Position numbers and translations under genes: made by a program
Shown: positions 1-64,000 of the stretch, one piece after another
How the letters are laid out: every line of letters begins with the position of its first letter
Position numbering within the stretch: the first letter of the stretch is position 1
The notes under the pieces: generated by a model
The model's input: the letters and a program-made list of their open reading frames with translations, nothing else
What the model was told of the DNA's origin: nothing
Database searches by the model: none
Origin: an uncultured Gammaproteobacteria bacterium
GTDB lineage: Bacteria > Patescibacteriota > Microgenomatia > 0-14-0-10-38-17
Assembly: GCA_964348895.1 (NCBI GenBank)
Contig: CAYGEH010000001.1
Location: 110,593-174,592 of the forward strand
Length of the DNA stretch: 64,000 bases
Direction of reading: 5' to 3'

Positions 1-116
1 CAACTTAACTGCTTCCATTCGAGGAGAGATAGAAGGCCCTGCCTTGTTCATAGCTTCTATTGTGGCATGATTTTTGTTAAAATACAATCGTTGTCTAAAA
101 AAATAGATAATTTTTA

Positions 117-190
117 CGGGGATTAGCGCAGATGGCTAGCGCGCGCGCATGGGGTGCGTGAGGTCGCCGGTTCAAGTCCGGCATCCCCGA
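117..190 (+). tRNA. tRNA-Pro (anticodon GGG)
   Basis: A 74-nt cloverleaf was read by eye. Acceptor stem is CGGGGAT/ATCCCCG. D arm is GCGC-AGATGGCTA-GCGC. Anticodon arm is CGCGC-AT GGG GT-GCGTG. T arm is GCCGG-TTCAAGT-CCGGC. Discriminator is A and no CCA is encoded. C1-G72 is typical of bacterial tRNA-Pro. Confidence 0.75.
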
Positions 191-1736
191 CTAAATAGGA
201 ATTGACGATGTTTCAGGAGTGTCATAAATGGTTCTTTTAGTTGATATGACGCCACTTTTTCATCATCAACTATCCAGTTCGCAAAGATTTGACGGCAAAT
301 CATATCTTTACCCACAGCATCAGCAGATTGGATTGTGGTTACGGCATTTTTCGACAAGTTCGCAAGCTCCTCAAGTGTCATTGGTTCTGTTTCCGACTTC
401 TTTAGTTCCTCCTCTAACTTTACGATATCCTTAGTAAGAGCCTTACAGTCATTGTCTAACTCTCCTATGTGCTTTTCATTCTGTTGGTAGATAACGCTTT
501 TAGGATCAAGTTTGAGGATAGCTATACTGGACTCTGCTAACTCTCGTTCTTTGCGTTTGAGTATTGCCCGTTTGGTATTCAACTCGCCTCGTAAAGCGAT
601 CTTACGGTCACCTGAGAGGTGTTTCATACCATCTAAGTACTGTTGGTATTCCTTGTCCGTGAAGTTTAATCCCTCTTTGAGTAGCTCTGCCACAAAATCA
701 AGAAAAACTTTGACTCTGATTGATTTTTTCTTTCGTTCACAACCTTTACTGCTACATCTGGCATACAGGTAGCGATCCTTTTATTACTACTGGTTGCAGG
801 TGCGACTCTCATTGTCTGATTACAAGTAAGAGCACAAAATCATCAGCCTTAACGGATAATAATTATCTCTATGTGGACTTGATGGTTTGATTCTCCGATA
901 TGTCATCTATTGAATGGTTATAAAATCCTCCTCTGTTGTCGCTGGTACAAAATCATAGATGAGGCGTAAATCGGTAGTCTGTTGAGCTTGATTAAGCATT
1001 CCTTAATAAAAGCTATCTTTGAACATGTCGCTTAATTTCTGCTTGGTCATATATGTTTTACGATTGGTTGATTTAATCTCACGGTAAAACCTTGATCGTT
1101 CAGATATTTAGTAATTGTCTCGATAGGCTCACCTTTGACTCTCATACTCCATGCGTCACAAATAAGCTCATGATTACGATCGTCTGGTCTATACGGTTCG
1201 CTTTCATCACGAACATAACCATACTTTGGTGCTGGTGATTTACCTTCTGCGAGATCGCTTCGTACACCCCTTGTAACATCTTGCGATAATAACTTATCGC
1301 TGTACTGCTTGGATAACACAAACGCCATGCCTAATAACATCTTTCCGTTAGCATCTTTGGTGAAGTGATGGGTGACAAACTTGAGATCTTTGATGATGCC
1401 CTCATCAACCATATTGATGATTTCACCACCCTCAAGCATGTTCCTAGCTAATCTGTCTGGATTCCATGCAAGAATAGCGTCATATTTGCCGTTGTAGATA
1501 TCCGTGAGCATTTGACGAAAGACTGGACGCTTCCCTGGTGTCTTGGCTGATTTTGTCTCGATAATTAGTTTACCAAAAACTTGTAACTGTCCTCGTGCTG
1601 CAAAGGCTAGGCACTCATCAATCTGATCTGGAATGGACTTTACCTGTCGAAACTCGTCCTCAGATGATTTGCGTACATATAAAACATATCTCAGTTTTGT
1701 AAAATAAATTACATCCTCGTATCCGTAAAGCCCCAT
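172..1736 (-). pseudogene. Large serine recombinase (resolvase/invertase-type integrase), fragmented by frameshifts and stops
   Basis: ORF 1047..1736 encodes the N-terminal catalytic domain (YVRKSSEDE with the active Ser, DRLARN) and the recombinase domain (APKYGYVRDES). Region 694..1046 translates in pieces across three frames with several stops; one piece (~740 coding region) carries a CSSKGC zinc-ribbon-like motif. ORF 172..693 gives the coiled-coil C-terminal region. The 3' end overlaps the tRNA-Pro 3' end (172-190). Confidence 0.7.
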
Positions 1737-1790
1737 ATGACGTGTATTTTACAACAACCTCATTCATAAAGATTATGGTAAAATCACAAT

Positions 1791-2384
1791 ATGAGTGAAA
1801 GTCAACTTGATTCATTTTTAAGAAAAGAATTTTTGCCGCTGAAAGAATTACCTGATAATCCCGATTTGATTGATGTTCGTATGAATACTTGGGGGGTAAC
1901 AAGAGCTGATCATACTAATCCTATACTAAAAACAATAGGATTGGGTCCATGTGTTGCCGTAGCACTTTATGAACCAGATTTAAAAATTGCAGGTCTAGTA
2001 CATATGACAGCACCAGCAATGACTCCCAGATGGGAAGCACCCCATCAAGATATCTTAAATATGCTTACAGCCATGCAGCGAAATGGTGTTTCATGTGACG
2101 CACGAAAAAACATAAAAGCACATTTAGTAGGTGGATGGGCACATGATGATTTAGCTGCGCTTGCGAAGGAAAGACTACACCAGCTTGGTATAGATCAAAT
2201 TCTGACAGACATGCGTACCGAAGGCGTAGACCATCATTGCATTGCATTGGACTCAAGGTCAGGAGATCTTTTCAAATTGATAAAAATTATGCAAGATGGT
2301 ATGGATACACTTGATGTAATGCGCGCAATGATTAAAGTGAGAGATGGTGCAAGTGTAACTTCAGATCATAGATCACTAAGGTGA
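1791..2384 (+). CDS. CheD-like (chemoreceptor glutamine deamidase fold) family protein, orphan
   Basis: Motif IGLGPCVAVALYEPDLKIAGLVHMTAP matches the CheD signature (LGSCVAV...AHVMLP) with the Cys/His catalytic pair. Downstream VGGW and GID..LTDMRTEG segments are colinear with CheD. No other chemotaxis genes are in the window. Confidence 0.6.
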   Translation: MSESQLDSFLRKEFLPLKELPDNPDLIDVRMNTWGVTRADHTNPILKTIGLGPCVAVALYEPDLKIAGLVHMTAPAMTPRWEAPHQDILNMLTAMQRNGVSCDARKNIKAHLVGGWAHDDLAALAKERLHQLGIDQILTDMRTEGVDHHCIALDSRSGDLFKLIKIMQDGMDTLDVMRAMIKVRDGASVTSDHRSLR

Positions 2385-2451
2385 CATTTACCAAACAAAT
2401 CCATTACTGATCTGCTAAATCTCTAAACACATCGACTGCTATTGATGTAGG

Positions 2452-2916
2452 TTATAGCCCTTTGCGTAAGGATTGTACTCGTTGAAGCTCATGTAAGGCT
2501 CGATAAAATTGACGCTCACATGCTGTAATGTAACGCACGTATGTTTTATCCAACGTTTCATACTCTGAGTTTCCAACTTGAATACTGTCGGTTTCCTCTG
2601 AAGTGTAGCGAATCATAGGCATCATAAATCCTTGTGTTAAAAAAGCCTTTTCCGCTTGTATAGCTCGTTGCATACGCATATAGGCAATCACCATAGGCTC
2701 AAGGAGCAAGTCCTCAGTGACACCGTGAGGCTCATATTCAGCTAAAAGAAGTGAGAGTATAGTTTGAGCTTCATCCTTTTCCGTAGATATCAAAGTTCTT
2801 TGAAGTACACCATGACGGATAGCGTTGTACTTGGAGATCTCTTTTCCTGCTTCGGTTTTAACTCCTGCGTTTTGTGTGTTTGTCCTATTTGCTGATATTT
2901 GAGCCTGTGTTGCCAT
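2452..2916 (-). CDS. hypothetical protein (island cargo)
   Basis: 154-aa ORF of higher GC. It overlaps the upstream ORF 2790..3269 by 127 bp in another frame. No recognisable motif. Confidence 0.35.
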   Translation of the reverse strand: MATQAQISANRTNTQNAGVKTEAGKEISKYNAIRHGVLQRTLISTEKDEAQTILSLLLAEYEPHGVTEDLLLEPMVIAYMRMQRAIQAEKAFLTQGFMMPMIRYTSEETDSIQVGNSEYETLDKTYVRYITACERQFYRALHELQRVQSLRKGL

Positions 2917-3269
2917 AATTCATAGTTCGCATCACTTCTTCTTAATAGGAAGCTACTTGGATCGTCTACGCCTTTGAACGTTTGTGAGCGTGTCTCCTCA
3001 TCATTAAAGGTTATTCTGTTACCGTGATTGTCCACCATACTATCTTTATTGAGTTTCGCTTCAGGTGTATCTGTTTTAACCTTTTTCATTGACCCTACAA
3101 GCTCTGTAATAGGTTGTGGTGAGGTTTGTGGAGCGGTTGGTTGAGTGGAAAGTGCGACACCTGTCGCATCTGTGGTTTTCGTAGGTACGTTACCAGCTTG
3201 GTTAGGCTTCTTGATACTAGCTGGATTGTCTACTCCGTAAAAGATTTGCATCTTTCCATTAGTATTCAT
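2790..3269 (-). CDS. hypothetical protein, Thr/Pro/Gln-rich N-terminal region (island cargo)
   Basis: 159-aa ORF. Its 3' end overlaps ORF 2452..2916, so a frameshifted single gene or a shorter true extent is possible. Confidence 0.35.
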   Translation of the reverse strand: MNTNGKMQIFYGVDNPASIKKPNQAGNVPTKTTDATGVALSTQPTAPQTSPQPITELVGSMKKVKTDTPEAKLNKDSMVDNHGNRITFNDEETRSQTFKGVDDPSSFLLRRSDANYELWQHRLKYQQIGQTHKTQELKPKQEKRSPSTTLSVMVYFKEL

Positions 3270-3698
3270 ACCTAATCTGATTATACTTCATTTGAGCTTG
3301 GTTTTGTAGCGATAAATAGAGTATATTTTTATCATATGAGCTATAATTCCAGTAAGAGATAACTGACTCGTACACTGGTTTTAGTAGTTCGAGCTTTATC
3401 GCTTTATCTCGACTAAATTAAGAGAAAGGGTTCGTCGAGGCGGAGACTCTTCGTGTGCCACCAACTACACGAAGCCTCGCAAAGATCTTTTTTGTATTCT
3501 ACCGAGAGCTGCCGATTAGCTAAAAACAAATCGAGCCAGCTTGAACCAGCCTCCTAAACTTTGCTGATTTCTCCTGAAGTTTAAATTTGACTTTTCAGGG
3601 CTTATTTTTTTGTTTGTAATTTTTGGGGTTGACGACACTGTCAAGGCAATCATTCAAGAGATCTAAATTTGTGCTATATTTTTTTATAGAGACTCATA

Positions 3699-4499
3699 AT
3701 GGAAATGGAAAATCATATTAATATGGGCGACCAAAACGCTCAACAAGCCAAGCAAGGTCCAGTTAGTCAACCTTCTCAGCTACCAAATAAACCAAAAACA
3801 AACTGTTGGATGATTTCTACTGTTGTTTTGATAGTTCTGCTTCTGTTAATTATGGTGGCGCTTATAATAAACCTTGAAAGAATCACCAACAGCAGGCCAT
3901 CTCCAGAAAGCACACCGAGAGGAAACAACAATGAATCAATAATTTCTACTCCGCAACAAACGATTACCCCAACTCCTGCCTCTAGAGAAAATTTAATTCC
4001 AGCCCCAGAACCAGGATTCAAGCAATATTTAGATGAAAACCTAAGATATGGATTTAGCTACCAAGATTCACTTTCCCTGTCGAAATGTGCCGATATTCCG
4101 TGTGCTTCGATAGATGCAATATCGTTACGAATAAATCCGCTTGAGGCTTTTCATTTAGCAGAACCAGATCCAAAAGCAAGTCTTCTTGCTGGCGATCTAT
4201 ACTGTGATGCAGGGGGACCGATGGAAAACATAGAATGCAAAAATACAAAAGTGGAAGATTTTACAAATTTACTGGGTTTTGGGGGATTTAAAATATATCG
4301 TACAAAAACCGTAACAAGAGGCGATGAAGAAATTCCCGCAGAAGTTTTTCAAGACATTGCTTATGTTTTTCCACTAGAGAAAGTGGCGAATGGTCGGGGA
4401 TTGACCAATTTTGCGGGCATACTTTTTGCTGTAGATACGACGACAAAGTCTAACCTCTCGTCTCTTGAAGAAATAGTTAATTCTTTTTTCAGTTTCTAA
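3699..4499 (+). CDS. membrane-anchored hypothetical protein (N-terminal TM helix, Pro/Thr-rich linker, Cys-containing extracytoplasmic domain)
   Basis: 266-aa ORF. Hydrophobic segment ISTVVLIVLLLLIMVALII is followed by a low-complexity linker and a Cys-rich domain. An extended -10-like TGcTATATT lies ~20 nt upstream. Confidence 0.5.
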   Translation: MEMENHINMGDQNAQQAKQGPVSQPSQLPNKPKTNCWMISTVVLIVLLLLIMVALIINLERITNSRPSPESTPRGNNNESIISTPQQTITPTPASRENLIPAPEPGFKQYLDENLRYGFSYQDSLSLSKCADIPCASIDAISLRINPLEAFHLAEPDPKASLLAGDLYCDAGGPMENIECKNTKVEDFTNLLGFGGFKIYRTKTVTRGDEEIPAEVFQDIAYVFPLEKVANGRGLTNFAGILFAVDTTTKSNLSSLEEIVNSFFSF

Positions 4500-4801
4500 A
4501 CTTTTACGAAACAAAAAGTAAATCGCGCGCGCAAAAAATAGCGGAAGCGTGACGCCCGTATTTGTCTTGCTAGAGTTGCGAGGACGCCCTCCAGACGACT
4601 GAATTAACTTTTGCACAAATTCGGTTATAATTTTTTCGTAAATTTCGACCAAGCGAAGCTTAATGGATTTTGCGGACAGCTTGTTATTTTACTCACCACG
4701 CCACAAAAACAAGTCTAATTACCTAAGGTTTGGGACTTTTATTAGATAATTACAGGGCGAGGAAAAGAAAATAAGGTGCTAAAATCTATTAGCAATAATT
4801 T

Positions 4802-5458
4802 ATGAAAACGCTAATTTTTTCTGACACTCACCTAACCAACAAGCCCGACCCCAAACGAATGGCTTTGTTGAAAAAAATTATTAATGAGGCCGACCAGGTA
4901 ATTATCAACGGCGACTTTTGGGAGGGTATGTTTATTAGTTTTGATCAATTTTTAACTTCTTCTTGGCAAGAGCTTTTTCCTCTCTTAAAAAAGAAGAATA
5001 CTGTTTATCTTTATGGTAATCATGATAGAAAGAAGCGCTGTGATAAAAGAGTAGATTTGTTTTCTAACCATCAAGCCGAAAGCTATTTGTTGCAATTCGG
5101 TAGCAAAACTTTATTAATTACTCACGGTCACAATTTAGACCTTTCTTTTGCTAAAATCATCAAAATTTTAAAGGCTTGTCGGCCTCTCTTAAGATTTCTA
5201 TCTAATACCGATCATTTCTTAATCAAGGTTTTGGGCCGAAGATATCTTTCTTTTTCAAGAAAAAAATATAATCAAGAGATTAGGGCCGAAGCTAAAAAAA
5301 TTCTCAAAAAAAATCAAATTTTAGTTTGTGGCCACACTCATTTAGTTCAACAAAACCTCAACAAAGGCTTTATTAATCCTGGCTGCTTTGACTTTGGTTT
5401 GGGACAATACCTAGTTGTTAATGGCAATAATTTAAGTTTTCACGATGTCAATTATTGA
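4802..5458 (+). CDS. metallophosphoesterase (calcineurin-like phosphoesterase) family protein
   Basis: Motifs DTHL, GDFWEG, GNHD and GHTH in canonical order. Confidence 0.8.
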   Translation: MKTLIFSDTHLTNKPDPKRMALLKKIINEADQVIINGDFWEGMFISFDQFLTSSWQELFPLLKKKNTVYLYGNHDRKKRCDKRVDLFSNHQAESYLLQFGSKTLLITHGHNLDLSFAKIIKILKACRPLLRFLSNTDHFLIKVLGRRYLSFSRKKYNQEIRAEAKKILKKNQILVCGHTHLVQQNLNKGFINPGCFDFGLGQYLVVNGNNLSFHDVNY

Positions 5459-5515
5459 TAAAACAGAAGTCTGCCGTTTTTTTTAAATTATCAGAAGCTA
5501 GGAGTAAAGAAAAGC

Positions 5516-5537
5516 TAGAAAAGCTTAATGTTTTCTA
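5516..5537 (-). terminator. putative intrinsic terminator after the GT2 gene
   Basis: Hairpin tagaaaa-gcttaatg-ttttcta followed on the minus strand by gcttttctttac (T-rich). Confidence 0.35.
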
Positions 5538-5585
5538 AACCAAAAGAAGCCTAAATTGTTTTTTTTCGCCAGTAAAAAATAAAGA

Positions 5586-6590
5586 TTATTTCCAAAGCTC
5601 TCCTTGTGCAAATTTTCCCCTTAATAAGTTAAAAAACAGCTTTAGCTTACCGGTAAGCAAGAAATTTACTGCTATTGCCATTTTAAATACTTTTAATCGA
5701 TTCGAAGAATAATTTTTTTTAACAAAAAGTAGCATTGAAGCAAAAAACTGCTGATAGAGGGCGTTTTTATTTTTATCTAATTTATTCTTCCAACTGGCCC
5801 CGCCAAGATGAACAATCTTAGCCTCAGGAACAACAAGGAGTCGAACTTTCATTTTTCTTGCTCGCCAACTCCAATCAACATCTTCCCAAAAAAACCTAAA
5901 ATCAGGATCAAGGCTGCCTACTTTTTGCCAAACCTCTCGACTTGCCATTAGGGCGGCACCAGGAAGCTGATCAACCTCAAATGGTTCTTGTTTGGCTTCT
6001 TGACAAATCAAATTTTTTAGGGGCGTTTTCATTATTATGGGTCTTAACAAGGGGTTGTGGTAAAAAAAGATTTGCCAAAGAGTTGGAAAACGCATATAGT
6101 AATCAAGCTGGGGTTGTCCACTTTGTAATTCTAATAAAGGGGAAACAGCGGTATTTTCGTTTTTATTTAAATATTCAACCAACCTTTCTATCGCCCCAGT
6201 TGTTACAATCGTGTCTGAGTTAAGGAGCAAAATATATTGTCCAGAGGCCTGTTTAATCCCGCTATTATTCCCTCTAGAAAAACCTAAGTTCTCTTTATTT
6301 TCAATCAGCTTAATATTAAGTGGCTGATTGGTATCGGCTACTAGTTTCTTTAAATACTCTAGGCTTCCATCAGTTGAGCCATTATCAACCACAATCACTT
6401 CTCCAAAAGGAGGGAGGCTTTCTAAACATCCTTTTAATAAGTTTTTGGTATTCCAAGATAAAACAACAATGCTAACTTTGATTTCTTCAGTCTTTTTCGG
6501 CATCCTCGAGAACACTTTTTCTGGAGTAGTTCTTTTTTCTTCTGCCTTGGTCTGTTTTTTCATAAACCCTAATCTCTTGCTATTCCCCAA
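5586..6590 (-). CDS. glycosyltransferase family 2 protein
   Basis: VSIVVLSWN...VIVVDNGSTDGS...DXD-type core. The likely true start is MKKQTKAEEKRTT at 6563, because its N-terminal peptide is mirrored in the next gene. Confidence 0.8.
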   Translation of the reverse strand: MGNSKRLGFMKKQTKAEEKRTTPEKVFSRMPKKTEEIKVSIVVLSWNTKNLLKGCLESLPPFGEVIVVDNGSTDGSLEYLKKLVADTNQPLNIKLIENKENLGFSRGNNSGIKQASGQYILLLNSDTIVTTGAIERLVEYLNKNENTAVSPLLELQSGQPQLDYYMRFPTLWQIFFYHNPLLRPIIMKTPLKNLICQEAKQEPFEVDQLPGAALMASREVWQKVGSLDPDFRFFWEDVDWSWRARKMKVRLLVVPEAKIVHLGGASWKNKLDKNKNALYQQFFASMLLFVKKNYSSNRLKVFKMAIAVNFLLTGKLKLFFNLLRGKFAQGELWK

Positions 6591-8191
6591 GAATAAACCT
6601 CAACCGGCCAGTAACGAGGTTGAACAGGATAAAGACGGTCAACTTCTAGTTCTTTTTTAAGGTTGCCTGTAATATACTCCCTAACCCCACTTGGCAACTT
6701 AGTTTCCCAGCTTTCTAATAAAATTAGACCCCGAGAATTGTCAGCAACAACCCCCTTAAGCTGATCTAGGTCCCAAAGGTGTCGTGCCCCCGAAACTGGA
6801 TCGATTTCTGTTTTGTGGTTGGGCACCCTTAATAAATAATCAAGGCCGCCTTCACCTAAATACCAAATAGGGTGATCGTTCCAGTTAGAAATAAAAACTG
6901 CTTCTGGGTTCGCCTGTAGTTCTTTCTCAATGAAAGCATAAATTTTTTTATAATCAACTTCAGGAACCTCTTGCATATCTTCACTTAAAGAATAAAACCT
7001 CCTAGGACGCAGGGTAAATTTATGACCCATAGTGGCAAAAAGCAAGGCAAGCAACAGCAAAAGCACAAAGCCTCCTCGGGGGCGAATTAATCCAAGCTGA
7101 CGAGGCAATCCCTTCCAAGAAGAAAGAAAATAAGAAGCCTCAGTCAAGCCAATCGCACCAAGAAGAATTAAAAAAGGAAAAACAATATAGAAATAACGGA
7201 CAAATGGCTGAGGCAATAAAAGAGAAATCAAGGTAATTTGAAGTGCAAGAGGAAAGGCTAAAAAAGCTAGTTTTAACCATTCTTTTCTTATAAAAAGAGC
7301 TAGTCCCCCTATTAGGGCCAAGAGAACTAAGGCTGGATAATCATGCCAAAGAAAAACTCGATAATAAAAAAGATTATTAACTCTGCCTAGGCTGGAAATT
7401 ACTGCCCAAAGGTGGCCTCTAAAAGCATAGATCAGGGGAATACCAGCCAGAAAACTAAGAGGGAGCCATTTCTTTATTAAATTAAACCGAAAAACGGCCA
7501 AAAACAAAACACCAGCCAAAAGAATTACTATTCCCAAGCCATGCAAAAGCGAAACCAAAACTCCGCTTCCCAAAAATCCTAAAAAATAACGCCAATTAAG
7601 CTTCTTTTCCTTTACCAATCTCCAAACAAACCAAAAAGCGAGCAAATAAAAAAACTGCATCGCTTGATATGGTCGGGCTTGGCGAGACCAAAGAATTTCA
7701 ATATTTAAGAAGGTGATAAAAAAGGCGGCCAGCAACGGAATAAGTTCTTTTGCTGACGGTAAAGTTAAACAAGACGAAGCCTTTGTTTTTTCCGAAACAG
7801 AAAGGGGAAACAATTCTCTTCCCAACAGCCAAATCGCCCAAATTGTTAAAACGCCAAAAATAAGCGAAGGAAAGCGAAGTGCAAATTCATTCAAACCGAA
7901 AATCCTTGCCGAAACCGCCCCTAACCAATACCAAAGCCACTGATAAACTCCAGTAGAGTAGCCATGATCTAAAACTGGCTGACCCCTTTCTAATATCGCC
8001 CTAACAAAAATGGCGACATGACCCTCATCATTCCAAAAAGAATAATTATTTCTTAAGCCGTAAAACCGATAAAAAAACCCAACAAGCAACAGAAAAATTA
8101 AAGTAATTTTTGAACCCAGCTGTTTTGACCACTCCGGAAATGTTTTACTGGAAGTGGTTTTTTTGGCTTCGGCCTTGGTTTGCCTCTTCAT
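6569..8191 (-). CDS. glycosyltransferase family 39/83 (ArnT/PMT-like) polytopic membrane protein
   Basis: Multi-TM protein. N-terminal FYRFYGL...FWNDEG and a long hydrophobic core are typical of ArnT/PMT-like undecaprenyl/dolichyl-phosphate sugar transferases. Confidence 0.6.
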   Translation of the reverse strand: MKRQTKAEAKKTTSSKTFPEWSKQLGSKITLIFLLLVGFFYRFYGLRNNYSFWNDEGHVAIFVRAILERGQPVLDHGYSTGVYQWLWYWLGAVSARIFGLNEFALRFPSLIFGVLTIWAIWLLGRELFPLSVSEKTKASSCLTLPSAKELIPLLAAFFITFLNIEILWSRQARPYQAMQFFYLLAFWFVWRLVKEKKLNWRYFLGFLGSGVLVSLLHGLGIVILLAGVLFLAVFRFNLIKKWLPLSFLAGIPLIYAFRGHLWAVISSLGRVNNLFYYRVFLWHDYPALVLLALIGGLALFIRKEWLKLAFLAFPLALQITLISLLLPQPFVRYFYIVFPFLILLGAIGLTEASYFLSSWKGLPRQLGLIRPRGGFVLLLLLALLFATMGHKFTLRPRRFYSLSEDMQEVPEVDYKKIYAFIEKELQANPEAVFISNWNDHPIWYLGEGGLDYLLRVPNHKTEIDPVSGARHLWDLDQLKGVVADNSRGLILLESWETKLPSGVREYITGNLKKELEVDRLYPVQPRYWPVEVYSWGIARD

Positions 8192-8532
8192 GTTTTTTTA
8201 GTCTTTTTAGTCTCTTGTAAAAATTCAATTACCATCTGGACTATCCCCACCACTAAAAACATATAGGCCCAAATAGCAGCTTTTTCAGCAATTAAGTCTT
8301 TTTTTAAAATTAATAAAATCGGACAGGTAATTAAAAATCCCAGTGCTCCTGTCACCGAAATTCTGCCTTTAAATTTATAAAGCCAAACAGACAGAACCCA
8401 AAGGCCTGTTAATAAAAAAATAACTAAATCAAAGGTTGGATTGAAAATAAAAATATCAAACAAAATCCCCGCTCCTGTGCCAATTAATATCCAAAATTTA
8501 AATTTCTGCAAAAATTCTTTAATTTTTCTCAT
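8188..8532 (-). CDS. small membrane protein, apparently the detached C-terminal fragment of the large membrane protein gene at 8947..12456
   Basis: 114 aa with 3-4 TM helices. The reading frame upstream of its ATG runs without a stop through the 34-bp repeat copy at 8597..8630 and encodes QPQRLFYLGLFISGLTLIGSLGYLGYGLIKRKK-MRKIKEF. This continues the C-terminus of the big gene. ATGA start/stop overlap with the GT39 gene. Confidence 0.5.
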   Translation of the reverse strand: MRKIKEFLQKFKFWILIGTGAGILFDIFIFNPTFDLVIFLLTGLWVLSVWLYKFKGRISVTGALGFLITCPILLILKKDLIAEKAAIWAYMFLVVGIVQMVIEFLQETKKTKKT

Positions 8533-8596
8533 TTTTTTCTTTTAATTAAACCATAGCCCAAATACCCCAAAGACCCAATCAAGGTTAAGCCTGAAA

Positions 8597-8630
8597 TAAA
8601 TAAACCCAAATAAAATAAACGCTGGGGTTG
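8597..8630. repeat. 34-bp perfect direct repeat, copy 1 (taaataaacccaaataaaataaacgctggggttg)
   Basis: Identical 34-mer recurs at 9021..9054. The two copies flank the GIY-YIG gene. Confidence 0.85.
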
Positions 8631-9020
8631 TCCCAAGAACTTTTTTTAAAAGTTCAGGGACAATTAACCCTGAATTTATAGTTTTTATAATAGTTCTTCA
8701 ACCTGGTGTTTATGAATTTGGTTCCCCATCTGCCCTTTAAGTATTTTTCGCGATTTTTGGCGTCAACTTTGTTTAAGCAAGCTTCGTAATAAATAAGCCT
8801 AAGGGGTGTCCTATTTTTAGTTGAGATGTTTGTTCCTTTATTGTGTTCATCAATCCTTTTCTTTAAGTTTTCGGTATATCCAATATATCTTCTCTTGTCC
8901 TTTAGGCTTTCTAAAATATAAGCGTAAAACATAAAAATTATAAATTCTAGGCGTTTAATTTATTCCGAAATTTATCATATATTAAATAAATGATACATCC
9001 TATAAAAACAAAAATACTTA
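8631..9020 (-). mobile_element. putative GIY-YIG gene insertion cassette (inserted segment between the direct repeats)
   Basis: The segment between the repeats carries the GIY-YIG ORF and a 24-codon replacement 3' end plus stop (SIFVFIGCIIYLIYDKFRNKLNA*) for the interrupted host gene. Confidence 0.5.
8654..8932 (-). CDS. GIY-YIG nuclease family protein (YhbQ/UPF0213-like, 92 aa)
   Basis: FYAYILES...RRYIGYTENLKKRIDEHN matches the GIY-(10-11)-YIG motif with conserved Arg, Glu and Asn. Confidence 0.75.
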   Translation of the reverse strand: MFYAYILESLKDKRRYIGYTENLKKRIDEHNKGTNISTKNRTPLRLIYYEACLNKVDAKNREKYLKGRWGTKFINTRLKNYYKNYKFRVNCP

Positions 9021-12000
9021 TAAATAAACCCAAATAAAATAAACGCTGGGGTTGGAACTCAATTATCACTTCGTAATTTTCCCTTCCTCCGCTGTCTTCT
9101 GGAGTAATATACCAAGAGTTGGCATAACCATTAACCAGTAAATGACGCTCTTGAGGAAGCGGATCTTTGCCCCAAGTCTCAAAAGTGGCTTTTTCTAAAA
9201 AGATGTTGCGATGAACACCTTCTTTTATTTCTCCGTCAAAATAACTGGCCACAATTTCTTCTTGATTTTGCGTTGTTCCTCTTAAATTTTCTGTTTTATT
9301 AATATAAGCTCTCCAGCCCCGATGAAAGCTTTCAGAAAAAATTAAAGTGTATGGTTCTTTGGCTCCTTCTACTCTAACCCGATATTTTGTTGGGTTAATC
9401 TTGGTAAAGGTAATTCTTGGCATTGCCTGCTCCTCTTGGTTAATGTTTTCTGTTTTGGCGCGCAACATTATTTTAGGCCTGACAACTTTTCTTACCTGTA
9501 AATTTCTAAACTCCACCTCGGCAAGCTGATCTAAATCAGCTTGGGAATAAAAATAAATCTTGGCCTCCAGAGCATTTTTATCCGCAGTTAAAAATCCTTC
9601 AAACTTTTTCCACTCTTCAGTTGAGCCCTGATTCTTTAAATTCTTGGTAAATATTTTTGTTATTTTCGTTCCCTCTTCTGCCTCTTTTCTTCTTTCTTCT
9701 AATACGCCAACCCCCAGGCTTCCCTTCTCGATTTTGTACTCAAAAGTCAAATAATAAAAACTATCTGCTTGCCAATCATTAATTTCTTGAAAAACAAGAT
9801 TTTCTGCCCCAGGAAAGAACTCTTGGGGAAAAAATCCAACCCCTTCTTCTGCCTTTTCCAGCTCTTTCCTTGTCTGCCAGTCGGGGCCAACTAAATTAGC
9901 CGACTCTGGTAGGCGAAGGGTTAGTTTGTTTTTTCCTTGATTAAATTCTTCCCTGCCAATCTCTGTCCAGCCTTCATTGGCGACTAATCTTCCTTCTTCT
10001 ATTTGTATTTCTCTGCCCTCTGTTAGTATTTCTAGACCTGTCAGCTGGCTAATGTCTTGAATAAACAGCGAATAGATTCCGCTTTTAGGAACCTCAAAGC
10101 TATATTCCAGATTTTTTAAGTCGCCACTACCCAAGGGGTCAATTTTTTCGGCTAATTCTGCAAACATTTTTCTCCACTCGTCTGCTGTTGTTTCTCTCCC
10201 TTGCTTGTTAATAAATATTTTTTCTACTCTTTCTTGATGCGCCTCCCAATAGGCCCCAATTTTTATCATCATTTCTGTTCTCTTTTCTGCTTTTGGTAAT
10301 TGCTTGGCTTCCTCTAGGGCTTCTTCCATTTTTAGCCGATATGCCCTTAGGGTAATTCCTTGAACTCTTTTTTCTTCTCCCCAGCTCTCTAGTTCAGAAA
10401 TTCTCTTTCCCGCATAAAATAATTTCTTTTCAATTAATTCTTCTTGATTGTTTCTTACCCTCCATTCCTCTAACCATTCTCTGGCTAAAGCCAAGCGATA
10501 GGCAAGGCTTCCCGGCTGATGACGAACATGGGGAAAAGGAACGCCAATTTTAAAGTTATCTCTTTTTCTTGTTTTTTCAAAAAAATTATCGCCAATACTA
10601 TTTTCTAGGTTTGTTTTAATAAAGATTTTATCCGCCCGACTTCTTAGTTTGCTAGCTGTTTCTTCTTTTAGCTCACCAGTCTTAGTTAAATAAATTCCTG
10701 ATCTTATTTTGTAATCCTCAAATCCAACTACATCAACTAAGCTTTCAATTCCTCCAGTTGAGTAAATTATGTTTTGGGGAATATAAAAGTGGGGAAGAAA
10801 ATTGTTATTTTCAAAAAGTGAAACCTTGTTCCAATCCATTACTAAGCTTAGGTTTTGTAAGCTTTTTAATGTTGATGTTATTTCTTCTCCGCTTTTTTCT
10901 CCAAATAAGACATTATTCCGCACGGCAACATATTTAGCTCCAATCAGGGGCAACATTTTTTCTAGGAATTTTCCTTCTCCTCTCTTTGTTTCTTCGGCTA
11001 TTTTTAAACCAATAATAGACCCTGGATTGTCTAAATCTCGATCAGAAATCGCCCAACCTCCTCTTTTGGGAGAAAAAATAGCAAAAATATCAACAATTCC
11101 TCGATATTCACCCAAAAAATTTTTGTTGTCATTAGGTTTTAGCACTCCTCCGATGGGAAGATATAAAACCTTAACCCCCTCTTTTTGTTTTTCCAAATAA
11201 CTTTCCAAACTAAAATATTCTGAAGGAAAACTATAAGCTCTTAACCTAATATCATGTTGTTTTTTTTGCTCTTCAAACAATTCCCCACCCCAAAACGGAT
11301 AGGCATTAAGAAAAAGCAGAACCACCAAAAATCCTCCAGCGAAACGAAAGGCTTTTTTTTTCTGTTTAAAAAGAAAGTTTAAAAACAGTGTTGTTAAAAC
11401 AACAAAAGAAAAAGAGGGAAGAACCAAAAACCGCCCCATATCTCTGAAAACGTCTGAAAACGGCAATCTGCTAATAAAATGCGGACCAAAAGAAAAAAGA
11501 ATTGGTGTGACTAAGGCAATGAAAACCAAAGAAATTATTAGTTTTTTTTTAGGGAAAAAGATAATTGAAAGAAAAGATAGAACTGGTAAAAGAAAAGACA
11601 AGGGGACTAGAATTTGAGGATAACTTGTTTCATATTGATAATTAAATAAACTTCCCCATAATCTTAAAATATTTAAATAGCTTAATCTTGTCCAGGTTCC
11701 TAAGCTTGTAGGCGAAAGACCAAATCTTGTTGTAAACAATCCACTTCCACCGCTAAAAAGAGGGGGTGCCCACCAAAAAGCGCTTATTCCTAAAAAAACA
11801 AAAAATATAATGAAAATAGATTTTAAATAAACAGCGAAGCTTTTTTTGTTATTAATAAGAAAAAAAGCAAAAGAAAAAAAGGTTAACGGATACCAAAAAA
11901 CAGCTTGCGACTGAAATGCTGCCAAAAAATAAAGGAAACCAACCAAAACTGAATAAAAGAATCTTTCTTCTTGAACTGACTTAATAAAAAGGATTAAGGC

Positions 12001-12456
12001 AAAAGGTAAAATCCCCATTGAAAGAAGAACAAACTGCCAGCCCATTGACGCATAATTAAAAAAGAAGGGAAGGGTAATATAAAGCAATCCACCCAAAAAA
12101 GAAGTTTTTCGAGAACAACCCAAAAACTTACAAAACAGATACATGAAAAACCCTGAAAGAAAAAAAATTAAAAACAAAAACATGCTAGGAATAATTCCTC
12201 CAGAAAGCCCTATTATCCCCAATAAATAGACTATTAGCCTAAAAAATAAATCACTTAAAAAAAACTGAGGAGCCCCCAAAAGATCATTTTCTGCCCAAGT
12301 AAATAAATTTCTCAAGAAATAAGCTTGGGTTTGACCAAACCCCATGGGAAACAACCAGTCTCCCCCAGAAATTATCCCCGAGAAAAAAAATAACTCTTTA
12401 AATAAAAAAGAAATAAAAAAGAAATAAAAAAAAGTAACCAGTAAGTTTATTTTCAT
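8947..12456 (-). CDS. large polytopic membrane protein (~14 N-terminal TM helices plus a large extracytoplasmic domain), possible glycosyltransferase or glycan-polymerase-type protein; truncated by the GIY-YIG insertion
   Basis: 1169 aa. Very hydrophobic N-terminal 400 aa, then a soluble domain and a C-terminal TM helix. The 3' end carries direct-repeat copy 2. Confidence 0.55.
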   Translation of the reverse strand: MKINLLVTFFYFFFISFLFKELFFFSGIISGGDWLFPMGFGQTQAYFLRNLFTWAENDLLGAPQFFLSDLFFRLIVYLLGIIGLSGGIIPSMFLFLIFFLSGFFMYLFCKFLGCSRKTSFLGGLLYITLPFFFNYASMGWQFVLLSMGILPFALILFIKSVQEERFFYSVLVGFLYFLAAFQSQAVFWYPLTFFSFAFFLINNKKSFAVYLKSIFIIFFVFLGISAFWWAPPLFSGGSGLFTTRFGLSPTSLGTWTRLSYLNILRLWGSLFNYQYETSYPQILVPLSFLLPVLSFLSIIFFPKKKLIISLVFIALVTPILFSFGPHFISRLPFSDVFRDMGRFLVLPSFSFVVLTTLFLNFLFKQKKKAFRFAGGFLVVLLFLNAYPFWGGELFEEQKKQHDIRLRAYSFPSEYFSLESYLEKQKEGVKVLYLPIGGVLKPNDNKNFLGEYRGIVDIFAIFSPKRGGWAISDRDLDNPGSIIGLKIAEETKRGEGKFLEKMLPLIGAKYVAVRNNVLFGEKSGEEITSTLKSLQNLSLVMDWNKVSLFENNNFLPHFYIPQNIIYSTGGIESLVDVVGFEDYKIRSGIYLTKTGELKEETASKLRSRADKIFIKTNLENSIGDNFFEKTRKRDNFKIGVPFPHVRHQPGSLAYRLALAREWLEEWRVRNNQEELIEKKLFYAGKRISELESWGEEKRVQGITLRAYRLKMEEALEEAKQLPKAEKRTEMMIKIGAYWEAHQERVEKIFINKQGRETTADEWRKMFAELAEKIDPLGSGDLKNLEYSFEVPKSGIYSLFIQDISQLTGLEILTEGREIQIEEGRLVANEGWTEIGREEFNQGKNKLTLRLPESANLVGPDWQTRKELEKAEEGVGFFPQEFFPGAENLVFQEINDWQADSFYYLTFEYKIEKGSLGVGVLEERRKEAEEGTKITKIFTKNLKNQGSTEEWKKFEGFLTADKNALEAKIYFYSQADLDQLAEVEFRNLQVRKVVRPKIMLRAKTENINQEEQAMPRITFTKINPTKYRVRVEGAKEPYTLIFSESFHRGWRAYINKTENLRGTTQNQEEIVASYFDGEIKEGVHRNIFLEKATFETWGKDPLPQERHLLVNGYANSWYITPEDSGGRENYEVIIEFQPQRLFYLGLFISIFVFIGCIIYLIYDKFRNKLNA
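9021..9054. repeat. 34-bp perfect direct repeat, copy 2 (inside the 3' coding end of 8947..12456)
   Basis: Identical to 8597..8630. It encodes QPQRLFYLGLF in the large membrane protein. Confidence 0.85.
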
Positions 12457-13187
12457 TTTGTTATTTTTACCATTAAATCTCGATAAAAAATTTTGCCTAT
12501 TCGAGGAAGCTTTCCAAACAGGGCGGGAATTGTCACTAGGGGATTTTGGCTAAGATTTAAAACCTTAGCTTCTCCATTTAATTTAAGCTTTTTGATCAAA
12601 TTATTCATATATTCTTCGGACCATTTGTACATATGTTCATTATGAAATATTCTTCCTGCACCAATTAATCTCATAAAAACTTCTCCAATCCAGTCAGAGT
12701 TATCGGTAATAATGACTACCCTCTCTCGTGCTATTCTAAGACAATTCAAAATAAAATCGCTGGGGTTTAACAAGTGTTCAATAACATAGCTGTTTCTCAC
12801 CACATCAACAGAGTTATCTGCAAAAGGCAAAAGCTCGGCGCTTCCAACTATAAAATTAGCGGGTATTTTTTGAGGAATATAAACATCTAGCCCTATAGTA
12901 CCTTCATTACTTTCACCACATCCAATATCTAAAATTATTTTATTGGGCAAGGTTTTTGCTTGTTTCTTCTTATAAACAAATAATTTACTCCAAGAACCAG
13001 CTCTCTTTATTCTTTTTTTTTCTTTTTCTTGAAATAAGCGAAATTTATCTGGAACAATAAAAGGTATATCGTTCTTAATCTTAAAGCTTCTTTTACATCT
13101 ACAACAAAACAGGGAGTCAAGAGATTGTTGAAAAGAAAGTCTGCAATAAGGACAAACCAACAAATTATAAAAATCTTTTCTCAACAT
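12453..13187 (-). CDS. class I SAM-dependent methyltransferase with N-terminal Trm112-like zinc ribbon
   Basis: CPYC...CCRC zinc-ribbon motif, then LDIGCGE (SAM motif I) and a DVV..SYVIEH motif II/III-like region. Confidence 0.7.
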   Translation of the reverse strand: MLRKDFYNLLVCPYCRLSFQQSLDSLFCCRCKRSFKIKNDIPFIVPDKFRLFQEKEKKRIKRAGSWSKLFVYKKKQAKTLPNKIILDIGCGESNEGTIGLDVYIPQKIPANFIVGSAELLPFADNSVDVVRNSYVIEHLLNPSDFILNCLRIARERVVIITDNSDWIGEVFMRLIGAGRIFHNEHMYKWSEEYMNNLIKKLKLNGEAKVLNLSQNPLVTIPALFGKLPRIGKIFYRDLMVKITK

Positions 13188-13190
13188 TTT

Positions 13191-14315
13191 TTAAAAAATT
13201 TTATTTTCTGTTAATAATCTCAACTGTTTCTTAGCAACATTATCCCAATTAAACCGACTGGCATTTTCAACAGCTAGTCTTGATAATTGATCATAAAAAT
13301 CTTTGTCTTGAAATAGCCTTATCGTCTTATTGGCAAATTCTTTAAAGTTTCCTTTTTTTACTTTAATCATTCCTTTGGGAAAAACTTCAGCAAAAACAGG
13401 AAGACTCCAGGCAACAGCTGGTACTCCCAGCGCTTGGGCCTCAAGTGGAGCTATTCCAAATCCTTCTTCGTGACTAGGAAAAACAAAAACCTGACTCGCC
13501 TTAATTAAACCAAAAGCTTCGTCATCTTCTAGGAATCCTAATAAATCAATATTTTTTTCTAGACCAGAAAGTTTAATTTTTGACCTAAGCTTATTTATCA
13601 CCCTTTCATCTCCCCTTCCTATTACTCCTAGTCTTGCTTCTGGCTTTTTTTGACAAACCAGCTTCCAAATTCTTATCAAGTCAAAAATTCCTTTTGATGG
13701 ATGCAGTCGAGCCATAAAAATCCCATTATAGCCCTCTCTGTCTTTTTTTACTGATTTAAGATATTTAAGATTAGCCCCAGGATAATTAACGAAAATTTTT
13801 TGTATTTTAAAACCCATTTTAATCAAATCATTTTTAAGCAGCTTATTATCAACGATAATTGTGTCAGCTAATATTTTTATTAAAAGAAAGCTAAGTCTTT
13901 GAGCACAAAAAGGGATTTTCCTAGAAGAGGGAATCAAATGAAAAATATGCTGGATCCATTTATTTTTTCTATTCTTCACTTTCAGCCAAAAAATTGGCAA
14001 GACATCAGGTAAAAAATCGGAAGTGCCAAGAAAAATGTCTTCTTTTTCAATTTTAAAAATCAGAAGAAACGACTTAATTGTTCTTTTAAAATAGGTTAGA
14101 ATTATATTCTTGAATTCTTGTTCTGTGGTGGTAATTAAAAATTTTCCCCTTAGGCCACTTTTTTGACACAATTTTTTTCCCAATAAAGAGGTTATAACGA
14201 TCTTGTCGAACTCTTTAATTCTTTTGGCTACCTCAATAAAAACCATGTCTCCCCCACTCTTCCCTTGAGAGAAGGCGTTCATAAAAGCAATAATTTTGGG
14301 TTTTACTGTGTTCAT
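13191..14315 (-). CDS. glycosyltransferase family 4 (GT-B, group 1) protein
   Basis: C-terminal EGFGIAPLEAQALGVPAVAW (EX7E motif) and a GT-B architecture. Confidence 0.8.
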   Translation of the reverse strand: MNTVKPKIIAFMNAFSQGKSGGDMVFIEVAKRIKEFDKIVITSLLGKKLCQKSGLRGKFLITTTEQEFKNIILTYFKRTIKSFLLIFKIEKEDIFLGTSDFLPDVLPIFWLKVKNRKNKWIQHIFHLIPSSRKIPFCAQRLSFLLIKILADTIIVDNKLLKNDLIKMGFKIQKIFVNYPGANLKYLKSVKKDREGYNGIFMARLHPSKGIFDLIRIWKLVCQKKPEARLGVIGRGDERVINKLRSKIKLSGLEKNIDLLGFLEDDEAFGLIKASQVFVFPSHEEGFGIAPLEAQALGVPAVAWSLPVFAEVFPKGMIKVKKGNFKEFANKTIRLFQDKDFYDQLSRLAVENASRFNWDNVAKKQLRLLTENKIF

Positions 14316-14591
14316 TTTATTGGGCTTATTGCCCCATTCTTTTCGATTTAATTCTTGAAAACTAAAAACTCTCTAAACTCTTCCTGTGACAGAACCCCTA
14401 AAACAAATCAACAAGCTAAAAGGTGAAAAGACCAAGTAAAGTCTGCTCTTTGAACAACCTTTGACATTTTGATAAAGCAATGAAATTGTGGCAATACAAG
14501 TTGGGGTAAATTTTAACAGACCTATTTTTTGTTTTTGCTCGACTGTCATATTTGACAAGCATTTCTTTTTTTGCTACAGTTAGTTTAACCT

Positions 14592-14628
14592 GCTCCGCAT
14601 ACATGTATGCGGAGCCTTTTTTTTATTT
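14592..14628 (+). terminator. perfect-palindrome hairpin plus T-tract (intrinsic terminator geometry on the + strand)
   Basis: gctccgcatacATGtatgcggagc is an 11-bp perfect stem, followed by ctttttttttattt. A TTGACA-17-TACAGT promoter-like element lies ~40 nt upstream on the same strand. Confidence 0.5.
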
Positions 14629-15213
14629 AACTTGGGTTACTAGGTTATTTTGGCTAATTTTTAAGACTTTCGGTCGCCTTTTTATGCTTCTTAGTTTCAA
14701 CTTTCTCCCAGTAAAATTAAGCAGAAAAACGGGAAAACCAATCAGCGATCTAAACATAAATTTGTTTTCCAAACAAAGTACAGAAACTTTCTTCTTCAAT
14801 CTTTTTGCCGCTTCTAGAGCCTGAATAAAATCAGCGTCACCAGAAAATAAATAAAGATTCTCATACCTGCCCAGGTGGGCAAGGTCCACAATATCTACTG
14901 CCATTTTAACATCAACTTCTTTTTCTTTCCCGCTACTTTGAGATCGATAGCCTTTAAAAAAAATCGTTTTAGCTGTTTTTTTAACCCCTCGATAAAATAG
15001 GGCTTCGTTTTTCAAATAAAGCTTTTCTTTCTTGGTTAACTTCTTTTCTTTCGGCGAATATGAAGCATAGAAATAAATCTGGTCAAATTTTACCCCTACC
15101 CTTTCTTCAGTTTCGTTTATAAATTTTGAAAAATCTAAATATTTGTCTGGCCCAAAAAGTTCATATTGAGCAGCGTATAAATTAGTCCCATCAACAAAGA
15201 GGTAGGTTTTCAT
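14623..15213 (-). CDS. NYN domain (LabA-like PIN-fold) protein
   Basis: N-terminal YLFVDGTNLY and FSGDADF match NYN/LabA conserved acidic motifs. Confidence 0.7.
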   Translation of the reverse strand: MKTYLFVDGTNLYAAQYELFGPDKYLDFSKFINETEERVGVKFDQIYFYASYSPKEKKLTKKEKLYLKNEALFYRGVKKTAKTIFFKGYRSQSSGKEKEVDVKMAVDIVDLAHLGRYENLYLFSGDADFIQALEAAKRLKKKVSVLCLENKFMFRSLIGFPVFLLNFTGRKLKLRSIKRRPKVLKISQNNLVTQVK

Positions 15214-16703
15214 TTTTTAAAATCAGCTAAATGTCCCAGCACCGCCCTGCCTGCTCGCCAGAAAAACCTAAGATCAGCAAAACTCCGAATAGAGGAAATT
15301 TTTCGGATAATGAACTTTGGGGTCATAAACGACTTATAAATTCCCTGTGTCAGGGCCAAAACCTCCTCATCTTTTAGGGGTGTTTTCATTACTGGTCGGC
15401 TCATATCATAATCGTCCCAGTTTCTTGTTTTTAACCAGTTTTCTTTTTCACACTCGCTAAAAAGAGCCGTCCCTGGATAGGGAATAACGATCGTTGCCTG
15501 AAGGGTGTCAATTAAGCCTTTTTCAAATAGGCTTTTGGTTAGCCGAACTGTTTCTTTGGCCTGACTGCCTGTTTCCCATGGATAACCAACCATACAGGTC
15601 ACATGGGGCTCAAGGTGACCCCCAACTTCCTCATTAACCTCCTTAACAATTTCTAGCTCTTTTTCAATTTCGGCAATTTTTATTCCCTTGTTTAACCGAT
15701 CGACTGTTTCTTGACTGGCTGACTCAAGTCCATAAAGTAAAAAGCGAAAACCAGCCTTAGCAATTAAACGATAATCCTCTTTGGTTAAAGCACCGAAGCG
15801 AAGATTACAATCAAAATAAATTTTTTTATTAAACCCTCGCTTAATCATTCCCCGACAAAACTCCCGCAACCACTCGCCAGCTGGAAAAGTCCCAGTGTCG
15901 TCCATAATTTCACAAACGGGCTGATGTTTAAGAATTTCTTCAATTTCAGTTAAAACATTTTCTGGCGACCTTGTTCTATAAGCAGGATAAAGAACTGTCC
16001 AGGCACAGAACTTACAGCCATTATCTTTCCGCCACCAGCAATCTCTCCCCGCCATAATATAGGTTCCAGGAGTTTTCTTGTAGTTGCCATTCTCATAGGC
16101 GTAAAGCTTCCACTTCGTCAGCTCTCGATCAATGAAGGGTAATTTATTTAAGTCGTGATTTAAAATAAATTTTCCTGTGTTTTCGATCTTTTTAGCTTCA
16201 GATTCTGTTTTTGTTTCTTTTTGAAACCAAATTCCTGGTTCTAACTTTTCTTCCTTTGCTAAATGGTTTGCTAGATTCAATAAAAGAAAATCATAGTCGC
16301 CACCGGTTAGAACATAGTCAACCTTGGAATTTTCAAGCGACTCTTCCGGCAAGGCGGTGACATGATCACCAACCAAAACGGTTTTGAGGTTTGGCATTTG
16401 CTCTTTAAGGCTTGATATTATTTTCCAATGTTTCTTAACCACTGGTGTTTTTGTTTCTATCATTATCAGGTCTGGTGCTTCTTTTTTGACTTTTTCCAGC
16501 CATTCTTGATAGCTCCACTTTTCCGCTATGCCATCAAGCCAGGAAACCTCATAACCAGCATTTTTTAGTCCTGTCGCTGCATAGGCCGGCACAATGGGGT
16601 AAATATAGGTTGGGTTATGAAAAACCTGATATTGCCGATTTTGAGACAAAAGGGGCGTTCCCTCTACCTCTTCAAGCGGAGGAAAACCAATAATAACCTT
16701 CAT
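15210..16703 (-). CDS. B12-binding domain-containing radical SAM protein (predicted)
   Basis: N-terminal Rossmann-like B12-binding-type region, then a central GRDCWWRKDNGCKFCAW Cys cluster (Cx7Cx2C rather than canonical Cx3Cx2C) and a TIM-barrel-like remainder. Start overlaps the NYN gene stop. Confidence 0.55.
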   Translation of the reverse strand: MKVIIGFPPLEEVEGTPLLSQNRQYQVFHNPTYIYPIVPAYAATGLKNAGYEVSWLDGIAEKWSYQEWLEKVKKEAPDLIMIETKTPVVKKHWKIISSLKEQMPNLKTVLVGDHVTALPEESLENSKVDYVLTGGDYDFLLLNLANHLAKEEKLEPGIWFQKETKTESEAKKIENTGKFILNHDLNKLPFIDRELTKWKLYAYENGNYKKTPGTYIMAGRDCWWRKDNGCKFCAWTVLYPAYRTRSPENVLTEIEEILKHQPVCEIMDDTGTFPAGEWLREFCRGMIKRGFNKKIYFDCNLRFGALTKEDYRLIAKAGFRFLLYGLESASQETVDRLNKGIKIAEIEKELEIVKEVNEEVGGHLEPHVTCMVGYPWETGSQAKETVRLTKSLFEKGLIDTLQATIVIPYPGTALFSECEKENWLKTRNWDDYDMSRPVMKTPLKDEEVLALTQGIYKSFMTPKFIIRKISSIRSFADLRFFWRAGRAVLGHLADFKK

Positions 16704-16807
16704 TTTATTCCTTAATACTTTATCATATAAAAAAACATTTAGAGGCTCGCTCCTCCTTGTTCTTGGGTCCAGGAAGTGTTTTTGAATCGAAAAAAAGAAG
16801 AAACCGC

Positions 16808-17857
16808 CTAGAGCTTATCTTGGCCAAATTTACTTTGAAAATCTTGCTTGCCTAAACCGTAAAGAAACATTACCCCATAAAAAAGATGACTAACAAAAAT
16901 TGTTGGAAAAAACAAAAGGGCGGAGAGGGGGTTTTTACTTTGTTTTAAAACCCAAAAACTACTAGCTAAAAGCAAAGCCCCATATATTCCTAAAATAAAA
17001 AGATAAATCGTTAACAAAACTCTTGCCAAAACCAGAAAACCCATTATTTGTAGAAGAATTATTAAAATTGGAGATAAAATCACTCCAAAAGCAAAAAGCA
17101 TTGGCATAAAGTAGCCTAGTCTTTGCGAGGTTTTAGGTAAAATTTTGACAAAATGGCCTCGATGCTTGCCATAGCGACCAATTTGTTTTAAATGGGGAAG
17201 GAAGATGTTGCGGCGGTGGTGATAGACCAAAACTTGAGGATCATAAATAATTTTTTTTCCTTGCCTGTGGACCAAGTCGTGACAAAACTTAGTGTCCTCT
17301 CCTGGCCAAAATCGAGCATCAAAACCGCCTGTTTTTAAAAAATCTTTTTTCTTTACCAAAAGATTAAAAGTGGGGTAATCGTCAACCTCACGCCTTGGTC
17401 TGGGCCAGCAGCGATATTGACCTGCTCCGCCAGAGCCAAGAAACGAAGCCCACATCCAACCAGAAACTTGAGCCAAAAGCGGATCGCTTGGTGGTGTTAC
17501 CCCTGGTCCACAAACAGCAGAAAGGGTTTGAAGTTCAAATATAGACAAAGCTTTTTCTAGCCAATTTTTTTCAGGATAAGCATCATCATCAAGAAAGGCC
17601 AAAATTTCTCCTTTTGCTTGATCAACGCCAAGGTTTCTTTTGTCTGCTGGCCCCACTTTTGGCCAAGTGGGAATAATTTTCGTTTTGGCAAACTTTTCTT
17701 TAGAATCGTGGTCAGGTAAGATAATTATTTCAAAGTTTTGATAAGTTTGTTTTAAGATTGCTGGAATTGTTTCTTTGCGAAGATAATTGTTAATTTCCTT
17801 AACTGGAATAATAATAGAAAAGAAAATTTTTGCCATATTTTTCTTGCTATCCCTCAT
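16808..17857 (-). CDS. glycosyltransferase family 2 protein with C-terminal membrane domain
   Basis: SIIIPVKE...DDD core followed by 4 TM helices. Overlaps the next gene by 11 bp. Confidence 0.7.
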   Translation of the reverse strand: MRDSKKNMAKIFFSIIIPVKEINNYLRKETIPAILKQTYQNFEIIILPDHDSKEKFAKTKIIPTWPKVGPADKRNLGVDQAKGEILAFLDDDAYPEKNWLEKALSIFELQTLSAVCGPGVTPPSDPLLAQVSGWMWASFLGSGGAGQYRCWPRPRREVDDYPTFNLLVKKKDFLKTGGFDARFWPGEDTKFCHDLVHRQGKKIIYDPQVLVYHHRRNIFLPHLKQIGRYGKHRGHFVKILPKTSQRLGYFMPMLFAFGVILSPILIILLQIMGFLVLARVLLTIYLFILGIYGALLLASSFWVLKQSKNPLSALLFFPTIFVSHLFYGVMFLYGLGKQDFQSKFGQDKL

Positions 17858-18638
17858 TAACCCTAAAGTTTAGCTCCTTGTCAAAATGCCATTTTCTTTT
17901 ATTTTTATCACTATAATAGCCTAAAATTTTAAGGCGATAAAAAATTGCCAAGGTGTCTAGGGCCATTTCAAAAACATTCTTAAACCTTATCGTGCTGCTA
18001 AATTTAAACTTTTGTGGATCAATTCTTATTGGAGCTTCATAAATTCGACTAAAACCAAGGTGATGAGCAACGGCAAGCAATTCAACATCAAAGGCAAATC
18101 TTTTCACTAGTAATCTTGGTAAGACTTTTTCCAGGACTTTTCTTTTAAATATTTTTAAACCCCCTTGAGTGTCTTTTAGTTTTAAACCAAGCAAAACACG
18201 AACCAGAAAACGATAACCCAAACTGTAAACTTTTCTTAAAAAAGGATATTCTACTTGAGAGGCGGGGTGTCTTTTGGAACCAACAATAATGTCGGCTTCA
18301 TACCACTCCATATGTTCCAAAACCATTGAAATTCCGTTAGGGTCAATATCCATACCTGCGTCAATGAAGGCAATAAAACTACCCCTAGTTCTGACCATTC
18401 CATATCTGACGGCATAGCCCTTGCCCTTATTAGTTTTATAGCCAAAAACTTTTATTTTTGGCGATTTAACTTTCTTGGCTTCTTGGAGGGTTCTGTCGCT
18501 TCCGCCATCAACAACACAAATAATTTCATAATCATAGCGGATTTTTGCCAAAACACCGCTAATTCTTTTAAGGTCTTTGGTAATTGTTTTTTCCTGTTTA
18601 TAAGCAGGAACAATCACCGAAAGAAAATTAGGGTTCAT
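17847..18638 (-). CDS. polyprenol-phosphate glycosyltransferase (Dpm1/GtrB-like GT2)
   Basis: LSVIVPAYKQE...VVDGGSDRT...GKGYAVRYG, with a C-terminal amphipathic segment. Confidence 0.75.
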   Translation of the reverse strand: MNPNFLSVIVPAYKQEKTITKDLKRISGVLAKIRYDYEIICVVDGGSDRTLQEAKKVKSPKIKVFGYKTNKGKGYAVRYGMVRTRGSFIAFIDAGMDIDPNGISMVLEHMEWYEADIIVGSKRHPASQVEYPFLRKVYSLGYRFLVRVLLGLKLKDTQGGLKIFKRKVLEKVLPRLLVKRFAFDVELLAVAHHLGFSRIYEAPIRIDPQKFKFSSTIRFKNVFEMALDTLAIFYRLKILGYYSDKNKRKWHFDKELNFRVNEG

Positions 18639-19906
18639 AGTTGGCTTAGTTTAAATCTAATGTTTTTCAGATAAAAAAGCAAAAGGCCAATTAGCAATAA
18701 AGAAAGAGTTAAGATGTTTGCTTTAACGATTTCTTCAACGCTACCGCGATTAAAATAAATTAAAACTACTTGGACGATAGCAAATAAAACTGATAAAAAA
18801 ATCGCCTTGGTTTGAAAAATTGATAGATAAAAGTTTAAGAATAACGAGCAAATGGCGTAAAGGGTTAGAAAAATAGCAAAGAGCCACAAGCTTGAGGCCG
18901 CCCCCAAATAAGCTGGACCAAAAAGAAGATTAACCATTAATTCGGGCAAATAAAAATAAATAACGCCTATGCCTAAAGAAATCAGCAGTATCAGCAAAAA
19001 GCTTAACCAAAAAATTTTTTGACAACTTTCTCCTTTTTGATGCTTTTGGGAAACTAAGGGAAACATCACTGAAATAATCGGACTGGAAGCAAAAAAAATA
19101 ATTTTCCCCAAAACCGAGAGGGCCGCATAATATCCTGCCTGAACAGGGGGCAGAAAATGTCTGGCTAAAATTATATCCACCGTAAAAAACGAAATTAAAG
19201 AAAGATTAGTAAAAAGAACCGCTATTGAATATTTTCCCATATTGCCAAAATAATTTTTGGGGACAGCTACCCCTTGCTTAAATATTGCTATGTATTTCTT
19301 TATCCTGCCTAACCCAAAGGCCCCGACCAATAAAGACGACAAAACCAAACCCATCACCGCTCCCCCCACCCTAAAGCCAAGATAAACTAGCAAAACCGAA
19401 ATAAAAAGTTTTAACCAAGAAGAAAAAATATTAAAAACAGCCAATTCCTTGAATTTCATTATTCCCTGAAGGGAGGAAGAAAAAAGAGCTACAAAAACGC
19501 CCAGATAAGCCGATAAACCTAAACCAAAAAAAAGCCAAAAGGATTCGATTCTTAAAAAATTTCTAAAAAGAGGAAAAAGGAGAAGAAAAAAGATGAACGC
19601 GAGCAAACCCCAGTAAAAAGCTTTGTTAAAAAACTTGGTTACAAACTGGCCAATCTTTTCTGAACTTCTTTCTCCAGAAATATATTTAACTATTACCACG
19701 TTAAAAACCATCATTGGAAGACCAAGATAATAAAGAATTGAAATGAGGCTTTGAAGAATACTATAGTCGGCTGGTCCAAGCAGTCTGCCCAGGGCCAAGT
19801 GGTAAAGATAGGCGCCTAAATTGGCCACCACAGATCCGCTAAGAACTATCAGGCTTCCGTTAAAAAATAAGTTATTTAAAAAAAGAGCTTGAAGTTTTGT
19901 TTTCAT
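18635..19906 (-). CDS. polysaccharide/oligosaccharide flippase (MOP/Wzx-like) membrane protein
   Basis: 423 aa with ~12 predicted TM helices. It lies at the head of the glycosylation operon. Confidence 0.55.
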   Translation of the reverse strand: MKTKLQALFLNNLFFNGSLIVLSGSVVANLGAYLYHLALGRLLGPADYSILQSLISILYYLGLPMMVFNVVIVKYISGERSSEKIGQFVTKFFNKAFYWGLLAFIFFLLLFPLFRNFLRIESFWLFFGLGLSAYLGVFVALFSSSLQGIMKFKELAVFNIFSSWLKLFISVLLVYLGFRVGGAVMGLVLSSLLVGAFGLGRIKKYIAIFKQGVAVPKNYFGNMGKYSIAVLFTNLSLISFFTVDIILARHFLPPVQAGYYAALSVLGKIIFFASSPIISVMFPLVSQKHQKGESCQKIFWLSFLLILLISLGIGVIYFYLPELMVNLLFGPAYLGAASSLWLFAIFLTLYAICSLFLNFYLSIFQTKAIFLSVLFAIVQVVLIYFNRGSVEEIVKANILTLSLLLIGLLLFYLKNIRFKLSQL

Positions 19907-20134
19907 TATCTTTTAAAATAATGGCACTAAAGCCTATTTCCTTCTGTTTTCACACACATTATACAATGTATGGTCTTTTATTAACATCACCTTCTTTAAG
20001 CCAGAAAATTAGCAATAAAATAATAAAAAAAATTTAGGACGAGCAAAAAGGCTCTTTCTTTAAAAAGAAGTGGCCAGAGCTGTTTCGACAAAGATTAGAG
20101 GCCATTCCCTTAAGCTAAAATCTAGCCAGCCTTC

Positions 20135-20163
20135 TTGCTTGAAAATAGTAAAACTGATACAAT
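20135..20163 (+). promoter_or_regulatory. putative sigma70-like promoter TTGCTT-17-TACAAT
   Basis: Consensus-like hexamers with 17-bp spacing, ending ~10 nt before ATG 20174 (near-leaderless arrangement). Confidence 0.3.
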
Positions 20164-20173
20164 TTAAAATCGT

Positions 20174-20458
20174 ATGAGCCGAACAAACAAAAACTTAAAG
20201 GTTCTAAAAATTGCATCCTCAAAACAAAGCAACCACCCTGATTCTTGGGAAAAAATTCAAGCCTTAATCGAAAAAGAAGAAGCCAAAGAAGACTTAATTG
20301 ACATTCAAGAAGAAATAGAAAACGCCTTTCTTGAGACCATTAATTTTAATTGGCGACAAATGAGTTTCACCGAAAAAAAGCTGGCGATTCAGTTGGGCTG
20401 CCTGGTTAAAAATCTAAAAAAAGGCCTTGAAGAAGCTTTTGAAAAAAGCCTACATTAA
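20174..20458 (+). CDS. hypothetical small acidic protein
   Basis: 94-aa ORF with no motif. First gene of a + strand unit with the HIT and VirD4-like genes. Confidence 0.4.
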   Translation: MSRTNKNLKVLKIASSKQSNHPDSWEKIQALIEKEEAKEDLIDIQEEIENAFLETINFNWRQMSFTEKKLAIQLGCLVKNLKKGLEEAFEKSLH

Positions 20459-20471
20459 CCCCCATTAAAAA

Positions 20472-20873
20472 ATGGAAAAAAAGTGTGTTTTCTGTCAAAT
20501 TGCCAAAGGTAAAATACCCGCCCAGGTTATTTATGAAAATAAACAACTCCTTGCTTTCTTGGATAACCAACCCGAAGCCTCTGGTCATATTTTAATTATT
20601 CCTAAAGAACACTTTGCTACTCTTTTAGATGTCCCCGCAGATATTCTCACCAACCTTGTTCGAGTTTTACAAAAAATTGCCCAAAACATTGCTAATCAAT
20701 TACATCCCGACGGCTTTAATGTTTACCAAAACAGCGGCTCTTTCGCTGGACAAACCATCAATCATCTTCATTTTCATCTCATCCCTCGCTATCGCCAAGA
20801 TCCCTCAATCGACAAAAAAAATTTTCCTTTAATCGTTAAAACATTAAGAAAAGAAATAATAAGCTATGACTAA
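20472..20873 (+). CDS. HIT family (histidine triad) nucleotide hydrolase
   Basis: CVFC at the N-terminus and the canonical HLHFHLIPR histidine triad. Confidence 0.85.
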   Translation: MEKKCVFCQIAKGKIPAQVIYENKQLLAFLDNQPEASGHILIIPKEHFATLLDVPADILTNLVRVLQKIAQNIANQLHPDGFNVYQNSGSFAGQTINHLHFHLIPRYRQDPSIDKKNFPLIVKTLRKEIISYD

Positions 20874-22995
20874 ACAAGAACTTTCGTTTCTAGAAATTAA
20901 GATCCCCAAAAACAATCTTTACACCACGGAGCAAACAGAGGCTTTATTGGTCAATTTAACTAAATCGAAAAATGGTGGACTATTTTCCTCTCCTCAAACC
21001 GCTCTAAGTTTAAACATTATTTCCCAAGAACAAAGAGTTCACTTCTTTTTCGGTCTTCCCCAAGAAAAAACCAACTTCATTCAAAGTCAAATTTTGGCCC
21101 AATATCCCGACTCGCTAATAACTGTTGGCAAAAACCCTCTTCTCTCTTTACCTGAACTAAGAAAAGCTTGTTTTTGTCAATTAGTTTTGGCTAACGCTTA
21201 TTACTATCCCCTAAAAACCGCCGCTGATTTTACTGACACTAACCCCCTATCTTCAATTTTGGCTACCCTCTCCAAAATTAAACAACCCAAATCTTGGGCT
21301 GTTTATCAGTTAATTATTACTGGCAAAACAACAAGCGCTGCCAAAAAGATTAATAATAAAATTTTGGTTGGGGTTAAAAATGAAGACGGCAACTATCGCT
21401 CTCACCCCGATCAGTCTTTGTTTGAGAAAAAAATTAGCAAAGATTTACTTGTGACAACCATTAATCTTCTTGCTTCTGATAAAACTATTCTTGGCGAGCT
21501 TGCCGGCAGCTTTGGCTCTTTTACAAGCCCCGGTAGCAACAATTTAACCATTAAAAATCCGACCTTTTTAAATAAAAATAAAATCTATCAATCAATTATT
21601 AATCATCAGTCAAGCCAAAAAACCATTCTTAATCTTGCCGAAGCGGCTACCCTTTGGCATTTGCCAAACGAAAAGGTCACTTTGCCCAATATCGCTTGGG
21701 GAAGAACAATCACCACTGAATCTCCTAGTGATCTCCCTGTTGTCCAAAATCTTAGCGAAGAAGAGAAAAAAGATGTTTGTTTTTTTGCTCGAACTGAATA
21801 TAAAAATCAAATGGTTAATTTTGGCATTAAAAAAGCCGATCGCCGACTTCACTTTTATGCTATCGGTAAAACTGGCACCGGCAAATCAACCTTAATCGCC
21901 AATATGGCCATTTCTGATATTAGACGAGGACAGGGGGTTGCCGTAATTGATCCCCACGGAGACCTAATTGAAACTCTTCTAAACTATATTCCTTCAAATA
22001 GAATTAATGATGTTTGCTACTTTAATCCAGCCGATAAGGAATACACTTATCCTTTAAACCCCCTAGAAGTAACCAATAAAGAACAAAAAGAACTAGTTGC
22101 CTCTTCTATTTTAGCTATTTTCTTTAAACTCTATAGCTATTCTTGGGGTCCAAGACTGGAACACATTTTTCGCAACGCCCTTCTTACTCTGGTTGAAGTT
22201 CCCGATGTAACCCTGGTTAATGTCATTGACATTTTAACTAAAGAGGGCTACCGAAATAGCATCATCAAAACCCTAAACAATCCCTCTTTGGTTTCTTTCT
22301 GGCAAAATGAATACGGAAAAATGCCTGATCGGCTTCAACAAGAAGCCATTTCGCCAATTCTTAACAAAGTTGGTCAATTTATTTCCTCTCCTTCAATTAG
22401 AGAAATTATTGGCTGGCCTCGTTCTCGGGTTAATTTAGAAGAAATTATGAACGAAGGAAAAATTTTGTTGGCCGATCTCTCTGCGGGAAAACTTGGCGAA
22501 GATAACTCCGCTCTTTTAGGAGCAATGTTGATCACTCAAATTCAATTAGCGGCTATGAATAGGGTTAATGTCCCTGAAGAATCCCGCCGAGATTTTTATT
22601 TATTTGTTGATGAGTTTCAAAATTTTGCCACCACTTCTTTTATTAAAATTCTTTCCGAAGCGAGAAAGTATCGCCTTGCCTTAACTTTATCTAATCAATA
22701 TATGGCTCAACTTGATGAAAAAATTCAAAGTGCTATTTTTGGCAACATTGGCTCCCTGACTTCGTTTATTGTTGGCAATCAAGACGCTCAAGTTTTGGCC
22801 CGAGAAGTCGCCGACGACTATAATGAAAAAGATTTAATTTCCCTCGACCGTTTTCAAATTTTAACCAAGTTGGCAATTAACGGTCGAACCTCAAAGCCCT
22901 TTCTGGCCTACACTCTTCCTTTGCCTAATTGCATAAACCAAGGCAAAAATAAAGTTATTAACGCTTCTCGTCAACGCTTCGGTAAAAAAAGATAG
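20866..22995 (+). CDS. VirD4/TraD-like type IV secretion DNA-binding domain ATPase (coupling-protein family)
   Basis: Walker A YAIGKTGTGKST, Walker B LFVDEFQNF, ~700 aa. 8-bp overlap with the HIT gene. Confidence 0.6.
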   Translation: MTKQELSFLEIKIPKNNLYTTEQTEALLVNLTKSKNGGLFSSPQTALSLNIISQEQRVHFFFGLPQEKTNFIQSQILAQYPDSLITVGKNPLLSLPELRKACFCQLVLANAYYYPLKTAADFTDTNPLSSILATLSKIKQPKSWAVYQLIITGKTTSAAKKINNKILVGVKNEDGNYRSHPDQSLFEKKISKDLLVTTINLLASDKTILGELAGSFGSFTSPGSNNLTIKNPTFLNKNKIYQSIINHQSSQKTILNLAEAATLWHLPNEKVTLPNIAWGRTITTESPSDLPVVQNLSEEEKKDVCFFARTEYKNQMVNFGIKKADRRLHFYAIGKTGTGKSTLIANMAISDIRRGQGVAVIDPHGDLIETLLNYIPSNRINDVCYFNPADKEYTYPLNPLEVTNKEQKELVASSILAIFFKLYSYSWGPRLEHIFRNALLTLVEVPDVTLVNVIDILTKEGYRNSIIKTLNNPSLVSFWQNEYGKMPDRLQQEAISPILNKVGQFISSPSIREIIGWPRSRVNLEEIMNEGKILLADLSAGKLGEDNSALLGAMLITQIQLAAMNRVNVPEESRRDFYLFVDEFQNFATTSFIKILSEARKYRLALTLSNQYMAQLDEKIQSAIFGNIGSLTSFIVGNQDAQVLAREVADDYNEKDLISLDRFQILTKLAINGRTSKPFLAYTLPLPNCINQGKNKVINASRQRFGKKR

Positions 22996-23048
22996 AAATC
23001 TTACTTCAATATAGTATAATATCATCATAGTTATCACTATCGGTTTTT

Positions 23049-24584
23049 ATGTTATTTCTTAAAAAACAACTTTTTCCAATTAGTTTAAATTTAAACTTAA
23101 AGCTTCGCCCTGGCTGGAAGAAAGCTGGCTTGTTAATCCTATATTTCTTTCCATTAATCATGCTCGCTTTTTTGTTAATCAGACCTAATCTTCCCAAAAT
23201 GAATTGGCAGATGGCCTTTGAAAGATCAGCCAATTACTCTCCTCAAAATTATCAGCAAAACAAGGAGAGCCAGTTGCCTTGGCTCTCAACTTCGGGGCGA
23301 TTTATTGTTGACGAAGAAGGAAGACCTGTTATTTTGCGAGGAGTTAATGTTGCCAGCATTTCTTGGGGATATAAGGATTGGTTTCCAAAAGCCGTTGAGG
23401 TCGCAGCCAAAGACTGGGGGGTTAACGTCATTCGAGCCAGGGTTTATCAGGATAAATATTTCGAAAACCCAGAAGAGTTCTTTCAAATAATGGAAGAAAC
23501 TATTATTGGTCCAGCCAGAAAGCTTAATCTTTACATCATTCTTAATCCTTGGATTGGTGAAAATGAACCTCTGCCTAATGAACAAACCTTTATCTTCTGG
23601 CAAGAAATTGCTCGTCGCTATCAAAACGACCCGGCCATCATTTATGATGTTCTGGCTGAACCATATGATGTTAGTCGCGTCCAGGTTTGGGAGGCTAATA
23701 AAAAATTAATTGAAGCTATTCGTCAAGTTCATCCTAAAAGTTTGATTATGGTCACTGGGGTTGGTTGGGGAAGAGAAATTAACTCTTATCTTAATAACCC
23801 CCTACCTTATAAAAATATTGTTTATCGAACTAACCCCTACAATAAGACTGGTGAATTTGAAGCCATTTTTGGTCGAATTGCTCGCTTTTATCCAGTCTTT
23901 ATTGGCGAATTTGGAGCTGATGGTTTCCCTCCGATGACCCGAGAGTCGGTTGAAGAATTACTGTTGTTGGCCAACAAGCTTTCTTTGGGCTGGACAGCCT
24001 GGAACTTTCACTCTGTGGGTTGTCCCTGCTTGTTAACAGATCGTCAGTCTTATCAGCCTTCGGCTTATGGTCAGATTGTTAAAAACGCCCTGGGAGTGCC
24101 CTTAGCAGTCAATCAAAACAACCTAGAAATAAACTATAGTGCCGACAAAAAATTAATTATTTACTCCGACCACCTAGAAAATAATTTTCGCGATCTTTCC
24201 TGGGATGCTACAATCGATTTAGTCAATCAAGAACAAGCTTTTTCTGGTCAAAAATCAATTAAAACAGAAATTAATAAGGGTTGGGGGGCGCTTTATCTTT
24301 CTTCCTATCTTCCAATTGAAACGGAAAACCTTTCTTGGTTTAAATTTAAAATTAAAACTAATCAATTAAATCTTTATCGGACTAATTTAATAACAAACAA
24401 CAACAGCAGTTCTAATGAAGTAGCTCTTCTTCCTTGGTCTAAACATATTTCTGAAAATTGGTATCAAGTTGCAATTCCTCTTACCAACCTTATTAATAAA
24501 AACGAAAAAATTATCGGCCTTAACATAAAAGATTCTTCTGGTTCTCCTTCGCTTTTTTGGGTTGATGATATTTATCTAGAATAA
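23049..24584 (+). CDS. glycoside hydrolase family 5 protein with N-terminal membrane anchor and C-terminal accessory domain
   Basis: N-terminal TM helix, then a GH5-like (beta/alpha)8 region: RGVNV...NVIRARV, YDVLAEPYD (NEP-type acid/base) and FIGEFGADG (nucleophile Glu). Confidence 0.7.
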   Translation: MLFLKKQLFPISLNLNLKLRPGWKKAGLLILYFFPLIMLAFLLIRPNLPKMNWQMAFERSANYSPQNYQQNKESQLPWLSTSGRFIVDEEGRPVILRGVNVASISWGYKDWFPKAVEVAAKDWGVNVIRARVYQDKYFENPEEFFQIMEETIIGPARKLNLYIILNPWIGENEPLPNEQTFIFWQEIARRYQNDPAIIYDVLAEPYDVSRVQVWEANKKLIEAIRQVHPKSLIMVTGVGWGREINSYLNNPLPYKNIVYRTNPYNKTGEFEAIFGRIARFYPVFIGEFGADGFPPMTRESVEELLLLANKLSLGWTAWNFHSVGCPCLLTDRQSYQPSAYGQIVKNALGVPLAVNQNNLEINYSADKKLIIYSDHLENNFRDLSWDATIDLVNQEQAFSGQKSIKTEINKGWGALYLSSYLPIETENLSWFKFKIKTNQLNLYRTNLITNNNSSSNEVALLPWSKHISENWYQVAIPLTNLINKNEKIIGLNIKDSSGSPSLFWVDDIYLE

Positions 24585-24782
24585 GTCTTGTTCAGTCTAT
24601 TAAACTGTTATCCCATAGTCTTGATAGTTTGTGCCTTTTTTGCTACAATAGACTTAGATTGAGAGACGCTCCTATTTTGCTTAGGATGACTTTTCTCTCA
24701 ATCGCACCTTGACAGGACCGAAAGAAAAAAATTCTTTTTAATATTCTTTCGTCCCGAAAAGGGGTGAAATTTTTTTCACTCT

Positions 24783-24800
24783 TTTTGGGGCCGAAAGAAG
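24783..24800. repeat. left inverted repeat (ttttggggccgaaagaag) of the GC-rich cassette
   Basis: Reverse complement recurs at 25529..25545 with 15/16 identity over the core TTTTGGG(G)CCGAAAGA. CCGAAAG-type motifs also occur at ~24716 and ~24754. Confidence 0.5.
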
Positions 24801-24824
24801 AAAAAAGAAGAAAAAGGAGAGACA

Positions 24825-25511
24825 ATGAGAAAGAGAGAGAAAGAGAACAGCGGGTTCGATCCGGCTCCATTGCCGTGGTACTGGAAAAGGGTGTTGTTGG
24901 TGTTCCTCCTCGTTCTTGCGGCCGCCGCAACGGTACTAGGACTTGTTCTGGTACGCCCGTGGACACAAGGAGGGAGAAACAAAGCAGGGCTCATTGCCAC
25001 CACGACAACTGTCCATCCCGAGGCGGTCGTCGCGCAAACGACTCCAACGGTTGTTGTCTTGATGAAGACAGCGACTCCCGAGGCGGCCGTCGCCGTGCCG
25101 CAGACAGTAGTCTGCAGTGTACAGGTTCGACTCGACGAGGAGGACCCGTACTGGAGTAACGCTTCGGCGCTACTCCTTGTTGAAGGCTGGTGTGCTCTTG
25201 TAGAACGAGACCAGGCTTGGCAACAGGTCAGGGACGAAGAAGCTCTTCGAAAAACCTGGAAAGAAGGGGCCACAGAAGATTATCTTCTTTTGTGCAACCC
25301 TGGACCAGGGTCGAGGCTGTTCAACTTACAGGACTCCTTTGGAGGCCGGCCACCAGACTGGTGGAATGACCAGGCAAAGGCTGTTTTGCTCTTCCGCCTC
25401 CCTGGTGTGACTACCAGCGATGATCTAGTCATCGCCGTGTTGTACGAACACGACGATGACCAACTCGAAGAAGGATGGGAATTCCCCATTCTTCTCCCTC
25501 ACCAGAACTAG
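24825..25511 (+). CDS. hypothetical membrane-anchored Ala/Val/Thr-rich protein encoded in a GC-rich (~58% GC) segment
   Basis: 228-aa ORF with N-terminal TM helix WKRVLLVFLLVLAAAATVLGLVLV and very high GC3. An AGGAGA RBS sits 6 nt upstream. All other ORFs overlapping it are GC-driven artefacts. Confidence 0.5.
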   Translation: MRKREKENSGFDPAPLPWYWKRVLLVFLLVLAAAATVLGLVLVRPWTQGGRNKAGLIATTTTVHPEAVVAQTTPTVVVLMKTATPEAAVAVPQTVVCSVQVRLDEEDPYWSNASALLLVEGWCALVERDQAWQQVRDEEALRKTWKEGATEDYLLLCNPGPGSRLFNLQDSFGGRPPDWWNDQAKAVLLFRLPGVTTSDDLVIAVLYEHDDDQLEEGWEFPILLPHQN

Positions 25512-25528
25512 CACGCGTCAGCATCGCA

Positions 25529-25545
25529 TCTTTCGGCCCAAAAGG
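25529..25545. repeat. right inverted repeat (tctttcggcccaaaagg) of the GC-rich cassette
   Basis: Pairs with 24783..24800. Confidence 0.5.
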
Positions 25546-25665
25546 AAGGGGGATTAAGCGGGAAGCAATGAGCTTTCTGACAAAAGATTCATCACTTATG
25601 TGATGTTCTTTTTCAGAAGCTTATGCTTCTCGCTCCCCCGTCCGCCCTTAATTTTTAAACAAAAA

Positions 25666-26991
25666 ATGAAAAAGTTTATTGTGGTTATCTTAATTAGTTT
25701 TGTTCTGATTATTTCTTTTTTGCTGGTTAATTTTTATGGCTTTCTTTCTGGGTTCCTGTTCTTGGTGACCATTTTCCTGCTTTGTCAGGGCTCCTTTGCC
25801 ACTTACTCTATACTTTCCTCTTGGTTAAATCCAGAAAGTTTAAAAAAAATTTCTCCGCCAAAAGATTTCTCCCAAAATCGGCTATTCTTCTCCTTGATTA
25901 TTCCGGTTAGAAACGAGGAAAAAGTCATTGCCCAAACCTTGGCGGCAATGAAAAAAATTAACTACCCTCGCGATAAATATGAAATTATAATTACCGCTCG
26001 CGACGATGACACTAAAACTGTGGGAAAAATTTTGGAATCACTAAGCCACCTTCCTCCCACCTTTAATTTATTAGTTTGGGAAAACTTTCCCAATTCTAAG
26101 CCTCAAGGCTTAAACGCCGCCCTAAAATATACTCAAGGAGAAATTGTTGGCATCTTTGATGCTGAAGATGAACCTCATCCAGACATTTTAAACGCCGTTA
26201 ACACCACTTTTATAAACAAGAAGGTCGACATTGTTCAATCGGGAGTTCAGTTGGTTAATGTTGACTCTTATTGGTATTCTCCTCATAATTGTCTAGAATA
26301 CTATTTTTGGTTTAAATCGGTCTTGCCCTTTTTCTCCTCTTGGGGCGCTAACCCACTTGGGGGGAATACTGTTTTTTTTAAAAAAGCTATTGTTGGGGCT
26401 GCTGCTGGTTGGGATGAAGACTGTTTAACAGAGGACGCTGAGATTGGTGTTCGATTGTCGTCTTTGGGTAAAAAAACTGCCGTTATTTATGATGAAGAAA
26501 TAGCCACTAAAGAAGAAACTCCTCCTAGCTTGGGCGGCTTCATTCGCCAGCGAACTCGCTGGCATCAGGGGTTTTTTCAGGTTCTTTTAAAGGGAAACTG
26601 GAAAGATTTGAAAAATAATCGCCAAAAGGGAATTATTCTTTATCAAATGACTTATCCTTTTATGCAAATTTTTAATTCTTGCTGGCTTTTGATCACCCCC
26701 TTCTTGGCTTTTTTTACTAAAATTCCCCTAGGAATAGCTCTTTTTTCTTATCTCCCTGCTTATTTTTTCTTGATTCAATTGGGGGTTTCCTTAATCGGTC
26801 TTTATGAATTAAACAAAAACTATCAACTTAAGTTTTCACCTCTAGTTTATTTTAAGTTTTTGGTTTTCTTTTTTCCATATCAATTCGTTATTTCTTTGGC
26901 CACCCTAAGAGCAATCAAGAGGCAGTTGGCGGGATTAAATTTTTGGGAAAAAACTGAACACATTAACGCTCACCGAAAAGCTTTTTCTTAA
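25666..26991 (+). CDS. processive family-2 glycosyltransferase (cellulose/chitin-synthase-like, QxxRW class), integral membrane
   Basis: SLIIPVRNEE...DDD, DAED (DXD) and QRTRWHQG (QxxRW), with N- and C-terminal TM helices. MKKFIVV at 25666 is taken as the start; the ORF opens at 25600. Confidence 0.7.
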   Translation: MKKFIVVILISFVLIISFLLVNFYGFLSGFLFLVTIFLLCQGSFATYSILSSWLNPESLKKISPPKDFSQNRLFFSLIIPVRNEEKVIAQTLAAMKKINYPRDKYEIIITARDDDTKTVGKILESLSHLPPTFNLLVWENFPNSKPQGLNAALKYTQGEIVGIFDAEDEPHPDILNAVNTTFINKKVDIVQSGVQLVNVDSYWYSPHNCLEYYFWFKSVLPFFSSWGANPLGGNTVFFKKAIVGAAAGWDEDCLTEDAEIGVRLSSLGKKTAVIYDEEIATKEETPPSLGGFIRQRTRWHQGFFQVLLKGNWKDLKNNRQKGIILYQMTYPFMQIFNSCWLLITPFLAFFTKIPLGIALFSYLPAYFFLIQLGVSLIGLYELNKNYQLKFSPLVYFKFLVFFFPYQFVISLATLRAIKRQLAGLNFWEKTEHINAHRKAFS

Positions 26992-26998
26992 AAAGAAT

Positions 26999-29422
26999 AT
27001 GAAACTTTTCACTTTAGTTAAAAATTTACTTAAAAAGAAAAATTTTCTCCCCGTGCTTCTGGGGTTAGTTTCTGTCTTGTCTCGCTTAATTAATCTTTTT
27101 GGCTATCCAGAGTTTTTGGGCGACGAAGGAATTTATGCCTCTCAAGGCTGGTGGTTAATTAACTTTGGTCAAATTTCCCCCTATACTTACTGGTATGATC
27201 ATTCGCCTTTCGGTTGGCTTCAAATCGGTCTTTGGCAAAAGTTAACTGGAGGGCCGTTTACTTTTGGCTTTTCTGTTAATTCGGGCAGGATTTTTATGGC
27301 AATACTCGCTGGGGTTTCAGTTTTCTTGTTTTTTAAAATCGTTTTAAAAATTACTAAAAGTAAGCCAATCTCTCTTTTCTCTAGTCTAGTTTTTATTTTT
27401 TCCCCCTTAGCGGTTGCTTATCAAAGATTGCTTCTTTTAGACAATTTAGCTGTTTTTTATTTTTTAATCAGCCTCTATTTTATTTTGATCGCAAAGAAAA
27501 GACTGCTCTTTTTTTTACTTTCTGGCCTGGCCGCTGGACTAGCCTTTTTATCAAAAGAAACTAGCCTTTTGCTTGTTCCTGGTCTTTTTATTTTAGTTTT
27601 TAAAAAATCGCTTGGCCCAACTCAACCCTTTTTGATTTTAATCTGGCTTGTCTCTTTAGGTTTTACTGCTCTTTTTTTTCCGCTTTTAGCTTTTCTAAAA
27701 TTAGAGCTTTTGCCTGCATCTTGGCTGCCTGGGCAAAGACAGCATGTTTCTCTTATAGAGGGAATCTTGTTCCAAGCTGGCCGAACGGGAGGCAATCTTT
27801 TCAGTCCAGAAAGCGACATTAGGCGGGCAATTGTTGGCTGGCTAGAAATTGACAGAGTTTTACCTGCTCTGGGTTTATGGTCAATGCTTATTTTAGTAAT
27901 CAACTTAAAAAATAGTCTTTCTATTTCCTTTTTAATTATGAACCTATTCTTCGCCTGGTATCTTTTGCGAGGCGGAGTAGTTTTGGGATTTTATCTTATT
28001 CCCCAAATTGCTCTTTGGTGTTTAAGCTTGGCCTTGGCAATCAAGTTGATTAACAATAAACTCCAATACCGACTTTCAGCAAAAAAAATCACATTTGTTA
28101 TTGGAATAGCCGTTTTGCTTTTAATTGCCCAAAGCCCACAAGTTTATTTAATCAATAAGAATCAAGCTCATCTTAATAGTCTTAACTTTCTAAGAAATAA
28201 TATTAATCCTGAAGCCGTTCTGGTTACTGACCCACTCTTTTACCTTGATCTAAAAATTAACTCTAAATATCCTACCTTTAGTCGAGTTGAGTGGTTCTCT
28301 AAGGTAGAAATGGACCCACAAATAAGAGAAGGAAAGCTTGAAAATCGATGGCAAAAGATAGATTACTTGTTAACCACGCCAGGAATGATGGGGGAAATAG
28401 AAAAAAACGACTATCAGTTTATTAGCCAAGCAATAAGCCGAGGCTTAATCTTAAGGAGTTTTGGTGAAAACGACTTTGAGACCAACATTCTTTATCAGAT
28501 TCCGGAATCAGAAAAACTTTCTGGCTTTGGAAGAATAGTTTATGAACAAAATCAAAATAAAAATTATTTAGAAAAAATAAAGAAATTAATTATTTCTCTT
28601 GGAACAGATTTTGGTGGACAATTGATTTTGAACCCTAATCAGATTAGCCCTGCCAGTAAAATAACCACTTTTGTTGACCAAGAAGGAGGGTTAGTTAATC
28701 GTTTTCGAGAGTCACCCAACATTGCCCAAAGTCAAATTAAAGACAGAAATGAGGCTTTTCGTTTGGCTAAGGTCCGAGGAATTATGTTAAAAAGAAACGG
28801 TATTGATGTTAATTTGGCGCCTGTTTTAGATATTGGCCATTTACAAAACAGTTATATTGTCAGAGAAAGAAGATCCTTTTCTAGTAACCCTGAGCAAGTC
28901 ATTAGCTTTGGCGAGGCAATGATTAATGGCTATCGCCAGGTCGGAATTAAAACAATTATTAAGCATTTTCCCGGCGGCCTAGGCCGCACTAGCCTTGATC
29001 CTCATTATCAGCTTCCTCAAATTAATCTCAGCCAAAGCGACCTAGAAGAAGACATTGTTCCTTTTAAAAAGCTAATTGGTTTGGCTGATGGAGTTATGGT
29101 CACCCACCTTGACTATCCTCAAATCGACCCCAATTTGCCTTCCAGTTTGTCCCCAATTTTTATAAACGCCCTGCTAAGGCAAAAACTAAACTATCAGGGA
29201 CCGATAATTATTGATGACTTAAATATGAAAGCTATTAGTCAAGAATATTCTCAAGCTCAGGCGATTGCCTTGGGGTTAAGAGCTGGGGCCGATCTCTTTA
29301 TTATTACCCAACCAGAAAAAAATCTTCTTGAAGACCTGATGATATTAATCGAGTCTGGGGAAATTAGTCCTGGTCTAATTGATCAAGCCCTAGAAAGAAG
29401 CAAGGAGCTGTTAAACCATTAA
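26999..29422 (+). CDS. fusion protein: N-terminal GT39/ArnT-like polytopic membrane domain plus C-terminal glycoside hydrolase family 3 (NagZ-like) domain
   Basis: ~480 aa of TM helices with ArnT-like N-terminal features. The C-terminus has KHFPGGLGRTSLDPHYQ (GH3 KHFPGHG..D.H motif) and IIIDDLNMKAIS (GH3 nucleophile-Asp region). Confidence 0.6.
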   Translation: MKLFTLVKNLLKKKNFLPVLLGLVSVLSRLINLFGYPEFLGDEGIYASQGWWLINFGQISPYTYWYDHSPFGWLQIGLWQKLTGGPFTFGFSVNSGRIFMAILAGVSVFLFFKIVLKITKSKPISLFSSLVFIFSPLAVAYQRLLLLDNLAVFYFLISLYFILIAKKRLLFFLLSGLAAGLAFLSKETSLLLVPGLFILVFKKSLGPTQPFLILIWLVSLGFTALFFPLLAFLKLELLPASWLPGQRQHVSLIEGILFQAGRTGGNLFSPESDIRRAIVGWLEIDRVLPALGLWSMLILVINLKNSLSISFLIMNLFFAWYLLRGGVVLGFYLIPQIALWCLSLALAIKLINNKLQYRLSAKKITFVIGIAVLLLIAQSPQVYLINKNQAHLNSLNFLRNNINPEAVLVTDPLFYLDLKINSKYPTFSRVEWFSKVEMDPQIREGKLENRWQKIDYLLTTPGMMGEIEKNDYQFISQAISRGLILRSFGENDFETNILYQIPESEKLSGFGRIVYEQNQNKNYLEKIKKLIISLGTDFGGQLILNPNQISPASKITTFVDQEGGLVNRFRESPNIAQSQIKDRNEAFRLAKVRGIMLKRNGIDVNLAPVLDIGHLQNSYIVRERRSFSSNPEQVISFGEAMINGYRQVGIKTIIKHFPGGLGRTSLDPHYQLPQINLSQSDLEEDIVPFKKLIGLADGVMVTHLDYPQIDPNLPSSLSPIFINALLRQKLNYQGPIIIDDLNMKAISQEYSQAQAIALGLRAGADLFIITQPEKNLLEDLMILIESGEISPGLIDQALERSKELLNH

Positions 29423-29553
29423 AAACTAACTTGAAAATAAACCGATTCTTTGATACGATTCTTTATCAGCAATCATAAAAACAGGTCAATAAAAGCATTG
29501 ACTATTTTTTTTATTTTTAGCTGTTCTTTGATAAAAAAAAGGAGCGTCTTTTC

Positions 29554-30015
29554 TTGTTAACTCAATGGCGTGTTGATAGTCGAATCATTGTGGTTCGACT
29601 TCATCATATAGCTCAAAGGAGGGCTATAATGCAAGGAAGAGGTCCAAGGTCGAGTTGTGGTAGAAAGGGTCGTGGTTTTTGTGTACAAAAGGAGAGAATA
29701 CAGGCAGGCTTGGAAGAGATGTTTGGGTTGATCATCCTTGATGCAACGGTAGAACCTAAAACTAGACAGGATCTTTCCAATCTCCTAAACGAGATCTTGG
29801 GAAGAATAAAACCTGGCAACAGGGGGATGTCGACAAGCGCCCAAGCTGTTGACAAAAAAGGGTCAGAAAACAAAAGCCCTGTTGTTCTGAAGTTGGCCCA
29901 GGAGATCCAAGAAAGGGTCGATGACCCCAAAAACGGCCTCTCCTCCGTTGACAAGGGTGCCATCAAAGACGTGCTAGGAAAAGTACGCAGAGCCTACGGC
30001 AAAGAAGCCGCGTAG
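29554..30015 (+). CDS. hypothetical basic/charged protein, GC-elevated (~48%) gene
   Basis: 153-aa ORF from TTG 29554 (RBS AAGGAG 8 nt upstream). An alternative ATG at 29629 has RBS AAGGAGGG 6 nt upstream. No known motif. Confidence 0.45.
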   Translation: MLTQWRVDSRIIVVRLHHIAQRRAIMQGRGPRSSCGRKGRGFCVQKERIQAGLEEMFGLIILDATVEPKTRQDLSNLLNEILGRIKPGNRGMSTSAQAVDKKGSENKSPVVLKLAQEIQERVDDPKNGLSSVDKGAIKDVLGKVRRAYGKEAA

Positions 30016-30030
30016 CGCTCCTTTTCTCTA

Positions 30031-30104
30031 GAGAGGGAAAACAAGCTTTTAATCGCCAATTCTTGGTGATTAAGGCTCGTTTTCCCTCTCCGTCCGTTTT
30101 TTTC
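30031..30104 (+). terminator. nested-hairpin intrinsic terminator
   Basis: gagagggaaaac...gttttccctctc is a 12-bp stem enclosing an inner ttaatcgccaa/ttggtgattaa stem, followed by cgtccgtttttttc. Confidence 0.55.
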
Positions 30105-30133
30105 TTTAAAAAATTTTCAACAGAAGTTATTTG

Positions 30134-30541
30134 TTAAAAAGCGTCTTCTTTGACTCGAAAAGCCTGAAGAAGAAAAGAAAAAAAGGTCGAAGTAGTATTT
30201 TTTTCTTCCTCACTGGCCCCATTAAAGTCTGACAATGTTTCTTTAGAAACCAATAAAAAGCCTAGCAGTTCTTCTTGAAAATGTCTTTCGTTAACCTCAG
30301 GTTCAAAAGAACTATCACCATTGTTTGGCTTACTTGGGTGGCCTGGTAAAACAATGTTGCTTTCTTTGATTTTTTCTAGAACAAAAGCATAGAGAGGGGG
30401 TTTTTCTGGTAAACCAGAAAAACAAAGCTCGTGTTCGGTAAGAATAAAGTTAACTACGGACAAACATGCAACTCTTGCCTGACTACTAACTTCAAGTTTT
30501 GGAACAAATTCTTTTAAAAAAGCGGGCAAGCAAGAAAACAT
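30134..30541 (-). CDS. hypothetical protein
   Basis: 135-aa ORF with no motif. Confidence 0.4.
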   Translation of the reverse strand: MFSCLPAFLKEFVPKLEVSSQARVACLSVVNFILTEHELCFSGLPEKPPLYAFVLEKIKESNIVLPGHPSKPNNGDSSFEPEVNERHFQEELLGFLLVSKETLSDFNGASEEEKNTTSTFFSFLLQAFRVKEDAF

Positions 30542-30711
30542 TCTTTCCCGAGCCAGTCTATTTGTTCTTATCTGCGGTCTTCTTAAAACTTCTATATCTC
30601 AAAACAATTGAAATAATAATATTGACGGGTGACTCTTTTTATTTTTTTTCAAAAAGTCTAAAGAGAAACTGCTAAAAAAATTAGCAAAAAACACTTTGTT
30701 TGTAACTTTTG

Positions 30712-30793
30712 TCCAGGGGATAGGATTCGAACCTATGAAGGGAAACCCGCCAGTTTTACAGACTGGTGCGATTGGCCACTCCGCCACCCCTGG
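30712..30793 (-). tRNA. tRNA-Tyr (anticodon GTA), long variable arm
   Basis: Reverse complement folds as acceptor CCAGGGG/CCCCTGG, D arm GCGG-AGTGGCCAA-TCGC, anticodon arm CCAGT-CT GTA AA-ACTGG, 13-nt variable arm and T arm ATAGG-TTCGAAT-CCTAT. Discriminator is A. Confidence 0.75.
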
Positions 30794-30886
30794 TGATAAC
30801 AATATCAAAATATTATAACATCACCCCCTCCTAAAGACCAAGTTGACAACAAGTTTTATTAGCGGTATCTTAAAAGAAGAAAAGTC

Positions 30887-31795
30887 ATGAAAGTTGTCAA
30901 TTGGATTAAAAACAATAAATTGTCTTCTGTTCTATTGTTGGGAATAGTAATTCTTTATTTAACCGCCCAGGTGGGTTTTTTTGCCCCTCGCTATCAATAT
31001 GGTGATTATAGTGCTTCTGGGGAAGATTTTGGCTTTTCTGTTGGTTCTGTGAAGCCAGAGATGGGCCGTTCTCTTCCTAGTATTCTGCCTATTCCAGACC
31101 AAGGAATTCCCCCTTCGGACAGCCCTCTTCGAATGGTAGTTGCCCAAACAGATTTATCTTTGGTGGTTAACGATGTTAGACAGGCGGCAGATGCTATTGC
31201 CCAAAAAACAGAAACAATTGGTGGTTTTATGGTTTCTCGCTCTCTTAGTCAGCCCGAAGAGGCTCCATATGGCTACATCAGTCTTAGGGTGCCAGCCGAG
31301 AAAGCTGAAGAGGCTATAGGTCATTTCAGGGGGTTGGCAATCAAGGTGGTTTCTGAAAATGTTAGTGCTGATGACGTTACTGATCAATATGAAGATATTG
31401 ACAAAAAATTAACCACTCTAGAGCAAACTAAACTAAGACTAGAAGAAATTATGGATCAAGCAACTGAGATTAACGATATTTTGTCGGCCCAAAGAGAAAT
31501 TATTAATCTTCAAAATCAAATTGACAGCCTAATTGGAAGACAGGAGTATTTAGAAAAAACCGCTCAATTCTCTCTAATAACCATTCATCTTTCTACCGAC
31601 GAATTAGCCCTACCCTATCAACCAACAGAAACCTTTAGACCCTTAGTAATTTTCAGACAAGCGTTAAGATCAATGATCTTAACTATGAGGGATTTTGCTG
31701 GGGCTTTAATTTGGCTGGGTGTCTATGGAGCAATCTGGATACCGGTGATTTTGGCATTTATCATTTTCAAATATTTTTACAAAAAGAAAAAGTAA
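30887..31795 (+). CDS. DUF4349-like membrane-anchored coiled-coil protein
   Basis: N-terminal TM, an ISLRVPAEKAEEA segment, a coiled-coil region (DKKLTTLEQTKLRLEEIMDQATEINDILSAQREIINLQNQIDSL), LITIHLSTDE and a C-terminal TM plus KKKK tail. This matches the DUF4349 architecture. Confidence 0.55.
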   Translation: MKVVNWIKNNKLSSVLLLGIVILYLTAQVGFFAPRYQYGDYSASGEDFGFSVGSVKPEMGRSLPSILPIPDQGIPPSDSPLRMVVAQTDLSLVVNDVRQAADAIAQKTETIGGFMVSRSLSQPEEAPYGYISLRVPAEKAEEAIGHFRGLAIKVVSENVSADDVTDQYEDIDKKLTTLEQTKLRLEEIMDQATEINDILSAQREIINLQNQIDSLIGRQEYLEKTAQFSLITIHLSTDELALPYQPTETFRPLVIFRQALRSMILTMRDFAGALIWLGVYGAIWIPVILAFIIFKYFYKKKK

Positions 31796-31896
31796 ACCCC
31801 CTCTTCTTCTTTATTTTGCTGATTTAGGCTTATTGCCTCCTAAGAAAAATTATTTTTTTTCCTCAAGCAAAAACAAGAAGTTTTTTGATGGGGATC

Positions 31897-32298
31897 TTAT
31901 CTTTTTGGAGATTGACGCTTAGCTCGGGCACTACGAGCAGTTCCCGGCTTTCTTCTTTCTTTCTCTCTTGAGTCGCGAGAGAGAAATCCTGCTGTTTTTA
32001 GGAGGGTGTGAAATTTTTCTCTATTAGCTTCATCTAGGGCTCGAGCCAAACCATGAACAACTGCCTCTAGTTGACTGTTTTTTCCTCCTCCGACTACTTT
32101 AATAGTGGCATAAAACTTTCCCAGGGTGTTAGTTGTCACAAAGGGTTGCTCTAATTGTCTTTGGACCACCAAAGAGGAAAAATAAATACCCAAGGGTTGA
32201 TCGTTAATGGTGATTTCGCCCTTACCTTTATAAAGCCACACTCTTGCTGTCGCCCGTTTTCTTGAGCCAACAACTTTAACAATTGGTTTTTTAGTCAT
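31897..32298 (-). CDS. rpsI: 30S ribosomal protein S9
   Basis: GGGKNSQLEAVVHGLARAL...AGFLSRDSREKERRK... C-terminal basic tail. Confidence 0.85.
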   Translation of the reverse strand: MTKKPIVKVVGSRKRATARVWLYKGKGEITINDQPLGIYFSSLVVQRQLEQPFVTTNTLGKFYATIKVVGGGKNSQLEAVVHGLARALDEANREKFHTLLKTAGFLSRDSREKERRKPGTARSARAKRQSPKR

Positions 32299-32335
32299 AA
32301 TAATTTTTATTTGTTTTTAAGTTTTTAGTCTGAGT

Positions 32336-32794
32336 TTATGCTGTTTCTTGTTTTAGGGGTACTTGTTTGTTGTTTGTAAATTTTTCACTAAACTTATGAT
32401 CTTTTCCAGCAAAAACATGAAGCCTAACAATCATTTTATCTTGAAGTTTATTTTTAGGTAACATTCCCACCACGGCATTGCGAATAATTTTCTCTGGCTG
32501 TTCAGTTAGCATTTTAGCAAAAGCCACTTCCTTTCTTCCTCCCGAATAACCAGAATAGTGTTGATAGGTTTTTCTCTCAACTTTCTTGCCAGTTAGACGA
32601 ATTTGCTTAGCATTAATCACCACAACATAATCACCGCAATCGGCTCGACGATCAAAATAGGCTTTGTTTTTGCCCATTAAAAGCGGAGAAATTCGACTAG
32701 CCAACCTTCCCAACACCTGATCTTTGGCATCAACTAGGTGCCATTTTCTAACAACATCATTTTTTTTAGTAATAAAGGTTTTGTCTGTGATCAT
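32336..32794 (-). CDS. rplM: 50S ribosomal protein L13
   Basis: KWHLVDAKDQVLGRLAS...MLPKNKL. Confidence 0.9.
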   Translation of the reverse strand: MITDKTFITKKNDVVRKWHLVDAKDQVLGRLASRISPLLMGKNKAYFDRRADCGDYVVVINAKQIRLTGKKVERKTYQHYSGYSGGRKEVAFAKMLTEQPEKIIRNAVVGMLPKNKLQDKMIVRLHVFAGKDHKFSEKFTNNKQVPLKQETA

Positions 32795-32800
32795 TTCTTT

Positions 32801-33277
32801 TTATTTGCTTGACGTTTTATTTTTAACAGACGGCTTTTTTGAAACTAAAACACTTTTCTCTTTACTTTTCTTTTTTGGTTCTAAAACCTTCTCTTTAGGG
32901 GTGGTTTCCTTAATTTCTTCTGGGGAAGAAACCAGCTCTATTTTGGCCATCAAAGCCTGATCTCCCCGACGAGAACCCAACTTTAAAACTCGAGAATAAC
33001 CACCGTTTCTTTTAATAAATCGAGGAGCAATTTCGTTGATTAACTTACTGGCGGCTAGGGGCTTACTTAAATAAGCATAAATAAATCGCTGGTTAACCAA
33101 ACTAGGATTTTTAGCCTTAGTGATCAAGCGATCAATTTTACCTTTAATGGCTTTCGCCTTCACCTCTGTGGTAATTAAAGACCCTAATAAAAAAAAATCT
33201 GTCAAGAGGTTTTTGAAGAGGGCCTTGCGAGTTTTGGTGTTTCTATTTAATTTTTTACCTGCCCTTCGGTGCCTCAC
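32801..33277 (-). CDS. rplQ: 50S ribosomal protein L17
   Basis: MRHRRAGKKLNRNTKTRKALFKNL, with a C-terminal Lys-rich extension. Confidence 0.85.
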   Translation of the reverse strand: MRHRRAGKKLNRNTKTRKALFKNLLTDFFLLGSLITTEVKAKAIKGKIDRLITKAKNPSLVNQRFIYAYLSKPLAASKLINEIAPRFIKRNGGYSRVLKLGSRRGDQALMAKIELVSSPEEIKETTPKEKVLEPKKKSKEKSVLVSKKPSVKNKTSSK

Positions 33278-34191
33278 GACCAGCCAACCCCCTTCTTTTT
33301 CAATACTTTCTCCACCAAACTAACTGATTTTTTGCCTAAATTCTTCACCTCCATTAAATCTTTTGGTTCGGCCTTAACTAAGTCGCCAATGGTTTTGTAG
33401 CCAGCCTTTTCCAGAGCATTAATTGTTCTGGTCGGCAATTTCATTTCGGCTACGCTTTCTTTCATAATGGCCGGCTCTTTATCTCCAGCCTTCTCTTCAG
33501 ATTGATGGTTATTATTTGGTTGATAAACCTGTTGAAAATAGGTAGTTAAAATACGAGCCGCCTCAAACAAAGCGGTTTTGGCGGTAATGGTTCCGTCTGT
33601 CCAAATATCTAAAACTAACTTATCATAATTAGTTTCTCGTCCAACCCTAACGTCCTCGACTGAAACATTAACCTTTTTCACTGGACTAAAAAGAGCATCC
33701 ATAACAATAAGACCCAGAGCATCAGACGGTCTATCTTCAGCAGGAGAATAACCCACCCCACAGGAAACAGTCATTTGGGCTTTGATTCGGCTTTTTTTGT
33801 CGGCCAAATGAGCAATTACCAAGTCTTTGTTGGCCACTTCAATTTGAGCTGGAACCTCTAGGTCGCCAGCCTTGACAACACCTGGGCCAGCCTTATCTAG
33901 AGAAATTTTAATCACTTCAGATTCTTCTCCCTTAACAATAAACCGAATTTTTTTAAGATTTAAAATTACTTCAACCAAATCTTCTTTAACGCCAGGTAGG
34001 GTTGTAAATTGATGATTGGCATTATTAAAAACAACATCAGTAATGGCTGCTCCAGAAAGCGCCAACAGCAATACTCTTCTTAAAGAAGTTCCCAGGGTGT
34101 GACCAAAGCCAGCTTCCAGTGGGCCAATTTCAAGCTGGCTATAACCAGAATCGATTTCTTTTTCTTTGACTAAAAAAAATAGATCTTTCAT
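33274..34191 (-). CDS. rpoA: DNA-directed RNA polymerase subunit alpha
   Basis: N-terminal dimerisation-domain motifs (PLEAGFGHTLGTSLRRVLL) and a C-terminal CTD (TINALEKAGYKTIGDL). Confidence 0.9.
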   Translation of the reverse strand: MKDLFFLVKEKEIDSGYSQLEIGPLEAGFGHTLGTSLRRVLLLALSGAAITDVVFNNANHQFTTLPGVKEDLVEVILNLKKIRFIVKGEESEVIKISLDKAGPGVVKAGDLEVPAQIEVANKDLVIAHLADKKSRIKAQMTVSCGVGYSPAEDRPSDALGLIVMDALFSPVKKVNVSVEDVRVGRETNYDKLVLDIWTDGTITAKTALFEAARILTTYFQQVYQPNNNHQSEEKAGDKEPAIMKESVAEMKLPTRTINALEKAGYKTIGDLVKAEPKDLMEVKNLGKKSVSLVEKVLKKKGVGWS

Positions 34192-34353
34192 TTTTTTTAA
34201 AAATTAACTAAGTTGTCTGCTCTCCTCTCTTGCCTGATTTATTTTAACAAAAAATCGGCTAAATTCAACCACTAAATTTAATTACAGCAATTAAAGATTA
34301 TTAAAACTCTTTTTTATCTTAAAATATTATTCTTAAACGAACACACATTCGGC

Positions 34354-34971
34354 TTAACGAGAGTAAAACTCAATAACTGCGGAAACATTAGCGTCAATCT
34401 TAATTTCCTCTTTTTGTGGTTTTGCCTTAACTGTCCCAACTAAAGCTTTTTTTGCTAACCAAGCAGGCAGAGCCGTTTCTTCTTCTAGGGCCTGCTTTAC
34501 TTGGGGAATTTTTTCAGCTCCTGAGACCAGAGAAACTATTTGGCCTAAACTAACTCGATAAGAAGGAATCGTAACTTTTTTACCATCAACCAAGACTTTA
34601 CCATGAACAACTAGCTGGCGAGCAGTTCTACGACTAGAAGAAAAACCAAGGCGATATAAAACATTATCTAATCGTAATTCTAGAATTTGCGACAAAACTT
34701 CGTCTGTTGGTTCGCCCTTGGCTTCTCGTGCTTGGGCAAAACAGGCTTTTAGTTGTGATTCTGTTAAGCCATAAATTGCTCTAAGGCGTTGTTTTTCTTT
34801 TAATTGCTCAGAATAAAAGGTTGGACGAGAGAATTTATGACCATGGGCTCCAGGTGGAATAGCTCCAGCTCGATCAATGGGACATTTATCGTAACAGCGT
34901 CGGCCCTTAAGAAACAATTTTAGGCCCAACCTTCGACAAACCCGACACCTTTCATTTTGTAGTTTTCTCAT
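34354..34971 (-). CDS. rpsD: 30S ribosomal protein S4
   Basis: MRKLQNERCRVCRRLGLKLFLKGRRC zinc motif and an S4 domain. Start set at the internal Met at 34971, since the track ORF runs back into rpsK. Confidence 0.85.
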   Translation of the reverse strand: MRKLQNERCRVCRRLGLKLFLKGRRCYDKCPIDRAGAIPPGAHGHKFSRPTFYSEQLKEKQRLRAIYGLTESQLKACFAQAREAKGEPTDEVLSQILELRLDNVLYRLGFSSSRRTARQLVVHGKVLVDGKKVTIPSYRVSLGQIVSLVSGAEKIPQVKQALEEETALPAWLAKKALVGTVKAKPQKEEIKIDANVSAVIEFYSR

Positions 34972-34987
34972 TTTTTTTAAAAAAATT

Positions 34988-35413
34988 TTAAGCTCCTCGG
35001 CGCTTTTTTTTAGGACGAGGCCCATTGTGAGGCATTGGAGTAATGTCAGCAATTAAATTCATTTTTAGATCTGAGGCCTTGATCGCTCTTAGAGCTGCCT
35101 CTCGACCGGGACCAGGCCCCTTAACATAAATTTCAACCTCTCTAACCCCTCTTTCTTTGGCTTCCGAAATGGCCTTTTCAGTCGTAACTGTGGCTGCAAA
35201 AGGAGTCTGTTTTCTGGTCCCCTTAAAGCCAGCATTTCCCGCTGAAGACCAGTTAATAGTGTTCCCATCCATGTCGGTAATAGTCACAATGGTGTTATTG
35301 AAGGTCGTTAATACATAAACCTTGGCTTGATTAATCTTTCTAGACCGAGAAAGACTTTTTTTCTTAACCAGCTTTTTGTCTTTAACCGTTTTTTGTTGTT
35401 TTTCTTTGGCCAT
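34988..35413 (-). CDS. rpsK: 30S ribosomal protein S11
   Basis: [32 protein letters not shown]...[12 protein letters not shown]. Confidence 0.9.
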
Positions 35414-35466
35414 AGTGATTTTTCTTTTTGTTGTTTAGTTTTAAAAAAATAAAATCTTTATTGATA

Positions 35467-35880
35467 TCACTTCTTTTCTTCTTGCTTGGTTTGTTCTTCT
35501 ATTTTAGTTAATACTTCTTTCTTTAGGGCTCCAACCGTTTGTCGTGACCCACGCTTAGTTCTGGCATTAGTTCTGGTTCGCTGTCCTCTAGTTGGCAGGT
35601 TTGCACTGTGGCGACGGCCTCGATATGTTCCAATCTGTTTTAATCTTTCAATGTTTCCCCTTGTTTCTTCTCTTAAGTCTCCCTCTACTTTCATTTCACC
35701 AAGAACTTGATTTAAAGAAGCAATTTCTTCTTCGGTTAAGTCTTTTGCTCTTTTATTGACTTCCACCTTAGATTTTTTTAAAATCTCTTTTGCTCTAAGA
35801 TGTCCTACACCATAAATTCTAGTTAAGGCTAAATCAACCTTTTCTCCGTCTGGTAAATTGACTCCAACGATTCTTGGCAT
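35467..35880 (-). CDS. rpsM: 30S ribosomal protein S13
   Basis: MPRIVGVNLPDGEKVDLALTRIYGVG. Confidence 0.9.
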   Translation of the reverse strand: MPRIVGVNLPDGEKVDLALTRIYGVGHLRAKEILKKSKVEVNKRAKDLTEEEIASLNQVLGEMKVEGDLREETRGNIERLKQIGTYRGRRHSANLPTRGQRTRTNARTKRGSRQTVGALKKEVLTKIEEQTKQEEKK

Positions 35881-35952
35881 ATTAATTATTTTTTAGTTTA
35901 AAAGTTTTTTACTGAAACAAACCCCTTGGGAAAACAACTAAATGTTTGATTT

Positions 35953-36066
35953 TTACCCCTGTCTTTGTTTGTGTTTTGGGTTTTTACAAGCAATACAAAT
36001 TCGACCTCGCCGTTTAACAATTTTACAATCCCGACACCTTGTTTTTACTGACGACTGAACTTTCAT
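35953..36066 (-). CDS. rpmJ: 50S ribosomal protein L36
   Basis: Translated by hand from the minus strand: [37 protein letters not shown]. Not in the ORF track because it is under 60 aa. Confidence 0.85.
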
Positions 36067-36108
36067 TGAATTAATCGTTAAAATGTTAATTAAAAAGTCT
36101 TAACTTGT

Positions 36109-36324
36109 TTAGTAACGGTAAGTGATTCTACCCCGCTTGTCGTCATAGGGAGTTATTTCAACTTTTACCTGGTCTCCGGGAATAACCTTAATTCGGTAAA
36201 GTCTCATTTTCCCAGCCAATTGGGTTAAAACCTTTCGACCGTCATCTAACTCAACCCGAAACATTGCATTGGGCAGAGCCTCTGTCACTTGACCGTTTAT
36301 TTCCTGATTTTTACCCTTAATCAT
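36109..36324 (-). CDS. infA: translation initiation factor IF-1
   Basis: [31 protein letters not shown]...[17 protein letters not shown]. Confidence 0.9.
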
Positions 36325-36444
36325 TAACTAATTGTCCTTATAAAAAAACTGGTAGCAAACGAACTTTATTTTAACATCAACCGGGCCTGCTGTCTAGGCA
36401 CTAGTTCTTCTCCCAAAACCAGCGTCCTTAAAATAAAAGAGTCA

Positions 36445-36472
36445 GCTTAATTATGTTTTTCTTAAATTAAGC
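36445..36472. terminator. hairpin (gcttaatt-12 nt-aattaagc) with T-rich flanks on both strands between adk and infA
   Basis: 8-bp stem. The plus side is followed by tttctttatttt and the minus side by tgactcttttatttt. Possibly a bidirectional terminator or attenuator. Confidence 0.3.
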
Positions 36473-36505
36473 TTTCTTTATTTTTCTCCAGAAAATGTCT
36501 TATTT

Positions 36506-37165
36506 TTATTTTAACTTTAACCCTAAACTAATCAACTTTTTCTTTATAATCTGATAAATTGCTTCAATTGGCTGATCGCCATCAATATCAAAAACTAGAT
36601 TTTTGTTTTCGAAAAACTTGATCACTGGCTCGGTTTGGTTCTTAAAAACCACTAGTCTTTTTTCAACTGCTTCGGGTTTTTCGTCGTCTCTTTGATAAAG
36701 ACCTCCTCCACAAAGATCACAGCTGTTTTCTTTTTTAGGGGGATTGGTAATTAAATTGAAAACAGTTTCACATTTTCGGCAAATAATTCGAGAAGAAAGT
36801 CTTTTTATTAATATCTCTCGAGAAAGTCGAATATTAATAACCAAGCCGACTCCGCTTCGATCAATTAAAGCTTTTTCTAAAAAAACTGCCTGATCAATTC
36901 CCCTGGGATAGCCGTCAAAAACAATAGATCTATCAGGATTTTTAGTTAAAAAATCTATTACAATTTTAACCATTAATTGGTCAGAAACTAACCTTCCTTG
37001 TTGCATAATTTCGCCTACCTCAAGACCAAGGGAAGATTTTTCTCTGGATAAAGCTCTTAAAATATTTCCCGCAGAAAAATAAGCTAAAGAGCTAAAATCG
37101 GTTAAAATTTTTTGGGCTTGAGTTCCTTTGCCTGAACCTGGTGGACCAATTAAAACAATGTTCAT
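36506..37165 (-). CDS. adk: adenylate kinase
   Basis: MNIVLIGPPGSGKGTQ P-loop and a Cys4 LID (CRKC...CDLC). Confidence 0.9.
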   Translation of the reverse strand: MNIVLIGPPGSGKGTQAQKILTDFSSLAYFSAGNILRALSREKSSLGLEVGEIMQQGRLVSDQLMVKIVIDFLTKNPDRSIVFDGYPRGIDQAVFLEKALIDRSGVGLVINIRLSREILIKRLSSRIICRKCETVFNLITNPPKKENSCDLCGGGLYQRDDEKPEAVEKRLVVFKNQTEPVIKFFENKNLVFDIDGDQPIEAIYQIIKKKLISLGLKLK

Positions 37166-37195
37166 ATTTTTTTTCTTTGATTAGAAGTTTTTTAT

Positions 37196-38485
37196 TTAAT
37201 ATTTTTCTAAAAATCTCTCATAGCCTCTCATTTGAATCAAGTTTTTTACTAAACGAACAGTTTCTAAAACTACCGAAACCACAATTAACACTCCAGTGCC
37301 GCCAATGGCTAGGCTCCCAATATTTGTCAATCCCTGGGCAATGGTTGGTAAAACCGCCACCAAACCCAAAAATAAAGCTCCGGGCAGAGTTACTTTTAAT
37401 GAAATTTGCTGTAAATAATCTGCCGTAGAACGACCAGGCCTAATCCCTGGAATAAAGCCACCGGACTTTTTAAGCTCTTCTGCAATCTTTTCTGGATTAA
37501 AAACAATCATTGTGTAAAAAAAAGTAAACAAAATTACCATTAAAAAATAAGTTAAGTTATAAACAACACCATTGGGAGCAAAGGCATTGGCCAGTTGAAC
37601 CGCTAAAGAACTGATAGTTTGGTTTCCTGATCCAGCCAGAAACTGTCCCAGCATTGACGGTAATAAAACCAAAGAAACGGCAAAAATAATCGGAATTACC
37701 CCAGCCTGATTTAATTTAAAAGGAAGATAGGTTGAGCCACCACCAGACATCTTCTGACCACTAGTTCGCTTAGCATACTGGATTGGAATTCTTCTTGCCG
37801 CTTCGGCAACCGAAACCACTGCCATTATCACTAATAAACTTAGGGCTAAAAATAAAATCAAGTTAAAAGCTCCTTGACCAATTGCCAAAACTTGAGCAAA
37901 TCCTTGGGGCATTTGACTAATGATGCCAGCAAAAATTAACAAAGAAATGCCATTGCCAACCCCATAGTCTGAAACTAAACTTCCTAGCCAAACTAATAAA
38001 AAAGCCCCTCCTGTAAGAACAACTATAAAAGAAACTAATTCCAAAATGCCCAAACCAATAATAATATTTTGATTTCTTAATAAAGCATAAATCCCTAACC
38101 CTTGAAAAATGGCTAGGGGAAATGTGGCTATTTTAGTATAAAACTCTATTTTTTCTCTTCCAGATTCTCCTTCTTTGGATAAATTTTCAAAATAGGGAAA
38201 AACAAAGGCTAAAAGCTGAAAAATAATTGAAGCATTAATATAGGGGCCTAACCCCAAAGCAATAACAGAAAAATTAGACAAACTTCCGCCAGAAAAAATA
38301 TCTAATAATCCCAAAAACTGATTGCCTAAGAATATTTGTTCCAAAACACTAATGTTGACACCAGGAACAGGAATATGGGCAAGAAGTCGCAAAATAGCTA
38401 AAATAAAAAGAGTAAAAAGAATTTTGCTACGAACCTGCTTAACTTGCCAGAGAGGCTTTATTTTTTCAATGAGTTTCTTCAGCAC
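37196..38485 (-). CDS. secY: preprotein translocase subunit SecY
   Basis: 10-TM protein in the conserved position after rplO, with SecY-like loops (GIRPGRSTADYL). Confidence 0.9.
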   Translation of the reverse strand: MLKKLIEKIKPLWQVKQVRSKILFTLFILAILRLLAHIPVPGVNISVLEQIFLGNQFLGLLDIFSGGSLSNFSVIALGLGPYINASIIFQLLAFVFPYFENLSKEGESGREKIEFYTKIATFPLAIFQGLGIYALLRNQNIIIGLGILELVSFIVVLTGGAFLLVWLGSLVSDYGVGNGISLLIFAGIISQMPQGFAQVLAIGQGAFNLILFLALSLLVIMAVVSVAEAARRIPIQYAKRTSGQKMSGGGSTYLPFKLNQAGVIPIIFAVSLVLLPSMLGQFLAGSGNQTISSLAVQLANAFAPNGVVYNLTYFLMVILFTFFYTMIVFNPEKIAEELKKSGGFIPGIRPGRSTADYLQQISLKVTLPGALFLGLVAVLPTIAQGLTNIGSLAIGGTGVLIVVSVVLETVRLVKNLIQMRGYERFLEKY

Positions 38486-38780
38486 TGCTTAAATAGTTTT
38501 CAATAAAAAAACCGATCACAACCTCGGTGTTATCTTTTTGGCAATTGCCCTTCTTGAAGCGTTTTTGGTCGCTATCCTTCTATAAAATAAAAACAACTAA
38601 GTCCGAAGGATTATTTTTTTTCTCCAATCAGAATAAAAGCCTTATTTTTTAATAAAAGAGTTCACAAATTAGTTTCTTTTTTTATAGTATCACTTCAGAT
38701 AAACAAAAAACAAGACAGGGAACACAAAACAGCCCCTGTTGTCGTTTAACCTGTCTAAATCTTAATGACCGTTTAAGAAA

Positions 38781-39272
38781 CTAGGAGACAGGGGTTTTAA
38801 CAATAACCTCTCCCCCTGCTTCTTCAATCATTTTCTTTGCTCCTTTGGATACCGGGAGGGCAATTTTAAGAGCCCTGCTTAGTTTTCCTTTAGCCAAAAT
38901 TTTAATCGCTTTTTCTTGGGCAGTTTTTTGATCAATTAAACCTTCCTTAACTAGTTTATCTTGATCAACTGTCGATCCTGCTTGAAAGACATTAAGCTTT
39001 TCTAAGCCGATTAGGGTTGGTTTATTTTGCCAAGATTTCAGCTTTCCTTTTCCTCTCAAAAGAGGGGTTCGCCGTAGCAGCGACTTTTGCACTTTTCTAC
39101 CTTCAAATAAAATATGTCTTTTGCTTCTGGCTCTTAAACCCTTGGCTCCTCTGCCAACAGTATGCCCCCCCTTGCCCGAACCATAGCCTCGACCAATTCG
39201 CTTCTTGGTCCGACTAGTTGTTTTAGGAAAATCGCTCAACAATGAAGAATTACTATCTTTACTAGTTGTCAT
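38781..39272 (-). CDS. rplO: 50S ribosomal protein L15
   Basis: RIGRGYGSGKGGHTVGRGAKG. Confidence 0.9.
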   Translation of the reverse strand: MTTSKDSNSSLLSDFPKTTSRTKKRIGRGYGSGKGGHTVGRGAKGLRARSKRHILFEGRKVQKSLLRRTPLLRGKGKLKSWQNKPTLIGLEKLNVFQAGSTVDQDKLVKEGLIDQKTAQEKAIKILAKGKLSRALKIALPVSKGAKKMIEEAGGEVIVKTPVS

Positions 39273-39738
39273 AAGCTTTTAGTTTTTTAAGTGCCTCAAT
39301 CACGGCATTAACGTTTGTTGTTTTGTTGTTAGCTCCTAATATTTTTACCGATAAATCCTGATATCCAGCCGCCTCCATTACCAGTTTGATTGATTGGCTA
39401 GCAATAATGCCACTACCGGGGGGAGCGGGCTTTAATAATACTCGGGCAGCTCCATATTTAACCTGAATATCATGTGGAATGGTTTTTCCCCTCATTGGAA
39501 CCAAAAAAGTATTTTTCTGGGCTCTTGCCTTGGCTTTATTAATTGCTGATAAAACATCGAGCCCTCTGCCTAAGGCAACCCCAACCTCGTTCTCACGATT
39601 ACCAACGACGATTAAAGCAGTAAAAGAAATGGTGTTGCCCCCCTTAGTTTTCTTAGATACCCTCTTAATTTCAATAATTCGATTGTAAACTTCGTCTTCT
39701 CTTTCTCTTGGATTAAACTTTTTTTTATTGTCAATCAT
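39262..39738 (-). CDS. rpsE: 30S ribosomal protein S5
   Basis: IKRVSKKTKGGNTISFTALIVVGN...GRGLD. Its stop overlaps the rplO start, so there is no room for rpmD. Confidence 0.9.
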   Translation of the reverse strand: MIDNKKKFNPREREDEVYNRIIEIKRVSKKTKGGNTISFTALIVVGNRENEVGVALGRGLDVLSAINKAKARAQKNTFLVPMRGKTIPHDIQVKYGAARVLLKPAPPGSGIIASQSIKLVMEAAGYQDLSVKILGANNKTTNVNAVIEALKKLKAYDN

Positions 39739-39748
39739 AATTTTTTTA

Positions 39749-40099
39749 TTAAAAACTTAAACCGCCATCCCTTGCTCCTTGAGCTAAGGCCTTAACTCGA
39801 CCATGGAATCGATACGAACCTCGATCAAAAACAACTTTATTAATTTTTTTGGTTTTTGCTTCTTGAGCTAATTTCTCACCTAAAAGCCTTGCCCTTTCCA
39901 TTGGTAAAACCGAACCCTCAAGTAAAAGAGATTTCTCGCTTAAACCAACCAGCGTTTTTCTTTTAGAGTCATCAATTATTTGAACGCTAATATAGCGGTT
40001 AGACCGATATACTGAGAGCCTAGGCCGATCGCTTGTTCCAAAAATTTTTCCCCTAACTCGAATCCGTCTTTTTTGTTGCTTGCTTATTTTATCATTCAT
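39749..40099 (-). CDS. rplR: 50S ribosomal protein L18
   Basis: RLSVYRSNRYISVQIIDD...VFDRGSYRFHGRVKALA. Confidence 0.9.
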   Translation of the reverse strand: MNDKISKQQKRRIRVRGKIFGTSDRPRLSVYRSNRYISVQIIDDSKRKTLVGLSEKSLLLEGSVLPMERARLLGEKLAQEAKTKKINKVVFDRGSYRFHGRVKALAQGARDGGLSF

Positions 40100-40149
40100 A
40101 AAAATATTCTAAACATATTAAAAATAATTAACCCAACCAAGTTTCCTCT

Positions 40150-40704
40150 TTATTTTGCTCCCCCTTCGCCAACCTTGGCTGCCTTACCCGCCTTAAGCTT
40201 GATTTCTTCGCCAAAATAACGAATCCCCTTTCCTTTGTAGGCGTCAGGGGGGCGCAAAGAGCGAATTTGACGAGCAATTCGACCAACCGCTTGCCGATCA
40301 GCCCCAATGACCGTCAAAACATCTCCTTCAACTTCAAAATGAATTCCCTCGGGAGCAGGAAAATCAACTTGATGAGATAAGCCCAAGGACAAGCTTAATC
40401 CTCCGTCTTTCGGTTGAACTAAATAGCCAGTCCCCAGCACTTGTAATTTTTTAGTCCATTCTTCGGCAACTCCCCGAACCATATTAGCCAGTAATTGACG
40501 AGTAACACCATATATTGCCCCCCCCTCACTGCTTTGTTCTTTTCTTTCTACTAATAGTATTTCTTCTCGTTGAGATATCTTCAACCCCAAAGGAATAGTC
40601 AAAGACAGGGTTCCTTTTGGTCCTTCAACAATCACTCTGCTTCCTTCAATTGTCACTTTAACGTTCTCCGATAATGGAATTGGTTTTTTGCCTATTCTAG
40701 ACAT
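40150..40704 (-). CDS. rplF: 50S ribosomal protein L6
   Basis: MSRIGKKPIPL...two L6 repeats. Confidence 0.9.
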   Translation of the reverse strand: MSRIGKKPIPLSENVKVTIEGSRVIVEGPKGTLSLTIPLGLKISQREEILLVERKEQSSEGGAIYGVTRQLLANMVRGVAEEWTKKLQVLGTGYLVQPKDGGLSLSLGLSHQVDFPAPEGIHFEVEGDVLTVIGADRQAVGRIARQIRSLRPPDAYKGKGIRYFGEEIKLKAGKAAKVGEGGAK

Positions 40705-40760
40705 TTTTTTTAGGTTAATCTCTAGTTGTTTTAATCAATTTAATAGCTTAAGGTCTTCTT

Positions 40761-41159
40761 TTACCACACTCGACAAATAAGCTCTCCACCCAAACCATTT
40801 TTGATCGCTTCCTTAGTAGTCATTAGCCCCTTAGAGGTAGAAACAATCACTATTCCTAGTCGTCGATTGTGGTAAGCCAAATCTTCAACTGAAGAATACT
40901 GTCGAGTCCCCAGCTTAGATAATCGACAAACATTGTTAATCATTTTACTTTTTTCCTTAGTTCGATTAAGCTTAATCACCAATTCCTCCACACCCTTTCT
41001 AACAGAAACTCTGTCAACCCCAGATAAATATCCTGCTTTAACTAAGATTCCAGATAAATTTAGGTTAAATTGAGAAAAAGGAGCCTTAATTTCATTCTTT
41101 CTTAATGCGTAGGCATTTCTCAAGCTAGATAATAAATCAGCAATTGTATCTTGACTCAT
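40761..41159 (-). CDS. rpsH: 30S ribosomal protein S8
   Basis: MSQDTIADLLSSLRNA...GGELICRVW. Confidence 0.9.
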   Translation of the reverse strand: MSQDTIADLLSSLRNAYALRKNEIKAPFSQFNLNLSGILVKAGYLSGVDRVSVRKGVEELVIKLNRTKEKSKMINNVCRLSKLGTRQYSSVEDLAYHNRRLGIVIVSTSKGLMTTKEAIKNGLGGELICRVW

Positions 41160-41204
41160 TTTTGTTTTATTTTTTTAACTTTTAATTTTGTTTTTCAACT
41201 CTAT

Positions 41205-41387
41205 TTACCACGAGGCTTTCTTCACTCCTGGGACCTCGCCTTTGTCGGCTAATCGTCTAAAACAAAGCCGACACAGGCCAAATTGACGCAAATAACCTCG
41301 GGGTCGGCCACAAAGCTGACAGCGATTTCGATAACGAATTTTAAGCAAAACTTTTTTTTCTCTAATTATTTTTGATTTTTTAGCCAT
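41205..41387 (-). CDS. rpsZ: 30S ribosomal protein S14, zinc-binding type Z
   Basis: 61-aa form with CQLCGR...CRLCFR Cys4. Start taken at MAKKSKI. Confidence 0.85.
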
Positions 41388-41388
41388 T

Positions 41389-41934
41389 TTATTGCTTTTT
41401 TTCAAATGGTGCCCCTATCGCCTCTAAAAGCTTTCTGGCCTCTTCGTCACTTCTGCTATTAGTAACAATGGTTATTTCTAGGCTTCGAGGCCGATCTATT
41501 TTATCATAATCAAGTTCAGGAAAAAGAGTGTTCTCTCTTAGTCCAAGAGTATAATTGCCCTGTCCGTCAAAACTATTTAAAGACAGTCCTCTAAAATCTT
41601 TCACTTGAGGTAAAACTAATTTGAACAATTTATCCAAAAAGTCACCTAATCGTTTCTTTCTTAGGGTAACACTTAGTCCAATGGGGGCTCCTTTTCTCAG
41701 AGAAAATCCAGAAATTGATTTCTTGGCTAAATTAACTCGTGGCTTCTGTCCTGTAATTAAGGCTAGACTTTCTTTGGCTTTTTCAAGAGCTTCTTTGTTT
41801 TCGTTGTCAGCCGCTATTCCCATGTTAACAACCACCTTAACTACCTTAAGAACTGCCATCTTATTCTCCAAGCCTAACTCTTTGGCCAAAACTGGCACTA
41901 TTTGTTTTTGATATCTTTGCCAAAAATTATCCAT
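41389..41934 (-). CDS. rplE: 50S ribosomal protein L5
   Basis: [17 protein letters not shown]...KVVVNMGI. Start taken at MDNFW, abutting the rplX stop. Confidence 0.85.
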
Positions 41935-41936
41935 AA

Positions 41937-42257
41937 TTAAATCGCCTCGCGGCATTTTTTACAAATTCTTATTTTTTCTTGATCTTTAGTATTTTGTCCA
42001 GAAATCTGATAACCAACTCTGGTTGGCTGATGGCATTTGGGACAAAGCAGCATTACCTTGGCAACAGCCAATGGTCTGGCTACATCAACAATACCACCCT
42101 TATCTTGTTCTTTTTTGGGTCGAATTGCTTTTTTATAAATATTTAGACCAGGAATAACCACTGCTTTTTCTTTAGGCAAAACCTGATCAACCACCCCTTC
42201 TCGGCCCCTGTCTTTTCCAGCTATAATTTTAATTTTATCGCCCTTTTTTATTTTCAT
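41937..42257 (-). CDS. rplX: 50S ribosomal protein L24 (KOW), with a C-terminal CxxC...CxxC pair
   Basis: MKIKKGDKIKIIAGKDRGREGVV KOW motif. The C-terminus is CPKCHQPTRVGY...RICKKC. Confidence 0.85.
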   Translation of the reverse strand: MKIKKGDKIKIIAGKDRGREGVVDQVLPKEKAVVIPGLNIYKKAIRPKKEQDKGGIVDVARPLAVAKVMLLCPKCHQPTRVGYQISGQNTKDQEKIRICKKCREAI

Positions 42258-42275
42258 AGACTATATTTATTTTTT

Positions 42276-42644
42276 TTAAACTACCTCTTTTGCCAACGAA
42301 GCAATTTTGTTGTAACCAGCTTCTTTAATTTCTCGAGCAATCGGTCCAAAAATTCGCGAACCCAAGGGCAACCCAGCAGAGGAGATTACAACTCCAGCAT
42401 TATCTCCAAAACGAATGTAGCTTCCATCGCTTCTTCTGGTTTCTTTTTTGGTTCTAACAATTAAAACATCAACCTTGTCACCTTTTTTAACCTGACCAGT
42501 TGGAATTGCTTCTGTTACGGTTGCCTTTACTACCCCACCAAGATTAGCCACATGTTTTCTAGAAAAACCAGGAAGCTGAACTACTCGCAATTCTTTTGCC
42601 CCACTATTATCAGCTACCGCTAAAATTGTTCTTATTTGAATCAT
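42276..42644 (-). CDS. rplN: 50S ribosomal protein L14
   Basis: MIQIRTILAVADNSGAKELRVV. Confidence 0.9.
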   Translation of the reverse strand: MIQIRTILAVADNSGAKELRVVQLPGFSRKHVANLGGVVKATVTEAIPTGQVKKGDKVDVLIVRTKKETRRSDGSYIRFGDNAGVVISSAGLPLGSRIFGPIAREIKEAGYNKIASLAKEVV

Positions 42645-42883
42645 TTGATAACCTCCTTGACCACAAAGCTTTTTTGCTTGCTAATTGGTCGACTAGAAAC
42701 AATAATAACCTTATCATCGACCTTGCTTATCTCTCTCTCATCATGAACCAAATGTTTTTTTCTTCTAATAAAAATTTTCCCGTGTTTTGGATAAGAGGCG
42801 GCCGTTTCCACTAGCACTTTTACCGTTTTTAGGGACGGCTTGCTAATTACCACCCCAACTAAAGTTTTAGCTTTTTTAATCAT
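42641..42883 (-). CDS. rpsQ: 30S ribosomal protein S17
   Basis: LVGVVISKPSLKTVKVLVE...HDEREISKVDDKVII. Confidence 0.85.
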   Translation of the reverse strand: MIKKAKTLVGVVISKPSLKTVKVLVETAASYPKHGKIFIRRKKHLVHDEREISKVDDKVIIVSSRPISKQKSFVVKEVIK

Positions 42884-43091
42884 TGTTTGTTTTTGAAAAT
42901 TTTTTCTGGCTTATTCTGGTTTTAAGAAAAGCAATTTTATGTTTTAATTCGCGAACCTGACAAGTATTCTTTAGCTTAGCTAAGCTTTTGTCAATCATTA
43001 GTTTGGCTAGGTCTTGGGTTTCTTTAATCAGTTCTTTTTCTAATTCTAGTAAAGACGCCTGATTGATTTTTTCTTTTTGATCTTTTTTCAT
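42876..43091 (-). CDS. rpmC: 50S ribosomal protein L29
   Basis: Small helical protein at the conserved L16-L29-S17 position: LLELEKELIKETQDLAKL. Confidence 0.75.
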   Translation of the reverse strand: MKKDQKEKINQASLLELEKELIKETQDLAKLMIDKSLAKLKNTCQVRELKHKIAFLKTRISQKKFSKTNND

Positions 43092-43106
43092 AATTTGTTT
43101 TCTTAA

Positions 43107-43517
43107 TTAAAACTCTTTACTAACAATTTTAGTTTTAAAAGGCAACTTGTGACCGGCTAATCTTAACGCTCCTTTGGCTAAATCATCGCTTATTCCCCCT
43201 AGCTCAAAGATAATTCGACCTGGGCGAATAACCGCAACATGAGCCTGAATGTCTCCCTTACCGCCACCCATCGTGGCCCCTGCAGTTTTAGTAGTAATTG
43301 GCTTGTCGTTAACCACTCTAATCCAAACTCTTCCCTCTCTCTTGGTGGCATGAACAATTGCCTGACGAGCCGCTTCTAGTTGGCGCTCAGTTAACCATCC
43401 ACAGCCAAGAGCTTTCAGTCCGTGTTCTCCAAAAGCAACCTGATGTCCTCGACTAGACTGTCCCTTCATTGACCCTCTAAATTGTTTACGATACTTAACT
43501 CTTTTGGGAATAACCAT
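43107..43517 (-). CDS. rplP: 50S ribosomal protein L16
   Basis: MVIPKRVKYRKQFRGSMKG. Confidence 0.9.
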   Translation of the reverse strand: MVIPKRVKYRKQFRGSMKGQSSRGHQVAFGEHGLKALGCGWLTERQLEAARQAIVHATKREGRVWIRVVNDKPITTKTAGATMGGGKGDIQAHVAVIRPGRIIFELGGISDDLAKGALRLAGHKLPFKTKIVSKEF

Positions 43518-43539
43518 AATTCTTTATGTTTTTTAATTA

Positions 43540-44175
43540 TTAACCTTTATAAATCCACACTTTTACTCCAATATAGCCCTTTCTAGTCAGAGCTGGTCGC
43601 TCAGCATAATCAATGTTAGCCCTAATCGTACTGGTAGGAACCTTGCCTTGAGAATACTTTTCAACTCGGGCAATCTTGGCACCATCAACACGACCAGCAA
43701 GTCGCACCTTAATTCCTTCTGCTCCAGCGTTAATTACTTGTTCCAACTCTCGTCTCATAACCCTTCGGTGAGGCATTCGATTTTCTAATTGTTCCGCAAT
43801 TCTTTGGGCAACAAAAACAGCTGATAAGTTCGGCTCTTTAACCTCTTCTATTCTGATTTCTAGGTTTTTTTGCGGTTGATCTAAAGAAACGAGCTGGCAA
43901 AGTTCATTCTTTAAAGCTTCTAGGTTCTTCCCTCCTCTACCAATAACTACACCCGGCCTAGTGGCTAAAAGAACAATTTTCATTCGATTGAATGAGCGCT
44001 CAATATTAATCGCCACTAATCCTGCCGTTTGGAGCTTGTTGCGCAAGAAGATTCTAATCTTGACATCTTCCAATAAACGACTTCGATATAGTTTTTCATC
44101 ACTAATCGCCCAAGACGAACTCCAGCTCCCTCCAGCAGCCAGTCTATAAGCGAATGGATTAACTTTTTGACCCAT
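43540..44175 (-). CDS. rpsC: 30S ribosomal protein S3
   Basis: MGQKVNPFAYRL..KH domain...GRVDGAKIARVE. Confidence 0.9.
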   Translation of the reverse strand: MGQKVNPFAYRLAAGGSWSSSWAISDEKLYRSRLLEDVKIRIFLRNKLQTAGLVAINIERSFNRMKIVLLATRPGVVIGRGGKNLEALKNELCQLVSLDQPQKNLEIRIEEVKEPNLSAVFVAQRIAEQLENRMPHRRVMRRELEQVINAGAEGIKVRLAGRVDGAKIARVEKYSQGKVPTSTIRANIDYAERPALTRKGYIGVKVWIYKG

Positions 44176-44214
44176 AAAGATTTTTTTAAATAAAAAAATG
44201 AATGAAAGTTTTTT

Positions 44215-44685
44215 TTAAACCTTGGTCTTTGTTTTTAATTTTAGATTTTTAGATTTTAATTTTGGGCTTTTTTTATCATCTTTGTCGATAGCCTTTGGGG
44301 TTTTGCTCTCCATTTTTTTATCTTTATCGTTCTTTGTTTTTTCTTCTTTTTCTTCTAGGATCACTCTTAAGCGAGACAATCTTCTTTTAATCATTCCGCC
44401 ATTAAAGCGGGCTCCATGAGAATAGTCTAGTCTTTTATGACGTATCCCCTCATCAACTATTACTTGACTAATAAACAGGTTCTTTTTGTCTAATTTAAAA
44501 TTATTAACTGCATTGGCTGATGCCGAGCTAACTACTTTTTGTAAAATCTTGGCCCCTTTTTGGGGAAGATGATTTAGCCAAACTAAGGCCTCCGAAAGCT
44601 CTTTGCCTCGAACCATTTTGGCTATCAATCTTAGTTTTCTTGGTGATATTGGTAGGTTTTTTCCTTCTGCTCTAACTTGAATCAT
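44215..44685 (-). CDS. rplV: 50S ribosomal protein L22 with Lys-rich C-terminal extension
   Basis: ISPRKLRLIAKMVRGK core, plus a ~45-aa K/D/E-rich tail. Confidence 0.85.
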   Translation of the reverse strand: MIQVRAEGKNLPISPRKLRLIAKMVRGKELSEALVWLNHLPQKGAKILQKVVSSASANAVNNFKLDKKNLFISQVIVDEGIRHKRLDYSHGARFNGGMIKRRLSRLRVILEEKEEKTKNDKDKKMESKTPKAIDKDDKKSPKLKSKNLKLKTKTKV

Positions 44686-44738
44686 AATTCTTTAAATTAA
44701 AAATAATTTTTATTCTCTTAATTTTCGATCTCTTGTTT

Positions 44739-45011
44739 TTATGTTTTTTCTGTTGTTCGCTTAACCATTCGTCCATGACCCCTAAAAGTCCTGGCGGGAG
44801 CAAACTCTCCTAGACGATGGCCAACCATATCTTCAGAAATAAACATTTCAATAAAAATACGACCATTATGAACCGCAAATCGATGGCCAACAAATTGAGG
44901 TGGAATTTGAGAATTCCTCGCCCAAGTTTTGATCGGTTCTTTTTGACCCTTAGCTAGCTTTATTAAAAGCTTTTCGTCAATGTATGGACCTTTTTTTAAT
45001 GATCGGGACAT
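44739..45011 (-). CDS. rpsS: 30S ribosomal protein S19
   Basis: [16 protein letters not shown]...[11 protein letters not shown]. Confidence 0.9.
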
Positions 45012-45135
45012 AAATAAAATTAAATTTTTAGTTTTTTACTGCTTAATAATTGAAACTTATTTAAATTTAAATCTGCTCTATTATAACAAACAATTGTCTT
45101 TCTGTTTAACTTTAAGTTAAGTTATGTTTTTTTAT

Positions 45136-45921
45136 TTATTTTTGTTTGTTTTTCTTCTGAGCCCTAGTTCTTCTTCTCATTAAAATATTTCTATCGCTAT
45201 ATTTAGTTTTTTTTCTAGTTTTTTTACCTAAAGCTTTCTTTCCCCAAGGAGTTTTGGGTGAAGACATACCAATCCCCGATCTCCCTTCGCCACCACCATG
45301 GGGATGAGACCCTGGATGCTGAGCCACTCCTCGAACAGTTGGCCTAATTCCTTTATGTCTTTTTTGACCAGCCTTAGTCATCTTTTTCAAAGAATGAGCT
45401 TCGTTCCCCACTTGACCAATAGTAGCCTGACAGTTAAGAGAAATTTTTCTTAATTCACCAGAGGGAAGACGAACATGGGCCATTCCCCCCTCTTTAGCCG
45501 TAATTGTTGCCATAGTTCCAGCCCCTCTAACCAGCTGTCCTCCTCTGGCTGGCTTTAATTCAATAGAATGAATTGGTGTTCCTACTGGAACTTTATCTAA
45601 AGCAATCGCAGTACCTTCTTTTATTGGGGCCTGATCTCCACTCATAATCGAAAAACCTGGCTTCATGTTTTTAGTAGCCAAAATATAGCGTCGCTCTCCA
45701 TCAGCATACAAAATTAAAGCTAAATCAGCACTACGAAAAGGGTCATATTCAATTGCCTCTACTTTTCCAGGAATATTGAACTTATCTCTTTTCCAATCAA
45801 TTTTTCTAATTCGCCGCTTTTCCCCACCACCACGATGGCGAACTGTCACTCGACCATTTGATCTTCCGGCCTGACTTTTTGTCGCTTTGGTTAATCCTTT
45901 TCTAATATTTTTCATAAACAA
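45136..45921 (-). CDS. rplB: 50S ribosomal protein L2
   Basis: [15 protein letters not shown]..., ...HPHGGGEGR. Confidence 0.9.
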
Positions 45922-45991
45922 AAATTGTAAATTATTTATTTTTAGTTTAAATAATTAAAAATTATTAAAATCTTCAGCTTAAGATTTAGTG

Positions 45992-46276
45992 TTAATTCTC
46001 GTAAATCTTTAATTTTTCTCCCTCTTTGAGTTTTATGGTTGCTTTTTTTATCGGTGCTGATAAAACTCTTCGTCGATTAGATAGTCTTCTTGTTTTTTGC
46101 TTGATAATTACGGTCTTTACCCCAATAACCTTAACTCCAAAAACAGTTTCTACTGCTTGCTTAATTTGGTCTTTAGAAGCTTCTCTGTCAACAATAAAAG
46201 TATAGCAATTACTCTCCGCCATCTTCATCGATTTTTCACTTACTAATGGTTTCTTAATAACATCAGTTAATCTCAT
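45992..46276 (-). CDS. rplW: 50S ribosomal protein L23
   Basis: VIKKPLVSEKSMKMAESNCYTFIVDREASKDQIKQAVE. Confidence 0.85.
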   Translation of the reverse strand: MRLTDVIKKPLVSEKSMKMAESNCYTFIVDREASKDQIKQAVETVFGVKVIGVKTVIIKQKTRRLSNRRRVLSAPIKKATIKLKEGEKLKIYEN

Positions 46277-46896
46277 AGTCTCTTTTTTAAAACATCAATT
46301 GCTTCTTTGGTTAGAATTATTTTCCCTGACGATAAGGCTTGATAAACATTAAGTTTGTTAGCTAAATCAACATTAACTCTGGATAGGTTTCTAAACGCTC
46401 GAAGAACATTCTCGTCTTTTTTGGCTAAATAAAGAGTGGCTTTTTTATTGCCAATTCCTAAATTGTTAATAAATTTGGCTGCCTGTTTAGTTTTGGGGGT
46501 AATTTTTTCCAAGTCATCAACAACAAAGATCGACTCTTCTTTAGCCCTAGCCGATAAAACAGACCTTAGGGCTGCTTGCTTCATTTTTTTAGATATCATT
46601 AATCTTTGCTTTGTCCCCACCGGACCATGGGCCTTGCCTCCGCCAACAAAAATTGGGGCTTTATTGTCTCCGTGTCTAGCCCTGCCAGTACCCTTTTGTC
46701 GCCAAATTTTCCTAGTTGACCCAATTACCTCCCCTCTATTTTTGGTCTTAGGAGATGCTTTGCGTTGGTTTGCCAAAAAAACTCTCACGGCTTGGGCTAT
46801 TAGGGGCAGATTAATCTTTGCCTCAAAAATTTCCTTGGGCAAAAGCATTGACTTTTCCGTCTTCTGACCGTCTTTGTCGTAAATTATAACTTTCAT
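46273..46896 (-). CDS. rplD: 50S ribosomal protein L4
   Basis: QRKASPKTKNRGEVIGSTRKIWRQKGTGRARHGD. Confidence 0.9.
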   Translation of the reverse strand: MKVIIYDKDGQKTEKSMLLPKEIFEAKINLPLIAQAVRVFLANQRKASPKTKNRGEVIGSTRKIWRQKGTGRARHGDNKAPIFVGGGKAHGPVGTKQRLMISKKMKQAALRSVLSARAKEESIFVVDDLEKITPKTKQAAKFINNLGIGNKKATLYLAKKDENVLRAFRNLSRVNVDLANKLNVYQALSSGKIILTKEAIDVLKKRL

Positions 46897-46978
46897 TGCT
46901 ATTAAAAATGTAAATTAAACTTTTTTTTGTGTTTTTATTAAATTCATTTGATTAGTTGCTTTTGGTTTTGTTTTTAAA

Positions 46979-47608
46979 TTATATTTTTCTAACCACTAAG
47001 TATCCCCCTCTTGGCCCTGGCACTGCTCCAGATAAATAAAGCTGATTCTTTTCTTTATTAATTTTAAAAACCACTAAATTTTTGAGCGTTACTTTGTCAA
47101 CACCAAAGTGTCCAGGCATTTTCTTGCCTTTATGAACTCTTCCTGGATTGGTGCCTTGGCTAATTGAGCCAGGGGCTCGAAGTCGATCTGACTGTCCGTG
47201 GGTCTGAGGTCCACCATGAAATCCCCATCTTTTTATCACTCCAGCAAAACCTCTTCCTTTAGAGGTCCCCGAAACCATCACTTTGTCTCCCTGAGCAAAA
47301 ACCTGATCTAGGGTTATTTCTTGCCCAAGCTTAAGATCATCACTAAAGTCACCTCTAATTTCAATAATTTTCTCTGGGGCAAAATTAAGCTTAGCCTTTT
47401 GGGCCTCACCAAGAGTTGGTTTCTTCTTGTATTTCCCTTTTCCTTGACCAAAAGCTATTTTTATTGCTGTGTACCCGTCAGTTTCCTCTTTTTTGAGTTG
47501 AATTATCCAGCAGGGACCAAGTTCAATAAGCGTTAGGGGGATAACTTTCCCATCTTCGGCAAAGTCTTGCTCCATTTGAATTTTTTTACCAATTAAGCCA
47601 GAAATCAT
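46979..47608 (-). CDS. rplC: 50S ribosomal protein L3
   Basis: GLIGKKIQMEQDF...GTSKGRGFAGVIKRWGFHGGP. Confidence 0.9.
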   Translation of the reverse strand: MISGLIGKKIQMEQDFAEDGKVIPLTLIELGPCWIIQLKKEETDGYTAIKIAFGQGKGKYKKKPTLGEAQKAKLNFAPEKIIEIRGDFSDDLKLGQEITLDQVFAQGDKVMVSGTSKGRGFAGVIKRWGFHGGPQTHGQSDRLRAPGSISQGTNPGRVHKGKKMPGHFGVDKVTLKNLVVFKINKEKNQLYLSGAVPGPRGGYLVVRKI

Positions 47609-47746
47609 AAAACTATCGTAACTTTATTAATAATTTATTTTTTTATCTTTCTAAAACCTTTAAAAACATTATCCATTCACCCTAAAAATAACCTCTTTAA
47701 AATTAAAGTGTTTTTTTTGTTTTGAAAATAAACCTAATAATAAAAA

Positions 47747-47769
47747 AAGAGCCCACTGATGAGGCTCTT
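47747..47769 (-). terminator. putative intrinsic terminator-like hairpin between rpsJ and rplC
   Basis: aagagcc-cactgatga-ggctctt is followed on the minus strand by ttttttttatt. Confidence 0.35.
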
Positions 47770-48087
47770 CTAATACTTAAAACTGTGGGTAACTTTCCCT
47801 TAACCCATTATTTTCGGCCTTCGAAAAAAATTGACAAGCCAAACAGTCATTAAAATTGCCTCCAATTAAAAAAACACATCCTTTATTATTTAGGACAAGC
47901 TTAATTCTATCATAAGGACAAAATCTAATCAATTAGAAGAGAGCCTTGCTTTCCTTCTGAAATATTGTTTATAGAGGGAAAATTTTTCAGGCTACTCAAG
48001 AAAAATAATCTTTAATTAAAGAAATTATCAATTAAAAAAATCAAGTTTAAAACAACTGAAACTAGGATATTATTGTTTTAACAGAAG

Positions 48088-48396
48088 TTACATTTTGATC
48101 TCAATATCAACTCCAGCGGGGAGATCAAGGTGTTGCAAAGAGTCAATGGTTTTATTGGTTGGCTCGAGAATATCAACTAAGCGTTTGTGAAGAATCATTT
48201 CATAGTGGGTCTGGGCGTTCTTGTCAATATTGGGAGCTTTTAAAACGGAAAATAATTTTCTTTGCGTGGGCAGAGGAATTGGCCCCGCTACTTTAGCTCC
48301 CGTTAAAAGGGCGGTTTCAACAATTTTTGCTGCCGCCTCATCAATAACCCGATGATCATAAGCTTTTAAACGAATCCTAACTCGCAAATCAGCCAT
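48088..48396 (-). CDS. rpsJ: 30S ribosomal protein S10
   Basis: [19 protein letters not shown]...[10 protein letters not shown]. Confidence 0.9.
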
Positions 48397-48536
48397 ATAA
48401 AAGAGCTAAAAAAAAATAATTTTTTTAATTTTTCAATTAAACCAATAAACCTCAATCAAAAAATCTGTTGTTCTTGGCTTCTTTAGAAGTTGGGGCCCAG
48501 GGAGAATTCCTTTAAGTAGTTAAATTATCAAGAAGA

Positions 48537-49736
48537 TTATTTAATTACTTTAGTTACTACTCCGGCACCAACAGTTTTGCCACCCTCACGAATAGCAAAT
48601 CGCAAACCTTCTTCAATGGCGATCGGAGTAATCAACTTTACCTTAACATTAACATTGTCTCCTGGCATTACCATTTCTGTTCCTTCAGCTAAGGTTGCCT
48701 CACCAGTAACATCAGTGGTGCCAAGATAAAACTGAGGTCGATATCCGGTGAAAAATGGAGTATGGCGACCCCCTTCTTCTTTGGTAAGAATATAAATCTC
48801 TGCTTCAAACTCGGTGTGAGGAGTAATCGACTTGGCCTTACAAAGCACTTGTCCCCGTTCAACATCTTCTTTTTCCACTCCTCGTAGCAAAATCCCAACA
48901 TTATCTCCTGCTCTGGCTTCGTCTAAGCTCTTTCTAAACATTTCAATGCCCGTAACAACAGTCTTCTTGGTATCGCGAAGCCCAACAATCTCAATTTCTT
49001 CGTTAACCTTGAGAACACCACGCTCAACTCGACCAGTAACCACTGTTCCGCGACCTTTAATAGAAAAAACATCTTCTACCGACATCAAGAAAGGCTTATC
49101 AACTTCTCTCTTTGGTTCAGTAATATTTTCATCAACAGCTTTCATTAAATCTAAAATTGGCTTAGCCCATTTCTCATCTTTCCCTGCGGTTTCTAGAGCT
49201 TTTAGGGCTGATCCTCGAATGATTGGAGTATTGTCCCCATCAAACTTATACTTGTTTAACAGTTCGCGAACCTCAACTTCAACTAAATCAATTAGTTCTT
49301 CGTCATCAACTAGATCAACTTTATTCAAGAAAACAACCACCGAGGGAACATTAACTTGGCGAGCCAATAAAATGTGCTCTCTTGTCTGTGGCATCGGACC
49401 ATCAGCGGCAGAAACAACCAAAATAGCCCCATCCATTTGGGCTGCCCCAGTAATCATATTTTTAACAAAGTCAGCGTGACCTGGACAATCTATATGAGCA
49501 TAGTGTCTTTTTTCAGTTTCATACTCAATGTGAGAAATATCAATTGTGATCCCTCTTTCTTGCTCTTCTGGGGCTTTATCAATTTGATTAAAGTCAAAAG
49601 ATTGAGTGGGATTACCAGGTTGAGCAGATAAAACCTTAGTAATCGCTGCGGTTAGCGTAGTTTTACCATGATCAACGTGACCAATGGTACCAATATTTAA
49701 ATGGGGTTTTGTTCGTTCAAATTTCTGTTCGGCCAT
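48537..49736 (-). CDS. tuf: elongation factor Tu
   Basis: [21 protein letters not shown] and a full EF-Tu length of 399 aa. Confidence 0.95.
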
Positions 49737-49881
49737 ATGTTTATTTTAATCCTTATTTAGCAAATTAAAAATCTTACTTTTTAAGCTGTTTTTTAATATA
49801 TCAGACTCTTTTTCTTTTTGCAAGAGGAAAATACACTTTAATTTTTTCTGGCAAAATCTTGCTTACTAGCCAAAAATTGGC

Positions 49882-51996
49882 TTAATTTTCTTTTTCTTCT
49901 CCTCTTATTTTAGCGACCAAATCTTCTTGAACATTTCTTGGTAACTCCTGATAATGAGAAGGTTCCATATAAAAAGAGGATCTGCCTCCAGTAATGTTAC
50001 GAACGGCGGTAGCATATCCTGACAACTGGGCCAAGGGAACTTCGGCATCAATTACCCTAGTGTTGCCCCTTGCTCTGCTACCACCAACCTGCCCTCGTCG
50101 AGAAGAAATGTCGCCAATGACTTGGCCCATAAACTCTTCTGGGCAAGTAACTTCTAGTTTCATTATTGGTTCTAAAACTTTGGGTTCGGCTTTCTTGGTG
50201 GCTGCTTGTAATGCAATTGATCCGGCAATTTTAAATGCCATTTCTGAAGAGTCAACATCATGAAAAGAACCATCATAAACCACTACCTTCATATCAACCA
50301 AGGGATAGCCAGCAACAACTCCCTTTTCCATTGCTTCAACAACCCCTTTTTGAATAGCTGGAATAAATTCCGCTGGAATTCGCCCTCCCTTGATTTCAGA
50401 AACAAACTCAAACCCTTCGCCTCGCCCCTTGGGTTCAATTCTCAACAGACAGTGTCCATATTGCCCCCTTCCTCCTGACTGGCGAACATATTTTCCTTCG
50501 GCGATTTCGATAGCAGAAATTGTTTCTCGGTAAGCAATTTGTGGGCTACCAGTTCTAACTTTTAAACCAAATTCTCGGCGTAATCGCTCTACTAGAATTT
50601 CCAAATGTAATTCTCCCATACCAGAAATTAGAGTTTGACCTGTTTCTTGATTGGTTTTCACTCTAAAGGTAGGATCTTCATCAGACAATCTTCCGAGAGC
50701 TTGAGCCAATTTTTCTTGATCAGCTCTGGCTTCAGGTTCAATCGCCAAAGAAATTACTGGCTCAGGAAAAGAAATTGCCTCTAATAAAATTGGCTTATCT
50801 TTAGAACAAAGGGTGTTTCCCGTTTTGACATTATCTAGTCCAATCACCGCCACAATCTCTCCCGTAAAGGCCTCGTTAATTTCCTCTCTCTTATTGGCGT
50901 GCATTAATAATAACCGACCAATTCTTTCGCTATTTCTGGTATTGGCGTTAAAAACAGCCGATCCAGCCGAAAGAACTCCAGAATAAATCCGCAAATAAGT
51001 TAACTTACCAACATGGGGATCTGTTTGAATTTTAAAAGCAAGAGCACAGAGTGACTCTTTGTTGTCTGGCTGCTTGATGATCTCTTCTCCAGAAACAGGA
51101 TGGTGACCAATTATTGGAGGAACATCCAGAGGTGAAGGAAGAAAATCGACCACTCCATCAATAACAGGTTGAACCGCCTTGTTTCGTAATGAACTGCCAC
51201 AATACAATGGCACTACCTTGTTGGCAATGGTTGCTCGACGAATTCCCGCCATTAAATCCTGGGTGGTAATTTTTTCATCAGCTAAAAATTTTTCCATTAA
51301 AATCTCGTCTTCACCAGCAATTAATTCAGTTAACTTGGTTCGGGCCTGAGCTAGTTTTTTGACTAAATCGTCTGGAACAGGAATTTCTTTGATCTTTGCC
51401 CCCAGCTTGTCTTCTTCCCAAACATAGGCCTTTTCCTCTAAAACATGAACAATGCCCTTAAAAGACTGTTCTTTGCCAATTGGAAGAGCAATAATGGCTA
51501 GTTTTGTTGCTAACCTTTCTTCGATCATTGCCACCGAACCTTCAAAATCTGCTCCCAGTTTATCCATTTTGTTTAAAAAACAAATTCGAGGAACTTGATA
51601 GCGATCAGCCTGTCGCCAAACCGTTTCTGATTGAGCCTGGACCCCCTCTTCGGCATCAAAAACCATTACCGCTCCATCTAAAACCCTTAGAGATCGCTCT
51701 ACTTCCGCTGTAAAATCAACATGACCAGGAGTGTCAATAACATTAATGCGGTGGTTCTTCCAAAAGGTGGTTGTTGCCGCTGATTGAATAGTAATTCCCC
51801 GTTCTTTTTCCTGATCCATCCAGTCCATTTGGGTGTCTCCCTCATCAATATCGCCAATTTTATAGGTTTTACCAGTGTAGTAAAGAATTCGTTCAGTGGT
51901 GGTCGTTTTTCCGGCATCAATGTGAGCAATAATACCAATATTTCTAATCTGGCCCAAAGAAGTCTCGCGATCATCTATTTTCGTGGTTTGATTCAT
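49882..51996 (-). CDS. fusA: elongation factor G
   Basis: AHIDAGKTTTTE, DTPGHVDF, NKMD; 704 aa. Confidence 0.95.
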   Translation of the reverse strand: MNQTTKIDDRETSLGQIRNIGIIAHIDAGKTTTTERILYYTGKTYKIGDIDEGDTQMDWMDQEKERGITIQSAATTTFWKNHRINVIDTPGHVDFTAEVERSLRVLDGAVMVFDAEEGVQAQSETVWRQADRYQVPRICFLNKMDKLGADFEGSVAMIEERLATKLAIIALPIGKEQSFKGIVHVLEEKAYVWEEDKLGAKIKEIPVPDDLVKKLAQARTKLTELIAGEDEILMEKFLADEKITTQDLMAGIRRATIANKVVPLYCGSSLRNKAVQPVIDGVVDFLPSPLDVPPIIGHHPVSGEEIIKQPDNKESLCALAFKIQTDPHVGKLTYLRIYSGVLSAGSAVFNANTRNSERIGRLLLMHANKREEINEAFTGEIVAVIGLDNVKTGNTLCSKDKPILLEAISFPEPVISLAIEPEARADQEKLAQALGRLSDEDPTFRVKTNQETGQTLISGMGELHLEILVERLRREFGLKVRTGSPQIAYRETISAIEIAEGKYVRQSGGRGQYGHCLLRIEPKGRGEGFEFVSEIKGGRIPAEFIPAIQKGVVEAMEKGVVAGYPLVDMKVVVYDGSFHDVDSSEMAFKIAGSIALQAATKKAEPKVLEPIMKLEVTCPEEFMGQVIGDISSRRGQVGGSRARGNTRVIDAEVPLAQLSGYATAVRNITGGRSSFYMEPSHYQELPRNVQEDLVAKIRGEEKEN

Positions 51997-52129
51997 TTTT
52001 TTTAGTTAAAAATATTAATAAAGTCTAAAAACGCTAGCTATAACATCAACTTGAAGAACTTTTTAAAGTTTTTAAAGTTTTTGTGAGTTTATTTAAAACT
52101 TATGGGTTTTTAGAATCCTAAATGGTTTT

Positions 52130-52606
52130 TTACCACTTAAAGTGGCTGAAAGCCTTGTTGGCTTCGGCCATTTTACGAGTATCTTCTTTTTTCTTAATTG
52201 CCAAGCCTTCATTTCTAATAGCATCAACTAGTTCTGCCGCCAACTTTTCAGCAAAAGTGTGATATTCTTTGTTGGGTCGAGTCCTGGCTGCATCAATCAA
52301 CCAGCGAATTGCTAAAGAAATTTGTCGACGAACCGAGACTGGCACTGGAATTTGATAGGCTGCTCCACCAATTCTGCGTGGGCGGACTTCCATTTGAGGT
52401 TTAATATTATCAATTGCTGCCTCTAGAGTTGCTAAGGGTTCTTTTTCAACCTTCTTGCCGGCCTCTTCAAGCGCCCAATAAACATGTTTCTGGGCTATAG
52501 TTTTTTTGCCCGAAAGCATTGCTTGATTGATCACCTTGGCAACTAAAAGACTGTCAAATTTTGGATCAGCCTTGATGGTTCTTATTTTTGCTTTTTTTCC
52601 TCGCAT
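52130..52606 (-). CDS. rpsG: 30S ribosomal protein S7
   Basis: DPKFDSLLVAKVIN...MVDAIRNE-type S7 motifs. Confidence 0.9.
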   Translation of the reverse strand: MRGKKAKIRTIKADPKFDSLLVAKVINQAMLSGKKTIAQKHVYWALEEAGKKVEKEPLATLEAAIDNIKPQMEVRPRRIGGAAYQIPVPVSVRRQISLAIRWLIDAARTRPNKEYHTFAEKLAAELVDAIRNEGLAIKKKEDTRKMAEANKAFSHFKW

Positions 52607-52630
52607 TTTAGTAAGTTAAAAATTAATTAA

Positions 52631-53047
52631 TTATTTTTCTTGTGGCATTTTTGCCCCATATTTGCTTCGAGAAGTTTTCCGATCAACTACACCCTCAACA
52701 TCATATTTGCCCCGAACAATATGATATTTTATTCCTGGGAGGTCTTTGACTCGACCACCTCGAATTAAAATTCGGGCATGCTCAACAATATTGTGTCCTT
52801 CACCAGGAATATAGGCAGTAATTTCCTGCCCATTAGACAGTCTGACTCGGGCCACCTTTCTTAAAGCCGAGTTTGGTCTCCTTGGGGTGATTGTTTTTGT
52901 TTGTAAAACCACGCCTCGTTTTTGAGGATTAATTGTTTTTGCCATTCGTCTTTTGGCAGCATTAAAAGAACCACGCAAAGCCGTAGTTTTAATCGTTTTC
53001 TTTTTTTGCCGCCGGTTTTTTTTAACTAATTGTGAAATAGTAGGCAT
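52631..53047 (-). CDS. rpsL: 30S ribosomal protein S12
   Basis: [14 protein letters not shown]...[16 protein letters not shown]...PGEGHN. Confidence 0.95.
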
Positions 53048-53175
53048 ATTAAAAAATCAAAAAAATATTAATAAAAATAATTTCAATTTAATAAATTATT
53101 TAAAATGTGTCTTTGTTTAAAGAATTAAGCGCAAAAAAATTAATCTTGATCGTCAATTATTATATCACCCCAAGC

Positions 53176-56100
53176 TTAAAAGTCTAACCAATCCTCGTTA
53201 ATTTTGGCTCTTTCTGCAGTAACAGGAATTAAACGACCAATAATGACATTTTCCTTAAGGCCGATTAGAGGATCAATCTTGCCCTTAAGAGAAGAGTCGG
53301 TTAAAACATTGGTTGTTGTTTGAAAAGAAGCAGCCGACAACCAAGAGTTAGTTGTTAGGGCAGTCCTGCTAATACCCAAAAGGGTTCTTTTTCCTCTGGC
53401 TATTCTCCCGCCATTGTTCCGAGCCTTTCTGTTTTCAGCTCGAAAAACTTCCCAATCAACCCCGCTGTCAATAATCATATCGGTATCGCCAGCGGAAAGA
53501 ACCTGAACTTTACTGGACATTTTCCGAATAATAACCTCAAAGTGGCGATCGTTAATTCCAATCCCTTGAGATTCATAAACAGCCTGAATTTCAGCCAAAA
53601 GATAATTCTGGGCCGCTTCTCGACCCTTAACCCTCAAAACATCCTCAATGTCAAGGGCGCCACTGGCCAATTGTGTTCCCACCAAAACGTCTTCTCCCTT
53701 TTTAACTCTTAATTCTAATATCGCTGGAACATAGTATTCGCGACTTTCGCTATCATTTGTTATTACCACCAAATAACCACCCTCTCGATCTTTAATTGTT
53801 ACCTTGCCATTAATTTCTGCAATCGGCGACATAGATTTGGGCATTCTTATCTCAAAAAGCTCTTCTACTCGTGGTAGCCCTTGGGTAACATCAATTCCAA
53901 TTACACCCCCTGAGTGCTTGGTTCTCATTGTTAATTGAGTTCCTGGCTCGCCAATAGATTGGGCCGCCAAAATTCCAACTGGAGTTCCAAGAGTGGCTAG
54001 GCGACGACTAGAAAAATCCCAACCATAGCAATTAATACAAACACCATATGGTGTTTGACAGGTTAGGGCTGAGCGAACCACAACTTGATCAATGTTTTCT
54101 TTATTAAAAAGAGACACCTTTTCTTCGTTAATCGTTTCGCCTCGTTTTAATAAAACTTTATTACCCCTTTTGACTGCTTCGGCCAAAACTCGGCCCAAGA
54201 TTCTCGAGTCAAACTTCTCGCCCCTAGTTCCTTGACGACTAACAACAATACCTTTCTTTGTTCCACAGTCTTCTTCCCGAACCAACATGTCGTGAGTGGC
54301 GTCAACCAACCTTCTCGTTAAATAACCAGCGTCTGCCGTTTTAAGAGCCGTATCTGTTAATCCTTTTCTAGACCCTCGAGCCGAGGTAATATATTCAAAA
54401 CCAGACAAACCTTCTCGAAAATTAGACTTAGTCGGCATTGGCACAATGTTTCCCGTTGGATCAACCAAGAGTCCTCGCATTGCCGAAAGCTGCTTTACTT
54501 GATCTCGAGAGGCCCGAGAAACCTTAGCATCGATAATTAATCTCACTGAAGAGGTTTCATCGAATAATTCCCAAGTTTTGTCAGCCAATTCTTCTGTAGT
54601 TTCAATCCAAATTTGCTGAATAAGTCTTTCCTTTTCTTTTTTGGTAATTAATCCTTGCTCGAAGCTTTGGTCTACTCCCAAAACTCTTTTTTCTGCTTGA
54701 GCGATAACTTCTTTTTTATTTGGATAAAGCAAAATATCGTTCACCCCTACCGATAAACCAGAAACTGTTCCCGCCCAAAAGCCCAAATCTTTTACTCGAT
54801 CAATTGTTTCGACCACCGTATTTGTGTCTTTTTCACCAAGAAGACGATCGAAAATGTTCTTTAAAACACCAGAATCAATGTTTTCATTAACAAAACCAAT
54901 GCTCTCAGGCAAGATCTGATTAAAAATAATTCTGCCAATGCTGGTGGTGATTCTTTGGCCTTCTTGCCAAATAATTACTGGTTGACGTAAACCTAACAAA
55001 CCTCGCTGATAAACCAGAAGTGCTTCTTCTGTATCTAAAACACTCTCATAAGCCTTGGCCTGAGGATCAATTGTAGTAAGATAATAAATTCCCAAGGCCA
55101 TTTCTTTCCTGCTAGGAATAGAAATTGGAGAGCCATCAGCTGGTTTCAATAAATTACTAGCTGGCGTCATTTTTTGAGCAGCTTCTTTTTGAGCATCTTC
55201 TGATAATGGCAAATGGGCCGCCATTTGGTCTCCATCAAAATCAGCATTAAAGCCAGAGCAAACACAGGGGTGGAGCTGAATTGCTAAACCATCAACTAAA
55301 ACTGGATAAAAAGCCTGGATTGAGAGCTTATGAAGAGTAGGGGCTCTGTTTAATAAAATTACTTTATTTTCTACTACCTTAGCTAAAGCGTCATAAACCT
55401 CTGAAGAACGCTGGTCTAGAACAACTTTAGCGGAACGAATGTTGGGCGCCAAACCCTGAATAATCATTTCATGTAAAACATAGGGCTTAAACATTTCCAA
55501 GGCAATTTCCTTAGGAAGTCCACATTGGTCAAGCTTTAGTTTTGGCCCAACAATAATAACCGAGCGTCCCGAATAATCAACTCTTTTCCCCAATAAGTTT
55601 TGTCGAAAACGACCCTTCTTTCCTTTTAACATCTCTGACAAGGATCTTAGTTCTCGGTAAGAGGAGGCTTGGCGACGACGAACCTGAGAAGAATCAATCA
55701 AATTGTCAACTGCTTCTTGAAGCATCCTCTTTTCGTTACGTAAAATAATTTCTGGGGCCCCAATATCCATTAAATTGCTAAGCCTGTTGTTTCGATTAAT
55801 AACCCGACGATAAAGGTCGTTAAGGTCTGAAGTGGCAAATTTACCACCAATTAATTGAACCATTGGTCTTAAATCAGGGGGCAAAACAGGCAAAATATTT
55901 AATATCATCCAGACTGGATCAATATTTGCCTCAACGAGATCACTAATTAGCGCAATGCGCTGATAAAGTTTCTTCAGTTTAGTTTTACTACGAGTTTGTT
56001 CGGCTTCTTTTCTAAGGTCTTTTAGGGTTTCTTTTAAGTTTAATTTTTTTATTGCTTCCACCAGAGCCTCAGAACCCATTCGGGCGGTAAAGAAGTCGCC

Positions 56101-56889
56101 AGCCTGATGATCGTTTAGGGTAAAATGCTCGTCTTCGGAAAGAAAGTCTAAAAAGGACATTGTTTTAACCTTTTTTTCTAGAAATTGATACAACTGATTA
56201 ACGGTTTTTTCTTGTTTTTCCTGTTCTAACTGAACTTGTTGAATTTGTCTTTTCGTTCTTAACTCTAACTCTGCTAGAGCTAGTTCTTGGGCCTCTTTAT
56301 CTTTGAGGCGTTTTTTGATCTCTATTTCTTCTTTTTGGGAAGCAATTTTTATTTCTTTGCCTTTCTGTTTTTGAGATAGTTGAGTTTTCTCAATTTCGCT
56401 TTTATAATCCCGCCCTAGGTTAGCTAAAACCGTTTTCCTTTTTTGTTCGTTAATTTCAATAATCAAATAATTAGTAAAATAAATTACTCTTTGCAAATAT
56501 TTATTAGAAACACCAAATAAAATAGAAAGAGGCGAAACGGAGCCCTTAAAATACCAAACATGGGCACTGGGGGCGGCCAAACCAATATGACCCATTCGTT
56601 CTCGTCGAACCCGAGATCTAGTTACCTCAACTCCACACTTGTCACAAATCACTCCATCATAGCGGCGGTGTTTATATTTTCCACAATAACACTCCCAGTC
56701 GCGAGTCGGTCCAAAAATTCTCTCACAAAACAAGCCGTCTTTTTCTGGCTTTAGGGTGCGATAGTTAATAGTTTCTGATTTAGTTATTTCACCGTGAGAC
56801 CAGGAACGAATTTCTTCTGGTGAAGCTAGCTTTACCTTTAAGGCCTCAAAGTCAGTGACTTGATTATGAAAATCGCGTTTGTCAGTCAT
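53176..56889 (-). CDS. rpoC: DNA-directed RNA polymerase subunit beta'
   Basis: Zn finger CYCGKYKHRRYDGVICDKCGVEV, NADFDGDQMA catalytic motif; 1237 aa. Confidence 0.95.
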   Translation of the reverse strand: MTDKRDFHNQVTDFEALKVKLASPEEIRSWSHGEITKSETINYRTLKPEKDGLFCERIFGPTRDWECYCGKYKHRRYDGVICDKCGVEVTRSRVRRERMGHIGLAAPSAHVWYFKGSVSPLSILFGVSNKYLQRVIYFTNYLIIEINEQKRKTVLANLGRDYKSEIEKTQLSQKQKGKEIKIASQKEEIEIKKRLKDKEAQELALAELELRTKRQIQQVQLEQEKQEKTVNQLYQFLEKKVKTMSFLDFLSEDEHFTLNDHQAGDFFTARMGSEALVEAIKKLNLKETLKDLRKEAEQTRSKTKLKKLYQRIALISDLVEANIDPVWMILNILPVLPPDLRPMVQLIGGKFATSDLNDLYRRVINRNNRLSNLMDIGAPEIILRNEKRMLQEAVDNLIDSSQVRRRQASSYRELRSLSEMLKGKKGRFRQNLLGKRVDYSGRSVIIVGPKLKLDQCGLPKEIALEMFKPYVLHEMIIQGLAPNIRSAKVVLDQRSSEVYDALAKVVENKVILLNRAPTLHKLSIQAFYPVLVDGLAIQLHPCVCSGFNADFDGDQMAAHLPLSEDAQKEAAQKMTPASNLLKPADGSPISIPSRKEMALGIYYLTTIDPQAKAYESVLDTEEALLVYQRGLLGLRQPVIIWQEGQRITTSIGRIIFNQILPESIGFVNENIDSGVLKNIFDRLLGEKDTNTVVETIDRVKDLGFWAGTVSGLSVGVNDILLYPNKKEVIAQAEKRVLGVDQSFEQGLITKKEKERLIQQIWIETTEELADKTWELFDETSSVRLIIDAKVSRASRDQVKQLSAMRGLLVDPTGNIVPMPTKSNFREGLSGFEYITSARGSRKGLTDTALKTADAGYLTRRLVDATHDMLVREEDCGTKKGIVVSRQGTRGEKFDSRILGRVLAEAVKRGNKVLLKRGETINEEKVSLFNKENIDQVVVRSALTCQTPYGVCINCYGWDFSSRRLATLGTPVGILAAQSIGEPGTQLTMRTKHSGGVIGIDVTQGLPRVEELFEIRMPKSMSPIAEINGKVTIKDREGGYLVVITNDSESREYYVPAILELRVKKGEDVLVGTQLASGALDIEDVLRVKGREAAQNYLLAEIQAVYESQGIGINDRHFEVIIRKMSSKVQVLSAGDTDMIIDSGVDWEVFRAENRKARNNGGRIARGKRTLLGISRTALTTNSWLSAASFQTTTNVLTDSSLKGKIDPLIGLKENVIIGRLIPVTAERAKINEDWLDF

Positions 56890-57023
56890 AAATTTTTATT
56901 TTTTCAAAAATTTTAAGTTTTAAAGTTAAAAACCAGAGCTTAATTTTAAATTAAAACTCTTAGCAGTGCAAGCTATTGTTTTTTTATCATTCATGTTTGT
57001 TTTTTTAAATTAAGATAAAAAGG

Positions 57024-60000
57024 CTATTCTGTTTCTGGATGGCTTGCTTTCTCTTCTTCTTTTTCTTGTGCTTGAGTTTTTGGGAAAACAACCTCTTCTG
57101 TTTCTTGGGTTTTTTCTTCTGTTTCCAACCCTTCTTTAATTGTTCCCTCTGGAGTCACCGCTAGTCCTAAGCTTTTCAACTCAGAAACCAAAACTTTAAA
57201 TGACTCTGGAATTTGCGACTGGGGAATTTGAGTTCCCTTAACAATCGCCTCAAAAGCCTTAGCTCGACCAACAACGTCATCGCTTTTAATAGTCAAAACC
57301 TCCTGAAGAGTATGGGCGGCTTGATGAGCTTCCAATCCCCAAACCTCCATCTCTCCAAATCGCTGCCCCCCCATTTGTGCTTTTCCGCCCAGAGGCTGTT
57401 GAGTTACCAAAGAATAAGGGCCAATCGATCGAGAATGAATTTTATCTTCAACCATATGAACTAGCTTTAAAATATAAGCATTACCAACCACCGCTTTTTC
57501 TCCATAAGGATCTCCTGTCCGTCCATCATAAAGAACTAGCTTATAATCGCTTGGAAGACCAGCTTTCTTAAATTCTTGAGCCATAAAATTTTCATCAAAT
57601 TTTTCAAATACTGGTATCGCCACTCGATAACCCAGTCTATGGGCCGCTAGTCCTAAATGAGCTTCTAAAAGCTGTCCCAAATTCATTCTTGATAAAACCG
57701 ACAAAGGAGAAATGATTAGATCTACTGGTGTACCATCATCCAAGAAGGGCATATCCGCTTCGGAAACAATTTTAGAAATAATTCCCTTATTGCCGTGGCG
57801 ACCAGATAATTTGTCGCCAACTTTAATTTTTCTCATTTGAGCCACTCTGACTACAACCTTTTTGCTAATACCAGAGGACAATTCTTCGTCCTTTTCTCGA
57901 TCTAAAACTTGAACATCAATTACCACTCCTTCAACTCCATGGGGCAACCTCAAGGAGGTATCTCTAACTTCTCGGGCTTTTTCTCCAAAAATGGCCCTAA
58001 GCAATCTTTCCTCGGCTGTTAATTCGGTTTCTCCCTTGGGGGCAATTTTTCCAACCAAAATATCATTAGCTCTAACACGAGAACCAACTACCACTACACC
58101 GTCTTCGCCTAATTTAGCCAACTCCTCTTCGGCAACATTGGGGATGTCGGCAGTTAGCTCTTCTGGTCCCAGTTTGGTATCAGCCACTTCAGCAATATAT
58201 TCATTAACAGTAATTGAAGTTAAAAGATCCTCTTTTACTATTCTGTCTGAAATAACAATACCGTCCTCATAGCCCAAACCTTCAAAAGAACAGTAAGCAA
58301 TTGTTAGGTTTTTTCCTAAGGCTAGTTCTCCGCCATCACAGGAGGGACCATCAACAATCAAGTCTCCCTCTTTAACTTTGTCGCCAACATTAACTGCTGG
58401 TTTTTGAGAATAGCAAGTCCCATAGGGAGATGTTCTAATAAACTTATTAACAAAATAGGTTTCTTTCCCTTGAGCAATTTCAACATTATCATCAAACAAG
58501 TCTTCTTTTTCGATTTGCTTGGGGTTATCAATTTTGACCACTACTTGAGTAGCGTCAACATAAATTACTTGACCGCTATGGCGAGCCCTTATTGTTCGAC
58601 CTAGGGCTTGGGGGATAACTGCTTCCATTCCCGTTCCCACTAGAGGAGCATCTGGTTTTACTAAGGGAACCGCCTGACACTCCATGTGAGAACCCATTAA
58701 GGCCCTAGACGGTTCATCGTGGTCTAGAAAGGGAATCAAAGAAGCCGAAGCGCCGACAATCTGTCTAGGGCAAATATCAATTAACTGAACTTGATCAACT
58801 GCCACATCCAAAAATTCACCTCGATAACGAGCTGGGACTAATTGATCGACAATATAACCCTTATCGTCAAGGTTAACGTCATTGGCAGTAATATAGTGCT
58901 CTTCTTCGTCGTCAGCTGGCAAATAAACAATTTCATCGGTTACTTTCATTCTAGTTTTCTCACCACGAATCTCTTTGGCAACTTTCTTATATGGTGTTTC
59001 TAAAAAGCCATATTCGTTAACCCGAGCATAAAGAGCCAAATAAGTGACTAAACCAATGTTTTGCCCTTCTGGGCTTCGAACCGGACAAACTCTTCCATAT
59101 TGAGAAGCAGAGACATCACGGATAGAAAAAGGGGCTCTTTCTCTTGTTAGTCCTCCTGGACCCATTACAGATAGCCGACGTAAATTGTCTAACTCCGACA
59201 AAGGGTTTGTTTGGTCAAGAATAGTAGAAAGCCTATTGGTGCGAAAAAATTCATTAATAGCGGCAATAATTGGTTGACTATTAATTAACGCCGACAGATT
59301 AACATCTTGGTCTCGAGAAAGCAAAACCATTCGATCTCTAATCATTCTTTCAAAACGAGACAGACCCACTCTAAAGGGTACTTGAGAAATTAATTCTCCA
59401 ACACAGCGCAAATGTCGATTTGATAAGTGATCAATGTCGTCAATTTTTCCTTCTCCTCCCATCAAGCCAATCAGGTAGGCTAGGGTGGCAACAAAATCTC
59501 CTTTCTTTAAAACCAGCCCGGTGGAGTCATTTTTAACTTTCAGTCCCAATCTTTTGTTAATTTTATAACGACCAACCGCACTTAGATTATAGCGACGAGG
59601 ATTGAAAAAGGCGTCTTGAAAAAACTCTTCAGCGTTTTCAATAACAGCAGGTTCTCCAGGACGCATTTTCTGATAAATTTCAATTAGGGCTTCTTGGCGT
59701 GTTTCTGCGATATCAGCTTCAAGAGTGGGCATAATCATCTTTCCAAACCGATCAGCAATTTCCTTACTAGTCATCCCCAGGGCCTTAAAAAGAATTGTGA
59801 CATTAAATTTGCGTCGTCGATCAACTCGAGCAAAAATGATGTTGTTATTGCTCACCACAAACTCTAACCAAGAACCATAAAGCGGTCTTATTTCTGCTTC
59901 ATAAAGTGTTTTTCCTGTTCGTTTGTCAAGATTTTCGGTGAAATAAACTCCCGGAGCTCTAGTTACCTGAGAAACAATGCAGCGCTCAACACCATTAATA

Positions 60001-60365
60001 ATGAAGGTTCCTCGCTGGGTCATTTGGGGTAAATCAAAAAGAAAAACTCGCTTCTGCCAAGTTTTTCCAGTTTGAAGACTGGTTAGACTAATATCACATT
60101 CAACTGAAACGGCATAAGAAACTCCTCGTCTAATTGCTTCTTGAGAAGTGATATTGGAGGGTAAAAGATGATGATCGCCTAAAATTAACTGCCAGCGTTC
60201 CCCCGTTTGATCTTTAATTGGAGAAATTCCCCCCAATCCCTCGCTAATGCCTTTATCTAAAAACCTCTGCCAGGACTCCTTTTGGACCGCTAAAAGATCC
60301 AATGGGGGTAATTTAGAATATTTCTTGCCTAAAATAATTAGATCTTTTTCTTTACCAGGCTCCAT
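57024..60365 (-). CDS. rpoB: DNA-directed RNA polymerase subunit beta
   Basis: Conserved rifampicin-cluster and catalytic regions (GRHGNKG, MEVWGLEA); 1113 aa. Confidence 0.95.
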   Translation of the reverse strand: MEPGKEKDLIILGKKYSKLPPLDLLAVQKESWQRFLDKGISEGLGGISPIKDQTGERWQLILGDHHLLPSNITSQEAIRRGVSYAVSVECDISLTSLQTGKTWQKRVFLFDLPQMTQRGTFIINGVERCIVSQVTRAPGVYFTENLDKRTGKTLYEAEIRPLYGSWLEFVVSNNNIIFARVDRRRKFNVTILFKALGMTSKEIADRFGKMIMPTLEADIAETRQEALIEIYQKMRPGEPAVIENAEEFFQDAFFNPRRYNLSAVGRYKINKRLGLKVKNDSTGLVLKKGDFVATLAYLIGLMGGEGKIDDIDHLSNRHLRCVGELISQVPFRVGLSRFERMIRDRMVLLSRDQDVNLSALINSQPIIAAINEFFRTNRLSTILDQTNPLSELDNLRRLSVMGPGGLTRERAPFSIRDVSASQYGRVCPVRSPEGQNIGLVTYLALYARVNEYGFLETPYKKVAKEIRGEKTRMKVTDEIVYLPADDEEEHYITANDVNLDDKGYIVDQLVPARYRGEFLDVAVDQVQLIDICPRQIVGASASLIPFLDHDEPSRALMGSHMECQAVPLVKPDAPLVGTGMEAVIPQALGRTIRARHSGQVIYVDATQVVVKIDNPKQIEKEDLFDDNVEIAQGKETYFVNKFIRTSPYGTCYSQKPAVNVGDKVKEGDLIVDGPSCDGGELALGKNLTIAYCSFEGLGYEDGIVISDRIVKEDLLTSITVNEYIAEVADTKLGPEELTADIPNVAEEELAKLGEDGVVVVGSRVRANDILVGKIAPKGETELTAEERLLRAIFGEKAREVRDTSLRLPHGVEGVVIDVQVLDREKDEELSSGISKKVVVRVAQMRKIKVGDKLSGRHGNKGIISKIVSEADMPFLDDGTPVDLIISPLSVLSRMNLGQLLEAHLGLAAHRLGYRVAIPVFEKFDENFMAQEFKKAGLPSDYKLVLYDGRTGDPYGEKAVVGNAYILKLVHMVEDKIHSRSIGPYSLVTQQPLGGKAQMGGQRFGEMEVWGLEAHQAAHTLQEVLTIKSDDVVGRAKAFEAIVKGTQIPQSQIPESFKVLVSELKSLGLAVTPEGTIKEGLETEEKTQETEEVVFPKTQAQEKEEEKASHPETE

Positions 60366-60431
60366 AAAATTAAAATTCCAGACTGCTTTTCTGTCGTTAA
60401 AAAATCACTATCGCCCCTAAAAAAGGCCATT

Positions 60432-60462
60432 AAAAAACCCCCCTTGGCTAGGTGGGGATTTT
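60432..60462 (-). terminator. putative intrinsic terminator downstream of mltG, ~70 nt upstream of rpoB
   Basis: GC stem cccccc/ggtgggg with loop ttggcta. On the minus strand it is followed by tttttt. Confidence 0.4.
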
Positions 60463-60677
60463 AGTCAACTAAAAACTAAAACTAACCCTGACAATCAGAC
60501 TGTTTGAAACCAATAGAGTTTGAATTAATTATTTCTAAAAAGAAGCAATGGCAATAATATAACATAGGCTAAAAAAAAACGCAAGAAAGAGATAAGCACA
60601 TTTTGTTTTTTTGGCTACTTATTGATCAAAACAATTAAGAATTGTAGTAGAAAAACCTCTCTTTGAAATAATTTAAT

Positions 60678-61697
60678 TTATCTTAAATATTGTTCGATGT
60701 TTTGTTCGTGTTCGGCTAGAGTTTTGGCTGGATGCAGTTTACCAGAAAAATCAGAAATATAATACCAGTAAGGGGAGGTTAGAGAAGCGGTAGCTACCGC
60801 TTCAATTGTCTTGGGAGAGGGATTAGAAATTGGTCCTGGGGGAAAAGAATTGTGTTGATAGGTGTTGTAGGGAGATGAAACCGCTCTAATATCTTGGCCG
60901 GTTACCTTGGGCCACCAAATACATTCAGTCGGATAATCGGTTGAACAGCGCTGATTAGCTAAAGCATATTGAACACTAGCGTCTATTTGGAGCGGCCAGC
61001 CATCTCTGAGCCTATTTAATAAAATTCCAGTAACTATCTGCTGATCGGCAAAAGTTTTAACTTCTCTTTCTACTAAAGAAGCCAAGATAATCAGTTGTTC
61101 CTCGTTGAGGTTTCGTTCTTGGGCTTGAGTTAAAATTTCTTCAGAAACTTTTCGTCGATAGTTTCTTTCAATAATTTGCCAAAAAACCTCCCAAGTAGCA
61201 TTTTTGGGTATCAAATAAGAGTCTGGCATCAAATATCCTTCTTTCTCTTGTAAATTTTTAAACCAATCAAGGTTAAAATTGATTAGATTTTCCTTAACAA
61301 CTAAAGCAACCTCTTCTGCTCTAGTTCCAGGAATAATTGTTACCCAAACATCTAGTGGTACTCCTGAGGTTAGGCCTCGAGCCACTTCCCTGGCTTCCAT
61401 TGAGGCCGAAAAACGAAAATCACCAGCTTGGATTTTTTGACTTAAGTCTTGTTGGTAAACCAAAAACATAAACACCCACATATTTCTAATTAAACCCGCC
61501 TGCTCTAATCGATCGGCAATTGACTTTAGGTTTTCTCCAGGGAAAACAACAAAGACTTTTTCCTCTGCCTTAAGTTGACTAGGAGCTCTTAAGTTAAGAA
61601 AATAAAAAAACACCCCTAAAACAGCGGTTGTGATTAGAAATAAAGTTGCTCCTCCCCAAAAAACGAAGCCAAAAAAAGCTCTTTTCTTCTTTACCAT
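60678..61697 (-). CDS. mltG: endolytic murein transglycosylase MltG (YceG-like)
   Basis: N-terminal TM anchor, YceG-like region (VVFPGENLKSIADRLEQAGLI) and a catalytic-Glu segment LASLVEREV. Confidence 0.75.
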   Translation of the reverse strand: MVKKKRAFFGFVFWGGATLFLITTAVLGVFFYFLNLRAPSQLKAEEKVFVVFPGENLKSIADRLEQAGLIRNMWVFMFLVYQQDLSQKIQAGDFRFSASMEAREVARGLTSGVPLDVWVTIIPGTRAEEVALVVKENLINFNLDWFKNLQEKEGYLMPDSYLIPKNATWEVFWQIIERNYRRKVSEEILTQAQERNLNEEQLIILASLVEREVKTFADQQIVTGILLNRLRDGWPLQIDASVQYALANQRCSTDYPTECIWWPKVTGQDIRAVSSPYNTYQHNSFPPGPISNPSPKTIEAVATASLTSPYWYYISDFSGKLHPAKTLAEHEQNIEQYLR

Positions 61698-61708
61698 AAC
61701 AAATTAAT

Positions 61709-61909
61709 CTAAACCTCCTTAAAAAGAGCTCGGCGATATTTCTTGCTTTTAGGGTCGTAAATGAAAATTCTGCCACAGCGACAAGTAATCTTTTCTGTTT
61801 GATTTTCTTTTTCTTCTCGTCCGCCTTTTTCCAAGGGCAGCCCACAGCCGACACACCTGCCTTGAGACAGTAACCAAGCCTGAACTGGAGCGATAACGTT
61901 TTTAAACAT
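61709..61909 (-). CDS. small zinc-ribbon protein (CxxC...CxC), hypothetical
   Basis: 66-aa ORF with CVGCG...CRCG. The overlapping ORF 61594..61854 is judged spurious. Confidence 0.4.
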   Translation of the reverse strand: MFKNVIAPVQAWLLSQGRCVGCGLPLEKGGREEKENQTEKITCRCGRIFIYDPKSKKYRRALFKEV

Positions 61910-61934
61910 GGGTCACCTCCTTATTCAACTAAAA

Positions 61935-62327
61935 CTAATTTCCAACTTCTTTTTTATCACTATCAAAGTAAGCAGCTAAAATTTGAGCGGCAGCCACAGC
62001 ATCAACCTTCTCTCGTCGACTCTTTCTTCTAGCCAAGCTTACGAGCATTGTATCAGCCGCCTCTCTGGTTGTCAAAGACTCGTCTTGAAGAATTATTGGT
62101 ATTTCTAGTCGCTTAGTCAGTTGTTTTTTGAAATTTTTAATTTCTTGCTCTAAGTCTTGACTAAACCCTAAAATGATTTTATCAATCTTTTCTTCAAGGC
62201 AAATTTTTTCGATTTTTGAGAAAATATTTTTATCTTTAAAATAAACCAGTAAAGGAGAGGTTAGTCCTTGTTCTCCTAGGGCCAAACCAATTCTTTTTTT
62301 GCCATAATCAATACCAAGATAGCGCAT
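61935..62327 (-). CDS. ruvX: YqgF/RuvX-like putative pre-16S rRNA nuclease (Holliday-junction-resolvase-like)
   Basis: MRYLGIDYGKKRIGLALGE start and an RNase H-like fold pattern. Confidence 0.85.
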   Translation of the reverse strand: MRYLGIDYGKKRIGLALGEQGLTSPLLVYFKDKNIFSKIEKICLEEKIDKIILGFSQDLEQEIKNFKKQLTKRLEIPIILQDESLTTREAADTMLVSLARRKSRREKVDAVAAAQILAAYFDSDKKEVGN

Positions 62328-62453
62328 TTTTAAAGTTTTTAATTAATTGAAGATAATTCCAGTTTTAGTAAAAAAATTATAAACAAAACTCGGCGAGTAA
62401 CGTCAGGGTGTTTTTTGGTCTAACTCTAGCTTGTTCGTAGTTAGAATTTTAGG

Positions 62454-63188
62454 TCATTGACTTCTTACTAGCCTTGCCCTAACCACCAGTCGACGAAGGT
62501 AAGTTCCAGGAGGAACACAGGTTACTAAAGAAATATAAGAATCATCAAATCTTTGCTCTAAAATAGACAAATCTTCCGGTAAGACTTCCACCATTTCCCC
62601 AACTTGATACCGGTAGCGAACTCCATCAAAGTCAATTAAAATTTCATCACCATATGTTAATGTCGGAAGCAAGGAGAAAATGGTCATATAATCTTCGGGG
62701 TTAAAAAATTGAGGCAAAACCGAGTGTCCAAAAATAACCGCATTGCCAAAATCGCCTGGATAGGCAGTGCCACCATAATGAATTAAGTGTCGGGACAAGT
62801 CTTCGCCCCCAACTCGAACAACGGCATTAAAAATGTTTAAAGAGGGGATTGTTAATCCATAATAATCAACCCGACCCCCAACTCCTCTGTTTGATCCAGC
62901 TGGCAACCAGTTTTTGACTTGAACTAGGCTTTCTTCAGCCCCAGAAACAGAGAAAAGTGACCTTTCTTGGTTTGCTAGGCTATCTCCTAAAACAAGTGAA
63001 TAATATGGCCTAATCAGATTGTTTGCTTGAAACCTTCGCCAAGATTGAAGTTGATATGAGGCAATTGGCCAACCAGCGTAAGACAAAACCAAAAAGCCCA
63101 TTACAAAGATTAAGGCTGGCACCAACCTTAACAGTCGCCAAACGACTCTATTTCTAGATGGTTGTTTTTTAAGATAAAGATAAGACAT
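62454..63188 (-). CDS. sortase family transpeptidase
   Basis: N-terminal TM anchor, catalytic His region (NAVIFGHSV), TLVTC Cys motif and downstream Arg (LRRLVVRARL). Confidence 0.75.
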   Translation of the reverse strand: MSYLYLKKQPSRNRVVWRLLRLVPALIFVMGFLVLSYAGWPIASYQLQSWRRFQANNLIRPYYSLVLGDSLANQERSLFSVSGAEESLVQVKNWLPAGSNRGVGGRVDYYGLTIPSLNIFNAVVRVGGEDLSRHLIHYGGTAYPGDFGNAVIFGHSVLPQFFNPEDYMTIFSLLPTLTYGDEILIDFDGVRYRYQVGEMVEVLPEDLSILEQRFDDSYISLVTCVPPGTYLRRLVVRARLVRSQ

Positions 63189-63307
63189 TTTTTTTATTTG
63201 TCTTTACAAGTTAAACACTTTATAAAAATATTTAAAAAAATTGAAAAATAAAATTTTTGTTAGACCGAAATTTCATTTAGATCTATAGTCCCCAGCCTCC
63301 AAAGTGA

Positions 63308-63928
63308 TTAATTTTCTGTTTTAATTTTAATCGTTATATTTTCGGTTCGACGAGGAAGGGTTAACAAAAAATCAGGCATTGGCGGAGACAGGGTAACTCT
63401 GAAGTCATTAACATTAGGCAGTAAAGAAAGATAGTCCTTAATCGTGTTAATTCTTCTGCCAGCAATTTTTCTCTTCACCTCAGCCTCATCAATATCAGGA
63501 TATAAATTGGTTTCAAAATTCAAATTAAAAAGAATTCCATCCCGCTGTTTTTCAACAAAATCAAAGCTTGCCTGTCTTTCTTCACTTAAAACAAAACCAT
63601 CAGGAACTTGCTGTTTTAACAATTCTCCGATTAAGTTGTTTAAATCTTCCTCTCGATAAGCCAATCCTGACAGGCTTGCTTTTAACGCCAAGGACAAACT
63701 ATCTGTTTCTTCGTTGACTTCATGACTAAACTCTTCTTGAGTTATTTCTACAACAAGGCTTTCTTTAATTAATTTTTCTCCTGAAGCGAACTGTTCAACC
63801 AGCTCTTCTTCTCCTCTGATTTTAGTTTTTGATAACAGGGCTTCTTTTAAATCCTCCCTGTCTTCTTCGGTTACCACTCTCACCTTCCGACTGCTTCCCC
63901 CAGAAAGGTCGTTCTCGTTTCTGGCCAC
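63308..63928 (-). CDS. hypothetical acidic protein
   Basis: 206-aa ORF with no motif, signal peptide or LPXTG. Confidence 0.4.
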   Translation of the reverse strand: MARNENDLSGGSSRKVRVVTEEDREDLKEALLSKTKIRGEEELVEQFASGEKLIKESLVVEITQEEFSHEVNEETDSLSLALKASLSGLAYREEDLNNLIGELLKQQVPDGFVLSEERQASFDFVEKQRDGILFNLNFETNLYPDIDEAEVKRKIAGRRINTIKDYLSLLPNVNDFRVTLSPPMPDFLLTLPRRTENITIKIKTEN

Positions 63929-64000
63929 AAAGTTTTCTTTAATAAAAGAGGCAAGTTCAAATTCTTGACCAGCCGAGAGGTTATAGTCTGGTCCAATTTT

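What the first reader, a model, noticed from the sequence alone, without database searches (positions are those of the whole stretch)
26999..29422. Fusion of an ArnT/GT39-like polytopic membrane domain with a NagZ-like GH3 hydrolase domain
An 807-aa protein has ~480 aa of ArnT-like TM region, then KHFPGGLGRTSLDPH and DDLNM motifs of family-3 beta-N-acetylglucosaminidases. NagZ is normally cytoplasmic and recycles peptidoglycan. Tethering it to a lipid-linked-sugar transferase-like membrane domain is an unusual architecture. It suggests extracytoplasmic trimming of a GlcNAc-containing glycan.
Basis: partly seen in the sequence, partly recalled or inferred. Interest (0 to 1): 0.5.

Follow-up and report, generated by a model that had tools for sequence, protein, structure and literature searches.

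The report
Membrane glycosyltransferase–GH3 fusion beside glycan synthase
A real, conserved fusion of a lipid-sugar-using membrane glycosyltransferase with an outward-facing sugar-trimming enzyme, encoded directly after a cellulose-synthase-like gene; this synthase/GT-C gene pairing is widespread in Patescibacteria and Chloroflexota and I found no description of it.

Summary
Window 26999..29422 (+) is one uninterrupted 807-aa ORF. It has 11 TM helices of GT-C fold (residues 1-385), a small outside domain (386-505), a linker helix, and a NagZ-type GH3 domain (530-807) with an intact catalytic set (K655/H656, D667/H669, D739). Topology places the GH3 domain outside the cell.

Extracytoplasmic NagZ-type enzymes are already known (YbbD, LpqI). 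The real context is a conserved operon: GH5 endoglucanase, anchored hypothetical, BcsA/HAS-like GT2 synthase, GT-C, GH3. In relatives the GT-C and GH3 are adjacent separate genes, in one case overlapping by 26 nt, so the window protein is a fusion of two neighbouring operon genes.

The wider pattern is this. 434 species-level genomes, mostly Patescibacteria and Chloroflexota, encode this GT-C module. In 72 of 84 cases a synthase-type GT2 gene lies directly upstream. The GT-C is more often fused to a BcsZ-like GH8 (50) than to GH3 (7).

Most likely the protein is the outer-face processing subunit of a synthase-dependent β-glycan pathway. The glycan's identity (Glc or GlcNAc) and the GT-C reaction remain unknown. 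I found no literature on this pairing.

The parts
23049..24584 (+). GH5 endoglucanase-like gene (511 aa) with an N-terminal membrane anchor and a C-terminal extra domain. First gene of the conserved module.
   Evidence: Pfam Cellulase PF00150, E 5e-29. The closest solved relatives are GH5 endo-beta-1,4-glucanases 6gjf, 2cks and 3pzt. A hydrophobic N-terminal segment is present. A GH5 gene is present upstream in every GH3-type locus that has enough upstream sequence.
24825..25511 (+). Anchored hypothetical protein (228 aa): TM helix, T/A/V/P-rich linker, and a C-terminal domain with motif WWNDQAK...YEHD...GWEF. It is a fast-evolving fourth component of the operon.
   Evidence: No Pfam hit. A gene in the same position occurs in L001, L003, L005, L007, L090 and L091 and shares a weak WND..K/F-E-x-D..W motif (BLASTP against L001, E 0.001).
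25666..26991 (+). BcsA/HAS-type membrane-integrated GT2 synthase (441 aa from ATG 25666; the ORF opens at GTG 25600). Motifs DAEDE (165), TED (255) and QRTRW (295). No PilZ domain.
   Evidence: Pfam Glyco_tranf_2_3 at 2.6e-34. The best PDB sequence hit is BcsA 4hg6/4p00 at E 1e-14. The AF2 model has pLDDT 91.4, and the best Foldseek hits are BcsA and hyaluronan synthases. The database gene model is 441 aa.
26999..28153 (+). GT-C transmembrane domain of the fusion protein (residues 1-385, 11 TM helices, N terminus in the cytoplasm).
27122..27127 (+). D42-E43, the acidic pair in the first outside loop (GDEGIY). This is the expected GT-C catalytic motif.
   Evidence: Invariant in 37 GT-C homologues and at least 90% conserved in 150 representatives. 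Also conserved are Y64, Y66, D67, H68, W73, R97, R143, D148, N149, K186 and E187.
28154..28513 (+). Small alpha/beta domain on the outside (residues 386-505), also present in stand-alone homologues. Carries invariant D439 (motif W.K.E.DP.IR).
   Evidence: AF2 secondary structure. Stand-alone homologues of about 515-550 aa end after this domain. D439 is invariant.
28514..28585 (+). Linker (residues 506-529), mainly one long helix. It has the lowest-confidence stretch of the model.
   Evidence: AF2 helix 509-529; the pLDDT block around residues 511-520 is 64.
28586..29422 (+). NagZ-type GH3 catalytic domain (residues 530-807) plus the stop codon. It is a compact barrel lacking two helical segments that more distant fusions and free homologues have before DQEGG.
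28961..29005 (+). KHFPGGLGRTSLDPH (residues 655-669): K655/H656 for substrate binding and the D667/H669 acid/base dyad.
   Evidence: These residues align to YbbD K221/H222 and D232/H234. The clade-specific one-residue insertion and DPH are shared by fused and unfused operon-linked GH3s.
29213..29215 (+). D739, the predicted catalytic nucleophile (IIIDDLNM).
   Evidence: Aligns to YbbD D318, the residue mutated in PDB entries 4gyj and 3lk6. Conserved across the family.

Best explanation
The 807-aa protein is a bifunctional subunit, embedded in the membrane and acting on its outer face, of a synthase-dependent cell-surface beta-glycan pathway.

Proposed sequence of events. The upstream BcsA/HAS-type GT2 (25666..26991) polymerises a beta-linked glycan from a nucleotide sugar and threads it through its own membrane channel. 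The GT-C domain is encoded 7 nt downstream and probably sits beside the synthase. It uses a polyprenyl-phosphate-linked donor at its outside active site (D42/E43). With that donor it either adds sugars to the emerging polymer or attaches the polymer to a surface acceptor.

The GH3 domain is tethered just outside the membrane and removes terminal beta-linked residues (GlcNAc or Glc) from non-reducing ends. BcsA-type synthases push the reducing end out first, so those ends must come from chains cut by the membrane-anchored GH5 endoglucanase (23049..24584) or from side branches. GH5 and GH3 together would play the chain-cutting and clean-up role that BcsZ (GH8) and BglX (GH3) play in cellulose systems, and that a fused GH8 plays in sister operons.

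Shown here: one ORF; both folds; catalytic residues present; GH3 outside; the operon and its conservation; the fusion arose from adjacent genes.

Inferred: physical association with the synthase; the lipid-linked donor; the nature of the polymer; the division of labour among the hydrolases.
For: The ORF is continuous and the architecture recurs in independent assemblies.

Topology: 11 TM helices, a K-rich N terminus, and all short K/R-rich loops on one side. Unfused GH3 homologues have signal-anchor helices.

GT2: QRTRW, TED and DAEDE motifs. BcsA is the best sequence match. BcsA and HAS are the best structural matches, with no GtrB/DPMS-type enzyme in the top 50.

Operon: GH5, hypothetical, GT2, GT-C, GH3 are conserved with different flanks. 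GT2 is directly upstream of 72 of 84 GT-C genes in 80 species-level loci, with a median gap of 9.5 nt.

Hydrolase swap: 50 GT-C-GH8, 7 GT-C-GH3 and 27 GT-C alone. The GH8 is closest to CelA, BcsZ and CMCax and the GH5 to endo-1,4-glucanases.

Precedents: a synthase bound to a polytopic modifying enzyme in the BcsA-BcsG complexes 9fmz and 9b8v, which appear in the hit list. A GH5 replacing GH8 in a monoderm cellulose operon, CcsZ (PMC7710045).
Against: There is no biochemical evidence for any step. The polymer is unknown. NagZ-type GH3 points to GlcNAc, whereas GH5, GH8 and the BcsA-like synthase point to beta-1,4-glucan. No interaction between the GT2 and the GT-C was modelled or measured. No dedicated polyprenyl-phosphate-sugar synthase or GtrA-type flippase was identified in the operon, so the source of the GT-C donor is unexplained. 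Many Chloroflexota loci have GT2 plus GT-C with no hydrolase within 9 kb, so hydrolases are accessory. The inter-domain arrangement in the model is only moderately confident (pTM 0.73).
Confidence: 0.55

Rival explanations
1. Gtr/Arn-type multi-component glycosylation. The upstream GT2 only makes a polyprenyl-phosphate (or other lipid) monosaccharide. This is flipped, and the GT-C domain uses it to glycosylate a protein or wall polymer. The GH3 trims that decoration or is functionally unrelated.
For: GT2-then-GT-C gene pairs are the hallmark of such systems (ArnC/ArnT, GtrB/GtrC, CsbB/YfhO; background in PMC13390465). The tight coupling, with a median gap of 9.5 nt, fits a donor-maker/donor-user pair. 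PcManGT (6yv7), a membrane mannosyltransferase that I recall being described as having a minimal cellulose-synthase-like fold, is also among the GT2 hits.
Against: The GT2 has the processive-synthase signature (TED, QRTRW) and 6 TM helices. It matches BcsA and HAS best, with no GtrB/DPMS-type hit in the top 50. The system is regularly accompanied by endo-acting GH5 or BcsZ-like GH8 enzymes, which make sense only for a polymer. No GtrA-like small flippase gene lies in the operon.
Confidence: 0.15
2. The GH3 domain is simply an extracellular YbbD/LpqI-like muropeptide N-acetylglucosaminidase, serving peptidoglycan turnover, GlcNAc scavenging or local wall remodelling. It is tethered to the membrane by fusion to a neighbouring protein, with no action on the synthase product.
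For: The nearest solved relatives are NagZ-type enzymes, including the extracytoplasmic YbbD and LpqI. The Asp-His dyad typical of NagZ is present. Patescibacteria are generally regarded as having reduced genomes and relying on scavenging (general knowledge). LysM/M23 wall hydrolase genes lie a few kb downstream in L005, L090 and L091.
Against: The GH3 gene is always the gene directly after the GT-C in this clade, or is fused to it, and fused and unfused forms interleave in the tree. In the sister clade a BcsZ-like GH8, which is not a peptidoglycan enzyme, occupies the same position. The clade has a distinctive altered motif and falls below the NagZ equivalog cutoff.
Confidence: 0.15
3. The GT-C domain is a catalytically inert scaffold, a functional stand-in for BcsB/CcsB that guides the polymer. 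Only the hydrolase domain is enzymatic.
For: It occupies the operon position and topology (membrane-anchored, mostly outside) of BcsB/CcsB-type partners (PMC7710045). No donor-synthesis gene was found in the operon.
Against: The acidic pair D42/E43 and a set of polar residues in outside loops and in the membrane (Y64, Y66, D67, H68, R97, R143, D148, N149, K186, E187, D439) are invariant or nearly so across two phyla at about 30% overall identity. That pattern is typical of an active site, not a scaffold.
Confidence: 0.1
4. Artefact: two genes joined by a sequencing or assembly error, or a pseudo-fusion.
For: In relatives such as L090 the two genes are separate and overlap by 26 nt, so a single indel could join them.
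Against: The same fusion, at 805-809 aa, occurs in more than 15 independent clusters at 51-77% identity and in more distant ones at 850-890 aa. An identical protein is on 6 contigs. The linker is a confidently modelled helix. The junction region is conserved.
Confidence: 0.01

Closest known systems
NagZ-type GH3 beta-N-acetylglucosaminidases, especially the extracytoplasmic B. subtilis YbbD (NagZ) and M. tuberculosis LpqI
   Different: Tethered by fusion to an 11-TM GT-C enzyme rather than by a lipid anchor. Single-domain, lacking YbbD's C-terminal domain. Two helical segments before DQEGG are missing in the window's subclade. The motif is KHFPG-G-LGRxxxDPH, with a one-residue insertion and Pro in place of Ser/Thr. 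It scores below the NCBIfam NagZ cutoff. It is encoded in a synthase operon, not a muropeptide-recycling operon.
GT-C(A) glycosyltransferases that use polyprenyl-phosphate sugars: PMT (GT39), ArnT (GT83), ALG mannosyltransferases, AglB/PglB
   Different: Only 10-16% identity to any solved member, and no PDB hit by sequence. The obligate gene partner is a BcsA/HAS-type synthase rather than a GtrB/ArnC/DPM1-type donor synthase. It is frequently fused to a glycoside hydrolase. The acceptor and donor are unknown.
Bacterial cellulose synthase operons: BcsA-BcsB-BcsZ (plus BglX in Komagataeibacter, plus BcsG in E. coli) and the clostridial CcsZAB system
   Same: A membrane-integrated processive GT2 with TED and QxxRW motifs. 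A co-encoded membrane partner facing outward. A cognate endoglucanase (GH8 BcsZ or GH5 CcsZ, the latter membrane-anchored). As I recall, a GH3 exo-glycosidase sits next to the Komagataeibacter operon. BcsG gives a precedent for a polytopic enzyme that modifies the nascent chain using a lipid donor.
   Different: No PilZ/c-di-GMP module, no BcsB or CcsB, and no outer-membrane component. The partner is a GT-C enzyme. The GH3 is NagZ-type, not BglX-type. The product has not been shown to be cellulose.
Three-component transmembrane glycosylation systems (GtrA/GtrB/GtrC, ArnC/ArnT, CsbB/YfhO, GacI/GacL)
   Same: A GT2 gene directly followed by a GT-C gene. The GT-C acts on the outer face with a lipid-linked donor.
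   Different: The GT2 here has the synthase fold, with a channel-type TM bundle and QRTRW, instead of the GtrB fold with a C-terminal hairpin. There is no GtrA-type flippase gene. Endo-glycanases are co-encoded.

Membership tests
GH3, NagZ-type subfamily | GH3 N-terminal (beta/alpha)8 catalytic domain | tested here: met
GH3, NagZ-type subfamily | Catalytic nucleophile Asp equivalent to YbbD D318 | tested here: met
   D739 aligns to YbbD D318 and is conserved in the family.
GH3, NagZ-type subfamily | Asp-His acid/base dyad equivalent to YbbD D232/H234 | tested here: met
   D667/H669 align to D232/H234.
GH3, NagZ-type subfamily | Strict signature KH[FI]PG[HL]GxxxxD[ST]H (as I recall it from the literature) | tested here: not met
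   The sequence is KHFPG-G-LGRTSL-DPH. It has one extra residue after KHFPG, and Pro replaces Ser/Thr. This is shared by all operon-linked GH3s, fused or not.
GH3, NagZ-type subfamily | NCBIfam NagZ equivalog score (PRK05337) | tested here: not met
   140 bits against a cutoff of 207.
GH3, NagZ-type subfamily | beta-N-acetylglucosaminidase activity, as opposed to beta-glucosidase or phosphorylase activity | not testable with these tools
GT-C glycosyltransferases (PMT_2 / GT39-GT83-like) | Pfam PMT_2 or PMT match above the gathering score | tested here: met
   PMT_2 at 43.3 bits against 26.1; PMT at 24.5 against 22.7.
GT-C glycosyltransferases (PMT_2 / GT39-GT83-like) | GT-C fold of the TM domain | tested here: met
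GT-C glycosyltransferases (PMT_2 / GT39-GT83-like) | Conserved acidic residue(s) in the first extracytoplasmic loop | tested here: met
   D42-E43 lie directly after TM1 and are invariant in A3 and at least 90% conserved in A2. Equivalence to the PMT DE motif is by position, not by a residue-level structural alignment.
GT-C glycosyltransferases (PMT_2 / GT39-GT83-like) | Uses a polyprenyl-phosphate-linked sugar donor | not testable with these tools
   Inferred from the fold only. No donor synthase was identified in the operon.
ArnT proper (GT83, lipid A L-Ara4N transferase) | Arn operon context (ArnC etc.) and a lipid A acceptor | tested here: not met
   The neighbours are GH5, a BcsA-like GT2 and ribosomal genes. 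No arn genes are among the window proteins scanned. By sequence there is no PDB hit to ArnT.
Bcs/Ccs-type synthase-dependent beta-glucan systems | Membrane-integrated processive GT2 with D, DxD, TED and QxxRW motifs and a TM channel | tested here: met
   DAEDE 165, TED 255 and QRTRW 295. BcsA is the best hit by sequence and by fold, alongside HAS.
Bcs/Ccs-type synthase-dependent beta-glucan systems | Cognate endoglucanase encoded with the synthase | tested here: met
   A GH5 endoglucanase-like gene lies upstream in the window and in all complete GH3-type loci. A BcsZ-like GH8 is fused in sister loci.
Bcs/Ccs-type synthase-dependent beta-glucan systems | PilZ c-di-GMP receptor on the synthase | tested here: not met
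   The GT2 is 441 aa and ends after the last TM helices. It has no PilZ Pfam hit.
Bcs/Ccs-type synthase-dependent beta-glucan systems | BcsB (or CcsB) partner | tested here: not met
   The gene after the GT2 is the GT-C protein. No BcsB-family hit appears among the operon proteins.
Bcs/Ccs-type synthase-dependent beta-glucan systems | The product is beta-1,4-glucan | not testable with these tools
   There are only indirect hints from the GH5 and GH8 affinities.
Gtr/Arn-type three-component glycosylation | GtrB/ArnC/DPM1-type GT2 (soluble GT-A domain plus a C-terminal TM hairpin) | tested here: not met
   The GT2 has 2 N-terminal and 4 C-terminal TM helices and matches BcsA and HAS. No GtrB or DPMS appears in the top 50.
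Gtr/Arn-type three-component glycosylation | GtrA-type small flippase encoded alongside | tested here: not met
   The only other small protein in the operon is single-pass and has no Pfam hit. The rest of the genome was not searched.

The most novel reading that the evidence does not exclude
GT-C enzymes may be obligate co-subunits of BcsA/HAS-type processive synthases in Patescibacteria and Chloroflexota, defining an undescribed hybrid route of surface-glycan assembly. One version: the synthase builds and exports a lipid-primed polymer, and the GT-C transfers it en bloc to a protein, lipid or wall acceptor, as an oligosaccharyltransferase or ligase would. Another version: the GT-C branches the chain as it emerges. 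In either version the fused GH3 or GH8 domain edits the product on the spot.
Probability: 0.2. Interest if true: 0.8.

Novelty: new variant of a known kind. Interest (0 to 1): 0.57.

Why it matters
Patescibacteria (CPR) and many Chloroflexota are largely uncultured, and their cell envelopes are poorly understood. This operon is present in at least 434 species-level genomes. It links two glycan-assembly logics usually treated as separate: a synthase that polymerises and exports, and a GT-C enzyme that works outside with lipid-linked sugars.

If the two proteins work as a complex, that would be a new accessory subunit type for synthase-dependent polysaccharide secretion. It may also be how these episymbionts build the surface glycan they use for attachment or protection.

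The repeated fusion to hydrolases (GH3, GH8) gives an experimentally tractable handle. The soluble GH domains can be expressed and used to identify the polymer.

Tried and rejected
1. A sequence search of the GT-C part (residues 1-507) against PDB found nothing at E <= 1. Only fold comparison placed it.

2. Six literature searches found no description of a GT2-synthase/GT-C pairing or of the GT-C-GH3/GH8 fusions. The terms covered CPR/Microgenomates with cellulose synthase, GT-C with cellulose synthase-like and fusion, CcsZ/CcsA/CcsB, Patescibacteria with ArnT and peptidoglycan, Saccharibacteria with GH8, and GT-C with synthase-dependent and Chloroflexi. Only background came out of them (PMC7710045, PMC13390465). 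The library lacks most subscription journals, so absence is not proof.

I replaced it with local clustering of the extra domains plus spot checks.

4. I tested whether the 440-aa N-terminal extension of P0022 is a fused GT2, which would have been a triple fusion. It is not; it is another polytopic membrane region.

5. The promoter/terminator scan of 22800-30900 was uninformative (24 promoter-like sites against 14.2 expected, 11 terminator-like against 9.7, none clearly placed).

6. One mis-framed query was corrected.

7. The idea that a NagZ outside the cell is itself the novelty was rejected because YbbD and LpqI are extracytoplasmic.

8. The artefact hypothesis was rejected.

Full report
**1. 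Observation**

Window 26999..29422 (+) is a single ORF of 807 codons with no internal stop.
- Pfam finds PMT_2 (residues 89-230, 43.3 bits against a cutoff of 26.1), PMT (64-233) and Glyco_hydro_3 (558-800, 167 bits, E 8.9e-49).
- An identical protein is on record on six contigs, the longest 691 kb. About 30 further 90%-identity clusters at 77% down to 30% identity have the same PMT_2 + GH3 architecture. Several are named Candidatus Shapirobacteria. A frameshift or assembly artefact is therefore excluded.
- The window has about 37% G+C and carries a ribosomal-protein cluster just downstream. Syntenic contigs are from Shapirobacteria and Patescibacteria MAGs.

**2. Anatomy of the protein**

Hydropathy and charge distribution give 11 TM helices: 15-35, 96-116, 122-141, 143-165, 169-185, 188-203, 211-233, 285-304, 306-324, 326-352 and 364-384. 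The N terminus is lysine-rich and all short K/R-rich loops lie on the same side, so the N terminus is inside and everything after residue 385 is outside.

An AlphaFold2 model built on an 83-sequence alignment is confident (mean pLDDT 93.8, pTM 0.73). It shows the same helices, a small alpha/beta domain at 386-505, a long linker helix at 509-529 and a compact barrel to the C terminus.

- By sequence alone the membrane part has no solved relative.

The TM region is thus about 385 aa, not about 480.

**3. Are the active sites intact?**

GH3. In the HMMER alignment to full-length B. subtilis YbbD, K221/H222, D232/H234 and D318 align to K655/H656, D667/H669 and D739. D318 is the residue mutated in PDB entries 4gyj and 3lk6. 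That it is the nucleophile, and that D232/H234 form the acid/base dyad, is from my knowledge of the YbbD literature. DQEGG (560-564) and the RRSF arginine (624-625) are also present.

There are two deviations.
- The motif has one extra residue and a proline (KHFPG-G-LGRxxxDPH). All GH3s linked to this operon share this feature, fused or not. Ordinary NagZ homologues lack it.
- The window's own subclade (P0001-P0016) lacks two helical segments between the first strand and DQEGG. More distant fusions (P0017-P0030) retain them. Even so, the domain models at pLDDT above 90.
- The protein scores 140 bits against the NCBIfam NagZ equivalog, whose cutoff is 207.

GT-C. The first outside loop is the most conserved part of the family. 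D42-E43 (GDEGIY), Y64, Y66, D67, H68, W73, R97, R143, D148, N149, K186, E187, S251, W281 and D439 are invariant or at least 90% conserved. This holds across 37 and across 150 homologues that share only about 30% overall identity. That pattern argues for a working active site.

**4. Context: the fusion is the tail of a conserved operon**

The genes upstream on the same strand are as follows.
- A GH5 gene (23049..24584) with an N-terminal anchor. Its nearest solved relatives are GH5 endo-beta-1,4-glucanases.
- A 228-aa anchored hypothetical (24825..25511).
- A GT2 (ORF from 25600, probable start at 25666, 441 aa) that ends 7 nt before the fusion gene.

The GT2 has DAEDE, TED and QRTRW motifs. 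Its best PDB sequence hit is BcsA (E 1e-14). A confident model (pLDDT 91.4) matches BcsA and hyaluronan synthases best, with TM-score normalised to the query of about 0.6-0.66. No GtrB/DPMS-type enzyme is in the top 50. It has no PilZ domain.

The same gene order recurs with different flanking genes at 58%, 37% and 33% identity of the fusion protein (L002, L001, L003).

In Beckwithbacteria and other Patescibacteria the operon is GH5, hypothetical, GT2, GT-C (515-534 aa), then GH3 (387-398 aa) as a separate gene. In L090 the two genes overlap by 26 nt. Those free GH3s start with a basic stretch and a single hydrophobic helix, so they too are tethered outside.

On an NJ tree of the GT-C region alone, fused and unfused forms interleave within one GH3-type clade (no support values). 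The window protein is therefore a fusion of two adjacent operon genes, and such fusion or fission probably happened more than once.

**5. The wider family**

- An exhaustive HMMER search of 1.84 billion representatives gives 637 hits at E <= 1e-30. Among the 150 best, 64 carry a C-terminal GH8 domain, 13 carry GH3 and about 55 are stand-alone.
- A scan of one genome per GTDB species finds 434 genomes with a relative. The 80 best are from many Patescibacteria classes and from Chloroflexota.
- In those 80 loci, 72 of 84 GT-C genes have a synthase-type GT2 directly upstream on the same strand. The median gap is 9.5 nt, and 47 have a gap of 20 nt or less or overlap. Three sit at contig edges. Most of the remaining nine are tandem second copies or have the GT2 nearby.
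- The architectures are 50 GT-C-GH8, 27 GT-C alone and 7 GT-C-GH3.
- The GH8 domain is closest to C. thermocellum CelA and to the cellulose-synthase-associated BcsZ and CMCax endoglucanases.
- GH5 accompanies the GH3-type loci and only rarely the GH8-type loci. GH5 plus GH3 thus appears to stand in for GH8.

**6. Mechanism**

Shown:
- There is one polypeptide with two folds, and both catalytic sets are conserved.
- The GH3 domain is outside the cell.
- The gene is obligately coupled to a BcsA/HAS-type synthase gene.
- The accompanying hydrolases are interchangeable.

Inferred: the GT2 polymerises and exports a beta-linked glycan. The GT-C domain acts at the outer face with a polyprenyl-phosphate-linked donor, as all structurally related enzymes do. 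It either decorates the emerging chain or attaches it to an acceptor. Precedent for a polytopic, lipid-donor-using modifier bound to a synthase exists in the BcsA-BcsG complexes (PDB 9fmz, 9b8v, listed). The GH3 domain removes terminal beta-linked residues.

GH3 enzymes attack non-reducing ends, and BcsA-type synthases extrude the reducing end first (established knowledge from the BcsA translocation-intermediate structures). The GH3 can therefore only act on fragments released by the GH5 endoglucanase or on side branches.

Synthase operons typically encode a hydrolase for their own polymer: BcsZ, CcsZ (PMC7710045), and from my own knowledge PssZ and PslG. As I recall, Komagataeibacter additionally has a GH3 BglX next to its bcs operon.

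**7. Rivals**

- (a) A Gtr/Arn-type system in which the GT2 only makes a lipid-linked monosaccharide. This is disfavoured by the GT2 fold and motifs and by the endo-glycanases.
- (b) The GH3 is a YbbD/LpqI-like muropeptide enzyme unrelated to the synthase product. This is disfavoured by its fixed position after or fused to the GT-C, and by its replacement with GH8 in the sister clade.
- (c) The GT-C is an inert BcsB-like scaffold. This is disfavoured by the invariant polar residues.
- (d) Artefact. This is excluded.

**8. Comparison and novelty**

- The GH3 domain works like a NagZ-type enzyme. It meets the fold and catalytic-residue criteria but fails the strict signature and the equivalog cutoff. 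I file it as a divergent NagZ-like clade.
- The membrane domain is a GT-C(A) enzyme of the PMT_2 type. It is not ArnT proper.
- The operon resembles Bcs/Ccs systems (synthase plus endoglucanase). It lacks PilZ and BcsB, and a GT-C sits in the partner position.
- I found no paper describing this pairing. The searchable library is incomplete, so the system may be described elsewhere.

**9. Verdict**

The finding is real. The premise (NagZ is cytoplasmic) and the substrate (GlcNAc) are not secure. The more interesting fact is the conserved synthase/GT-C pairing, of which this fusion is one variant.

Scores: novelty, new variant of a known kind; interest 0.57.

Noticed in passing
window 24825..25511 (+): A 228-aa anchored hypothetical lies between GH5 and GT2, in a local G+C-rich patch (0.43 against about 0.37) that also produces overlapping spurious ORFs on both strands. 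Related operons hold an anchored protein at the same position, sharing only a weak WND..K / F-E-x-D..W motif that is sometimes duplicated. It may be a fast-evolving glycan-binding component.
   Followed up: partly
window 25600..25665: The mechanical ORF for the GT2 starts at GTG 25600 (463 aa). The identical database protein is 441 aa, implying a start at ATG 25666 (MKKFIVV...).
   Followed up: partly
window 6569..19906 (-): A second, separate glycan cluster lies on the minus strand. It contains a Wzx-type flippase (18635..19906), two GT2s, a B12-binding radical SAM enzyme, a NYN-domain protein, a GT4, a methyltransferase, a 1169-aa protein with no Pfam hit (8947..12456) and another PMT_2-type GT-C (6569..8191).
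   Followed up: no
window 20866..22995 (+); also L002 2607..4745 and L009 7641..10214: A TrwB/TraG-like coupling-protein ATPase gene sits just upstream of the GH5 gene. It recurs next to the operon in L002 and lies near it, on the opposite strand, in L009.
   Followed up: no
proteins P0334, P0364, P0397; GT2 genes of about 700-740 aa in L024, L026, L029, L030, L038-L040 and others: Many GT2 partners in GH8-type loci are about 250-300 aa longer than the window's GT2. A few carry a 2-oxoacid dehydrogenase acyltransferase domain (PF00198), which hints at polymer acylation.
   Followed up: no
L047 6356..11664; L066, L069, L077: Tandem duplicates of the GT-C (or GT-C-GH8) gene sit behind a single GT2 gene in some Patescibacteria and Chloroflexota genomes.
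   Followed up: no
P0022 (1297 aa), P0039 (865 aa), P0236/P0258: Other architectures of the same GT-C module exist: an extra N-terminal polytopic membrane region ahead of GT-C-GH3; a C-terminal nucleoside 2-deoxyribosyltransferase-like domain; and a C-terminal DUF5719 domain.
   Followed up: partly
loci L013, L014, L017, L018, L022, L024 and others: Several MAG records carrying this Patescibacteria/Chloroflexota-type operon are titled 'uncultured Gammaproteobacteria' or 'Pseudomonadales'. Some are 1.0-1.6 Mb contigs. These are probably mislabelled taxonomy rather than true proteobacterial occurrences.
   Followed up: no
window 30711..30793 (-) and 117..191 (+): tRNA-Tyr (gta) lies between the operon's downstream region and the DUF4349 gene (30887..31795). 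tRNA-Pro (ggg) is at the window start.
   Followed up: no
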